A DNA stretch of 64,000 bases from Eukaryota sp. GEM-RC1 (Eukaryota): NCBI GenBank assembly GCA_040285855.1, contig JAUFOQ010000017.1:806001-870000 (forward strand), written 5' to 3'. Positions 1-64,000 of the stretch are shown here, in pieces. A program made the position numbers and the translations under genes. Position 1 is the first letter of the stretch, and each line of letters starts with the position of its first letter. Under the pieces are notes generated by a model that did no database searches, had not been told where the DNA came from, and worked only from the letters and a program-made list of their open reading frames with translations.

Positions 1-165
1 ACGTTTGGCATATCGAAGATGGTGGTCATACCGTTCTGAAAGTAGGCGGGAAAGTTTTTGAGGCCAAAGGCTGCTCTCTTGAAACAAATTCGTCTTCCAA
101 GGATTGAAAGAGGTGATTTCGTTTGGCCATCTTCTTTAAGAAGATTTAATTTAGGGGTCTTATGT
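1..165 (-). pseudogene. Ty3/gypsy reverse-transcriptase fragment (runs off the window start)
   Basis: Manual translation of the minus strand gives LNLLKEDGQTKSPLSILGRRICFKRAAFGLKNFPAYFQNGMTTIFDMPN, which matches the RT segments at 41.8 kb (FKKACFGLKNVPAIFQN) and 53.1 kb (YTRAAFGLKNVP). Confidence 0.8.
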
Positions 166-189
166 TAGAAACTCGAATTTAATGATGCT

Positions 190-567
190 GAAACACTACA
201 TTTCCATCACAGTGCAATTCTCTGTACCAATATCTCTGATAGTACTCACCGAAGAAGCCAATCAAACATTCTTCAGTTCTTGGGGATAAACTGCATTCAA
301 TCGGAGAAGGTAGGTTTTACTATTTCTTCCTCAGTTATATAAGGATCTGGATTAGATTCTATGTCTCCATCGATTGTCAAATCACGAAGAAGTCTCCAGT
401 CAATGTGATGACTGGAGATTAATTCTATTAGTGCTACTAGTAGGACAACTCTTACAACCCAAAAACAACAAAAGAAGGAATGTCAGGAGCAAGTCATTAA
501 TGGCAAAGACCGTCAACATACTATGGAAGACAAGGAACCGCCTCGAGAAAGTATGATCTCTTGGCAT
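190..567 (-). pseudogene. Decayed ORF: hydrophobic leader followed by a degenerate 2A-like motif (DLTIDGDIESNPDP, 342-383)
   Basis: Minus strand reads WRLLRDLTIDGDIESNPDPYITEEEIVKPTLLRLNAVYPQELKNV*. Candidate ATG at 567 with a hydrophobic leader; interrupted by stops and a frameshift. Confidence 0.55.
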
Positions 568-609
568 ATCCTGTAACACGTGATCATGTTTGATTGATCA
601 TCTTTTATT

Positions 610-1237
610 TCACCTCGAGAGTACATATATGCTAGGCAATGCCTTTTTCCGTTCCAGCTCTGGAATCTTCAATGAAGCTCTGCTCGAGGATAGATATTGA
701 TCCAAAGTTTCTACATATGACTCAGTGCTATCAACTTCTAAGAGTTTTCTTATCTCATCACGTGTATACTTGTTATTTTTCATCTTCTGGATACTGATGA
801 TCGCCCATTCACATGCAGCGTCTTCTGTTTCCTTTTTCGCCATCAGATTATTTTTTGATTGCCATACTTGTTTAGAAACGACTTTGGGTCAGTGGAAGGG
901 CGAGATCCACACAGGTAACTGGGTAATCATTTTGACGAATCCAAACCAGCCTGGTTTGTTTCAGTTTCTGTGTCTTTCTTCAACAATGTTTTTTATGAGG
1001 TCCGGGGTTTGCTTCCACATCACCGTTTGTGGTGAGATCCAATTTGAATTGGAGATTAATGTGAGAGTTGAGAAGGATGCGGGAACACAATCTGAGGATC
1101 AAAAGACCCATGGAAAGTGTCCCTAAGAACTGATGGTCTTTGAGATTAGAAAAAAGAAGATGAGAGTTGAGAAGATGAGAGTTGAGAACAAGACAGAATG
1201 AAATAGAAGAGATAATGGTAGTAAAACGACACAACAT
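610..1237 (-). pseudogene. Decayed ORF with hydrophobic leader and canonical 2A motif (DLTTNGDVEANPGP, 998-1039)
   Basis: ORF 980..1237 contains D-V-E-x-N-P-G-P. The downstream coding sequence (to ORF 610..843) is broken by stops and frameshifts. Confidence 0.6.
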
Positions 1238-1449
1238 GATTTTAGAAGAATATGATATTTTTTAAAAATATGATATGGCTCAAAGAGTTTCTTGGTTTGA
1301 GAAACTAATGTGCTTCTGTTTGTACCACCGACATTCAGAAGTGTTTTCCTCTATTTTTATAGGGGGTTTTTTTATTTTGATTCTTTCACTCTCAAATAAC
1401 CAATTAATAAGCGATAAGATCCGTCTACGACTAACATTTTTCGAAAAGA

Positions 1450-2040
1450 AGTTTACTCTCAAGAACAAATAATTCTACATACATCTAATAAAAGCACTTT
1501 AGCGTAGATGCTCAGCCCTCGAGAAACCAACACCGCCAAATTTTGGCCAAAAAAGACACGACAAGGAAGTTTAGAAGTATTAATGCCAATCAAATTTGCC
1601 AAAAATTGAGTTCTCAAGGAGTTGAACTCATTAGGAATACCACGGGACAGCACAAGTGGTAAAGATCTAAGTAAAGGATTGATTTTCGATCCAAAACAAA
1701 CAAAAAGTACTGAAAAAGCCAAAGTGGTTATCGATCTTGAGATCTTGTATCGGCAAAAATTGGATTTTGTTTTTCCTCAGATAATTGTTGAGCACACATT
1801 CAATCTGTAATGTGTTGCCAAAATAGAAAAAATAGTAATGATAATTAATGTGTACTTTAAATTTGATTCGGTTAAAAAAGTGTACAGGATAATTACTGTT
1901 CTTCATCAAATCAGACTCATTGTGCTGAATGTGAGCAAATATTTGGCACCGGCTGTACGGATCAATAGGTCTCAATTTAACTTATTTGTACCGATCTCAT
2001 TTGATTGTTATTGTTTCCACCCGGGTGGACAATTTTCGAA
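1450..2040 (-). mobile_element. Degenerate CRE/SLACS-like non-LTR retrotransposon fragment (RT thumb region)
   Basis: Minus strand reads ..KFGGVGFSRAEHLR*SAFIRCM*NYLF.., resembling HFGGIGLPNLQ..KNFIFEF at 4.3-4.4 kb. Boundaries approximate. Confidence 0.55.
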
Positions 2041-2050
2041 CACTGCTAAC

Positions 2051-2627
2051 TAGAGTATCAAGTTTTCAATTACTAATTTCCAGTAATCGTAATTTTGGGA
2101 TTTCCTGGAATTCCTGGAATTCGAGTAATTCCTTAAACAGCAAAATCTTTAATTTCCAGGACAAAACTCAACAAAATGGAACAAGTCTAGATCATAACTA
2201 CGGTTTCGTTGTATGTTACATTGGTTGTAACCAAAAGACTGCGCACCGTCACTTCACAATTTTTACATCAATTTACGTTTTTGAACAAAACAACATCGAA
2301 ACTCCATTTTTCGAGAACAATTATCTATTTTATTGTCTTAAACATGAAAACGATATCAATATTGAGTATTTGGGTAAAAACTTAACTCAATTTGCCGTGG
2401 AAGTTCGGAACCAAAGTTTTAACCTGTAATACATGTTTGCGAGGGATTTCCATATACATATGGTTTGTTTTGTCACTTTGCAGAAATCGTGTGAAAAGAA
2501 ATCAGAGCCGGCAGTCCTTTTTCAGTAGATATTTCTGATAATTGTACGAATTACTGCAGTAATCGTAATTGTAGGAATTCTAGGAATTCCTGATCCAACA
2601 ACCAAGTAATTGAAAAGTATGATTATG
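2051..2627. mobile_element. MITE-like non-autonomous DNA transposon (probably hAT type)
   Basis: Inverted TTTTCAATTACT (2063-2074) / AGTAATTGAAAA (2605-2616). CAGTAATCGTAATT at 2081 and 2557, and GGAATTCC clusters at both ends. No clear TSD. Confidence 0.5.
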
Positions 2628-3238
2628 ATCCTTCTGCTCCAAACAACTTACTACAAATCGAAGTAAAATGTCTATGCATGGAGCGAACCAGTGCAAACGT
2701 TAACCTACTAAAAATCCAAAAATTTGGTTGAAAACTTTACCATACTCAGAACATAATTTCCCAAGGAAAGTTAAAGGCCCTTGTGTATCCGGACCAACAT
2801 TATCGTATATCGATATCGGCAATGGTTGGAACACAAAATAATTGTACCTGTCAACATTCAATTGGGTAATTCAGTGATAGTAGCAAAATCATCATCAAAT
2901 TGGTTTCGAAACTGCATTTAAATTACAAGGATCAACAGTGGTGAAATACAGTAAGTATTTGTTAACAGACTATAGATGAAAAGGACAAAAATAAATACCA
3001 TAGAAATCGAAACAATAGACAGAGAACATAACCACATTACTTATACAAGTGAGTCATTATTTACTTTATAATTCATCGATTTAACAGTGAAATAATTAAA
3101 CGATTTCTCAAACTAGTAAGAGGAATCTCATATTTTGAAACTTTCACATTGAACACAAATCTATTAAAAACTGAAAAACCAATATTGTTTATCTATTTCT
3201 CCATCTTAATTAACAACAACACTATAGTGTTCATACAT

Positions 3239-4441
3239 CTAATAATACATATCCTCAAAGTCCAAACTGCCTAACTGGAAATTCTCACCTACCTTATCCT
3301 CATAATGTCTGCCAAGAAATAATAAAGCGCTAGATACAGAAGTCACCATACCTTTAAAGATAGCAAACACAATTCGACTTTTCCAAAATTTAAGATCAAA
3401 AGTCTTAGATGTTTTTTCTTTTACAATCTTCACAAAGATTTCAAGTAATGATGTTGCAGATTCACCTAAAGAACCATACAGTGAAAATACAAAAGGGTAC
3501 AACAAGTAATTCGAGTGTGAAGCCGAATTCAATAATTTCAATTTAGCACAATATTTTCCTTTTTTCAAATTTTTCATCAATCAACAGAGGGTTTTAGTAT
3601 TAGATTTAGCAGCTTTCTTGTTGGAACCATTACAAACGTCGATAGACATAAACATCAGCAATAATGAAAGAACCATCGAGACCAGGAAATATGACATCAC
3701 CACGGCTATTTCCAAACGATTTGTCAACATCTGTATCATCAAACAAACCAGCCAGAACTGGTTCTAAAAGGGAAACTATTCCATAAGATTTACACATACA
3801 ATATAATTGATCCCTTACTGAATCATGAACCTTACTTCTAAGAGAAATAAAACGGTTACAATTCAATAAATGTGTAGGTGTTACAGATTGCCCACATTGG
3901 CATTTCAAATTATGTGGAAGGTTATCAGGTCAAATATATGACCGTTGACGCATGTTTAATAACCAAGATTAATCATCAAGAAAAAGGCCGTACATTGAGA
4001 AATTTGAGTAATCAGACATGAAGCAGAGCTATTAGAAACATCCGTTAAGAAATTTGCAAAAGCGCGATTTTTTCCTTGGCCATGCCAAGTCGAATATTAT
4101 AATCCAAGCTTTCAAAAATATTTGTGAGTTTCTGTTGTAATTTTTTCAGACAGAACTGAAGATTAGTCATACATCTCAGGTATTTCAGACACAAATTCTG
4201 GGAAACACTGAGACCAAACGTCAAAAGGTAATTTGATTAACGCTTCGTTTAAGTCAAATAAACATTTACATGAATTGGGGTTAATAAGTGAAATATCATT
4301 AGGAAATCGATTAACAAATTCAAAGATGAAATTTTTCCACCGCCTAAAGAAGCAGATTTGCAAAGAATTGAAGATTTGGTAAACCAATACCACCAAAATG
4401 AGCGGAAGTAAACAAATGAAATCTAAGTAACGTTGAATCAA
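3239..4441 (-). mobile_element. CRE/SLACS-like non-LTR retrotransposon remnant (thumb, CCHC finger, restriction-like endonuclease)
   Basis: HFGGIGL thumb; CQC..HLLNC finger; RSKVHDSVRD; EPVL; RGDVIFPGLDGSFIIADV (PD..D-like); C-terminal PFVFSLYGSLG. Multiple frameshifts and stops. Confidence 0.8.
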
Positions 4442-5454
4442 CTTCTAACAATGAAGCAAAAAAAAACAGATACAGTACTGAATACAAATACAATACAGAA
4501 TACTGCATTAAGTGTATTTGTTTTCTTGTATTTGATTGCAAGTACTAGGTAAGGATTAGGTATACGCACTCTTAGACTTCTTTTTTTATCAACACAATTG
4601 ATATTTCGATTCCAAAATGCACCAACCAATCAAATACAAAAGAACACATAATACAAAAACACTGTATTTTGTATTTTGCAACTATGCTCGAAAACACATA
4701 AAAATATCTTCGAATTACGAGCTAGACTTAGATCTTAGGTTCTTTTATGTTTGTTATTTGTTCAATTAAATTTTCTGAATAAGAAATTACTGTGTTTTAG
4801 CCGATGTTTGAAAGAAGTTGAAATATGGACAGACTTTGTTTATGCGTCAATGAACTATTAACAAATTCTTGCAAAATAGAGACAGTCATCATTTTTCATC
4901 ATTTTGATAGAGCTAAATCCGATTCTATCCCCATACTTTGACAAACGGAAGAATGACTAGACTCTGATTGAACAGTGACAATTTTTGATATTTCCATTAA
5001 TTCTGTCAGAAGATGATTTGGTGGACATTGAGTTAAGCGTTGGTCCGCACTTTCATCAACCGAAGTTTTCAGAACTAACATCAATCTTCTTCTGTCTAAT
5101 TCCGAACAGTACTTATTTGTTACAGTAGTATACTGTATTGTAAAGTCAGTATTATCAACAAGTATTGGACCTTAGAGTACCAGAGGTCCTGTGCTGACAC
5201 TTGTTCCAACTTCATGTCAACTATTTTCCCGAATTGTTCAAACCTAAACTAATGTCATTGACATTAGTTACGAAGTGACATAAATTAAATTTAGGGGTAT
5301 ATATATCATTATAGCTGTAAAATAGTGTTCAGTGTAGTTGAACTGAACAAAAATTAGTTCCAAAATATAATTTAGACAACACAACATGTCAGATCAAAAG
5401 AACTTCGACATTGACGTGAATACAAACAAAGATCAGCAAAGCACTTGAACAATA

Positions 5455-6123
5455 GATATGTGTGGAAAAGCTGAGCTATAACAGAAAAAACGGGATCCAC
5501 ATTGCCAGGGTTGAGTATTGATAGCTAATCAAATTTAAAATTTTGGCTGTGGGTAACCTCTCGTAGTTTTCTGCACTACAAGTAGCACTAATACCGTAGC
5601 TGTTCCCATTGATAACGACATCAAACATCTTGTCATTCCTTCTTAAACCATGGGTTACATACCTTCAAACGTACAAACAGTAGTATCTGGGCCTTAGCAA
5701 TTTGTGTACGTAGATTTTCATCGCATAAACAACAACAATGGACAAGCAGATTGTATGGACACAATTGATCAACATTTGTTCGATTTGTTTGATGATTCAA
5801 CTTCTGCAGAAAGCAGCAGCTTGATTGTGCTTCCATATTCAGCAAGAGTTTACCATGTCAGAACAAATGAACATCCACTTTAAGACGGAAAACCAACAAA
5901 GAGCAGTAATACTCTAGAGATGTGTATGAAAAAGCTGAGCCGTCGGAACGCTATACAAAACATATTTCAAAATAGGATCCAGATTGCCAGGGTTGAGAAT
6001 TGACATAGATTGTTAATCGATTTTATATATTGGCTGTGGGCAACCTCTGCACTACAAGTAGCAATAATACTGTAGCTGTTGTCATTGATAACGACATCAT
6101 ACTCTTGACATTTCTTTAAACCA
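5455..6123. repeat. Imperfect direct repeat, two copies of ~190-205 bp (~5455-5650 and ~5919-6123)
   Basis: Shared blocks in the same order: AAAAGCTGAGC, ATTGCCAGGGTTGAG, TTGGCTGTGGG, CTGCACTACAAGTAGCA, CATTGATAACGACATCA. Confidence 0.75.
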
Positions 6124-7078
6124 AGTGATAAATATATGTTCAGATGTTCAAACTCTAGTAGCTCAGCGGTAATGGTTTCTCGACCTAGACTGTCGTATAT
6201 CTTTATTCATTCAAACAGTATAAACACATGTATACTTGTAAAATACAAAATTCTGTTTTTTTTTGTTTTTTTTTGTTTTTTTTGTTTTTTTGTATTTTTC
6301 AAACAGTGTGATTTAAAATACAAACTGTATTTTACGGTATTCTTCCAACATGGTTGACAAGTGCTTCTTTAGCTCATTTGTGTGCATTATAATGCTATCA
6401 AATGCCTTTGCCGGATGTAGTCTCCTTTTGGTTCACAGCTTCCATACCATTTGGTTCAGATTTACTTGCATTTATCAAACTCAATCTGTGAAAATGAACC
6501 AATTTTATTCATCAACCTCTGTATGATGTAGTCTCTTCCTCAATTCATCCTAACAATCCAAGAAGTAACTTCTTTTCATATGAAGGAGAAGGTGGTGCAA
6601 GACGCAGATGCTGGAATCAGTGAATTAGTGAGGATCAACCTTGAACTTTTGTTGGACATGGTTGTAACGACCTGCAGGAAAGGGAATCGAATACAATCTT
6701 ATACTCCACCGTTATCGTTGAGTAATCGTTAAAGAAGATTAGCAGACTGATATGTATGTATGTGTTTTACTTTGTATTTTAGCGTATTTTAGCGTATTTT
6801 TGTATTTTTCAAATGAAAACTGGTGTATTTTACGAGTTTGAACACATTTAATGAACATTTGTACGATTTTTTTGATGATTCAGTAAATGAGCAAGAGTAT
6901 ATCGTGTGAGATCCAATGAACATACAAAACTGACAACATCATCATTGTAAATCAAGCAACACCAACATATGATTGAACAAGAGTTAAGTATCGAAAGAAA
7001 TATTAGGTGGAAATGAAGTTATACTTCATCCATATGATAAACATTCATTATGATTCAATAAACAAATATTTATATACA

Positions 7079-10000
7079 TCAAAGATCCAAATACATGAAC
7101 AATCGCCAGCAGAAGATTGTGCAGATAATAATAGACACATACCGTGCAGATGAACTGAATCTAAAAAAGAAAACTAAAAATGATAATGAAATGAGACAAT
7201 AGAAAATTGAAAAACTGAAATAATATTCGACAAAAATTAAGAATATTGTACTTATAAACGGTACAAAACAATACGCCCTCCACATGAATTTGACAGAACA
7301 AAACAAAAATAAGGTGAAAACAATTATTAAAAAGGTTCCCTGAAGTCCAAATCTTGTTCCATCAACTAACAAACTCAAAAATAGTAGAGAAAAGGCACAT
7401 ATGTAGAAAAAGATAGGTATGAGATCAGAAGATTGTTGAGATGTTATAACAGTCCAAAAGTATTGACTGTACGGAATGCGGTCACAATCATTATGATATT
7501 TTTCATCCAAAAATTTAAGTACATACAAGACAATAGAAAGATGGAGAACCAAAAAGCCCACCAAAAAATACTCTGAAAAAGGGAAAATGTACAATAAATA
7601 TGAGAATAAAAAGGAATAACACAAAGTAGAAGAGTGGAAAAATACAACACTTATCGACAGAAACACTACCACTGGGCAAAAAGAGGCTTCCAAAAACCGT
7701 CGTGAATGGATTTCAAATAATCGTTTAGAAAAGTATGCTAAACTACAAAATTCTAATAAAATTTTTTCCTTGATGTGATTATTATATTTCTGGATATGTG
7801 AGTAATACAATTTGAACATGAACAATAGTACAACATAGACAACATTGACCAAAATCGATATTAGAGTATTTGTAACAGAAACTTTGAGACAATTTGTAAA
7901 CAATCGTCTGTATCCTTCATTACAACTGAGACAATAATCACTTGTACTTTTAAATCCAGCTGATAGACAAGAATTGTTTCTACACAGATAGGGTAATGTA
8001 CATTTAGTTGTGGTTAAGTTCGACTCTGAAAAGAGCAATCCATCACGTACCCTGATTATTGACCCATAATAACAATCAGTTCCAGAAGGGCAACCAACAC
8101 AATTGCCATTGACTTGAAACAAGTCCTTTCGACAAAGACAGTCACTCAGGGAAGTACTAGAGTTGTTTAAAGTAACACGATTTACTGGACAATCAAGACA
8201 ACTAGAATGACTTGTAGATCGGTAAGAGTTCAGGGGACAGGCTGTACAATTACCAAAGTCAAAGAAGAACCCTGCTGGACAATCACAAACACTGTTTTTT
8301 ACAATAAACCGAAAGGGACAAGAAGCTAAGGGTAGATTAATAGAACTTGAGAGCGAACTGTAGGAAACAAAGAACTGTTGTGGAGTATGAAGGGGAAAGA
8401 ATAAGACTTGTAGTTGAAATTCATTGAGAGTAATAAAAGTGAAATCATTGGTGGAGGGAAAGTTAAGTTCCAGTGCTGAAACTGAGTATGTCTCGTTAAA
8501 GAAAAGATCGACCTCAGTAATTAAAACGGAAATATTTAAAAGTAAGCAAGACCTGTACCGAATAATTGGAGTACAATACGCATAATCATCGGTAGAAATA
8601 TCAATCATCGTTAGTTGTCCTTGAATTAATGTAATATTTAAATAAGAAGTAGAATTAGTTCTAGGAAGAGTTAATTGGAAAGTAAAAATTCCAGGAGAAA
8701 TGGAAGAATTACCAACAGTAAACCAGCAGTGTTGTTCCAGACAATAATTAAAATGGAGAGAAATTTGAGGGTACTTTGAGTTGATGACAACACCACTCGA
8801 GCTCAAAGAGAAACAATATGTGGGAAAGCCGATGAGATCTCGACATGCACAATCAGATTTGATTGATCGGTCATTGATCATTTGGACGACGTCACTACAA
8901 TTGATCGATGCAGGTGATTGAGGAACCAAAGAAATAGTCCAAGGTAAATATGAATTTAAACAATTTGGGGAATATAGTTGAATATTTAAGATAATGACAT
9001 CCTTGATGTCAAAGAAATTCAGAGCAAAATTGGCAATTAAATCATCCGGATTGGAATAATAGATATTATCGTATACAAACAACATATCAACATTCAAATC
9101 ATTATCAAAAGAATTCTTTCCAGTGGTAGTATTTGCCAAGTTAAAACACTGATAATCTGGAAATCCGTAGACTTCAATCTCGGTCAACCGTATCCCGGTC
9201 CAAAAAGTCAATACTAATCTATCAACAATGATTGAATTTTTTAAAAAGGCAACGTCACATTTTGAAGCAGTTAAGAAACCACTAGGAAACGGAATACACT
9301 CTACAGAGTCAATCAAATCTGATGGTACTGACAGCTCAAAGGGAAGATTGGCATGAGTCTCAACACAGTCAGACATATAGGAAACTGTAAGAGACCAAAT
9401 ATCGTAAATATTTGAAAATTCCAACACAATTTCATGATGGTATTTCAATTCGACGTAACAATCAGAAGAATGAATATCACAACAACGCTGACCAGAAAAC
9501 AATATCAAAGCAAATATATTCAAAAGAACGGCGTATAATTGATAATTGCAAGATCAACATGCTCTGAAGGTATCCTTGGTACTGACCCTGGGTTACCCTG
9601 GGTAACAAAACATACTTCAGGAAAAACAGAATCAACGTGAACGGAGGTTGATAGAAATACATCTTTATGATCAAGAACCAGGAAAACTGAAACAGTTTCT
9701 TGATAGACAGGAGACATGACTTCTAAGCAATTTAATTCAAAATGATCCGGGGATATATTAATAGTTTCAGTATCAAAAACGAGTCAAGAATTCGACAAGA
9801 TAACTCTACAAATGTTGGAAGTTTACCTAGAAGTTGAAATGAAATAGTTCGAGATTCAATTACAGACAATTGTCCAGTTGTTGAAATTACAGAACAATTA
9901 AAGAAATAGACAAAATCAATCAACAGAGGTTCGAAAGCAATATGTTCCCAAATTAAAGCAAAACTGACTGGGAGATGGGGCTCAACATCCACGTCAACAA

Positions 10001-13000
10001 TGCGCAGAATTACTAAATCACTATGTTGATTGAAGATGGGAAGTGGGATAGACTTGTTTAGAGAAAAGAAAGCATCATTAGGGAGAAAGGAATATCTTAG
10101 TATAATGGAACGGAAATGGACAGAATCTGCAAAATTTAAAATATTGTTAGTCCAAAGAGAAAATGTTGGACGATGCCGAACCTCAAATACATACTCTTTT
10201 ATCCATCTTCCATGACTTGAAATTACTTCAAAAATAACATTATGTTGGCCAGTATCGTCACAAGAAAAGCCAAAATAGACAAAATTTTGAAAAAAGTTGT
10301 GATTAGTGGTACAACCTTGTGAAAAAACAAAAACATCGACTAAGTCAGTAAACATTCTGATATCCACCCACTTTTCAAAATAAAATCCAATACCCACAAC
10401 ACTTGGAATACTAGGTTCAAAAGGCAAGAAGACAACGTCTAAAGGTACAGAATTGAGTCCATTTTGAAGCACAATGGAACTGAAATCTTGAATTGGGACC
10501 AATTGAAACCCAGATAACAATTCATAAACTTGGTGATTAATTAGAAGACTCAGATTCGGTATGTTCAACATCAGAGTTATAGAGAAATTGCAATACAGCG
10601 GAATTTCAAATGGAAACGTTAAAAAGTTATTAACTGTGATTGACAAATCTGTAACAACTGATAATTGAGACAATGTATATTCTCCAATGTCAGAAACCAG
10701 CAGTGAAATTATCAAATGGTTGGAAAAGAAAATAATTCAGTGATTTCCCCCCTGGTTGAATGTGATAGAATTTAGCCATTGTGAGACAGTAAAAGGTTAA
10801 AGTCTTTTCCAACAAGTCGTAGTGAAAGAAGAGTGTAACTAGAGAAATACTGAAAAAGTTTCGGGGTTATTTCAAAAATTTCAATTATCATGGGCATATT
10901 TGATACGCAAAACTCATGATTGTATATATCATGGATAAAACAAAGAAGAGGAGTTTTGAATGATTTCATAAGAACAAAAGATAAAATCAACTCAAATTGG
11001 GACGATACAGTGTAATTGATGATGTGTAAATCATTTTCGTGGCGAATAGTATAGTTTCCAAAATCAAAGTCTTGTAGTGACGACTGTAAAAGAATTGTAC
11101 ACGGAACATCAACAAAACAGATATAATCCATAGGTAAAGCTGAAATTCCAGCAATGGTCAGAGATAATTCCAGAGAAAGATTACTACTTTTTACGAATGT
11201 CAAGCCAAATGTAAAATAATCGTTAGAATATATCAATGGAACTTGTACTGCTAGAATGTTGTCTCCTTTGGAAGTGAGATTGAATGAGTCTTGAGAGTTC
11301 AAAGAAAAGAACGGTAAACATTCTGAGAGAAGAGATAATGTTGGGTATTGTAGATAAAATAAACCATTGAATTTGCTAATGTAAGTAGGAAAAACAACAA
11401 CATTTGGTGTTTCTAAGAGTAGCAAATGCTGGTTTGAATCTTGTTCACCCACAGTGACAAGGAACTCCACAAAAGGAAGTTCTGTACAAATATGAAAGAT
11501 TTCAGCAACTAAAACAGTATCAGAGATATGCACGAGCTCATAAGAAACTGTGGAATTCAGAAATGATAATGAAATTCTAAATTTGCCAAAATTGTTACCG
11601 TAAACAGTTATATGTCCTAAAAATGGTAGACCTGGAGGGTCCAATCTAAGAATTTCTGGCGTTTGATAGCAAAAGTGTTCACTTACTAAAACCAATGAAC
11701 TGACAATTAAAGACAGTAGATGACAACCATCATTTGGAATAATTGGAACACTAACAACTTCGTGAGATAAAGGTAAAACGAATACAGAGAAATTTAAAGA
11801 AGTGATTAAAATCTGAACGTCGCAATGTCCAAAATCATCACCATTAATCACAATCACGTCACCCATTGGTTTGGGACTGGAAATTGATTGAATAGTAGGA
11901 GGACAAACAGGAACAAACACTGAAGTGATTAAATACTGGGTAAGTCTATCTACTAAATCAACTCGAATATTTGGGAAAATATTATTGAGAAAATGAAAAT
12001 GTAATGATTGAGGGACCAACTCATGCACAAACCACGATATAAGAGTTCCATTAGTATAGTGAATCAAAATTTCAAAATTTTCCTGTGCAAAAGCCTGATC
12101 AAGTAAGGAAAACTTACAGTCTTCTGTTGAACAACATTTCCCATCAACAATATGTAATTCAGTTGGAGAAGCATCCTGAACAAAATACACGTCATAAAAA
12201 TAAATAGTGCCCGAGATTATACTTAGTGAGGGAATAATAACAGAAAAACCAGTATTAAAAGTGATAAAAGAACCATTGTTTAAGATGTTCTCATTAATTA
12301 TTATTGGGGTTGAAAAACTGGAAAATACCATATCACCACCAGTTAAACTGAGATAATGTAATTCCAGATTATGTAGATCAGAAAATTCAACCAGACCAGA
12401 TTGTAATACTATATTTGAAATATTCAGAGAGTTAGTAGACGAGAATAACAATTCCCCTCCAATAACTCTCATTGTAGATATTTTCCAAAGGTCACATGAT
12501 TGTTCAAATTGAACACGTCCTTTCTCAATAGAAACATCATCAAACAGAAACACAGAAGTCTCAGTAAAATGGAAATAACCAGGGTCAAAAAGCCAAAATT
12601 TAGAAAAATGCCAATTTCCATTAACACTAATTGATCCATTAACAGGCCTAACACACCAATAACAATCTCCATCCACACTTGAGGAACTTGTAAACAAAGC
12701 AAATGATTCAAAAATAGAACAGAATTTTGAATATACACACTAGAATTGAAGATAACTTGTTGGCTAAAAAATAAGGTACTGTTAATAAAAGAAACCGGTG
12801 ATTCAAATACAGTCACAGCGGCAAAGGAGATCACTGAAGAGTTAATGACGTGATCAATTTCTTGAAATACAATCAAGCTATCATTTGAAACGTCATCAAA
12901 GAAGAACTCCAAAGGAAAAACGACAAAATTGTTGAAGTTTACTGTAGCAGAGTGTAAACTAAGAACTTGACTTTGTAGTTCAACATGACCAATAAAATGA

Positions 13001-16000
13001 TAAATGCCTGATTTCAAATGACAACTACCATCAACAATACTGTGATAATCAAAACTGATTGAAGAATTTCTGAGAGTGAAAGTGAAAGAATTACCGAGAA
13101 AATAGTGAACAAAAGAATTGAATTTGTCATATCCAGAATCACATCATCAAAACCTAAAATAAGTACTGAAACGGTAGTATCAGCCAGTGATATATTTGAA
13201 TTAGTAACTAAAAACTCTTCTACAACATCAGAAAAAGAAGATTTTGAAACAGAAAAGTTGGAAGAATTCAAGATAATATGAAAACATGATATGATAGAGT
13301 CTGATATAAAAAGAAACGTATCAGAAGATCCTACTCCTATTGAAGATAAAGTTGAAATATTTAGTATAACCTGACTAAAACGTAAATTACCAAAATTGAG
13401 AATGTTGTCTACAATTTCATCAACAAATAGAGTACCTTCAAAAATCAATTCAGCATTATCATTGACTGTAACATAAGTAAAATGAACAACAGAATTAGCA
13501 AGAAAGTGTAAGAATCCATTACTATGAGTAAAGTTCAATTGACATAGCAAATCACCTGAAAACTTAACTCTTGAATAGGGAGAATTAATAACATGACAAG
13601 ATCCTTCAAAAGAGGAGTCACGCGAAATAGATAAATCATAACTATCAAAAACAACATCAGAATACGAAGCATTGACCAAAAGAAACGGAGAACCCGTCAT
13701 TTTGATAATTAATTGAGCAGAGAATAATTCAAATTCAGTGGCTAATTCAGACTTTGCAGCTTGTCCTTTCAAAGTAACAGTAGAACTAATGACCTGAACT
13801 GATCCACGTAAAGGATTTGTCAAGACTCCTATAGACTCAAATACAGAAGGGTGGTAGACTACCAGCGGATCAAAAATATCTAAGTCACAATAAACAACAA
13901 CTTTTCCTGAATTAATAATTTTGAATGATTTGATCAGTGAAATCAAATGTGACGTGTCATCAAGAGTTAAACTCCCAACAACTTGTAATTGACCATGGAA
14001 AAGATCACTATTGAACTGGTCTGATGATTCAGAGAAAGATGACGTGTGGTCAACTGGAATTCTTAGGACTGATGATGGAAGAAAATTAATCTTCAATGAA
14101 GCAACATCATCAACGAGTAGATCAAAAAATCCATCAGAATATCTTAAGAATTCACCATTAACTGCATGAACTGATTTTGAGATGGTTAGGTTTCCAGAGA
14201 AGTTTCCATTATTCCAAGCCAAATTCTCAACTGATAGGGATACTGCCTTAACAGTAACAGTTCCTTCAGTAAAATTGAAATATTCAATACTTATTGAGCC
14301 CAAAGAGATGAAAGTTAGATCATTATAATTCTCAAACTTTAATTGTGAATGAAACAAATCCGTATTTACATCAAAAATGGTCATTCCCTCATTAATAAAA
14401 ACAGAATCCGTGGAATCAGACAGAAATTGAACAGAGTCAGCAAACTCTACAGTAGATTCTTCTGGAACTTTAAGAGTACACATTGATTTACACTCAACTG
14501 TTAGAGAAACAAACTGAACAGCTTTGAGATTTAGCTCAGAATTATCTAATAAATATAAATTAGACTTATCATCACCATAATCTATATCAGAACAAAGTGA
14601 TAATTGTCCAGAAAGTTTTCCCTTAGACCAGGTCAATGAATCAATTTCACAGTCATCACAATGCAGGTGTCCCGTGCTTTTAACTTTTAAATTCTTAATG
14701 GTGGAGATGTCTCCCTCATCATCTTGTAGAGTTAGGAATCCTTCTACTATTAGAAGACCTTTGAACAACTCATCGTTGAACTGTTGAATAGAGTTGGAAA
14801 AGATGACGTTTTTCGTGAAGGGAACTTTCAAGACTGATGATGTGGCAAAAGTAACAGCCATGGAATCTACTGTAGAAGCAGACAAAGTAAAAGTACCATC
14901 AGTAAAACTACGAACTTCAGCACCAACAGCAGTAATGGAGTTTGAAACAGTGATATCTCCTGAATAGTCTCCTTCAATCCAAGTAAAATCAGTAAGTAGT
15001 AAAGAAGAGTCAGGCACCACAGTAACAGTTCCTTTAACAAAATTGAAATCATTAATACTAAATGAACTGGAAGATGTGAAGGTTAAATCATTATGATTTT
15101 CAAACATCAATTCTGAGTTAAACCCATTCGAATTTACATCAAAAGTTGTTATTCCATCATTAATAAAGATAGAATCCGTAGAATCAGACAAAAATTCGAC
15201 AAACTCAGCAAACTCTACAGTAGATTCTTCTGGAACTTTAAGAGTACACATTGATTTACACTCAACTGTTAGAGAAACAAACTGAACAGCTTTGAGAGTT
15301 AGCTCAGAATTATCTAATAAATATAAATTAGACTTATCATCACCATAATCTATATCAGAACAAAGTGATAATTGTCCAGAAAGTTTTCCCTTAGACCAGG
15401 TCAATGAATCAATTTCACAGTCATCACAATGCAGGTGTCCCGTGCTTTTAACTTTTAAATTCTTAATGGTGGAGATGTCTCCCTCATCATCTTGTAGAGT
15501 TAGGAATCCTTCTACTATTAGAAGACCTTTGAACAACTCATCGTTGAACTGTTGAATAGAGTTGGAAAAGATGACGTTTTTCGTGAAGGGAACTTTCAAG
15601 ACTGATGATGTGGCAAAAGTAACAGCCATGGAATCTACTGTAGAAGCAGACAAAGTAAAAGTACCATCAGTAAAACTACGAACTTCAGCACCAACAGCAG
15701 TAATGGAGTTTGAAACAGTGATATCTCCTGAAAAGTCTCCTTTAATCCAAGTAAAATCAGTAAGTAGTAAAGAAGAGTCAGGCACCACAGTAACAGTGCC
15801 TTTAACAAAATTGAAATCTTTAATACTAAATGAATTGGAAGATGTGAAGGTTAAATCATTATGATTTTCAAACATCAATTCTGAGTTGAACCCATTCGAA
15901 TTTACATCAAAAGTTGTTATTCCATCATTAATAAAGATAGAATCCGTATAATCAGACAAAATTCGACAAAATCAGCAAACTCTACAGTAGATTCTTCTGG

Positions 16001-19000
16001 AACTTTAAGAGTGCACATTAATTTACACTCAACTGTTAGAGAAACAAACTGAACAGCTTTGAGAGTTAGCTCAGAATTATCTAATAAATATAAATTAGAC
16101 TGATCATCACCATAAACTATATCAGAACAAAGTGATATTTGTCCAGACAATTCTCCTTTAGACCAGGTCAATGAATCAATTTCACAGTCATCACAATGCA
16201 GGTGTCCCGTGCTTTGAACTTCTAAATTCTTAATGGTGGAGAAGTCTCCCTTATCATCTTGTAGAGTTAGGGATCCTTCTACTACCAGGAGACCTTTAAA
16301 CAACTCAGTGTTGAACTGATGAATAGAGTTGGAAAAGATGACGTTTTTGGTTACGGGAATTTTCAAGACTGACGGTGTCGAAAAAGTAACAGCCATGGAT
16401 ACTACTGTAGATACAGACAAAGTAAAAGTACCATCAGTAAAACTACGAACTTCAGCACCAACAGCAGTAATGGAGTTTGAAACAGTGATATCTCCTGAAA
16501 AGTCTCCTTCAATCCAAGTAAAATCAGTAAGTAGTAAAGAAGAGTCAGGCACCACAGTAACAGTGCCTTTAACAAAATTGAAATCTTTAATACTAAATGA
16601 ACTGGAAGATGTGAAGGTTAAAGCATTATGATTTTCAAGCATCAATTCTGAGTTGAACCCATTCGAATTTACATCAAAAGTTGTTATTCCATCATTAATA
16701 AAGATAGAATCCGTAGAATCAGACAAAAATTCGACAAAATCAGCAAACTCTACAGTAGATTCTTCTGGAACTTTAAGAGTGCACATTGATTTACACTCAA
16801 CTGTTAGGGAAACAAACTGAACAGCTTTGAGAGTTAGCTCAGAATTATCTAATAAATATAAATTAGACTTATCATCACCATAAATTATATCAGAACAAAG
16901 TGATATTTGTCCAGAAAGTTCTCCTTTAGACCAGGTCAATGAATCAATTTCACAGTTATCACAATGCAGGTCTCCCATGCTTTGAACTTTTAAATTCTTA
17001 ATGGTAGAGAAGTCTCCCTCATCATCTTGTAGAGTTAGGGATCCTTCTACTATTAGAAGACCTTTAAACAACTCAGTGTTGAACTGATGAATAGAGTTGG
17101 AAAAGATGACGTTTTTGGTTACGGGAATTTTCAAGACTGACGGTGTCGAAAAAGTAACAGCCATGGATACTACTGTAGATACAGACAAAGTAAAAGTACC
17201 ATCAGTAAAACTACGAACTTCAGCACCAACAGCAGTAATGGAGTTTGAAACAGTGATATCTCCTGAAAAGTCTCCTTTAATCCAAGTAAAATCAGTAAGT
17301 ACCAAAGAAGAGTCAGGCACCACAGTAACAGTGCCTTTAACAAAATTGAAATCTTTAATACTAAATGAACTGGAAGATGTGAAGGTTAAAACATTATGAT
17401 TTTCAAACATCAATTCTGAGTTAAACCCATTCGAATTTACATCAAAAGTTGTTATTCCATCATTAATAAAGATAGAATCCGTAGAATCAGACAAAAATTC
17501 GACAAACTCAGCAAACTCTACAGTAGATTCTTCTGGAACTTTAAGAGTGCACATTGATTTACACTCAACTGTTAGGGAAACAAACTGAACAGCTTTGAGA
17601 GTTAGCTCAGAATTATCTAATAAATATAAATTAGACTTATCATCACCATAAATTATATCAGAACAAAGTGATATTTGTCCAGAAAGTTTTCCTTTAGACC
17701 AGGTCAATGAATCAATTTCACAGTCATCACAATGCAGGTGTCCCGTGCTTTTAACTTTTAAATTCTTAATGGTGGAGATGTCTCCCTCATCATCTTGTAG
17801 AGTTAGGGATCCTTCTACTATTAGAAGACCTTTAAACAACTCATCGTTGAACTGTTGAATAGAGTTGGAAAAGATGACGTTTTTCGTGAAGGGAACTTTC
17901 AAGACTGATGATGTGGCAAAAGTAACAGCCATGGATACTACTGTAGATACAGACAATGTAAAAGTACCATCAGTAAAACTACGAAGTTCAGCACCATCAG
18001 CAGTAATAGAGTTTGAAACAGTGATATCTCCTGAAAAGTCTCCTTTAATCCAAGTAAAATCAGTAAGTAGTAAAGAGGAGTCAGGCACCACAGTAACAGT
18101 TCCTTTAACAAAATTGAAATCTTTAATACTAAATGAACTGGAAGATGTGAAGGTTAAAACATTATGATTTTCAAACATCAATTCTGAGTTAAACCCATTC
18201 GAATTTACATCAAAAGTTGTTATTCCCTCATTAATAAAAACAGAATCCGTAGAATCAGATAAAAATTGAACAGAGTCAGCAAACTCTACAGTAGATTCTT
18301 CTGGAACTTTAAGAGTACACATTGATTTACACTCAACTGTTAGAGAAACAAACTGAACAGCTTTGAGAGTTAGCTCAGAATTATCTAATAAATATAAATT
18401 AGACTTATCATCACCATAATCTATATCAGAACAAAGTGATAATTGTCCAGAAAGTTTTCCCTTAGACCAGGTCAATGAATCAATTTCACAGTCATCACAA
18501 TGCAGGTGTCCCGTGCTTTGAACTTCTAAATTCTTAATGGTGGAGAAGTCTCCCTTATCATCTTGTAGAGTTAGGGATCCTTCTACTACCAGGAGACCTT
18601 TAAACAACTCAGTGTTGAACTGATGAATAGAGTTGGAAAAGATGACGTTTTTGGTTACGGGAATTTTCAAGACTGACGGTGTCGAAAAGTAACAGCCATG
18701 GATACTACTGTAGATACAGACAAAGTAAAAGTACCATCAGTAAAACTACGAACTTCAGCACCAACAGCAGTAATGGAGTTTGAAACAGTGATATCTCCTG
18801 AAAAGTCTCCTTCAATCCAAGTAAAATCAGTAAGTAGTAAAGAAGAGTCAGGCACCACAGTAACAGTGCCTTTAACAAAATTGAAATCTTTAATACTAAA
18901 TGAACTGGAAGATGTGAAGGTTAAAGCATTATGATTTTCAAGCATCAATTCTGAGTTGAACCCATTCGAATTTACATCAAAAGTTGTTATTCCATCATTA

Positions 19001-22000
19001 ATAAAGATAGAATCCGTAGAATCAGACAAAAATTCGACAAAATCAGCAAACTCTACAGTAGATTCTTCTGGAACTTTAAGAGTGCACATTAATTTACACT
19101 CAACTGTTAGAGAAACAAACTGAACAGCTTTGAGAGTTAGCTCAGAATTATCTAATAAATATAAATTAGACTGATCATCACCATAAACTATATCAGAACA
19201 AAGTGATATTTGTCCAGACAATTCTCCTTTAGACCAGGTCAATGAATCAATTTCACAGTCATCACAATGCAGGTGTCCCGTGCTTTGAACTTCTAAATTC
19301 TTAATGGTGGAGAAGTCTCCCTTATCATCTTGTAGAGTTAGGGATCCTTCTACTACCAGGAGACCTTTAAACAACTCAGTGTTGAACTGATGAATAGAGT
19401 TGGAAAAGATGACGTTTTTGGTTACGGGAATTTTCAAGACTGACGGTGTCGAAAAAGTAACAGCCATGGATACTACTGTAGATACAGACAAAGTAAAAGT
19501 ACCATCAGTAAAACTACGAACTTCAGCACCAACAGCAGTAATGGAGTTTGAAACAGTGATATCTCCTGAAAAGTCTCCTTCAATCCAAGTAAAATCAGTA
19601 AGTAGTAAAGAAGAGTCAGGCACCACAGTAACAGTGCCTTTAACAAAATTGAAATCTTTAATACTAAATGAACTGGAAGATGTGAAGGTTAAAGCATTAT
19701 GATTTTCAAGCATCAAGTCTGAGTTAAACCCATTCGAATTTACATCAAAAGTTGTTATTCCATCATTAATAAAGATAGAATCCGTAGAATCAGACAAAAA
19801 TTCGACAAAATCAGCAAACTCTACAGTAGATTCTTCTGGAACTTTAAGAGTGCACATTGATTTACACTCAACTGTTAGGGAAACAAACTGAACAGCTTTG
19901 AGAGTTAGCTCAGAATTATCTAATAAATATAAATTAGACTTATCATCACCATAAATTATATCAGAACAAAGTGATATTTGTCCAGAAAGTTCTCCTTTAG
20001 ACCAGGTCAATGAATCAATTTCACAGTTATCACAATGCAGGTCTCCCATGCTTTGAACTTTTAAATTCTTAATGGTAGAGAAGTCTCCCTCATCATCTTG
20101 TAGAGTTAGGGATCCTTCTACTATTAGAAGACCTTTAAACAACTCAGTGTTGAACTGATGAATAGAGTTGGAAAAGATGACGTTTTTGGTTACGGGAATT
20201 TTCAAGACTGACGGTGTCGAAAAGTAACAGCCATGGATACTACTGTAGATACAGACAAAGTAAAAGTACCATCAGTAAAACTACGAACTTCAGCACCAAC
20301 AGCAGTAATGGAGTTTGAAACAGTGATATCTCCTGAAAAGTCTCCTTTAATCCAAGTAAAATCAGTAAGTACCAAAGAAGAGTCAGGCACCACAGTAACA
20401 GTGCCTTTAACAAAATTGAAATCTTTAATACTAAATGAACTGGAAGATGTGAAGGTTAAAACATTATGATTTTCAAACATCAATTCTGAGTTAAACCCAT
20501 TCGAATTTACATCAAAAGTTGTTATTCCCTCATTAATAAAAACAGAATCCGTAGAATCAGATAAAAATTGAACAGAGTCAGCAAACTCTACAGTAGATTC
20601 TTCTGGAACTTTAAGAGTACACATTGATTTACACTCAACTGTTAGAGAAACAAACTGAACAGCTTTGAGAGTTAGCTCAGAATTATCTAATAAATATAAA
20701 TTAGACTTATCATCACCATAATCTATATCAGAACAAAGTGATAATTGTCCAGAAAGTTTTCCCTTAGACCAGGTCAATGAATCAATTTCACAGTCATCAC
20801 AATGCAGGTGTCCCGTGCTTTTAACTTTTAAATTCTTAATGGTGGAGATGTCTCCCTCATCATCTTGTAGAGTTAGGAATCCTTCTACTATTAGAAGACC
20901 TTTGAACAACTCATCGTTGAACTGTTGAATAGAGTTGGAAAAGATGACGTTTTTCGTGAAGGGAACTTTCAAGACTGATGATGTGGCAAAAGTAACAGCC
21001 ATGGAATCTACTGTAGAAGCAGACAAAGTAAAAGTACCATCAGTAAAACTACGAACTTCAGCACCAACAGCAGTAATGGAGTTTGAAACAGTGATATCTC
21101 CTGAAAAGTCTCCTTTAATCCAAGTAAAATCAGTAAGTAGTAAAGAAGAGTCAGGCACCACAGTAACAGTGCCTTTAACAAAATTGAAATCTTTAATACT
21201 AAATGAACTGGAAGATGTGAAGGTTAAATCATTATGATTTTCAAACACCAAGTCTGAGTTAAACCCATTCGAATTTACATCAAAAGTTGTTATTCCATCA
21301 TTAATAAAGATAGAATCCGTAGAATCAGACAAAAATTCGACAAACTCAGCAAACTCTACAATAGATTCTTCTGGAACTTCAAGAGTACACATTGATTCAC
21401 ACTCAACTGATAGAGAAACAAACTGAACAGCTTTGAGAGTTAGCTCAGAATTATCGAATAAATATAAATTAGACTGATCATCACCATAAATTATATCAGA
21501 ACAAAGTGATAATTTTCCAGAAAGTTCTCCTTTAGACCAGGTCAATGAATCAATTTCACAGTCATCACAATGCAGGTGTCCCGTGCTTTGAACTTCTAAA
21601 TTCTTAATGGTGGAGAAGTCTCCCTCATCATCTTGTAGAGTTAGGGATCCTTCTACTACCAGGAGACCTTTAAACAACTCAGTGTTGAACTGTTGAATAG
21701 AGTTGGAAAAGATGACGTTTTTGGTTACGGGAATTTTCAAGACTGACGGTGTCGAAAAAGTAACAGCCATGGATACTACTGTAGATACAGACAAAGTAAA
21801 AGTACCATCAGTAAAACTACGAACTTCAGCACCAACAGCAGTAATGGAGTTTGAAACAGTGATATCTCCTGAAAAGTCTCCTTTAATCCAAGTAAAATCA
21901 GTAAGTAGCAAAGAAGAGTCAGGCACCACAGTAACAGTGCCTTTAACAAAATTGAAATCTTTAATACTAAATGAACTGGAAGATGTGAAGGTTAAAACAT

Positions 22001-25000
22001 TATGATTTTCAAACATCAATTCTGAGTTAAACCCATTCGAATTTACATCAAAAGTTGTTATTCCATCATTAATAAAGATAGAATCCGTAGAATCAGACAA
22101 AAATTCGACAAACTCAGCAAACTCTACAGTAGATTCTTCTGGAACTTTAAGAGTGCACATTGATTTACACTCAACTGTTAGGGAAACAAACTGAACAGCT
22201 TTGAGAGTTAGCTCAGAATTATCTAATAAATATAAATTAGACTTATCATCACCATAAATTATATCAGAACAAAGTGATATTTGTCCAGAAAGTTTTCCTT
22301 TAGACCAGGTCAATGAATCAATTTCACAGTCATCACAATGCAGGTGTCCCGTGCTTTTAACTTTTAAATTCTTAATGGTGGAGATGTCTCCCTCATCATC
22401 TTGTAGAGTTAGGGATCCTTCTACTATTAGAAGACCTTTAAACAACTCATCGTTGAACTGTTGAATAGAGTTGGAAAAGATGACGTTTTTCGTGAAGGGA
22501 ACTTTCAAGACTGATGATGTGGCAAAAGTAACAGCCATGGATACTACTGTAGATACAGACAATGTAAAAGTACCATCAGTAAAACTACGAAGTTCAGCAC
22601 CATCAGCAGTAATAGAGTTTGAAACAGTGATATCTCCTGAAAAGTCTCCTTTAATCCAAGTAAAATCAGTAAGTAGTAAAGAGGAGTCAGGCACCACAGT
22701 AACAGTTCCTTTAACAAAATTGAAATCTTTAATACTAAATGAACTGGAAGATGTGAAGGTTAAAACATTATGATTTTCAAACATCAATTCTGAGTTAAAC
22801 CCATTCGAATTTACATCAAAAGTTGTTATTCCCTCATTAATAAAAACAGAATCCGTAGAATCAGATAAAAATTGAACAGAGTCAGCAAACTCTACAGTAG
22901 ATTCTTCTGGAACTTTAAGAGTACACATTGATTTACACTCAACTGTTAGAGAAACAAACTGAACAGCTTTGAGAGTTAGCTCAGAATTATCTAATAAATA
23001 TAAATTAGACTTATCATCACCATAATCTATATCAGAACAAAGTGATAATTGTCCAGAAAGTTTTCCCTTAGACCAGGTCAATGAATCAATTTCACAGTCA
23101 TCACAATGCAGGTGTCCCGTGCTTTGAACTTCTAAATTCTTAATGGTGGAGAAGTCTCCCTCATCATCTTGTAGAGTTAGGGATCCTTCTACTACCAGGA
23201 GACCTTTAAACAACTCAGTGTTGAACTGTTGAATAGAGTTGGAAAAGATGACGTTTTTGGTTACTGGAATTTTCAAGACTGACGGTGTCGAAAAGTAACA
23301 GCCATGGATACTACTGTAGATACAGACAATGTAAAAGTACCATCAGTAAAACTACGAACTTCAGCACCAACAGCAGTAATGGAGTTTGAAACAGTGATAT
23401 CTCCTGAAAAGTCTCCTTCAATCCAAGTAAAATCAGTAAGTAGTAAAGAAGAGTCAGGCACCACAGTAACAGTTCCTTTAACAAAATTGAAATCTTTAAT
23501 ACTAAATGAACTGGAAGATGTGAAGGTTAAATCATTATGATTTTCAAACATCAATTCTGAGTTAAACCCATTCGAATTTACATCAAAAGTTGTTATTCCA
23601 TCATTAATAAAGATAGAATCCGTAGAATCAGACAAAAATTCGACAAACTCAGCAAACTCTACAGTAGATTCTTCTGGAACTTTAAGAGTGCACATTGATT
23701 TACACTCAACTGTTAGGGAAACAAACTGAACAGCTTTGAGAGTTAGCTCAGAATTATCTAATAAATATAAATTAGACTTATCATCACCATAAATTATATC
23801 AGAACAAAGTGATATTTGTCCAGAAAGTTTTCCTTTAGACCAGGTCAATGAATCAATTTCACAGTCATCACAATGCAGGTGTCCCGTGCTTTTAACTTTT
23901 AAATTCTTAATGGTGGAGATGTCTCCCTCATCATCTTGTAGAGTTAGGGATCCTTCTACTATTAGAAGACCTTTAAACAACTCATCGTTGAACTGTTGAA
24001 TAGAGTTGGAAAAGATGACGTTTTTCGTGAAGGGAACTTTCAAGACTGATGATGTGGCAAAAGTAACAGCCATGGATACTACTGTAGATACAGACAATGT
24101 AAAAGTACCATCAGTAAAACTACGAAGTTCAGCACCATCAGCAGTAATAGAGTTTGAAACAGTGATATCTCCTGAAAAGTCTCCTTTAATCCAAGTAAAA
24201 TCAGTAAGTAGTAAAGAGGAGTCAGGCACCACAGTAACAGTTCCTTTAACAAAATTGAAATCTTTAATACTAAATGAACTGGAAGATGTGAAGGTTAAAA
24301 CATTATGATTTTCAAACATCAATTCTGAGTTAAACCCATTCGAATTTACATCAAAAGTTGTTATTCCCTCATTAATAAAAACAGAATCCGTAGAATCAGA
24401 TAAAAATTGAACAGAGTCAGCAAACTCTACAGTAGATTCTTCTGGAACTTTAAGAGTACACATTGATTTACACTCAACTGTTAGAGAAACAAACTGAACA
24501 GCTTTGAGAGTTAGCTCAGAATTATCTAATAAATATAAATTAGACTTATCATCACCATAATCTATATCAGAACAAAGTGATAATTGTCCAGAAAGTTTTC
24601 CCTTAGACCAGGTCAATGAATCAATTTCACAGTCATCACAATGCAGGTGTCCCGTGCTTTTAACTTTTAAATTCTTAATGGTGGAGAAGTCTCCCTCATC
24701 ATCTTGTAGAGTTAGGAATCCTTCTACTATTAGAAGACCTTTAAACAACTCATCGTTGAACTGTTGAATAGAGTTGGAAAAGATGACGTTTTTCGTGAAG
24801 GGAACTTTCAAGACTGATGATGTGGCAAAAGTAACAGCCATGGAATCTACTGTAGAAGCAGACAAAGTAAAAGTACCATCAGTAAAACTACGAACTTCAG
24901 CACCAACAGCAGTAATGGAGTTTGAAACGGTGATATCTCCTGAAAAGTCTCCTTTAATCCAAGTAAAATCAGTAAGTAGTAAAGAAGAGTCAGGCACCAC

Positions 25001-28000
25001 AGTAACAGTGCCTTTAACAAAATTGAAATCTTTAATACTAAATGAATTGGAAGATGTGAAGGTTAAATCATTATGATTTTCAAACATCAATTCTGAGTTG
25101 AACCCATTCGAATTTACATCAAAAGTTGTTATTCCATCATTAATAAAGATAGAATCCGTAGAATCAGACAAAAATTCGACAAAATCAGCAAACTCTACAG
25201 TAGATTCTTCTGGAACTTTAAGAGTGCACATTAATTTACACTCAACTGTTAGAGAAACAAACTGAACAGCTTTGAGAGTTAGCTCAGAATTATCTAATAA
25301 ATATAAATTAGACTGATCATCACCATAAACTATATCAGAACAAAGTGATATTTGTCCAGAAAGTTTTCCCTTAGACCAAGTCAATGAATCAATTTCACAG
25401 TCATCACAATGCAGGTGTCCCGTGCTTTGAACTTCTAAATTCTTAATGGTGGAGAAGTCTCCCTCATCATCTTGTAGAGTTAGGGATCCTTCTACTATTA
25501 GCAGACCTTTAAACAACTCAGTGTTGAACTGATGAATAGAGTTGGAAAAGATGACGTTTTTGGTTACGGGAATTTTCAAGACTGACGGTGTCGAAAAAGT
25601 AACAGCCATGGATACTACTGTAGATACAGACAAAGTAAAAGTACCATCAGTAAAACTACGAACTTCAGCACCAACAGCAGTAATGGAGTTTGAAACAGTG
25701 ATATCTCCTGAAAAGTCTCCTTTAATCCAAGTAAAATCAGTAAGTAGCAAAGAAGAGTCAGGCACCACAGTAACAGTGCCTTTAACAAAATTGAAATCTT
25801 TAATACTAAATGAACTGGAAGATGTGAAGGTTAAAGCATTATGATTTTCAAGCATCAAGTCTGAGTTAAACCCATTCGAATTTACATCAAAAGTTGTTAT
25901 TCCATCATTAATAAAGATAGAATCCGTAGAATCAGACAAAAATTCGACAAACTCAGCAAACTCTACAATAGATTCTTCTGGAACTTTAAGAGTACACATT
26001 GATTCACACTCAACTGTTAGAGAAACAAACTGAACAGCTTTGAGAGTTAGCTCAGAATTATCGAATAAATATAAATTAGACTGATCATCACCATAAATTA
26101 TATCAGAACAAAGTGATAATTTTCCAGAAAGTTCTCCTTTAGACCAGGTCAATGAATCAATTTCACAGTCATCACAATGCAGGTGTCCCGTGCTTTGAAC
26201 TTCTAAATTCTTAATGGTGGAGAAGTCTCCCTCATCATCTTGTAGAGTTAGGGATCCTTCTACTACCAGGAGACCTTTAAACAACTCAGTGTTGAACTGT
26301 TGAATAGAGTTGGAAAAGATGACGTTTTTGGTTACTGGAATTTTCAAGACTGACGGTGTCGAAAAAGTAACAGCCATGGATACTACTGTAGATACAGACA
26401 ATGTAAAAGTACCATCAGTAAAACTACGAACTTCAGCACCAACAGCAGTAATGGAGTTTGAAACAGTGATATCTCCTGAAAAGTCTCCTTCAATCCAAGT
26501 AAAATCAGTAAGTAGTAAAGAAGAGTCAGGCACCACAGTAACAGTTCCTTTAACAAAATTGAAATCTTTAATACTAAATGAACTGGAAGATGTGAAGGTT
26601 AAATCATTATGATTTTCAAACATCAATTCTGAGTTAAACCCATTCGAATTTACATCAAAAGTTGTTATTCCATCATTAATAAAGATAGAATCCGTAGAAT
26701 CAGACAAAAATTCGACAAACTCAGCAAACTCTACAATAGATTCTTCTGGAACTTTAAGAGTACACATTGATTCACACTCAACTGTTAGAGAAACAAACTG
26801 AACAGCTTTGAGAGTTAGCTCAGAATTATCGAATAAATATAAATTAGACTGATCATCACCATAAATTATATCAGAACAAAGTGATAATTTTCCAGACAAT
26901 TCTCCTTTAGACCAGGTCAATGAATCAATTTCACAGTCATCACAATGCAGGTATCCCGTGCTTTGAACTTCTAAATTCTTAATGGTAGAGATGTCTCCTT
27001 CATCATCTTGTAGAGTTAGGGATCCTTCTACTATTAGAAGACCTTTAAACAACTCAGCGTTGAACTGCTGAATAGAGTTGGAAAAGATGACGTTTTTGGT
27101 TAACGGAATTTTCAAGACTGACAACGTGGAAAAAGTGACAGCCATTGATTCTACTGTAGAAACAGACAAGGTAAAAGTACCATCAGTAAAACTACGAACT
27201 TCAGCACCAACAGCAGTAATGGAGTTTGAAACAGTGATATCTCCTGAAAAGTCTCCTTTAATCCAAGTAAAATCAGTAAGTAGCAAAGAAGAGTCAGGCA
27301 CCACGGTAACAGTGCCTTTAACAAAATTGAAATCTTTAATACTAAATGAACTGGAAGATGTGAAGGTTAAAGCATTATGATTTTCAAGCATCAAGTCTGA
27401 GTTAAACCCATTCGAATTTACATCAAAAGTTGTTATTCCATCATTAATAAAGATAGAATCCGTAGAATCAGACAAAAATTCGACAAACTCAGCAAACTCT
27501 ACAATAGATTCTTCTGGAACTTTAAGAGTACACATTGATTCACACTCAACTGTTAGAGAAACAAACTGAACAGCTTTGAGAGTTAGCTCAGAATTATCGA
27601 ATAAATATAAATTAGACTGATCATCACCATAAATTATATCAGAACAAAGTGATAATTTTCCAGAAAGTTCTCCTTTAGACCAGGTCAATGAATCAATTTC
27701 ACAGTCATCACAATGCAGGTGTCCCGTGCTTTGAACTTCTAAATTCTTAATGGTGGAGAAGTCTCCCTCATCATCTTGTAGAGTTAGGGATCCTTCTACT
27801 ACCAGGAGACCTTTAAACAACTCAGTGTTGAACTGTTGAATAGAGTTGGAAAAGATGACGTTTTTGGTTACTGGAATTTTCAGGACTGACGGTGTCGAAA
27901 AAGTAACAGCCATGGATACTACTGTAGATACAGACAATGTAAAAGTACCATCAGTAAAACTACGAACTTCAGCACCAACAGCAGTAATGGAGTTTGAAAC

Positions 28001-30765
28001 AGTGATATCTCCTGAATAGTCTCCTTCAATCCAAGTAAAATCAGTAAGTAGTAAAGAAGAGTCAGGCACCACAGTAACAGTTCCTTTAACAAAATTGAAA
28101 TCTTTAATACTAAATGAACTGGAAGATGTGAAGGTTAAATCATTATGATTTTCAAACATCAATTCTGAGTTAAACCCATTCGAATTTACATCAAAAGTTG
28201 TTATTCCATCATTAATAAAGATAGAATCCGTAGAATCAGACAAAAATTCGACAAACTCAGCAAACTCTACAGTAGATTCTTCTGGAACTTTAAGAGTACA
28301 CATTGATTTACACTCAACTGTTAGAGAAACAAACTGAACAGCTTTGAGAGTTAGCTCAGAATTATCTAATAAATATAAATTAGACTTATCATCACCATAA
28401 ATTATATCAGAACAAAGTGATAATTTTCCAGACAATTCTCCTTTAGACCAGGTCAATGAATCAATTTCACAGTCATCACAATGCAGGTATCCCGTGCTTT
28501 GAACTTCTAAATTCTTAATGGTAGAGATGTCTCCCTCATCATCTTGTAGAGTTAGGGATCCTTCTACTATTAGAAGACCTTTAAACAACTCAGCGTTGAA
28601 CTGCTGAATAGAGTTGGAAAAGATGACGTTTTTGGTTAACGGAATTTTCAAGACTGACAACGTGGAAAAAGTGACAGCCATTGATTCTACTGTAGAAACA
28701 GACAAGGTGAAAGTTCCATCAAAGAACAAGATACCATCATTTGTGGTTTCAATATTATCGATAACAATGATATCGCCAGTAATAGCTCCTGAATTCCAGT
28801 TCAAACTGTTACAAGTGAGAGATCTCCCAGAATCTATAACAATGTTACCCTCACTTACCAAACTAGGTATAGAGTAATCATAGTCATTAAAGTTTAAAGA
28901 AGCATAATTGACAAATCCTGTAGTTATTTCGAAAAACTCGGTAGACATAGTGACAGTGGAACCTGACGACAAGGTGACGCAAGCATCAACAGAAGGACCA
29001 GTAATTTTAAACAAATTAGAAAAATAGTAGTTAGTGGACTCAAAAACTACATCACAGGATCCAAGACAATCAATCAGAACTGACATTGATGTAGTAGAGA
29101 ATCCAAATGTAAGTTCTGATTGTTCCTTCAGTATTAAATTATCAAGGACTTCATTATTTCCATGGAAAAAATGTGAATAGCTTAGCAGAAACACTTTTCC
29201 TAGTAAAGTTCCATAATAAAATTTCAAATCGATGCGGCATGTCACACAAATAAAGTCGCCAAATAATTCAACTATCGCTATATGTTCAAAAACGTCAATG
29301 AACTCAAGTACACCAAAAACAGTAAAATAACCGTCATTATAATCTTGTGACACAATTTCAGGGTTAGACAAAACAACATGATATCCTTCAGATATGACTA
29401 ATTCTGATTGAACATTGAATGGTAGAGTCAATTCAATATCACAGGAGAAGATCAGCTGACTTAGTGAGACAAATGGAACACTGTGAGTGGCGGAGATTTT
29501 AAAATTATCCGTAATTTCGATAATAGAGCCAGATACCGTTCCAGCTTTAAAAACAATTCCCCAACATGTAAAATACCAACATCAACTCTCAAAACTGCAT
29601 CATTTACTACAACATTTGGAATGAAGCTGTCGGGTTCTTCCTCCAAAGTAAATGTTGCGTCAGAATTAACATTGAAAATTATCATACCATGAGAATCCTC
29701 TCCTACAATATTGACAAACTGGTCAAAGTGCACCACGCCAGAACGTATTTCACAGTTTGATTCACAAAGAACATTGAAACCAGAAATAGATTCACACTCT
29801 AAATGAAGTAGTGTGTCATCCAAAAGATAGATGGGATCAGAATCGACAAATTCAATGTTTTTAATTTTTATGTTACCCTTTAATGAACCAGTTGATTCAC
29901 TGAGGTATAGATCACACTGATCATCCAGACACTCAATCGTTCCCCCTTGTAAGCGAGTAGTTGCTGATGAATCGAAAAAGGAAGGTAATCGGACAGTTCC
30001 CTTAACCAAGAATTCCAGTCCATCGTAGTCTCGTGGATTAAGATCACTTGTAAAGGTAAGTACAGCTCCATCAGAAATCTCGATCTGAGCTCCTTCTCCA
30101 AACGTAATTCCTGCAGGCATTGAAACTGAGTGGGAAACAGTTAACTTGTTTTGAATTGTTAGACAGTTCCCTGGAATAGATCCGGATTCCCAAATTAAAT
30201 TGTCAACTGTTAATTCAAAAATAGACATTTGTATTGTCCCTTGATTGTATAAACGAAGCGTCCCCAAAATGATAAGTGAAAGGTGAACACTAATAGGATG
30301 AGCAACATTAACATGGAGATCTAATGATGAAGAAGTTTGAAGCGTCAAAGAACTGCCGGATAATTGGTGTGGTTGGTCAAGAGAAAAGTCTTTGCCAAAA
30401 GCTCCAAATTCAACCTCAACAATGGAGGAAATGGAACCTTGAGTTTCCAAGGTCAGAGTTGCAACCGATTGGCATATCAAAAGAATGTCTTTAACACGGA
30501 AATGGTCTACAGGAAGTGTAATGTCGAAAGCCTTAAGAGCCACTGAATCAAATGTAGTTGAACATTCCGTACTTAGAATGGTGGACATCAAAACAGGGTC
30601 TCCACCACCATCATCATCAGGACATAGAGAAGAAGGGTTCTCACTTGCCAGGATTAGCCAGGACGAAGTATAACAGACACCAGTACAAGTCGACAGAAGA
30701 CATATATTAGAAGCAGATGAGCAAACAAAGAGTAGAAACAGACAAATAGCAACTAGTCTAACCAT
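7079..30765 (-). CDS. Giant (~7,900 aa) repeat-containing cell-surface/multi-pass membrane protein, split by 1-nt frameshifts
   Basis: Eleven abutting or overlapping minus-strand ORFs. Signal peptide MVRLVAICLFLLFVCSSA; 256-aa repeats; IPT/TIG-like motifs (PPTIQSISSP..VINGDDFG, PEILRLDPP..TVYGNNFG); LTEIEVYG; Cys-rich CPAGFF..CTACPLNSY; hydrophobic multi-TM C-terminus. Junctions checked at ~29550, 23291, 20220, 18685, ~15960 and ~13112 are each repaired by adding one base to a homopolymer. The ~10.75 kb junction needs more than one change. Confidence 0.8.
14390..28720 (-). repeat. Coding tandem array, 768-bp unit, ~18.6 near-identical copies plus diverged flanking copies
   Basis: Marker GAGTTGGAAAAGATGACG recurs 19 times at 767-768 bp spacing from ~14792 to ~28612. 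Confidence 0.97.
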
Positions 30766-30920
30766 TAAGAGATGAGTTCTTCAAATTGGTTTGGTTCTCC
30801 GTAGATATAGATCAATCGCACTGGATAGATCAATCGTGTTGCCCTATTATATTAGAGAGAAAAATGACGTCAAATCCAGTGTAGGTTCTTTAGTTCAAAA
30901 CGTTTCTTTCTCTTATTGAT
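30766..30920. promoter_or_regulatory. Short bidirectional intergenic region between the giant gene and DCC1
   Basis: 155 bp between divergent ATGs; direct repeat ATAGATCAATCG at 30807 and 30825; palindrome TGACGTCA at ~30865. Confidence 0.45.
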
Positions 30921-32045
30921 ATGATTCTTCCCTCAAGTTCCAACGACCTTCGTTTCTCAGACAATTTCTCCTCAAATAATTTCTTCGTACTTGAGGTTTC
31001 TGATGATCTTTTCGATTCTATTCTTAATTCAGAGTCTAACAGAAACATATCTATTCGTGGTGATGGTAATGAAAATGCTCGTCTTGTCACCACCACTCAA
31101 ACCTTCAGTCTTGTAGAAAGTGAATCATCAAACACTGACCTCATAGCCACCTCTACTTCTTCCACATTCGATACTCACTCATCACTCAATTGTCTGCTGA
31201 GTCTTGAGGAGTCTCTTCCCTCGTTCAATCTCGTCAATCAGTATCTCAAGTCACACATGTTCTCGGGAACAGAACCTCTCTCAACATTCCTTCCCTTCTC
31301 CCAACTCTCTACTTTGGCAATGGCTTCCCCTAGTGAACTCCTCTCACACCTGAGTTCATTGGAAGCAGTCTGTTTAAATCCATCAGATCCCTTTTCTGTT
31401 GACTTCTCTTGGCCTTGTGACACGTCCTCAATCCACGTGATTCTTTCAGAAAGCTTCAAGAAGTATCTGCTTGACCAGGTATTAATGCTATATCTTGAAC
31501 ATGAGTGTTCCCAAGGAGTTATGGACGTACCATTGATTCTTAAGGAATTGAGCCCTATTGAGCAAACGATTACTATTCAATTATTAAAATATTATTGTAA
31601 AGAAATTTCTACTGAAGTTGTAATTCTGTCACCGGAAAAAATAGCTCGATATTTGATATTTAAAATATTTGATCAAAAGTCGGACCGTATTGTTGTTGAG
31701 GATGTCAAACTATCGTGGGAGTCTAATTGCTGTGAGTTTAATTTCATCCCGTCATCAATCCTGACTCTTTCCCTTTTAAAGGGATCAGTGATTTCTCTTC
31801 CAGTGCTTGGATATAATGGAGAGTTGATGCAGGAGTACTGGTGTCGACTCTCATCTACAGACCTGCCTGTTCCGGCTGGTGAGAGGTTTAAAACTCTCTT
31901 TCGGTTAAAAGATGAGTGGAGACTGGATGAGTTGGAACCGTATATTAGTCCTATTCTTTATAAGGGAGTTACCATGGATTTCTTGTTGAGTAGACATGCT
32001 CGTAAGGTGGTTGGAAGAACAGATTTGACTTATTCCAAGAGATAA
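30921..32045 (+). CDS. DCC1: Sister chromatid cohesion protein DCC1 (Ctf18-RFC subunit)
   Basis: IRGDGNENARLVTTTQTFSLVESESSNT near the N-terminus and ERFKTLFRLKDEWRLDELEPYI near the C-terminus are typical Dcc1 motifs; 374 aa, no introns. Confidence 0.88.
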   Translation: MILPSSSNDLRFSDNFSSNNFFVLEVSDDLFDSILNSESNRNISIRGDGNENARLVTTTQTFSLVESESSNTDLIATSTSSTFDTHSSLNCLLSLEESLPSFNLVNQYLKSHMFSGTEPLSTFLPFSQLSTLAMASPSELLSHLSSLEAVCLNPSDPFSVDFSWPCDTSSIHVILSESFKKYLLDQVLMLYLEHECSQGVMDVPLILKELSPIEQTITIQLLKYYCKEISTEVVILSPEKIARYLIFKIFDQKSDRIVVEDVKLSWESNCCEFNFIPSSILTLSLLKGSVISLPVLGYNGELMQEYWCRLSSTDLPVPAGERFKTLFRLKDEWRLDELEPYISPILYKGVTMDFLLSRHARKVVGRTDLTYSKR

Positions 32046-32797
32046 TCTTGATGAGTCAAATTAAGTTCTATTTTTGTTATTTGCCGATTTATCTTTAGAT
32101 TGTTGTGATCTGTGAATGATTGAGGATTTTGCTTTTGGTGGCTGACTTTGTTTTGGTTAAAGATTATCAACTTTGAGTCAGTTGTTGAATAAGACACATG
32201 TTGTAGGATTTATATGTGTTCGTCAGAATGACATTGTTCACTTTCACCATTTTTTTACTTTTTAAAGTTGAAATATGCTCTCCTTTTGAATTTGATTTTA
32301 TAGGACAAAATTAAGTTAATTAAATTAAATTACAATAAATTCAAATTCTGTGAGACGTTATCACTATACATTGTAGTCATTTCTTTTAGCTTTGTCACTT
32401 CTTATTATGTATAAGCGTGTGATAGCTGCTTTTGTACTAGTATACATTCACTTACAAAAGGGGGTTTATGAGCTGAGATAAACACACAACAAGAAAATCA
32501 ATATACATATAGACTATCAAACAAACGATAAAACGTTCTACCCAATTCCAAAAAGTAGTTACCACCACGCAACTTGGCCAAAATAGAATCAGCATATGTA
32601 TACATTGACCAAAACAGCGGAAAAGCAAATCAACTCTTTTAGCAGGACCTGTTGAACTTCTTACAGAATGTTTTGAACAGGTTTTCAAACAAATTTAGAA
32701 ACTCTCTAGAACATCATCCATATCTCCAGATCAAGCTATCGTAAAAGGCTGAAAGGCAGTATTTTTGTCTTCGATGCGATTTTAAAGCAGCAGTTTG

Positions 32798-33498
32798 TAG
32801 TGTTGTAATTTGAGCCGAGTTTAACTAACGAGTTTCGAGTTGAGTCGTCTTATCTTTTCGTGAGTCAGTCTGACTCGACTCGAGTTGGCTCAACTCAACT
32901 CATTTGACTCATGCCTACACTGGTAGTGCTTCACGTAAAGTACCTATAGATGTCCGAGTTGAATTTTAAGTTTAGATTCGAAATATTAAGTACGATATAT
33001 AATCTCACTTTTTCTGTCTATTTTATTTTCTGTAGTGTTTAGTTTATAGAATAAAGCACTTTTTTTTAAATAATCGCTTCTTTTGTTGTTGGGCAAATGA
33101 TCAATAAATGTACTGTATCCCAATTCTCTTGTACTGCTAAGCTAAGGGTCAACTTGCCCTTCAAACAAGTTCTGCTCCAAGTGAGAGGTTGTTTTCAGCT
33201 GCTAATTACATTGTTAGCACAAAGCGTGCTCGTAGAAGTGATGATACAGCAAGATATCTGCTTTGTTCACGGTCATGGTGTTCAAACAATTTGATTGAAG
33301 TTGATAGTAATATTGACTTTGAGTAACAATTCTACAACTACAGTAGTAGTACTAATAGTACTAAATAAGACTGATTTTTATTTTGGACAATCATAAGACT
33401 CACGAGTCGAGTCGAGTCAGTCGAATTTTTGATGAGTCAGTCTGACTCGACTCAGATGACCTATGAGTCGAGTCGAGTTGACTCAATTTACCACACTA
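32798..33498 (+). mobile_element. Non-autonomous hAT element retaining a dimerisation-domain remnant
   Basis: Imperfect TIRs TAGTGTTGTAATTTGAG / CTCAATTTACCACACTA; dense GAGTC/GACTC subterminal motifs; internal QTSSAPSERLFSAANYIVSTKRARRSDD (~33160-33250). GCAGTTTG occurs at 32790 and at 33506, 7 nt beyond the right TIR. Confidence 0.8.
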
Positions 33499-33684
33499 CA
33501 ATGTAGCAGTTTGATTGACAAATTAATGATTTTTATATAGTCAGCTTATACTAGACACTATCCACAAATGCCTCTAAAATACTCTATGTATTACTCAGGC
33601 CTTCTGGCGAAAGGAAATCCATTGTCTAGCCGTGGAAGAAAGAAGTATGGATGAACAGGCTGAAAAACAGATTGGGTAAACATA

Positions 33685-34401
33685 TACCGGCAGCAGTAAT
33701 TCGTCTCACCACAGAATTAGTCTCAGTGAGACCAATTTTGTCCTTGGCACTTTCAGAGTTGCTGAAGTGAGACTAAGAATGTCCTCAAATCTCAAATACG
33801 CATACATTTCATATTTCTGTTTTCCATCCAGTTATCGACTAATCATCGTAAAGAAGTGTGTTCACATCAATAATAAATATACAAACTGTTTCTTCATAAC
33901 AAGCACATTCACATTAGTATTAAACAACCGTATTGATCACTATTGTTGTGCAAGCAAACATTTTGATGACAATTTTTAACAAATAATTCAAAACATAGAA
34001 TGAACCGTAATCCGATTGAGAAAATGGTCTTTTGAGGATCTACATTGTATAATAGACGATGAGTGAAAATGAGTGTCCTCCAACTTGGCTCCTGTCTATG
34101 TACTGACGAACATTGTTGACGAAACTCATGATCTTTGGATTACAGTTCAGTTGACGATCAGGAACACTTCGACACTGGAATTGATGAACAAGGACTCGTT
34201 TAGATGACGTGATTAAAAGAGGATAACGATTTTTGTTTAATATGAGTTTTACTAATACATATTTGTAGCCAAAAATAATTGAGGACATAATTACATGTAG
34301 TCTCACTACAAAATTAGTCTCAGTGAGACTAATTAAGGGATGGAGGGTCAATAATCTCAATACAAAATCAGTCTCAGTGAGACTAATTACTGCTGTTGGT
34401 G
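33685..34401. mobile_element. TA-flanked MITE (Tc1/mariner-like) with 23-bp palindromic subterminal sites
   Basis: TIR core CAGCAGTAATTcGTCTCAC (33691) / GTGAGACTAATTACTGCTG (ends 34395), extendable to TA on both sides. AATTAGTCTCAGTGAGACTAATT-type palindromes at ~33715, ~34313 and ~34366. Confidence 0.7.
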
Positions 34402-34424
34402 TAAATCCTTCTTTTGCCATTTTA

Positions 34425-36945
34425 ATGACTCCGCTAACTCCTCCACCAAAGATGAGTCGTCCATCAGAGGACTCTGATGGTAGTCTTATCATGTCATCTA
34501 ACCAATCCTTGGCTTCTCCACTAACAACACTCCTTCATGAATCTTTTCCCAAACATCTTCATTTCCAAGAATCCTTGTTGATACTGATACAGCTTCATTA
34601 CCTCAGACGTCACATTGGAGCACTCAGCTGTTGCCTCTTCAGTTTGATTAAACGTATCCCCGTCCTTTTTGAAAAAGCTGGTTATGTCAGTGAACGTTTC
34701 TATGAATCTTCTTTTCAGCAGTTAAGGTGTTCGTTGAAATTGTCACATTTTTGTCGCTCCTGAAGAACTTCCCTTACTTTTTTCAATCGCTTCTTACTTT
34801 GGGACAGAAGTTAAATCAGTTAATTTGTACGTGAAACCGTCGTCATTTGTAATTGAAAACATTCGTCCGGTTTCTTCAGTTGTTTCAGAACTGTTTATAT
34901 GGCCACTATCTGATTCAAACCAATCAAATCCTTATGATTCTATTCAATTACTTGACCATTCTTCTCCTTTTTCTTGTCACGACTTACTAGACTTGTTGTT
35001 CTCGGCGGTTCTGTTTCTATGGAAACGTTTACTTTCTTCTGTAATTCATTAATGAATAATACTAATGTTGTCGATTTAACTATATTCATGGATGCTCTTT
35101 CTACTGTTGAAGTAGTTGCTCTTGCAGAAATGTTTTGTTCAAATACCACCTTGAAGAAACTTTCTCTTGGGTCCAAGTCTTCAACTAAAGATGAAGATTA
35201 TATGATTTTGTTTTCTGCTATTTCAAATAATTTAATAATTGATCATGTGGACATTTCTGGATTAAAAATTGCACATTCTAATGTAGTTTTACCAATTCTC
35301 AACAGTTCTACAATTCAGAGTCTTTCGTTTCCTAGTGGTTGTACCATTGATTGTACTCTAATGAATGCGCTTAAAAATAATTCAGCTATTAGAGAAGTCA
35401 CTTTCCGTGAATGTACCGTTAGAGCCAATGATTTTGTTGATGTTTTAAATTTGAATAATGTTTTAAAAAAACTCAAAATACCGTTCTCTAATTTTTGTTC
35501 TTTCTCTCCTATTTTCAAAGTTCTTGAAACAAATAATTCTCTAATAGAATTAGACTTGTCCTATCGCAAGGAGCCACTGATTGACCAGGAAGTTGAGGCC
35601 TTGGTAAAAATGCTTAGAAAGAATAACAAGTTACTTGCTCTGAATCTTAATTCAATAACCTTGAGTTCTACCCAGTTTACAACCATTTTAAGAGAACTGG
35701 AAAGTAGTTCATTACTAAGAAGTGTCAGTTTTGCACACTCATTGCGTTTAAACAGTTTAATCTCATATTTTAAAGCAATGTTTAGTGCACAATTAATTTC
35801 ACTTATTGGAATTTCGCCTCATTGTATTGATGTTTCTCTTGGTCTAATTCGTTATCAATTTAAAGTCGGTTATCGCGATTTAATGTCACTTTTAAATGCT
35901 TTACAGTCAAATATTCCCATTAAACGTGTTGAATGTCGTGGATTGAAAAGTCTAAGTCTAGAAAGACTTATTGTTATATTTCAAATTCTTTCGGTTGACA
36001 AATCTGTAATAGATCTCGATATTTCTCCTCATTTAATTGACGTTGAAAATGGCATGTTTTGCTTTTTTCCAGAACAGTCTACTGAAATAACTACTGAAGA
36101 AGTTTCATTTCTAAAGACTCTTTTAAAGTGTTATAACATCAAAAGGCTTACTTTACAGCGATGTCGTTTCTCTTTTAAAGCAATCCAAGTGTTATGTGAT
36201 TTAATCAAGATCAATAATACTTTAACATCAGTTGACTTCAGTTGTTTTGAGCTGTATAATTCAATCTCTTTTTATTACTCTGAGGGAGCGGTCCATATAT
36301 CCAAGGTAATCAATTCATTTCAATCACACTCTCATTTAAGAACAATCAATCTTAGTCATGTTACTTTCGGATTTAATCATCTGTTGACTATTTACGAGCT
36401 AATTTCGACTGGACATTTACCTCCAAATATTAAAGTTTTCCCACATTCAATTGATGTTTCTCTTGGACTTATTCGTTATTTAAATCAGATTAAACATGAT
36501 CATCTAATTTCACTTTTAAAAGCTTTGAAATCAAATGTTCATATTAAACGAGTTGAATGTTGTGAATTATATCCTCTAAATTTTGCAAAATTCATTGCAT
36601 TATTTAAAATTCTGGCTCTTAACAAATCAGTGCTAGATCTTGATGTTTCTCCTCATTTAATTGACGTTGAAAATTGTGTTTTTGTTTTTCTCCACAAAAG
36701 TCTACTAAAATTACTACAAAAGAAATTTCATCTCTACAGTGTTTTTTGCAGGGTTATATTATCAAAAGCTTATTCTAAATCGATGTCTTTTTACAGAGGA
36801 ATCAATTACTGTTTTGTGTGATTTAATCACTGTCAATACTTCTTTGACTTCTGTTGATTTCAGTGATTGTAATATAACAGAACTTTCCAATGGAACTGAA
36901 TTATTGGATGAAATTTCGAAAGTCAATTCTAGGATTAATCTTTAG
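34425..36945 (+). CDS. Leucine-rich-repeat (RNI-like) family protein, frameshifted
   Basis: ORFs 34323..34763, 34825..35052, 34974..36821 and 36739..36945 are pieces of one gene. Repeats such as LCDLIKINNTLTSVDFS and LLKALKSNVHIKRVEC. N-terminus paralogous to the 45967 gene (LHFQESLLILI / LHLQQSLLLLI; GYVS; GTEV). Confidence 0.75.
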
Positions 36946-37049
36946 CCATCCATATTTCTAGAATTGTACAGTAGTTTCAATAAAAAAATAATTGTTCATC
37001 CAGTTTTCTAAAAAGTTCTTTAGAAATACCATTATTTCCGTACAGTGAA

Positions 37050-37850
37050 TAGCAAAACCATGGAGATGAAACAAGATGTGTCGACGAGAATTCATTTGTG
37101 TAGCCATTTCATTATACTGAACTAATTGTTTCAATTCCGTTGTTTCGAAATGTATGTAACAAACAGTTTATAGATGAACGGAACAAAAATACATATCAAA
37201 ACCTCTTAAAGTTAAGCTGATAACATAAGTTTGACCACATGGATCTAATGTTGTAACATCAAGGACAATTTGACTGGAATTAGAAAACGGACCATGTAGA
37301 TCACCTCGACGGGAAGTGCTTATTAAATCAATTCCAAACGTACTGAATAAGGGTTCAACTTTGGCATCAAATCCATAGGCTTTAGACATTTCGCATTGCG
37401 ACGATGACTACAAACACAGTCATAGTTGTCGAGCAATTCAGCAGGAAACAAACCTAAATCTAAGAGCATTATTATTTTCCAAGCCTCATCACACAAATAC
37501 AAACCAAAAATACGTAGTTGAGTGATCAAACAAGTTGAATTCTTAGTATTTACAAAATCAGCAAATTTTCTATTAATTTGAGTAACACTAAAACGAAATC
37601 CAGGTTTTTCAATGCCTTCAATAGATTATATTGAATTTTAACCAATACGGGAGAGAGAATAGAGGTTTGTCAGGAATACTTGGTAAATAAAAGGAAAACA
37701 GCTGTTGCATTTTTCCAAGTCCAAATTGTCAAAAACCGAGTCTAAAGAACTTATCCAAAGAGAAGAATGTATGAGATGTACATTTAACAGAAAGCTGTAT
37801 CAAATCGAAAATTCTTCATTCCACCAATAAACGCACTTTAAGTTAGTATG
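37050..37850 (-). mobile_element. CRE/SLACS-like non-LTR retrotransposon remnant
   Basis: KAYGFDAKVEP..RRGDLHGPF..IVLDVTT endonuclease segment; upstream SAFIGGMKNF similar to the 3.2-4.4 kb copy. Confidence 0.7.
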
Positions 37851-37922
37851 AAGCCTCCAGAAAATCACACACTGTTAGTACTGGTACAGTACCTTTAAAA
37901 TAAATTTACTTTACCTTCTCCC

Positions 37923-40900
37923 ATGTCTACAGACAACAATAATTGTTGTGTCCCATGTGCTGCTGCGCCTTGCTACAGAGTGCTCCCGCACTCACCAAGG
38001 TCCCAGGACCCCACAATGAGCCGTTTTTTCTCGGAAGGTCCCGCCCTCCAAGGAACGGTTACATCCCTTTTAGAAGGTTCCGCCCTTCAAAGTCCCTCTT
38101 CTGGTGAAAATTCCGCCCTTCAAGGTTTGACTTCTCCAGAAGGTCCCATCCTTCAGGATACAGTTTCCGCGTCAGGTTACGCCCTGCAGAATTCTGTCTC
38201 TGAAACTTCCCCTCTTCCAGAGAAGGTTCAGAGAACAGCTCCTCCGGTGATTATAACCGTCGAGGATTCACCTTCCACGGTAGCTTCTGCACAGACAGGT
38301 AGTCGGAGTAGCACACCTGACACGTCACTACTATCGAAGATTCACCTCCCGCGACAACAAGTCCATCCTTTGAAAAATTAGGTCCCTGTTCAACTCTAAG
38401 CCAAAAGCTAAGAACACCTTTTTTCCTACTCTGAACATTGAGGAGACGATCACTCCCTCCGTAACTCCCTTGGTACCACCAGGAGGACTTACACTCCCGG
38501 AACGAGGCTCAGTCCCCCTTCCATCCAAAAAAGTCTTTGCCTAAAGCCTCTCGTAAGAGTGATTCCAAAAAGTCTCAGGTGGGTCCCATCCCTATTCCAA
38601 AGACATCTAAATCGCCAGTACCGGATACCAATCCAACTCGTGGTCATAGAGTAGCTAATCAACCAGTCATTCCCACCGTGGATCCTGATTTGGAAGATTT
38701 AGTTCCTTATGATGTTCCTGATGATGAAGAGTCTAGACGGCCGCCTCCCGTAGGCCCAGCTGACCATTCTCAACCACTGCCGTCAAGGCCTACTGGACAG
38801 GAGTTCCAACCTCCATCTATAATTCCCGTTCAAGGGTTTATACCAGTTAGATCCTCTATGACGGGTTCGTCTGAATTATTCCAGGCCCCGCCTGGCCCTT
38901 TCCAGCAAGGGTTAACCGACGACGAATTAAAACAAGCCCGATCGTAGAATGTTTCAAGTCGGACGTCAACAGGCGTATGATTTTCTATATGGTAGAAGAC
39001 CGGATATTGAGACCCCAGATCTCAGAAATCGATTCCCTAGACCAGCTTTGGCTGCCATAAGAGTCATTCGTCATATGTTCAATGACGAAGTTCCACCCCT
39101 GGAAGGAACATTCACGATCTTGGATGATCAGCGCAGACCCCATTCCATTCTTATGGACCCGAGCGAACCCGAATCTCTAATCCCCATTAGAAAATGTTGG
39201 GAAATCGTTCAGGATGTTCGCACTGCTCATCTTTTTACAAAGAACCACCATTCGAACCCAATCACCTCTCTGTCTTCCAAAGACACCGAGAGCTCCACTA
39301 CGGCGTTCGCAGACGTGGTCATCCAACCCACTGCCCTCAAACATAGAGCTCGAGTCGAACATGAAGCAGAACTCGCTCGTAGAGCGCAATCAAATCCGAT
39401 CCCTAAAATGAAGGAGGTTTCCGAACCCTCATTTCCTGCCGATCAACCATTTCCCAATCCACAACACGATGTTCTCTCCATAAGAGATCTCACCGGGACT
39501 CTCAGCTCATCGTCCATATCGAATTCATCTGGTATCCCGTCTCCCATGGCCGTATCAGCTTCCAATCCGATAGAGGAATCCCCTGAACCATTATCGCACT
39601 CAGTGGTGACGTTTCAACAGAAGTTCCCTGTTGATTCGTTAAAGAACTCAAAAATGCAACCGAAAATGCTTGAGAACTTAAAACCAGAGTCGTTAATCGA
39701 CTTCGTAACCGATTACCACCAATGGAGTTTAATGGATCCAAACCATAAAGCCCCCATTGGAGCCCCTTTCGGATGGCCTCGTCATTTTTTTGACTTGGTA
39801 CGAACTGCAGCCCAGTCTGCTGACCCTTCTTACGTGCAACGTTTTGTGAAATTCAACATACAGACACAACTGTCGATGTCTCGTGAATGGAACGGAACCA
39901 CTCCTCTGCAACTTTGGATCGCGTTGCTCAGACGCACACAGTATACAGATGTTACTGTGGCGCTCAACGAGTTGAACAAGATCAAGATGAAATGGTCAAT
40001 CAACGACCCAGAGGAAAGATGGGGCGATTACATCAACAGATTGCATCGCGTTCTCCAACGAACACAAGCCATTCTACCCAAGAATGAAAAGGTTATGACT
40101 GCTTTATCAGATAAAGCCATAATCAAAGCCATCATGGCCAACCTTGGAATAGTCTCCATTTGGCTCGAACTCTGGCCAGCATATCAGGACTCCAATGATA
40201 TTCAAATGCTTTTCTACCAAGTGAAGCAACAATACGACAATTGGTGCGACCGGTGGAAATCGTCAGCAGCATCTGTTCAAAATGAACAGCGTATTGCCGA
40301 GATCGCCAATCTCAGAGGTACAGCCACCTGGGAAGAACTCCCCAAATCATGGACCTCCAGACCTCTCATCCCCGTTCAATCAGAACCTGGGAAACCCCGA
40401 AGAACCTCTTCTAGTGTGAAACCCATGAAGAAGTCCCGTTCTGAAGAAAAAGACCCCAACGCCTGTAGATTTTGTGGCGAAAAGGGCCATTCCATCCTCC
40501 AATGCCCGGATCCCGAATGTAAACGTAGTGAGCTTCCTCTAGATCAACGTAATGCAAAGAGTACCGCCTCAAAACCATCTCGTAGTCATAGTAAGAAACA
40601 CTTGTCCCATAAAAAATCTAAATATTTCAATGCAAAATCATTTTAACAGCCTTGTGGATATATCTGATAACATCACATCTAGTCAATCAAATCCCACTTT
40701 GATTGAAACCAATCAATTCTTAAACCCATTGAGCAACATCAGTTCTGCCAATGGTAATACGAACTCACAAAGCCTGAATTCCATATTCAGCATAAGTAGT
40801 CAGAACCCACTCCCTCTTCTCAGCTGCAAACTGATGATTAACGGAATTCCGGTTCAAGGTTTTTGGGACAGTGAAGCAACCATGTCCGTAATCACACAAG

Positions 40901-42162
40901 ACCTGGCTACGAAGTGTAACATGACGCCTGTCAACAAAAATGTTCGCTTCACATCTGCAAACAATGTCGAGTCCCGGTCCTTGGGTAGCGCCCAGGGCAT
41001 CTTGACCTTCAATACCAGTAGTATCGCGTACCTGACACATGTGGATAAGACTTGACCAATAATACCTGGATCCAACAAACTATTATTGGGAATTGATCGG
41101 ATGAAACAGTTAGGACTACTGACCGAAGACGGACTAGTCATCCGGATTGACAAGGCCATCCTGGCCACTGTGAACGATGAGTCCGAGTTCGACTCACGCA
41201 TCATACAACCTCCCCGTAGCCATTCTATCGATAAATATTGTAGACTTTAATAAACATGTATTCGATTCAGGTTGCACAATCAAATTAGATGATGATAACA
41301 GATCCAAGAGCTTATTGAGCCTGCTTCAGGAGTTTTCCTCAATATTCTCAACAGCTCCTCACAAAGATGGCATCGATTGTCCTCCCATTGCGATTGACTT
41401 CTACAACGAAGAGTCCACTGTGAGACGAAAACCTCGACGGCTCAATCCAATGAAACCCATCTCATGAAATCCAATTGCCGAAGAGATTTTCGATGAACTT
41501 GTCCGTTAGGACTTTGCTGAGTTAACAACTCCCAATGGACAGTTCAGTTTACCGGTAGTACTGGTGGTCTATCCCGATCAACGTAAGCCCCGCCTTACGG
41601 GAGACTTCAGTGGTTCCGATGGAATTAACGCATTGACCCGAGTTGTCGAACCGAATCTTCCTAAGATCATCGACATCTTGGAATTTCTGAGTGAAGCTAA
41701 CTTCATAGCAACCTTGGATATTCCGAAAGCCTTCTGGCAATTGAACCTCGCAGAAAAGGACAGAGACAAGACAACTCTGGTAATCCCTGGCAAAGCCATC
41801 CGATTTAAAAAAGCTTGTTTTGGACTCAAGAACGTCCCTGCGATATTTCAAAATTTGATGTATGAAATATTCGACCATGAGGGCATTTTCATCTACATCG
41901 ATGACATCATCATAGTAGGCCGTACTTTCCAAGAATTTATGGACCGATTACGATTCGTTCTGACTAAAGCATTCACACGTAGAGTCAACCTCGGCCTACC
42001 CAAATGCAATTTCGTGACAAAGAGACACCCACTAAAGATCTTGGGTAGTAAGTTCGTTAACAATACACGCAGTATTGACCCTTTGCGTATCACAGCTCTC
42101 TTAGAGTTGCCCGTACCAACAACAATCAAAGAAGTTCGTAGCTTCGTGGGTTCGATTAACTA
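37923..42162 (+). mobile_element. Ty3/gypsy LTR-retrotransposon internal region (gag-protease-RT), inactive and 3'-truncated
   Basis: Gag with CX2CX4HX4C knuckle (CRFCGEKGHSILQC); aspartic protease GFWDSEAT..LLGID; RT LDIPKAFWQL, FGLKNVP, YIDD. In-frame stops at 41053, 41465 and ~41507. Ends abruptly at a TA-started palindromic element; no RNase H, integrase or LTR seen. Confidence 0.9.
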
Positions 42163-42330
42163 CAGCAATTGGTTTAATTAGTGTGGACCACACTAATTTT
42201 CATTACATTTTTCCGCTCGTAGAAATTAGAATTAGTGTGGACCACACTAATTATAATCCACACTAATTATAATTTAATAAAAATAGTGTGGACCACACTA
42301 ATTTTCTGAAACAAGAATTAGTGTGGATTG
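42163..42330. repeat. Cluster of 23-bp palindromes AATTAGTGTGGACCACACTAATT, probable end of a TA-flanked MITE
   Basis: Perfect copies at 42176-42198 and 42230-42252, a core copy at 42284-42300, and half-sites at ~42259 and ~42316. Begins TA|CAGCAATTGG right where the gypsy RT stops. Confidence 0.75.
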
Positions 42331-42448
42331 AAATCTTCTTTAAAAGATGTTATTATATTTGTAGTTGGTGTTGTGTATATTCTTGGAACAATACAAAACT
42401 ATAGAAGTTCTTTCAATAATGTTTTTAATTTACTACTAATATGAAAAT

Positions 42449-43190
42449 TAGGGGTGGGCAAAAGTTAACCCACTAAAGTCAAACTAAACTGGACTAATGA
42501 CGCACCAAAGTGAAACGGTAAATTCATTAGTTGCACTAACACTAAACTAACAAGCAATTAGTCGGGTGAAAACCAAATTCAGATTCCTTTAGTCGGGTGA
42601 AAACTAAACTAAATTGAATTTTGGTGTACTAAACCAAAAGTTAGTGTGAATTAACGTACGTTAAACTAAAATTGTATAATTTGTAATTACGTGTATTTGT
42701 TCAAACAAAAACTTAATCGTCTGTTATTAAATAAACTAATAAGATCACACTAAAACCAATAATCAATCATTTTCAACTACATTGTACACTATCGATCATC
42801 TACTCGTCCCAATTTCCAATGTCCAACTACAATTTCAAACACAATTGACTTCTAACCTTTGTGTCGGAAGGACAACTTCTCTTACGCGATACTAAGTTAC
42901 CAGCACTGGCAAAAACACGTGCACATGGTACAGAGGTAGGTTGGATTCAATTTGAGGGGCTTTTTGAGAGTAGAGCTATCGGGATCAGTGTCAGACTCAA
43001 CCTCAATGAAACTAGGCTTTTTAGAAGATGGTAAATTCATTGAACTAGTTGTTATGAGGTTAAGAAGATGTAAGACATCTAATTTAGAAGCTCAATATTA
43101 TAAGATTAGTGACTCATCATTACAATGTTGTTGATTTATTAGCTTTATAAGGGGTAAGGTAAAAGTAAATTCTAAAGATAAAAAACCTAT
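42449..43190 (-). mobile_element. Decayed hAT element with dimerisation-domain remnant
   Basis: Terminus TAGGGGTGGGCAAAA at 42449; AACTAA-rich subterminal repeats; minus-strand IQPTSVPCARVFASAGNLVSRKRSCPSD (~42860-42946). The other end was not identified. Confidence 0.65.
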
Positions 43191-43197
43191 GTTCAAC

Positions 43198-43887
43198 CAG
43201 GGACTGTCAAAAATATATTGCAATATATTGCAGGCCTAAATTCATTTGCAATACAGTATTGCAATACTGCAATATATTGCAATAATTGGAAGCAATATAA
43301 GTATTGTTGAATTGATCATTATTACTGTTAAGTCAGTTGACAACTCCCACAATCATCATCGCGGATCATCTATGTTGGCCAGCGTCTGGTTAATCATGTT
43401 GCGAACCAGTAGAACGTCTACAATAAGTGAAATCTGAAGTTCAAATCGGAGTAACTTGTCTCTCATTTGTGTAAAACGGTGGTTTAAATGCACTAGCAAC
43501 CATTTCAACATGTTGATGTTCAAAACGCAAACCGTAAATCAGTCCATCTACCACTTTTTAAAGCAAACAACTATGGCGCTTGGCAATCGGTTTTCGATTG
43601 GGGAGAAAAGAGCACAAGACATTCATTTCTTGTGAGAAAAACCAGCAATTTCAACTTCATATTAGCGATAAGATGTTAAACTGTTTCCAAATATTAATAC
43701 TTATATACACTATATTGTTAATATCCTTCGGGAAGTGAACAAAATTAGATGAGCATAAAGTATTGTTCAAAATAGAAATTATTGCAATATATTGCAATAC
43801 AAAATGAGGCTGCAATACAGTATTGCAATACACAATACACAATATTGCAATTATTGCAAAAGTGCAATATATTTTTGACAGTCCCTG
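43198..43887. mobile_element. hAT-type MITE (690 bp) with perfect TIRs and 8-bp TSD
   Basis: 25-bp TIR CAGGGACTGTCAAAAATATATTGCA at both ends; TSD TGTTCAAC at 43190-43197 and 43888-43895; TATTGCAATA subterminal arrays. Confidence 0.95.
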
Positions 43888-44982
43888 TGTTCAACTCGAA
43901 CTCTAATACTAGTGTAAACCTAGGAAAAGTCAATCAATAGTAAGTTGACGATGGATTGAGCACAAACCGCGGTGGAGTTTAGGCGCAAAAGAAATTTGCT
44001 TACCAATTTTCAGCTCACCAAACCGTCCCAAGGACTGATCCGACTTATCAGACGAATTTGATTGCCATTACCAATGAACGTACCGGAAAAAAACAATAGC
44101 ATCGACACATTAATCGGAAGATGTAATAGAATGTCCTGTAAAAAAATACTCAAACGGTGAAGAACCAATGAGGAAACACTTTTCATAATTCAACTGAAGA
44201 CCAATCTCAGTAGAAAGCTCTATGCAATCTGGAAAAGCTGATAATCAATCATCAACATAAGCACAGAAATTCAAAGAAAATAACTTCATTTGAAACATAC
44301 GAATAATTGACTGCAAAGCCAGAAAAAATAAAAATGAACCAAGGTGATCGCCTTGTTTGACTCCACGTTGAGCAAGCAGTTTATCAGAATTATAAATAGG
44401 ATGACTTCCGATCACACATTAAAAAATAGGGGACCAATTGAAACAATTCTAGTTTCATGTCAATAAAAAGAGTAGACCTTAGAACTGAATTGAAAGCATT
44501 TGTGAAATAGATAGTCACGGCCTGGCACGTGTTAGGAATTTTGGATGATTTGTAACACGCAAATATCAGTAACAATTCTCGGTCTCAATGATGTGAAAAT
44601 GCATTTTGCTGCTAAAAGAATGAAAGACGCCGTTCTAAAAGTCCCCTACAGGGATGTAGATTATATGTATAGAAGAAATGAGCTATTTATCGTTGAACCA
44701 GAAACTTGTAACGCAAACACGTAACACGTCCTAACACGTGTTAGCGTTCACTGAGTTTGAGAGGCTTCTCAAGACAATTAATTATTCAAAATGTCGTCAC
44801 GTATAAAGGTAAAGTGTATATCAACTAAATGTAAATGCAGTGCGCGTATACTAGACATCAACCACTATATCTCTCTAAAATACTCTATGTGTCACTTAGA
44901 TTTTCTTGTGAGATGAAATCATTTGTCCAGTATATCACACATTACTGTTTGAGATGTTACATATGAAATGTCTAAATCTGAT

Positions 44983-45748
44983 AGGTAAAAGTTTTATTCG
45001 GTACCCAATAGGGTAACCTTCCTACAAAACTATGAAATTGTAAAAAAAAACAAATAATACTAAGATTATATCCAAACGACTTCTCCACCACCCGGTAAAA
45101 CATTACATTTATCAACATTAACCTTCACACCAAACTTATACAATTTCTCATTAAATCGAGAGAAATAGAAAGTCATATTCCGATATATGGAAAACACTAT
45201 ACGGTTTTTCCATCCAGCCATTCTAAACTTACGCTTCTTTTCTTTACACAGTTCTACGAAATCTTTGAAAAATTGATCACCAGCAAGACTAATCGATCCA
45301 AAAAGAGAAACAGCAAAAGGTTGAAACACAAATTTGGAATATGAGTTTCGATTTTATTCTTCTACGTGAGATTCATACTTGGAGTGTTTGAGCTTTTCAC
45401 CAGCTGTTAACGGATTAAAAGAAGAATCTAATATCCTACTAACACAAGATTTGTTACAAACATCTACTGTAGTAAAATTCATTGATGATTGACTCGATTT
45501 AAGCCACGGAGTATGGAGATCCCCTCTTTTTTGATCAGTAAATTTATTTTCTGAAAGATGATGCAAAACTGGTTCAACTTTAGAGTGAACACCATGTGCT
45601 TTAAACATGGAATAACAAGAATCACGTACACCATCATGAATTACTGCACGTAAATGAACAAAATAACGATAATTGATTAAATGACGATAAACACCACTAG
45701 CTCCACAAGAGCAAGTTGAATAGTTTAATAAATTTTCAGGCTCAATAG
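44983..45748 (-). mobile_element. 5'-truncated CRE/SLACS-like non-LTR insertion flanked by a 16-bp direct repeat
   Basis: AATGTCTAAATCTGAT at 44967-44982 and 45749-45764; encodes CSCG..HLIN..RAVIHDGVRD, KRGDLHTPW and PFAVSLFGS. Confidence 0.85.
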
Positions 45749-45966
45749 AATGTCTAAATCTGATGATTTTGACTGTGATCAGCTTGCAAAGATCCCCCCA
45801 AATCCAGATATCTTAACCCTGTTCAATCACATGAACCAGGAAGATGCTGTCAGTCCATTTTTGTAGATTCTAATAGAATTAATCTTGTTTTAAATCATTT
45901 CCTTGTGTAATTGGGCGTGACTCAACAAGCAACATTCTGTTTCTCCAGCTCACTCTATTGTTTTGA

Positions 45967-47449
45967 ATGTTTACTTCCAGCTCCATTTCCAGACTCCCCT
46001 TTGTTCCAGTTATTACACCATCCACAGCATCTTCCTCCTCCCAAAAAACAACGTCATCCACATTGCACCTTCAACAATCGCTATTACTCTTAATCAAAGT
46101 TGATTTACTCAAGCGATTGTTCCAGACATCTTTAGAAGATAATGTTGAACATGAAGAAATTGCTCAGATATTCAACTTTGATGATCCTCGCCTTGATCTT
46201 CGTTGTTTGACGAATGCACTTGAATTATTCTTTGCCACTGTTGGTTATGTCAGTCATCATTTCTTCAACTCCGCGTTACTAGCAACTAAAATGTTCTTTG
46301 AAACTCTTTGCTCGTTTCCAGTGGTACCTGAAGATCTATCCCTGCTTTCGTCCATCACTTCTCTATTTGGGACTGAAGTTCACTCTATTTTCTTGCACGT
46401 CGATGACACTTTTGAAGTAAATGATTTTCTCAAGTATTCACATGTACTTTCAGGACTGAAGCTACGTCTAACATCACAAACCAATTTAAGTTTTTTAAAT
46501 CAATATTCTCATTTATTTTTTGCACGTCTTAAACAACTATCGCTTCATTTTGACTCATTTGTTTCCAGTGGAACTATTTAAATCTTTCAAGGAGAATTCC
46601 ACAATTACTAACTTTCAATTGGGTCACAACGCTATCAGTCATGACTGTGTTGTACAATTGAGTGAAGCTTTGAAACTTCATACAGTGATTTCCAGTATTA
46701 ATCTGGGATATACTTCAATCGGTTCCGAAGGTGTTAAACTCTTGCGACATGCAATGAAAAAAAATTCATCAATTTATTATCTAAATTTAGCAGGAAACGT
46801 AATCAAAGATGAAGGTCTCATCGCGTTAGCCGAAGCAATGGCTGTTAATTGTACTATCAAAGAAATCATTTTGCGTAATAATTCTATCAGCAATGATGGT
46901 GTCATAGCATTGGCTGAAGCATTGGCGGTGAATTCTTCGATACGTGTTATTGATCTGGCGTATAACTCTATCGGAGATGAAGGTATTAAGGTACTGGCTG
47001 AAGCTTTAAAAGTCAATTCAACTGTGAAAACGATTCATTTCGAGTTTAATTCTATTGGATTCGAAGGAGCTTTAGGACTGTCGGAAGCTTTGAAGGTCAA
47101 TTCCACGATTGTTGAGCTAAATTTGGGCTGCAATTCGATTGGTGATGCAGGTGTTGTAGCGTTGGCCAATGCTCTGAAAGTAAATTCTACAGTAACTGAG
47201 ATTTATTTACATGGAAATTCTATTGGTGTTGATGGTGCCAGATCTTTGACGCAAGTATTAACAGTGAATTCCACCCTTACCAGACTAATTCTATCATCAA
47301 ACTCCATTGGTAGTGAAGGTGGATTGTTATTTTCTGAGGCTTTGAAAGTAAATTCTTCAATTATGGAAGTTATTTTACAGGGGAATGCGATTGACCCACA
47401 GTCTGGACAACTATTTGTGAGAAATTCTGATGGTAGAATTATTTGTTAA
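45967..47449 (+). CDS. Leucine-rich-repeat protein with 28-aa RNI/NLRC3-like repeats (one frameshift near 46520)
   Basis: About ten repeats of the form LAEALKVNSTVxxIxLxxNSIGxEG. ORFs 45967..46581 and 46520..47449 overlap across a T-run. Confidence 0.85.
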
Positions 47450-47799
47450 CTCGTTCTTATTTTGGTATAAAATACCAGCACAAATCAATTATTTTACAAA
47501 ACGAATTTATTTCACTATGGTTATATGAAAATGTCGAGAGCCTTTAGGATTTGATAAATACATCTTTTGCTTGCTTCAAGAACTTCCCTTTAACAAAACG
47601 CAAATTCAACAAATACCAAATATGCCTAGAGTCAGATTTTTGTTTTAAACAAGTACATCAATCCTCAACTAACATGATAGTTCAAACTTAACATAGGAGT
47701 AACAATAGAACTTCTCGAAATTATCGTCAGTGACATCTGGAGAATTGTGTGTGTAAATTTCTTCTTGTCGCATCCAAAACTCTTCTTGACTTATTTTTA

Positions 47800-50736
47800 A
47801 TGTTAAACCTTGACAACGATGACGACATTCGGCGTGAATTACGGTCAATTGACTCTTGTTATACAGATTCTACCGATGGTCGTTTTGCTTCTATTGCTAT
47901 GAATTTCTATGAAAGAGACACTCTAGAACATGAAGCTAACAGACTTGACTCTATAATGGACAGTCTGGTTCTTCGGCACTGTTTCGCTTTGGAACGGTTT
48001 CTCCGACAGTATTCCACTGTTGTAGAAGAAGCAAATACCGCTAAGTCACATCTCTTTGACCTTCAAAAATATCTAAAACAAGCTGGTGACGATCTTGCAC
48101 TTACTGGCGGTACTTCATACACCAAACACATTGAATCCCTCCACAATGAATGTTCTGACCTCTCCTCAGAACTTTCAGAGCTTTATGCAATACGCGACAT
48201 CCTTTCATCACTCAATCTAATACAGGAACGTCTTTCATCAAACAGAATTCTCTCAGCTGCTCATCTCTTAGTCTTCAAATTAACAGAACATCATGATCTC
48301 TTAATCCACTGTTCAACAGACCTGTCCTCTCTCAAAACCACTTTTAAGGAACTCAAATCCTCCATCCTCACTTCTGCTGTCACCCAACTCTCAGACATAG
48401 TCTATGCCGGCTCCCCCTTCTACCACTCACCTCAACTATCACACCTCTGCTTCAACACTGTCATAAACCCCACCTTCTCCCCTGCTTCCATAAACCCAAA
48501 CCTTCCTTCAGACTCTAAAGTAGAACACTCACTACTGGACAAGGAAGCTGTTGACCTCAGCTCAGACCAATTCTCTCTCGATCCTGATGAAGTGGAGGGC
48601 CTGTTCTGTGATCGCCTTTCTATTCTCCTCTCTACCATCCACCTCCTCTCCTCTACAGATCCATCTCTACAAAAGAGTCTTCCCTTTATTATTGATCCTT
48701 TGTGTGACTTTGAGGGGAGGATTCGTGATGTTGCTTCAGAAACCATTTCTTGTACTTCTTTAACTAGAGCTGTTAAGAAGCTCATGTCTATACTGAATCC
48801 AAGTAAAAGGAGTGATGCTAGGTCAAAATTATTCCAGACTTCTACGGAATTCTTCTTCAATGATTCTTCTTCAATGAGTTCGAGAGTACCAAAGTCTCAG
48901 ACCTCAGCATACAGCTCAGGTCAACGGACTTCAGAAGACTTTTTCCCAAAGTCCTCTTTCAGTACATCTGGTTCGATCACGTCATCTCGTTATCAGACGT
49001 CTTTATTCCGAAAGTCTTCTGGTGTAAGGAAAAGAAGAAAGAATGTGGGTAATTCCCTATTTTCTGTGTTTAAAGGATTTAGACCCTGTCAACCTGAGAT
49101 TAGGCTCATTTCCAAAGCCTATGCCTTACTGTGTACCAAAATGATGTATGTATTTAAAATTGTATCTGTTGTCTTCAATGTTTTGTTGAAAGATCCCACG
49201 GTAGTTCACCAAAAACTTGTTTCTCTGTGGGTTACTCTCCAACACCATTTGATCAAGTTCGTGGCTGTCCACTGTACTTCAGAAGTAACTGATATGTCTA
49301 GTGAAGAGGGGCACTTTAGGTTTTCCTTCAAACATGCCTTTTCCGAGTGTGATGTCTCTGCACTATTTGAAATTGAGAGTAATTTAGCAATGTCACGTTT
49401 GATTAAGACACCTTCTGCATTTTTCCTGCTGACGTTGATACCCCAGACACTTAGATTTCAACAGGAAGTCATGAGAATTCTTGATGAATTCAAGGGAACT
49501 TCAAAGAAAGACGTTTCGCTTCAGTCTTTCCTGTTATCTGATGAAAACATTGCTTCTTTTAGAGCAATCTCTCGTAAAGATGCATTCAAGAAATTAGCTA
49601 AGATATTCGATCATCATTTCAGTCCATTTTCTCGATTTGATTATGACCCTCTGGTACTTTCCTTTTCTGGACCCGAGATTGAGCTCTCCTTGAATGACGT
49701 GTTCATTGCTCCGATATTCTCTGTTAAAGATGTTATTTTTAAACCACTTCCAGGACACAAAAATCCATTAATCAGATGTGTATTCGGACTAGCAGTCGTA
49801 ATCACTGAGCTGATTGCTGATTGTGCCAAGACTTTAACCCTTGTTAAATTCCTTCCCACCGTCTTTTGTCAAGTAGTTGAGAGTAGCATATCCCAAATAG
49901 AGGTATATCTGTTCCACGAGCTTGGAACTAAGTTTGAGAATGCTCAGGTGTTTGCGTCGACTGTTGATTCTCTATCATGGATGGAAGAATATCTCCGCTC
50001 GATTATCAAAAATATTTCAAATTGTTCAAATTATTTCAAATCTGCTCAATCAATGAATCCCAAGTCTTTCCACCGTAGAGGTGTTTCCGCTGCTAATCCC
50101 TACATGTCCCCCCTTCCGCCCTCTGATGTTACTGCTCCTGCTATAGTTGGTATTCCCATCAACTCCCTTAATGCTGATTTGGACGCCTTTGATTCTCTTA
50201 GCACTATTATATCCACAGCGGTGGACATGTGTGGGCAGCTGAAGAAAACTCTGCTCAAAACTCTATCTAAAATGATTGCCAATCAGTTATCCAATCATTT
50301 TGATGATTTTGTGGTCAATCAGCCCTTCAATAGCAAATGGACAAGTGGCATTTGTATAGATTTGTCAGAAGTCGTTGCTTCAATCGGTCTCCTCCTAAGT
50401 GAAGATCTTCTCAGCGGAGTTGTACTCTCTGCAGTTGACTCTTTGGACTCCCTTTTGTTGAACATTCCCATTACTCCAACATTGGTCAAGAAAAACCTAC
50501 CACTGGATGTGCTAAAGGGAATTAATCACTTGAGGAATACTGTTTCTGGACTAGTACTGGGGTCTGAGGGGAAGGTGTTGAGATCGGCTTTTGTGTTCTT
50601 TTCCTTGTTTGAAGTGGTGGTTGAAGGGGATGAGGAGAAGACTAAGAGAGCTGTTAGTGAGGCTTTGAGTGAATGTCCGCTGATTACTGATGGGCATGTT
50701 GCTGGAATTTTTAAAGTTTTGGGAATGAAAATGTAA
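47800..50736 (+). CDS. SEC8: Exocyst complex component Sec8/EXOC4-like protein
   Basis: ~980-aa helical protein, first ATG at 47800. The N-terminal coiled-coil (LDSIMDSLVLRH..FLRQYSTVV..AKSHLFDLQKYL..IQERLSSNRILSAAHLL) fits the Sec8/CATCHR N-terminal pattern. Confidence 0.6.
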   Translation: MLNLDNDDDIRRELRSIDSCYTDSTDGRFASIAMNFYERDTLEHEANRLDSIMDSLVLRHCFALERFLRQYSTVVEEANTAKSHLFDLQKYLKQAGDDLALTGGTSYTKHIESLHNECSDLSSELSELYAIRDILSSLNLIQERLSSNRILSAAHLLVFKLTEHHDLLIHCSTDLSSLKTTFKELKSSILTSAVTQLSDIVYAGSPFYHSPQLSHLCFNTVINPTFSPASINPNLPSDSKVEHSLLDKEAVDLSSDQFSLDPDEVEGLFCDRLSILLSTIHLLSSTDPSLQKSLPFIIDPLCDFEGRIRDVASETISCTSLTRAVKKLMSILNPSKRSDARSKLFQTSTEFFFNDSSSMSSRVPKSQTSAYSSGQRTSEDFFPKSSFSTSGSITSSRYQTSLFRKSSGVRKRRKNVGNSLFSVFKGFRPCQPEIRLISKAYALLCTKMMYVFKIVSVVFNVLLKDPTVVHQKLVSLWVTLQHHLIKFVAVHCTSEVTDMSSEEGHFRFSFKHAFSECDVSALFEIESNLAMSRLIKTPSAFFLLTLIPQTLRFQQEVMRILDEFKGTSKKDVSLQSFLLSDENIASFRAISRKDAFKKLAKIFDHHFSPFSRFDYDPLVLSFSGPEIELSLNDVFIAPIFSVKDVIFKPLPGHKNPLIRCVFGLAVVITELIADCAKTLTLVKFLPTVFCQVVESSISQIEVYLFHELGTKFENAQVFASTVDSLSWMEEYLRSIIKNISNCSNYFKSAQSMNPKSFHRRGVSAANPYMSPLPPSDVTAPAIVGIPINSLNADLDAFDSLSTIISTAVDMCGQLKKTLLKTLSKMIANQLSNHFDDFVVNQPFNSKWTSGICIDLSEVVASIGLLLSEDLLSGVVLSAVDSLDSLLLNIPITPTLVKKNLPLDVLKGINHLRNTVSGLVLGSEGKVLRSAFVFFSLFEVVVEGDEEKTKRAVSEALSECPLITDGHVAGIFKVLGMKM

Positions 50737-50963
50737 GATTTCTGTAGTTTATTGTTGTATTTCATTCGTATTTGTACATATTTTTTTGTCTTTTTCCGGG
50801 TTTTCTTGTTTCCCTTTGACCAGACCAGTCTTTAATAAACAGTCAACATTTTCAAATATCTCTAATGATCAGCATTTGTTGAAATGATTAACGTCATCAT
50901 GAGGGACACTGTTTAATACAGTATATAATATTTCACAGTAAATAGAAAAAAACAACTCAAACG

Positions 50964-51318
50964 TTAAGATGAAGCTTCATCTAGAGGTATCTCAGGATAT
51001 TGCTTGTAATACACACGTGCTTCATCGATGTTCTATGATAAGAAACTAAATCACCAACCCTTTTGAGTCTTTCATATTCCGAAGGATGGTTGCGGAGAGT
51101 GATGACTTTGTATAAAATACTGATTAACGAATATGTACCAAAGACAGCAATGTAGATTAGAGGAACCTGTGGTGAAATCAAGAGGATAACTGAACCATTT
51201 GGATGAAAAGAACTAGATGGGGGTTCATTGTTTGTTTTTTGACTGTAACGTATGCTAACGACATCCAAATCGAAACAAAGACAGACAATTTGAAGAGGGA
51301 TCGGGTGAAAGCAGTCAT
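50964..51318 (-). CDS. DPM3: Dolichol-phosphate mannosyltransferase subunit 3; exons 51318-51196, 51166-51059, 51032-50964
   Basis: Splicing two GT-AG introns (29 and 26 nt) yields 99 aa: MTAFTRSLFKLSVFVSIWMSLAYV..VPLIYIAVFGTYSLISILYKVITLRNHPSEYERLKRNIDEARVYY.., i.e. two TM helices plus the FGxYS..IxEAR pattern of DPM3. Confidence 0.85.
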
Positions 51319-52869
51319 GGACTTAAGTAGATGTTGAGAGGGTGTTGCAAATCACGCAATTCTTTCCCAACACTAACAACACAACATTGTACTTGTCCCT
51401 TATGCAAGATGTGCTAGATAAGTGTAATATCGTTTCATGATGACAATGATCTCCATAGTTTGGTCTTTATTTTGATGTACATCCTCCATTTGGACAAATC
51501 ACGGCTGAAATTTGACTTGGTTCATCTTACCATTCTTGAACACTGCATTCACAAATCTCGTGACTTCTTCTCTTTCAAAGAATTCAATCAGAATTATCAC
51601 TTTTAGGTAATTACCACCCTCGTAAAGACTTTCAAGGACTTTCCACATTGGACGTTGGACTTATGCTGAGATGCTTTTTGATAGTTGTATAATTTCCCAA
51701 ACCCTCACTGTATAAGGTGTTCACTTGTTATGATGTCAAATCTTGTCAATGTTGGACTTCTTCTGTTACAAAATTTTTTGTACAATTTAATTTTCACAAG
51801 AAACCAAAACTTTGAGCTGAAGTTAATCACTTCTAGTTGATTCGATCAGTCTGGAACTTCTTTGGTTTTAAAATTTTGTTCTTTACAGAATCATCAATGC
51901 AATTCAACATCTTATAACATATATTCTCCTTGTTTTACTTTACATCATCTGATCGATGATCTTTTCTTTTTTCTATGTGGAGCGAAACGCTTTTTATTGT
52001 CTTTAAACTTATCACGATAATTCTCTCTTTTTGCACCTTTGTAATTTTGCCCCAATTATACCTGAAATATCTACTTAAATCTTTCTAATTCAGTAGTGTT
52101 ATTGGTTCTTTAGGTGAGTGCAATTCTGTCAACTATCGGTATGACGTTCCATTCTGTGATGAATCTGAGACATACTACTTTGGTTGAAGCTGGTGAATGT
52201 GTCTCTTTGACGTTCTCATAAAACGGAAGCAGCAGTTATGGAGACGATTTACCAACGTTTTGCTGTAAGTTTTCTATTTTTACCAGACTTTGCCAATATA
52301 GCATAAACAAGAATGCTCCTTCAGCTGCTAAATCTGGCAACATAATCGTGAGTACGCTAACACGGATCTGTAATTCTTGAGTCCTTTCTAAGGGTTTCAA
52401 AAGCGGCTTCCTTCAACATTTGATTTGGTAATGTATCAAACGTTCAATGCACTATTGTTGTCTCTGTTCCAAAAAACACAACATTGCTTGTTTTTATTGA
52501 CGACGAATCAGCTTTGGTTAAAATTAAAATATGAGATCAAGCTATTTCTCTTAATACAATGCTACAGCTTTATCGTCACCATAAACCACTAACTTCGGGA
52601 CCTCACGTCGTTGTTCACAGACAGCGTCATCGGTCAACAGAGCCGAGACGAATAAGAACCGACTCCTCTGAGCGTCTGCAGGTGTATATGTGGAGTCCAA
52701 TCGTTCAATTGTTGTTTCTTCACTGCGTTAGAGGCCGGAGAATTTAGAAGAGAGTTGATTTGTTTTTGCTTCACATCATGGGTTAGGACATGTTCAGTGA
52801 GCTTTGAAGAGGCTGCGTATTCTTTCACTGCCTTTTTACGGCTGCCGGGACACAACCGACAAATACGAA

Positions 52870-53520
52870 AGATGCCAATCAGGTGGGGAAGATATTTCAA
52901 ACAAGCCCCAGCCATTAAAAGCTGAAGATCGCCAAGAGTTTGAGGCTTCTTTCAAACAACTTCAAAGGTTCTAATTCTACGGGCCTTAGTCAATGTGGAA
53001 GTTAAATTTTGCAGGAATTCCGGGAAGGTACGACCAATACTTTAAAGCCCATCGATGTACTTATCCGAGAACGTGGTTCTAAAGACTGCTGTCATTCGGT
53101 CTGGAAAACATCCGGGGACATTTTTCAAGCCAAAAGCAGCTCTTGTGTACTTGATTGACATCCCAGGTATGCAGATCGTCGTTTTGGGTTGATCTTCCTT
53201 TCGAATTCTCAACTGGTGGAAGGCGCTTTTGAGATCGATAGTAGCAATGTATTTAGCTTCTCGTAACAGCGTGAAGATTTCTTCTACCCGAGGAAGGGCA
53301 GTTTCAAAGGTGATACTCAAATCATTGATTTTTGTATAATCACCACAGAGGCGAGGGCGTCTATTGGGGTACTCTTTTAGTACAATGGGGCTGGAGTAGT
53401 CGGAATTCGAGGGAGCTAGTTCTGCTACTCACTGATCTATCAGATCTTGCATCACTTCCTTAGCAATAGCAAGCTTCCGTGGGTTTAATGGTCGAGGCCT
53501 CAAACTCAAGAGTTTGATTT
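52870..53520 (-). pseudogene. Ty3/gypsy reverse-transcriptase remnant
   Basis: PRPLNPRKL..YSSPIVL..RPRLCGDY..IATIDLKSAFHQL..YTRAAFGLKNVP; frameshifted, and the YxDD motif is decayed (YIDG). Confidence 0.85.
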
Positions 53521-54199
53521 CAACGTTCTCTAAAGGTGTTGAGAACGGAAACGTTAGAAAAGCATTTCTGTCTGCAAATGGACAACGAGTAGTATGACAG
53601 ACATATACAGATTTATATGACTCAAAAACTGACACAACAACAAAGAAACTGTTCTCATTTCTATTTTGATATAAGGCGCTTTAAACACAAATGAATGCAA
53701 TCCATACTGGTACAATGTAGTATTTAAAAGATATCAAAATGTCGTACATCTACTTTTGAACTACTGTAAAATTTGTCCAGTATACGATTCAATTATTCTG
53801 GAAAACTTCTATAAAATGAAAACACATTGCGATTGGAGTACAAAGCATATAGCATTATTGCGTTTTTTTTTGTGTGATTCACGGGTATCACAAAATGCAA
53901 AAAAGTGTGATACCCAAGTATGCTTGAAACAGAGTACATATACTCTTTTCGACAAGTATCAACAGTAATAAAATCTATCACTGCTTGACAACATGAAACA
54001 AACTGAAGAAATCACTTTCTGTGTATGATTTCAAAAACGTGGGATTCGGGCAAGACTTCCGTTTCATTCACGTGTTTGCAAGGATCTAGATACAATTTGA
54101 GAATCCGAAGTTACAATCTGATCGGAATCTGTTTCTTCAATTTACTTAGCACTTGTAGCAATCTCCTCCAAGAATAACCAATCTTTAGCTTCTTCTTCT

Positions 54200-54688
54200 A
54201 TGAATACATCCAACTTTCACAAAATACAAGAGTTCCATCGTGTTTTTGACCATCCTGTTAACACTACTCCCCGTCATGATCTACTTGAAGACGAATCCTT
54301 GATGCAGCTACGTAAAGACTTAATTGCTGAAGAATTTGAAGAGTTTCAAGAAGCTATTAGGGATCGCTCTCTACCTGATGTTGCAGATGCTATAGGCGAT
54401 CTTCTTTATGTTGTCTATGGTGCAGCAGCTGTTCTTGGTATTGATGCGGATAAAGTATTCGACCAAGTTCATACTTCTAATATGAGCAAACTTTGTGCTA
54501 CGGAAGAAGATGCAGTAAGTACAGTGAAACATTACAAAGAGGTTTATGAGCGTGATGTCGACTACAAACCATCAATGAATGGCAAATGGGTTGTTTTTGA
54601 CAAGAACTCTGGTAAGATTCTGAAGTCTGTATCATTCAAAACTCCCTGTTTCGATTATCTGGAGAACAACGAGAAATCAAACGATTAG
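54200..54688 (+). CDS. MazG-like all-alpha NTP pyrophosphohydrolase (phage/giant-virus type)
   Basis: IQEFHRVF..LIAEEFEEF..DAIGDLLYVVYG..FDQVHTSNMSK..GKILKS motif series; intact 162-aa ORF. Confidence 0.85.
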   Translation: MNTSNFHKIQEFHRVFDHPVNTTPRHDLLEDESLMQLRKDLIAEEFEEFQEAIRDRSLPDVADAIGDLLYVVYGAAAVLGIDADKVFDQVHTSNMSKLCATEEDAVSTVKHYKEVYERDVDYKPSMNGKWVVFDKNSGKILKSVSFKTPCFDYLENNEKSND

Positions 54689-54929
54689 AGATTCGTGTGA
54701 GTATATGTCACTATTACTAGTAGTTATCAATTGTTCTTTCTTTCTATTTTATGCTTGTGAAATTGTACTACGATGTTAAGAGAGATATTCTTCGATAATG
54801 TGCATTATTTATTCCTGTTTTCACTCATAATTGATCTCCTTTTCTTTGAATCTCCTTACACTACAAATGGTTTCCTTGATTTACAGTGTTTCTGTTCACG
54901 ATTAGAATATCCTTTATTGAAATCATAGC

Positions 54930-55136
54930 ACTTAGTCCCTAAGATGTGAGAAAATCCCGATAGATCAGATACTGTCAAGAAGTATATCAGAAAAATACGG
55001 TGTGGAAATTGTGGAGAGAACTGTGAATTTCATTCCAAATGCATAAGGGCATAACCCTTCACATTTTCATGAGATAAACCACAGTTGACAAAGTCCTCAT
55101 TCGCAAAGTCTTTTAAGACGAGCTAACTTCATAGAT
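54930..55136 (-). ncRNA. Candidate Fanzor omegaRNA (guide RNA scaffold)
   Basis: Immediately 3' of the Fanzor stop. Long nested hairpin at 55019-55086 and a second hairpin at ~54956-54993, both with G-U pairs that form only on the minus strand. Ends not defined. Confidence 0.5.
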
Positions 55137-58100
55137 TCAAGATTCCTGATCTTTCTGGTTTACGTTTACGTGTGAGTCCTTGGGTACATATTTCTTAGGC
55201 TTATTTGGACAAGTTGCTCTGTTATGCCCAGGTTGAAAACATATACCACACTTGTTAGGACCTCTGACTTTTGTTAGAGGACGCTTTGCCTTACCCTTAC
55301 CCTTACTCACAGTCTTTTTCTTAGGAATCTGATCTGTATTCCCGCCATCCACGACAGGTGTTGTTTGAGATTTTGGTCTCTCGAGGATGGCAGGTCTACC
55401 TTGACCTTGAATTGTTCCATTTACAATATTGTAAATATTGATAGCAGAATTGAAATCTCTATTCCAGAGGACATGACATTTAGCACATTCAACTAAGCCC
55501 CATGGTGAGACTTTGTTGTTCTTCAATCTTTCTTTCGAAAATGTCAACTGGTCTGTCCATTCTTCATCAAAGTTACGCTCCACAATATTGTCTAATTGAT
55601 TGTGTTCAATAATTTCCTTTTTAATTCTTTCTCTTCCTTCTGTAACTTCTTCTTCCAATTAGGATCAGTGACTTTGATCCTTTCAGGATTGGAACAGATA
55701 CCTTCGTCATTTCTGGAAACACATGCAGAGCAACATTTGCTGGTCTTAAATTCATCAACTAGGAACACTTTAAATCCAAATTTTCTCAATAATTTCCGAA
55801 TTGAAGCACCTTTTACAGTCGATGCTTTACCTCTTCTTCGACGAAAAGCAGTGTCGTTCCAGTCTCCATACCCAACAACGACTTCATCTGGGTTTCCAAA
55901 CTGGAGAGTAAATCTGTGAAGCATGTTTTTCTCACTTCGTTCCTTTCTTGAATACTGTGTTAAGCGTCTACGTCTAAACCACTTTTCTTCGTAAATTCCT
56001 TCAGTATTTCTTTGATCAGTAGTGGGTGATCGTAATAAAGAACAGGTAATTTCTTTACCAAGAACAAAAGCAGAATACTGAGTCAATTCACAAGATTTAC
56101 TACCTGGCGAGTTAGAGCCCCATTGATCTAAAATTTGTTGCCCATTTATGTCAATGCGTCTGCCATCTGGAATGTGAATAAATTGGGTAGATTATTGTTG
56201 TAACCGTTCAGATTCAGATAAACGGTGGAGATTATATCGTCTTATTTTCTTCTCCAGCTTCCTCTTCTTTCTCTTAGCTCTTTTTCTTTCCTTCCTTGTT
56301 TTTTTCTTTTCCATGGAGACTTTTTAATATCGGCATTGCGCTCCCCCAGCAGTGTATCTGAATACTTTCCAATCATCACGATTTTTCAACTTGACAGTTG
56401 ATGGTTTGTCAATAGTAGGTGCGTCTTTCCAATCCTTCAATTCCTTTTTTAATTTTTTCAAGCTTCCTTTTTTCTTTGATGATTTTGGAGAAATCTTTCT
56501 TCTTCTGATTTTGGCTGATGTATCGAAACCTTCGATTTCCTTTTCCTCCTTAGATTTTAAAGAAGCACAATACATCAAATCATGCTGATTAGGATCAATA
56601 GCAACAATTCTTTTGGATTTCAAATTTAAGTTTTGAATTTCTGTGGAACTCAAAGAATCAATGTACCTTTCAGTAGCTGTGTAGTCAACTGCTTTCACCT
56701 TCTTATGAGGATTTCCTCTCGCATCAAGCAGATCTTTCCGCATCATCATTAAATTACAGCTAACTCCATCTGTAGAAATAGAACTGTATTTGAAGTCATG
56801 AGACAATGACTTTGGAAGACACTTTGGTTTCAAAACTGAGTGCCAAATATCTTTTCGAACGTCATCAAAGCTACCTTTAATTTCTGATGCATAAACTTTT
56901 TTAAACCATGTAGTATCCAATCTGATATGATTAGGAATCAATGATTTTGTCAGAGGAAAAGGATTATTGGCAGTAACACCAGTACAAGAGTCTTCAACAA
57001 GACGTTTCAAATACACTGCATGACTTAAGAATTTCAAAGGATCTACTTTTTCAGCATAATAGATTGTTTTCTCCATTTTACCTTCAAAAAAAGTAAACAA
57101 ATAATTAAAAAATAGTAAACTCAGTCTAGAATTGGGATCAGGAAACATTTCAACATCTTGAAAATTAATTTTTGAAATTTCCCCATTAATGATCAACTGT
57201 CTGACTTCATTAAGCTTTGTACACAACTCTTGTCGTTGATTCTTATCAGTAAGCTTGTTAAGTCTATCTTTTTCAGGGTAACCAAATTAAATACTTGAAA
57301 AACATATTCGTGAAAGTGTTCACTCATGTTATTCTTGTAATTTGTAATAATTTCTGTAGCCATGTAATGCAATATAGGAGATAAACGATGGCTACTGGGA
57401 AACACAATCCTATCAAGTCCAACGGAATCAGCAGCTAGTTCTAAACGAGGAATGTAATGAAACAATAAGTGTTGAGCAAACTGATTTTGAGTTGAGCCAT
57501 CATTTGTGTTAGAAATTATGTTTGTTAACGATTCTTGTACAGTCTCAATATGATTCTGATTGTTTACAAGTTTGTTGTCCCTAATCGTCATCATAGACAA
57601 CACTTGTTCCATTGATTTCAACGTAAAAAAATTCTTCCAGTCTGGCAATTCAATTTTGGCAGTTTGAATTTTAGTCCAAAGGTCAGGTTCAGGTTTAGGT
57701 TCATCACTCGCATCTTCAATATTTTCTAATTTAATAGGAGGAGTAGCAGCATGGATAGACTCTGAAGGTACATCTGTTTCTTCTTCAGTTGACTCATCTG
57801 TATCAGAATTCATTTCTTCCTTAACAGTAGAGATGGGAGCCGGCTAAATTTAGCCGGCTCAGCCGGCTGTCCCAAATTGGAAATATTTCCAGCTGCAAGC
57901 CGGCTGGCTCAAATAACTTTTAGCCGGCTCAAGCCGATTATTGAAATTTCATTTTTGACAGCTGAAATATTTATAATTCGTTCATGAATTGATACAAACA
58001 TAACATTGCAGGACATTAAATATTAAAACTAAAGAATTTCTATAAAAATAATCTTTATCAACATTAGCACAATAATCAGCAGTTTACATTCTTCACATCA

Positions 58101-59418
58101 ATTTGCAATGGACATTACTTTGGTCTCTGACAATGAAGAACCTATAGAAGTATCTCAAAGCAACTCTTCCAACGACATAGTTTCCTTAGAACTCCTCAAG
58201 CCTCTTCCCAAAGATATTGCTCCTTTCTTCCAACAGGCGGCCAAGAAACTCCCAAATGGTGATATAGAAGTGCGTACTGAAACCATCGAATGTAAATTTT
58301 GTGTCTCTAAGCGCTACAAGTCATCGACAGCCACAGGTAACTTGCGTTCTCATGTGAGAAAGCACCATAATAAGCTCTATGAATCTGAAGTTCCTCCCCT
58401 TAAAAAGAGTCGACAAATAACTGAATATCTTCAGCCAACAGAACGCTCCTTCAAAAAAGATCCAAGTGGAGTAATTCCTCTCATTGTTGATCATATTCTT
58501 GCAGGAAGTTAGACATCCGCTATTAACACGCCTTCAGGAGGAGTATAGCAGTGAAAATGGAGGAAGAGAAGTGAGAAAGAAGACCAAATCCTTCAGAGCT
58601 AAGCTTAAGATCATCAAAGAATCTGTGTCCCAGAACAGTACCACAGATGAACGTTCTGACTCTGAGGATCTATCAGTTGAAAAGGAGTTAGATACGTATC
58701 TTTCTATGTTTTCGGCCGAGAATGACAATCCCTTAGATTGGTGGAGAGTAAACTCTGAAAACTTTCCTCTGATGAGCAAATTTGCAAGGGATATGTTAGC
58801 TGTTCAAGCGACCTCCGTTAGTAGTGAACGATTGTTTTCACAAACTGGTAACGTAATAACTAAGAAGCGTTCCCGGTTAGATGACACCACGGTAACTGCA
58901 TTAATGTGTTTGCGGTGCTGGCTTTTGAACGAAGAAGATCAGAAAGACGATGAGTAGAGTAGCGATAATTGAAGAATAGGGTAGAATTTATGTATAACAA
59001 TAATGAACCACATAAAACAAATCTATCAAAGAAAAGACACTGAAAGCATATGCTTTGACAAAACAGTTAAACAATAAATCTACATCAAACTCATTGCGGC
59101 TGAGCCGGCTAAAGCCGGCTTGAGCCGGCTAAACTATGTTGGAAGCCATAGCCGGCTAACTAGTACCTGCAGCTGAGCCGTGAGGAAAATTTGAGCCGGC
59201 TCCCATCTATACTTAACAGTTACATTTGGAACAGTAGCAGGCAGTAACTTCTGAATGTAACCTAAAATACCAGAATGGTGAAAATTATGAACAAAAAAAT
59301 GTTTCAAAAAGAGAGTACTACGGACTCTTACTTGGTGAGCTCTCTTAACACGAGATTCAATAAATTTAACCTTCGCTTTGGACACAACATTGTCTAGTCG
59401 TTTCTTAACCACTTTCAT
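55137..59418 (-). pseudogene. Fanzor (eukaryotic TnpB-like RNA-guided nuclease, Fanzor1-like), ~960 aa, disrupted by a hAT insertion
   Basis: N-terminal KVVKKRLDNVV..RVKRAHQVRVRSTLFLKHFF; FKYSSISTDGVSCNL; RuvC-I RIVAIDPN (D 56594-6); VVVGYGDW; RuvC-II FLVDEFKTSKCCSAC (E 55751-3); CAKC..WNRDFNSAINI (D 55455-7); C-terminal CGICFQPGHNRATC. Interrupted by hAT 57828-59211, two A-run frameshifts, and in-frame TAAs at ~56324 and ~56192. Confidence 0.93.
57828..59211 (+). mobile_element. Internally deleted hAT transposon (1,384 bp): BED finger plus dimerisation domain, no catalytic core
   Basis: TIR TAGAGATGGGAGCCGGCT / AGCCGGCTCCCATCTATA (1 mismatch); TSD CTTAACAG at 57820-57827 and 59212-59219; ORFs with CKFC..HVRKHH and PLDWWR..FPLMSKFARDMLAVQATSVSSERLFS. 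Confidence 0.96.
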
Positions 59419-61705
59419 TGGTGACTTTGAACGTAATGTTTGTTTTTGGGATCCAATAGGTCAGCCAACAAGTACTCAATCAGAGGTAATTGTTGAATTG
59501 AGTTGATCAACAATAGCGGTCTTGTCGATTCCTTGGCCCAAAGTTCATTTACTTTCTCCAAATTTCTTACAAATTTCTTTTTAATCTTATCGACCTTCAC
59601 TTTGGGATTGTCTGGAACTAAAACATTAATACTGTCAATTATGCCATGCAAGTTTTGGACATTATTGACCAATTGAACTTCATCAGGATCAGAGTCATGA
59701 TTAAGTTCTTCCAAGCGTTTGACAGTTTCATTTTTAGAAAAATTATTCATTTCAAGAAAAATTTGAACAACATTTTCCAAAAAACGGCCACCAGTAAAGA
59801 CATAAAAATTCTTCAGTACAGCATTCAAATCAAGACTAAAAAACGGACCAAAAGTTGTTTCCTTACACCATTTGTTGAACCAAAAGGGAATGTAGGGTTT
59901 AAATTCTGGAAAAGTAAACGTTGTATTGATTTTGAGGACTTGACAACGTGATACAAGAAAGGGAAATGTATCTAAGTGAAAGTCATAACTCACAAACAAT
60001 CGTGGACAATGTTGAGTAATGAAGGAAATGAAGTTTTTAACCATACTGGATTCACTATCTGAAATATGTAAAGTACACAAATCCAAGTTTGTAGTATCAA
60101 AATTGCCATGAGAAAATAAATGCTTTTCATTAAACTCATTGTGATCAATGATCTGGATGGAAATTGATACAATCGGATCAACAGAAGAATCACGTTTAAC
60201 TTCTAATTGATCTTCAGCTTCACCTTCAACAGTTTCAATGTAATCATCATCTTCTTGAACAAGTTGAACATTTCTGCCAATAATTCTTTCTTTTTGGCAA
60301 AATCACTTTGAACATGAATTAAACAAAAAGTTGGTAGATTGTTCCAAAGTAGAGGGGATTTAAGAAAGTCTTGAATTTGTATTTCTTCTTCTATAGGCTC
60401 AGTGTGTAGATTTACTTCCATTTTTTGGATTTCTTCTTGAATTGGCGATGGATACGACATAATGGAGGCCTGTGATTTTGGTGGTAGTTCAGATGGTGGT
60501 AGTTCAGATGGTGATGATAGTTCAGATTGTGGTAATTCCGATGATTCCAATGTGGACATACGGCGGTGAGTCTTTCGTATTGGAGTGTCACCAGTTGAAA
60601 CAAAGGAGCTGGTAGTTCTAAATTTATTTCGTTGAATTAAAGGTGAACCTCGTGGTGATGGAACATCTGAAATTTTGGCTTTCCTTTTTTTAGTGCTTAA
60701 ACCAGTAGATGTTTTAGTACTAGCAAGACGTGAACCTGTGAGAGGAATTGAAGTGGTTGGATGTTCTTTACCGGCAGGAGGTTGAATGGGTAACGATGGA
60801 ACAATAGGAGCTACTGTGGTTTGACGTTGTTGTAGATAAAGTGTCCTTTGTTGAGACAAGACCTCCAGAATTTCTTCACGAAATATGTCTGCTTGAAGTT
60901 CAATGTTCACTTGGACCAAATCAGACTCCATATACATCAGAGACGGAACATACATGAGTCTTTTAAAAAGTTCAATATATTTTTGAATATACGCAATGAC
61001 ATAAACTCCACAGTCGTTAGCAGACTGTGTTTTAGTCACAGGCACATAACGGAAAACATATTCCAATGGCATAAGTACTTCGGATAATATGTCGACAGCT
61101 GATTTTACCATAGACTTACTCATATCGACGGTAGTTAACATTGGATCAATGAAGATCCATTCCTTTTCACAACAGTCTATAATGGCTAAACCCCAATGAG
61201 AACCAGTGACACCTTCTCTGGAATAATTAGAATTTCTAGTCATGGTATCACTAAGGGGAACAAAGAGGTATTTGGAGTTTGTGATTTGATTTTTCTCAAT
61301 TTTCGTCAACAACCATTGATCTAGCGGGACATCTGGTGAAACAATGTATTGAAGCCATGTGGTCGGATGGATAAACATGCTTTCAAAGTCTAACCCTGCT
61401 TCTTGAAATATCACTTTACAGTACTCCACTATCGCTTCGTCATCAACCCATTGATTAGGATAAACTGAGTTTACGCCTTCTTGAGTTACGGGTCCTGGAT
61501 TGGATTCAATATCACCATCAGCGGTGAGGTCTTTTGGGAACGGAGGATGGGAAGGGATAAACAGGGGAGACGAGTACTTCATGGCAACAAATGTATGTGT
61601 TGATAAAACACAGAATGAACTGTCCTTTTCTAAACTCAACTGAGCCCGAAACCGTGCAATGGAGTCAGTCACAAGTTGAGTCAGATAAGGACAGAATGGC
61701 GGCAT
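59415..61705 (-). CDS. 2A-peptide-led Ulp1/SENP (C48) protease plus linker; probable N-terminal half of the Fanzor polyprotein
   Basis: DLTADGDIESNPGP (61490-61531), then WVDDEAI..LFVPL..GSHWGL..FIDPM..QSANDCGVYV (His-Asp-Cys). One added base at ~60300 joins it to ORF 59415..60086. Confidence 0.85.
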
Positions 61706-61827
61706 TATCGAAGCAACAGAAGCGGAGGCAGTGGAGGGAAAGAACTGTCCTTATCTAAACTCAACTGAGCCCGAAACCGTGTAATGGAAACAGTCACAAG
61801 TTGAGTAAGATAAGGACATGATGGCGG
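61617..61827. repeat. Two 86-bp direct repeats (61617-61702, 61742-61827), each a long hairpin
   Basis: 7 mismatches between copies; arms TGTCCTTATCT..ACTCAACT / AGTTGAGT..AGATAAGGACA. Confidence 0.9.
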
Positions 61828-61974
61828 ACAACATCTGTTTGGATGCAGAACAAACGACATTTATACTGTAGGAGGAAGGAAAATGAAATCCCACACAGAC
61901 TGTAATGGACATGTGTGTGTGAATTCACGTGTTAAAAAACGAAATCTGTAATAAAGTCTATATCAGAATTTCCC

Positions 61975-63334
61975 ATGTCCTACTCAATCTTCAAACTCAG
62001 AAATACTTCTGAACAAGAAAGTCGTTCCCGTACCATCAAAACATATATGAAACTTGTTGTAAAGCTTGCTGATAAGCATGCAGTTAACTTGTCACTTGTT
62101 CTTCTTCCTTATGGAACATACAATTCATGGAGAACTAAATCCATCCACATAACGGAAGTGTCAACATCTGACTTACCAGATGATCTTAAAAAGGGTACCA
62201 TGGATTTTTGCCTCAACTACAAATCAGCCGTTGCCATTGTGCTAGATGTTGATCTAGAAACTGTTCATCTCTTTCCTTTTGATGGTTCTTATGAGAAGCG
62301 TGACATATCTCTTCCACTTCCTTCAACAACTTCAACTCTAAATCATCTTAAGGATCTACTCAAAGACGTTAAACGAGTTACAATTGCTCGTTCCCCTCCT
62401 CCTCCTCAGCCTCAGTCTCCTCCTCTTTTACATGATTGTGACAATACTCGCTTTGACGATACTCCATCGCAAGTCGTTTTTCCTTCACCAAAACGTCGTA
62501 TTGATAACTTCGCAATCAATCATATTCATTCTATTTTCTCTGAACCATCTGAAATAGTTCCTGTTCCAGTCAGTGATAATGCTAATTTATCTAAACCTAT
62601 GAAACGCAAAAAACAACGTAACCCGTTGATTCTTTCTGTAGATTTAATCAGTGATCAGTTTTACATAAATTCAAAATTAAAATTTGAATTTAGTGATATT
62701 GAGAAAATGTTGACAAAGGATGATAGGGAAGGTAAAACACAACTCTTGTTGAGTTCTGAACTTGATTTCATTGTGATGCTTGCATTCCAAAAATTTAAAT
62801 CAAGGAGGTACAAATTCCTGCAATCTCAAGAAACTCAACAGTTGGCAGGTGATCCAATATGCTATGCCTTACATTCTGGTAAGGCTATTGTCGATACACT
62901 AAAATCAGGAAAAGAATTCTTGCCCCATTATGTTTGGTGAAAGAACATGTTCCTGGTGATGCAGGATCTGGTCATTGGATTCTTATTGAATTGTTTCTAA
63001 ATGAAGCAAATGTTTTATTATTCAATATTTATGATTCTTTGGATTATTCATTAACCACTGAATTAATCGTTAATCCTTTTAGAACTGTTTATGGATGTGG
63101 GGAAACAAATCTGTTTGCAAGATTACCAGAGTATAAGGTGGACTACTATATACCTTTTGCACAGTCAACATCGTCTCTTATCTGTGGATGGATTGTCTGT
63201 TTGAATGTTACTTTAATTTTACTAGGATTAATGGTTGATGCACGTCAGGAACAAAATCAGACAAAATTAAACACTAACAGATCAAGAAAAAATCTATGTC
63301 TTGTTATGTATGATCTACTTCAGAGTGTACAACC
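61975..63334 (+). CDS. Second Ulp1/SENP (C48)-like protease, C-terminus interrupted by a hAT copy
   Basis: ORFs 61975..62940 and 62934..63377 join with one extra A at ~62910, giving SGKRILAPLCLVKEH..GHWILI..IYDSL..AQSTSSLICGWIV (His-Asp-Cys). Confidence 0.75.
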
Positions 63335-64000
63335 TAGAGATGGGAGCCGGCTAAATTTAGCCGGCTCAGCCAACTAGCCGAGCCAGCCGGCTGTCCCAAA
63401 TTGGAAATATTTCCAGCTGCAAGCCGGCTGGCTCAAATAACTTTTAGCCGGCTCAAGCCGATTATTGAAATTTCATTTTTGACAGCTGAAATATTTATAA
63501 TTCGTTCATGAATTGATACAAACATAACATTGCAGGACATTAAATATTAAAACTAAAGAATTTCTATAAAAATAATCTTTATCAACATTAGCACAATAAT
63601 CAGCAGTTTACATTCTTCACATCAATTTGCAATGGACATTACTTTGGTCTCTGACAATGAAGAACCTATAGAAGTATCTCAAAGCAACTCTTCCAACGAC
63701 ATAGTTTCCTTAGAACTCCTCAAGCCTCTTCCCAAAGATATTGCTCCTTTCTTCCAACAGGCGGCCAAGAAACTCCCAAATGGTGATATAGAAGTGCGTA
63801 CTGAAACCATCGAATGTAAATTTTGTGTCTCTAAGCGCTACAAGTCATCGACAGCCACAGGTAACTTGCGTTCTCATGTGAGAAAGCACCATAATAAGCT
63901 CTATGAATCTGAAGTTCCTCCCCTTAAAAAGAGTCGACAAATAACTGAATATCTTCAGCCAACAGAACGCTCCTTCAAAAAAGATCCAAGTGGAGTAATT
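63335..64000 (+). mobile_element. Second, near-identical copy of the 57828 hAT element (runs off the window end)
   Basis: Starts TAGAGATGGGAGCCGGCT; same sequence as 57828 onward except 17 extra bp in the AGCC subterminal array; BED-finger ORF starts at 63632. Confidence 0.96.

Follow-up and report, generated by a model that had tools for sequence, protein, structure and literature searches.

Characterised Fanzors are standalone nucleases. SpuFz1 of Spizellomyces punctatus (PDB 8GKH) and its counterpart in Parasitella parasitica (9CF0) are reported to be encoded by standalone genes, each flanked by inverted repeats and with a 75-nt scaffold downstream of the stop codon (PMC10432273, in excerpt). 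The hallmarks of Fanzor1 are a rearranged RuvC-II glutamate six residues before the zinc finger, a DP(G/N) motif, and a TDG motif (PMC10711439 and PMC13565253, in excerpt), along with a spacing motif, D-X(125,275)-[TS][TS]-XX-C4-X(5,50)-RD (PMC3627910). In Mucor circinelloides, MCi-2 is a multicopy family of Fanzor1 elements whose 3' parts are nearly identical and whose 5' parts are exchangeable, and which lack clear inverted repeats (PMC3627910, section 12). Among other mobile elements, the Ginger1 and Mutator transposases have fused Ulp1 or OTU domains with a proposed role in repair (PMC2836005, in excerpt). The non-LTR retrotransposons Ingi, L1Tc, Rex1, L2, and CR1 are examples of mobile elements in which a single ORF carries a virus-like 2A (PMC3708506, in excerpt).

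In Eukaryota sp. GEM-RC1, by contrast, a Fanzor1 is kept fused to a protease of the Ubl-modifier class, in dozens of copies and two diverged subfamilies. We studied the copy in a window of 64,000 nucleotides (the whole stretch of DNA that was analysed, from contig JAUFOQ010000017.1). Comparison with paralogue gene models shows that the minus-strand ORF pieces at 55137-61860 together make up a single copy of an element that is present many times. (The initial annotation had described these pieces as collinear, and all of them are where it placed them.) On balance, we lean towards the view that a hAT has interrupted this copy of a likely mobile, multicopy element, whose likely single frame would encode one protein, with a Fanzor1, a SENP8-like protease, and a likely inactive exonuclease-like domain after a 2A. 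The features are:

61738..61860, minus strand: upstream ATG (61860) and first leader repeat unit (61738-61827) (Self-BLAST; starts of sister models)
61541..61705, minus: second leader repeat unit and leader, ATG 61705 (sequence, Self-BLAST)
61490..61540, minus: 2A-like (StopGo) motif FPKDLTADGDIESNPG/P, RNA-virus type (sequence; kept in family models)
60830..61489, minus: C48 (Ulp1/SENP8-like) cysteine protease (Pfam PF02902, 4.8e-7, above cut-off)
61198-61196, 61147-61145, 61027-61025, and 61012-61010, minus: protease catalytic His, Asp, Gln, and Cys (sequence)
60330..60829, minus: Ser/Pro-rich linker, likely disordered (sequence; pLDDT <50 in a paralogue model)
59446..60329, minus: PolB 3'-5' exonuclease-like domain, likely inactive, then helices (PF03104; A-run frame break near 60290)
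59212..59445, minus: Fanzor1 N-terminus, ahead of the hAT (alignment with the start of viral standalone Fanzors)
57828-59211, plus: non-autonomous hAT insertion, with an 8-bp TSD at 57820-57827 and 59212-59219 (inverted ends; site empty in paralogues)
55383..57819, minus: Fanzor1 body with REC/WED, RuvC-I/II/III, and C4 zinc finger (phmmer, Foldseek, motif positions)
56776-56759, minus: TDG in WED (motif)
56596-56594, minus: RuvC-I Asp, DPN (motif)
56298..56350, minus: G-run and A-run region (two opposite frame breaks in the window copy; most paralogue models stop here)
55753-55751, minus: RuvC-II Glu (motif)
55457-55455, minus: RuvC-III Asp (motif)
55137..55382, minus: basic tail with a CX2CX4HX4C knuckle (55250-55209) and the stop codon (weak zf-CCHC_2 match, 0.0025)
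54930..55136, minus: 3' region, the expected place of the omegaRNA, with a hairpin at 55030-55075 (candidate region only)

Domains of the likely fused protein

SpuFz1 and 9CF0 are the best matches of the nuclease in sequence and fold. In phmmer, SpuFz1 scored 1.4e-13 and PpFz1 1.1e-9, and the PDB sequences that matched at E < 1e-8 were from Fanzor1 only, not from Fanzor2 or TnpB. In Foldseek, run with a low-confidence model (mean pLDDT 44), ranks 1-7 were Fanzor1 structures and Fanzor2 came in at 0.05. These matches bear out the placement of the RuvC D-E-D and CxxC/CxxC motifs with Fanzor in the initial annotation. The nuclease also shares with SpuFz1 and 9CF0 the TDG of WED (STDGVS), DPN (as in SpuFz1), the glutamate six residues before the zinc finger (DEFKTSKC), and the RD of RuvC-III. 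The D-E-D triad is intact in this copy and in every paralogue model that covers it (RuvC-I, 32/32; RuvC-II, 14/14; RuvC-III, 14/14; the covering patterns favour similar sequences). Every residue of the spacing motif is present, and C4 to RD is 5; the first spacer, at 283, is 8 over the range because of an insertion after RuvC-I. We predict that the nuclease is RNA-guided.

Unlike SpuFz1 and 9CF0, this nuclease has a leader, a 2A, a protease, and an exonuclease-like domain ahead of it (about 750 aa in all) and a knuckle behind it. (The knuckle, already noticed in the initial annotation, is kept in 13/13 covering models.) The nearest relatives outside the species are Fanzor1 proteins of giant viruses (such as P0002-P0004), which are about 30% identical and collinear over the whole nuclease. 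These are mostly unfused ORFs of 650-675 aa, in elements whose conserved right end lies about 50 nt past the stop codon, and none of 68 viral loci (L001-L068) has a 2A motif or a protease match. The copies of MCi-2 are likewise multicopy Fanzor elements with exchangeable 5' parts, but these parts are kilobases of other transposon sequence, and PMC3627910 reports no fusion to a protease, 2A, or exonuclease. Ginger1 and Mutator share with our element the fusion of a Ubl protease to a DNA-cutting enzyme of a mobile element (PMC2836005, in excerpt). Their proteases, however, are joined to a DDE transposase and not to an RNA-guided nuclease, whereas ours has an N-terminal position behind a 2A. Full-text searches of the literature turned up no Fanzor-protease fusion.

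The protease has the reported His-Asp-Cys triad, an oxyanion Gln, and a CE-clan fold (pLDDT of about 80-95 over this domain in a paralogue model). Its Cys is kept in 12/12 covering models, as selected by patterns that themselves favour similar sequences. The initial annotation called it a deSUMOylase. That is not our best guess, because the protease seems nearer to the deNEDDylase SENP8/NEDP1 than to SUMO proteases. For a profile built from the family only, SENP8/NEDP1 was the best PDB match (7.7e-12, versus 7.3e-9 for Ulp1). In the structural comparison, too, SENP8/NEDP1 came first (Z 16.9, rmsd 3.1, 185 aligned), on a par with NopD (16.5), and Foldseek ranked yeast Ulp2 equal to it. The element's domains are only 17-20% identical to SENP8/NEDP1 and form their own clade, apart from outside SENP8-like proteins. 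We predict activity on Ubl tags (NEDD8, ubiquitin, or SUMO). Subfamily 2 has a second protease domain, with Ser in place of the catalytic Cys.

The initial annotation described only a Ser/Pro/acidic linker between protease and nuclease. The Ser/Pro linker is there, but so is a fourth part that was missed, so the architecture has more than three parts. This part matches PF03104 (27.6 bits against a cut-off of 23 in the window, and also above the cut-off in six paralogues; Atlas, 0.92), and its structure weakly resembles that of a viral DNA polymerase (Z 7.3). It is likely inactive, with its catalytic residues apparently lost: the ExoII Asp aligns to Thr without gaps, the ExoI and ExoIII acids were not seen in the alignment by eye, and there is no polymerase domain in the pieces or paralogue models.

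Ahead of the protease is a strict 2A motif, DIESNPGP, at 61513-61490, as the initial annotation had noticed. The core D(V/I)ExNPG/P and the conserved upstream context are both present. Strict motifs occur twice in the window's six frames and not once in 100 base shuffles. Family models keep the 2A behind unrelated leaders, some with unrelated tandem units, and RNA-virus-like polyproteins match at the 2A only. One leader can stand ahead of several different proteases, and one protease behind several different leaders; the switch point is the 2A. This suggests that the 2A likely sheds a variable leader. A caveat is that the GDIESNPGP core does not skip in some tested contexts (PMC13405545, supplement rows); this element's own 2A peptide was absent from the tested rows searched. 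As for the leader, the proposed 71 aa is only a minimum, because it probably starts at ATG 61860. It would then have two 90-bp repeat units, 61738-61827 and 61613-61702, which are 91% identical over 90 bp in Self-BLAST. Three models start with MSFVLHPNR.

Is this a virus-style polyprotein, as the initial annotation proposed? Not in the sense of enzymes separated by 2A, because the 2A sits before the protease and therefore would shed the leader and not free the nuclease. The C48 protease might instead cut its own product and free the Fanzor, as its adenoviral and poxviral relatives process precursors. Viral processing proteases have the same fold (Z 9.5-13.6), the domains are set apart by long disordered linkers, and the Fanzor starts exactly where its standalone relatives start. 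But we consider self-processing distinctly unlikely. Cleavage sites for such proteases follow a Gly-Gly rule, and there is no conserved Gly-Gly between the domains. The only one in P0032 is inside the exonuclease-like domain; it is kept in P0072 and is Arg-Gly in P0001, P0007, and P0025. Also, the best matches of the protease are Ubl-specific cellular enzymes, not viral ones.

Another idea is that the N-terminal domains are captured cargo with their own role (such as general suppression of host Ubl signalling), fused only since one promoter serves both; tethering to the cut would be irrelevant. Ulp1 is commonly carried by transposons (PMC2836005, in excerpt), and in this family the protease has diversified widely, with tandem and inactive forms among the results. 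Several sister models have no Fanzor downstream, which may reflect truncation. Yet in every model that shows both, the 2A is before the protease and never after, though a skip motif was evidently at hand, and the fusion is kept across two subfamilies at 40-65% identity. We think cargo without a joint role is improbable.

A probable single reading frame across the copies

Our evidence from paralogues consists of predicted protein models. (The named records come from an R9.4 nanopore assembly that was corrected with short reads; 10.1101/2023.05.03.539051, in excerpt.) RuvC-I of the window copy is covered by 31 other models from Eukaryota sp. GEM-RC1, many of them 90-98% identical. A second subfamily, at 40-65% identity to the first, keeps the same domain order (P0092, P0025, P0072, P0007, P0048). 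The named models are spread over 11 contigs that differ in length, and the element is likely mobile.

The window copy is interrupted by a hAT, whose ORFs match the hAT dimerisation domain at 3e-26 and have a weak BED-finger match (0.002, Pfam). The hAT and one TSD total 1,392 nt, a multiple of 3, and the site is empty in 13/13 covering models. Removing them restores the frame, as had been proposed, and the view that this copy is dead through the hAT is supported. Of the in-frame TAAs, also offered as signs of death, the one at 56324-56326 is no true in-frame stop, as it falls between two nearby frame breaks where paralogues read YTAGERNADIKK. In place of the one at 56192-56194, 6/6 covering paralogues have Tyr.

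Four junctions had been repaired on paper by one extra base in a homopolymer, and paralogue models cross all four with no residues lost: 60300 in 12/13, 59445 in 14/15, 57262 in 11/15, and 55620 in 11/14. (The break at 60300 needs correcting: it lies near 60290 in an A-run, not a T-run, because paralogues read SDFAKKERI.) In six models (P0022, P0027, P0029, P0032, P0033, P0039), one frame holds everything from the 2A through the protease and the exonuclease-like domain to the start of the Fanzor; P0060 and P0070 continue from the exonuclease domain past RuvC-I, and P0075, P0082, and P0083 run from WED to the knuckle. Together these overlapping models sum to 1,724 aa and uphold one fused frame of 2A, C48 protease, and Fanzor. 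Among the paralogue models, none reaches from the protease to RuvC-III, and the longest is 1,040 aa.

Alternatively, there could be two coupled genes, with the protease-exonuclease stopping at 59415 and the Fanzor restarting at an overlapping ATG (ATGA, 59415-59418). The window copy and one paralogue model (P0023) do stop there, and several models start at MKVVKK. This alternative fails because the junction is read through in 14/15 covering models, which include members of both subfamilies; we give it almost no credence. The in-frame ATG at 59418 could still start an additional, standalone Fanzor.

The frame is harder to follow at the A-run near 56305, which only 5/25 models read through. In subfamily 1, 4/23 do so, by two different routes and none with the residues expected from a simple under-called run, while 15/23 share one shifted tail. 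This might be a real programmed -1 frameshift or slippage site in the same fusion: most of the product would end after RuvC-I and be non-cutting, and a minority of full nuclease would limit toxicity. The run fits the slippery heptamer A-AAA-AAA. Against this, the purine-rich sequence downstream holds no stable stimulator near the run (z -0.89), and the frame is continuous at the matching position in standalone viral relatives. In subfamily 2, the matching site is read through in P0072 but not in P0046. Furthermore, this would be the frame's longest run, and other long runs also break in many models, more often with length (A5, 2/28; an A6 cluster, 3/26; T7, 3/10 and 5/13). The trend is not clean, because one long-run site is unbroken in 7/7. 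We regard a programmed frameshift as unlikely, and take the breaks in A- and T-runs to be probable errors of the long-read assembly.

Ends of the element and how it might spread

The ends are less clear. Between the flanks there are only scattered inverted matches of 10-11 nt, with no inverted repeats or scaffold of the SpuFz1/9CF0 type, and the 5' end may lie outside the window. No omegaRNA was located: the 3' region of this copy has no Rfam match, no match to a 3'-end model of the viral relatives, and one local hairpin (55030-55075; z -3.1, picked after seeing the fold, with wider windows at z -1.3 to +2.1). Using Pfam, we found no transposase or Rep-helicase in the frame or 13 nearby ORFs, aside from the inserted hAT.

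Is the locus what remains of an endogenous giant virus or of a Polinton-like element, and not an independent transposon? The nearest outside Fanzors are in giant-virus contigs, the exonuclease domain is of PolB type, and a MazG/PRA-PH gene adjoins the 3' end. But no capsid, packaging ATPase, full polymerase, or other viral replication family turned up with Pfam among 25 window ORFs, the flanks hold Dcc1, LRR, surface-protein, and LTR-retrotransposon genes, and the protease and exonuclease of the family are absent from all 68 viral Fanzor loci, as is the 2A. A viral remnant is very improbable.

If the element is one mobile fusion, as we favour, its 5' tandem repeats would be an exchangeable promoter/leader module, and the 2A would give the same N-terminus whatever leader is upstream, decoupling the protein from swappable leaders. 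The remaining protein (about 1,650 aa) would bind an omegaRNA encoded at the 3' end of the element, possibly with the aid of the CCHC knuckle. It would cut element-free target sites, and this would favour copying the element back into the break. Such homing has been argued as the role of Fanzors (PMC13565253, in excerpt). The substrates of the tethered protease may be repair or silencing proteins at the break, or the fusion protein itself, which would lose NEDD8, ubiquitin, or SUMO; action on repair has been proposed for transposase-fused Ulp1 domains (PMC2836005, in excerpt). The dead exonuclease fold may bind DNA ends without degrading them. Two ideas could thus be tested in one protein: the spread of Fanzors by homing, and transposon-borne Ulp1 acting on repair at the cut. 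If true, it would show that nature, too, uses an RNA guide to direct an effector enzyme to its target.

A bolder reading, which we consider doubtful, is a new transposase-free class, in which one protein opens sites by Fanzor and, as a deNEDDylase or deubiquitylase, steers repair of the break towards copying the element, while the 2A lets promoter-leader modules be swapped freely; the element is possibly retro-mobilised. The last part comes from the resemblance of the 5' monomers, 2A, Ulp1, and CCHC knuckle to non-LTR elements. NeSL has an N-terminal Ulp1, L1 has 5' monomer arrays, and ORF1 has CCHC knuckles. The 2A in a single-ORF element is a further likeness (PMC3708506, in excerpt). But the frame has no reverse transcriptase or APE domain, no piece or paralogue model scanned matched reverse transcriptase, and no poly(A) was seen after the stop. 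(There is an RT fragment at 53042-53428, beyond the MazG gene.) A 2026 review finds no evidence for pairing of Fanzors with retro-mobilisation (PMC13565253, in excerpt); if these features do reflect copying through RNA, this would be the first retro-mobilised Fanzor.

The family of dozens of copies was invisible to the initial annotation, which was made from this stretch of DNA. As many copies are near-identical with different flanks, the omegaRNA, guide, and TAM should be readable from the genome.

Paralogues and the reading frame

We conclude that this element (55137-61860, minus strand) is a real feature: a likely mobile Fanzor1 element with an apparently undescribed multi-domain architecture. 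Its seven minus-strand open reading frame pieces, the hAT transposon inserted in it, and the target-site duplication are all at the positions reported in the initial annotation. The insertion is in frame (the hAT and one duplication total 1,392 nt). The Pfam matches to the element are as follows; the exonuclease match was absent from the initial annotation.

First ORF, minus strand: Peptidase_C48 (4.8e-7)
59418-60302, minus strand: DNA_pol_B_exo1 (above the family cut-off)
Last two ORF pieces, minus strand: TNB and CCHC (weak matches)

It had been suggested that the protease and the Fanzor might be two coupled genes that overlap as ATGA at 59415-59418. Paralogue models refute this, because they read through the junctions and overlap one another, crossing from the protease and exonuclease-like domain into the Fanzor. 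Among the 67 family records (excluding the 32 unnamed proteins of the first-ORF search), we counted the models that cover each site. Read-through was found in 12 of 13 models at 60300, 14 of 15 at 59445, 11 of 15 at 57262 (one of the four misses is the window's own model), and 11 of 14 at 55620. The hAT site is empty in all 13 covering models. At 56324-56300, 5 of 25 read through, and one miss is again the window's own model. Outside the count, protein model P0091 is broken at 60300 like the window copy, whereas P0092 reads through. The paralogues are predicted genes, and P0022, P0024, P0029, and P0045 skip stretches as introns; the read-throughs that we counted all retain the junction sequence in full.

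Six models extend from the 2A across the protease and the exonuclease-like domain into the Fanzor, two run from the exonuclease domain to beyond RuvC-I, and three run from the WED to the stop. No family model contains the whole protein in one. The overlapping models add up to 1,724 aa, of which the Fanzor and tail make up about 970.

The window copy was also thought to contain in-frame TAA codons. The one at 56324 turns out to be a by-product of two opposite frame breaks in this copy, and the position of the one at 56192 is tyrosine in all six covering models. We rejected an altered genetic code (TAA as glutamine or another amino acid): the paralogues explain both TAAs, and paralogue models end normally.

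Breaks at runs occur elsewhere in the paralogues (2/28 at an A5, 3/26 at an A6 cluster, and 3/10 and 5/13 at T7 runs), and another T6/T7 site has none (0/7). The window also contains an unrelated tandem array, in which 4 of 18 units are short by one base. According to the available text of 10.1101/2023.05.03.539051, the named records are from an R9.4 nanopore assembly, corrected with short reads. Given the breaks at other long runs, the short array units, and the nanopore assembly, assembly error is the simplest cause of the frame breaks.

Near 56305, 15 of 23 models from subfamily 1 (close to the window copy) share one shifted tail, and 4 read through. These read-throughs take two different routes, neither as expected from a simply under-called A-run. 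The chief rival to error is a programmed -1 shift at this run. Against such a shift, the run would be the longest in the frame; we did not find a strong structure close downstream; one of the two models from subfamily 2 (a diverged sister group with the same domain order) reads through; and in viral relatives the frame is unbroken at the matching site. The break near 56305 is probably an error.

Domains of the encoded protein

We consider the multi-domain architecture to be well supported and very likely correct. The C48 protease has a confident predicted model with the CE-clan fold. It is closest to SENP8/NEDP1, both with a profile restricted to family-type members (outside SENP8-like proteins were left out) and by structure, where NopD ties. 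The protease domains of the element group in a separate clade (99/99) that divides into deep subgroups; one subgroup has serine in place of cysteine. A library protein, P0117, has a tandem-repeat leader, a 2A, and a SENP8-like protease outside this clade, which suggests that the leader-2A-protease module may occur in another lineage.

The exonuclease-like domain is above the Pfam cut-off in six paralogues and weakly matches family-B polymerases from archaea and viruses. Its Atlas score is 0.92; the predicted model of this region has a pLDDT of 40-60, so the fold match is weak support. The exonuclease is likely inactive: its ExoII aspartate is a threonine, the ExoI and ExoIII acids could not be picked out by eye, and it is not followed by a polymerase domain.

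Every family model with both a leader and a protease has the 2A between them. Its form, [FW]xxDLTxDGDxExNPGP, is common to the element and to RNA-virus-like matches. Tandem repeats of unrelated units make up the leaders, with periods of, for example, 27, 38, 42, and 46 aa. Leaders and proteases are combined in different ways, and the switch falls at the 2A. We infer that the 2A would shed an exchangeable promoter/leader module, while the protease and nuclease would stay joined. The same 2A core can be inactive in other contexts (supplement rows of PMC13405545). When the 2A core was searched as a DNA pattern, 8 viral loci matched at the motif; none of these had a Fanzor match, and extensions past the motif were weak (E ~1e-3, tblastn).

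The X-read-through of the Fanzor matches SpuFz1 (1.4e-13) and PpFz1 (1.1e-9). The predicted structure of paralogue P0083, which is of low confidence, matches only Fanzor1 structures at E<0.001. TDG, DPN, RD, and a glutamate six residues ahead of the zinc finger are all found in the element's Fanzor (the available text of PMC10711439 and PMC13565253 gives Fanzor1 criteria for these motifs). At the protein level, the features examined place the nuclease with Fanzor1. Its N-terminus lines up with the start of giant-virus Fanzors of 650-675 aa, and none of 68 giant-virus Fanzor loci (L001-L068) has a 2A or a protease.

For the omegaRNA, there was no Rfam match, and a covariance model built on 32 viral 3' ends had a best E of 0.36, far from the locus, with nothing in 54900-55140. 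The 3' region folds no better than shuffles, save for one short hairpin. The giant-virus loci have a structured 3' RNA and a conserved right end about 50 nt past the Fanzor stop, followed by variable flanks. In a few (such as L001 and L057), a left inverted repeat matching the right end lies within 600 nt. These loci are a ready set for studying omegaRNA and TAM.

A multicopy family and its possible mechanism

In protein searches, the near-identical models were all from Eukaryota sp. GEM-RC1, a name tied to a free-living metamonad flagellate (available text of 10.1101/2023.05.03.539051). Their clusters add dozens more (for two of the clusters, 15 of 18 and 15 of 26 members were covered). The named family records are spread over 11 contigs of different length, and 32 of the 67 records examined, including the window's own model, cover RuvC-I. 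Subfamily 1 shares 90-98% identity with the window copy; for subfamily 2, identity is about 40% across the protease and exonuclease-like domain and 50-66% over most of the Fanzor. A profile-free search with the first ORF against 1.84 billion representatives gave 34 matches. They comprise more unnamed 2A-protease forms, of which some carry a pair of protease domains; a small number of SENP8-like proteins from outside the family; and RNA-virus-like proteins whose similarity is confined to the 2A. We did not find close relatives in viral or metagenome contigs, using a search that needs short exact peptide matches and misses distant relatives.

In our proposed mechanism, the mature product would be a single protein of roughly 1,650 aa. 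The Fanzor and its omegaRNA would cut element-free sites, favouring the copying back of the element, as in the homing model described in the available text of PMC13565253. The fused protease would act on proteins at the break and remove NEDD8, ubiquitin, or SUMO from them. (A similar role is proposed for transposase-linked Ulp1 domains in the accessible part of PMC2836005.) The likely inactive exonuclease and the knuckle would bind DNA ends and RNA. We lean slightly towards this explanation overall. At the locus we found no transposase, reverse transcriptase, inverted ends, or poly(A) as a means of movement.

Like the Mucor MCi-2 family (PMC3627910, available text), the element varies in its 5' parts and shows no clear inverted repeats. 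Like Ginger1/Mutator, it has Ulp1 fused to a DNA cutter, and it resembles the 2A-bearing non-LTR elements in the accessible part of PMC3708506. In the literature searched, we came across no Fanzor fused to a protease, an exonuclease, or a 2A; subscription papers, Repbase Reports, and figures could hold one. A protease fusion is absent from the searched text, excluding figures (such as fig. S1B of PMC10530073), of PMC3627910, PMC10711439, PMC13565253, PMC10432273, and PMC10530073. The available portions of PMC6338049, PMC12338488, and 10.64898/2026.06.03.729735 hold nothing further on fused Fanzors.

Surroundings of the element

Because the element is flanked by Dcc1, LRR, surface-protein, and LTR-retrotransposon genes, the window is from a eukaryotic chromosome. 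Two short hAT copies (57828-59211 and 63335-64000 (+)), which are 97% identical, have a BED finger and a dimerisation domain; we did not see a catalytic core in either. This is a non-autonomous family that was recently active.

A divergent ORF (61975-63335, plus strand) has a frame break near 62900, is interrupted by the second hAT at 63335, and may or may not be part of the element. By eye, its His-Trp, Asp, and Gln..Cys-Gly spacing suggested a second, divergent C48 protease. We do not claim this, since profile comparison put the probabilities at 0.2% and 0.6% and there was no PDB or Atlas match. Convergent with the element's 3' end is an intron-free MazG/PRA-PH nucleotide pyrophosphohydrolase gene (54176-54688, plus strand), possibly of bacterial or viral origin.

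Two further 2A-like motifs, one strict and one decayed to NPDP, are at 300-600 and 980-1100 (minus strand), with a repeat unit resembling the leader of sister model P0110. This region represents a related 2A-protease element that has decayed. About 19 tandem repeats of 768 bp (256 aa) lie at 14400-29000 (minus strand) within a very long surface-protein-like gene, which ends in Cys-rich and membrane segments. LTR-retrotransposon pieces (a gag-like ORF, aspartyl protease, and reverse transcriptase) are at 38900-42200 (plus strand) and 52600-53430 (minus strand). Two short elements, at 43198-43887 and 33683-34403, have inverted ends (25 bp, perfect, and 27 bp, imperfect) and are likely MITEs.
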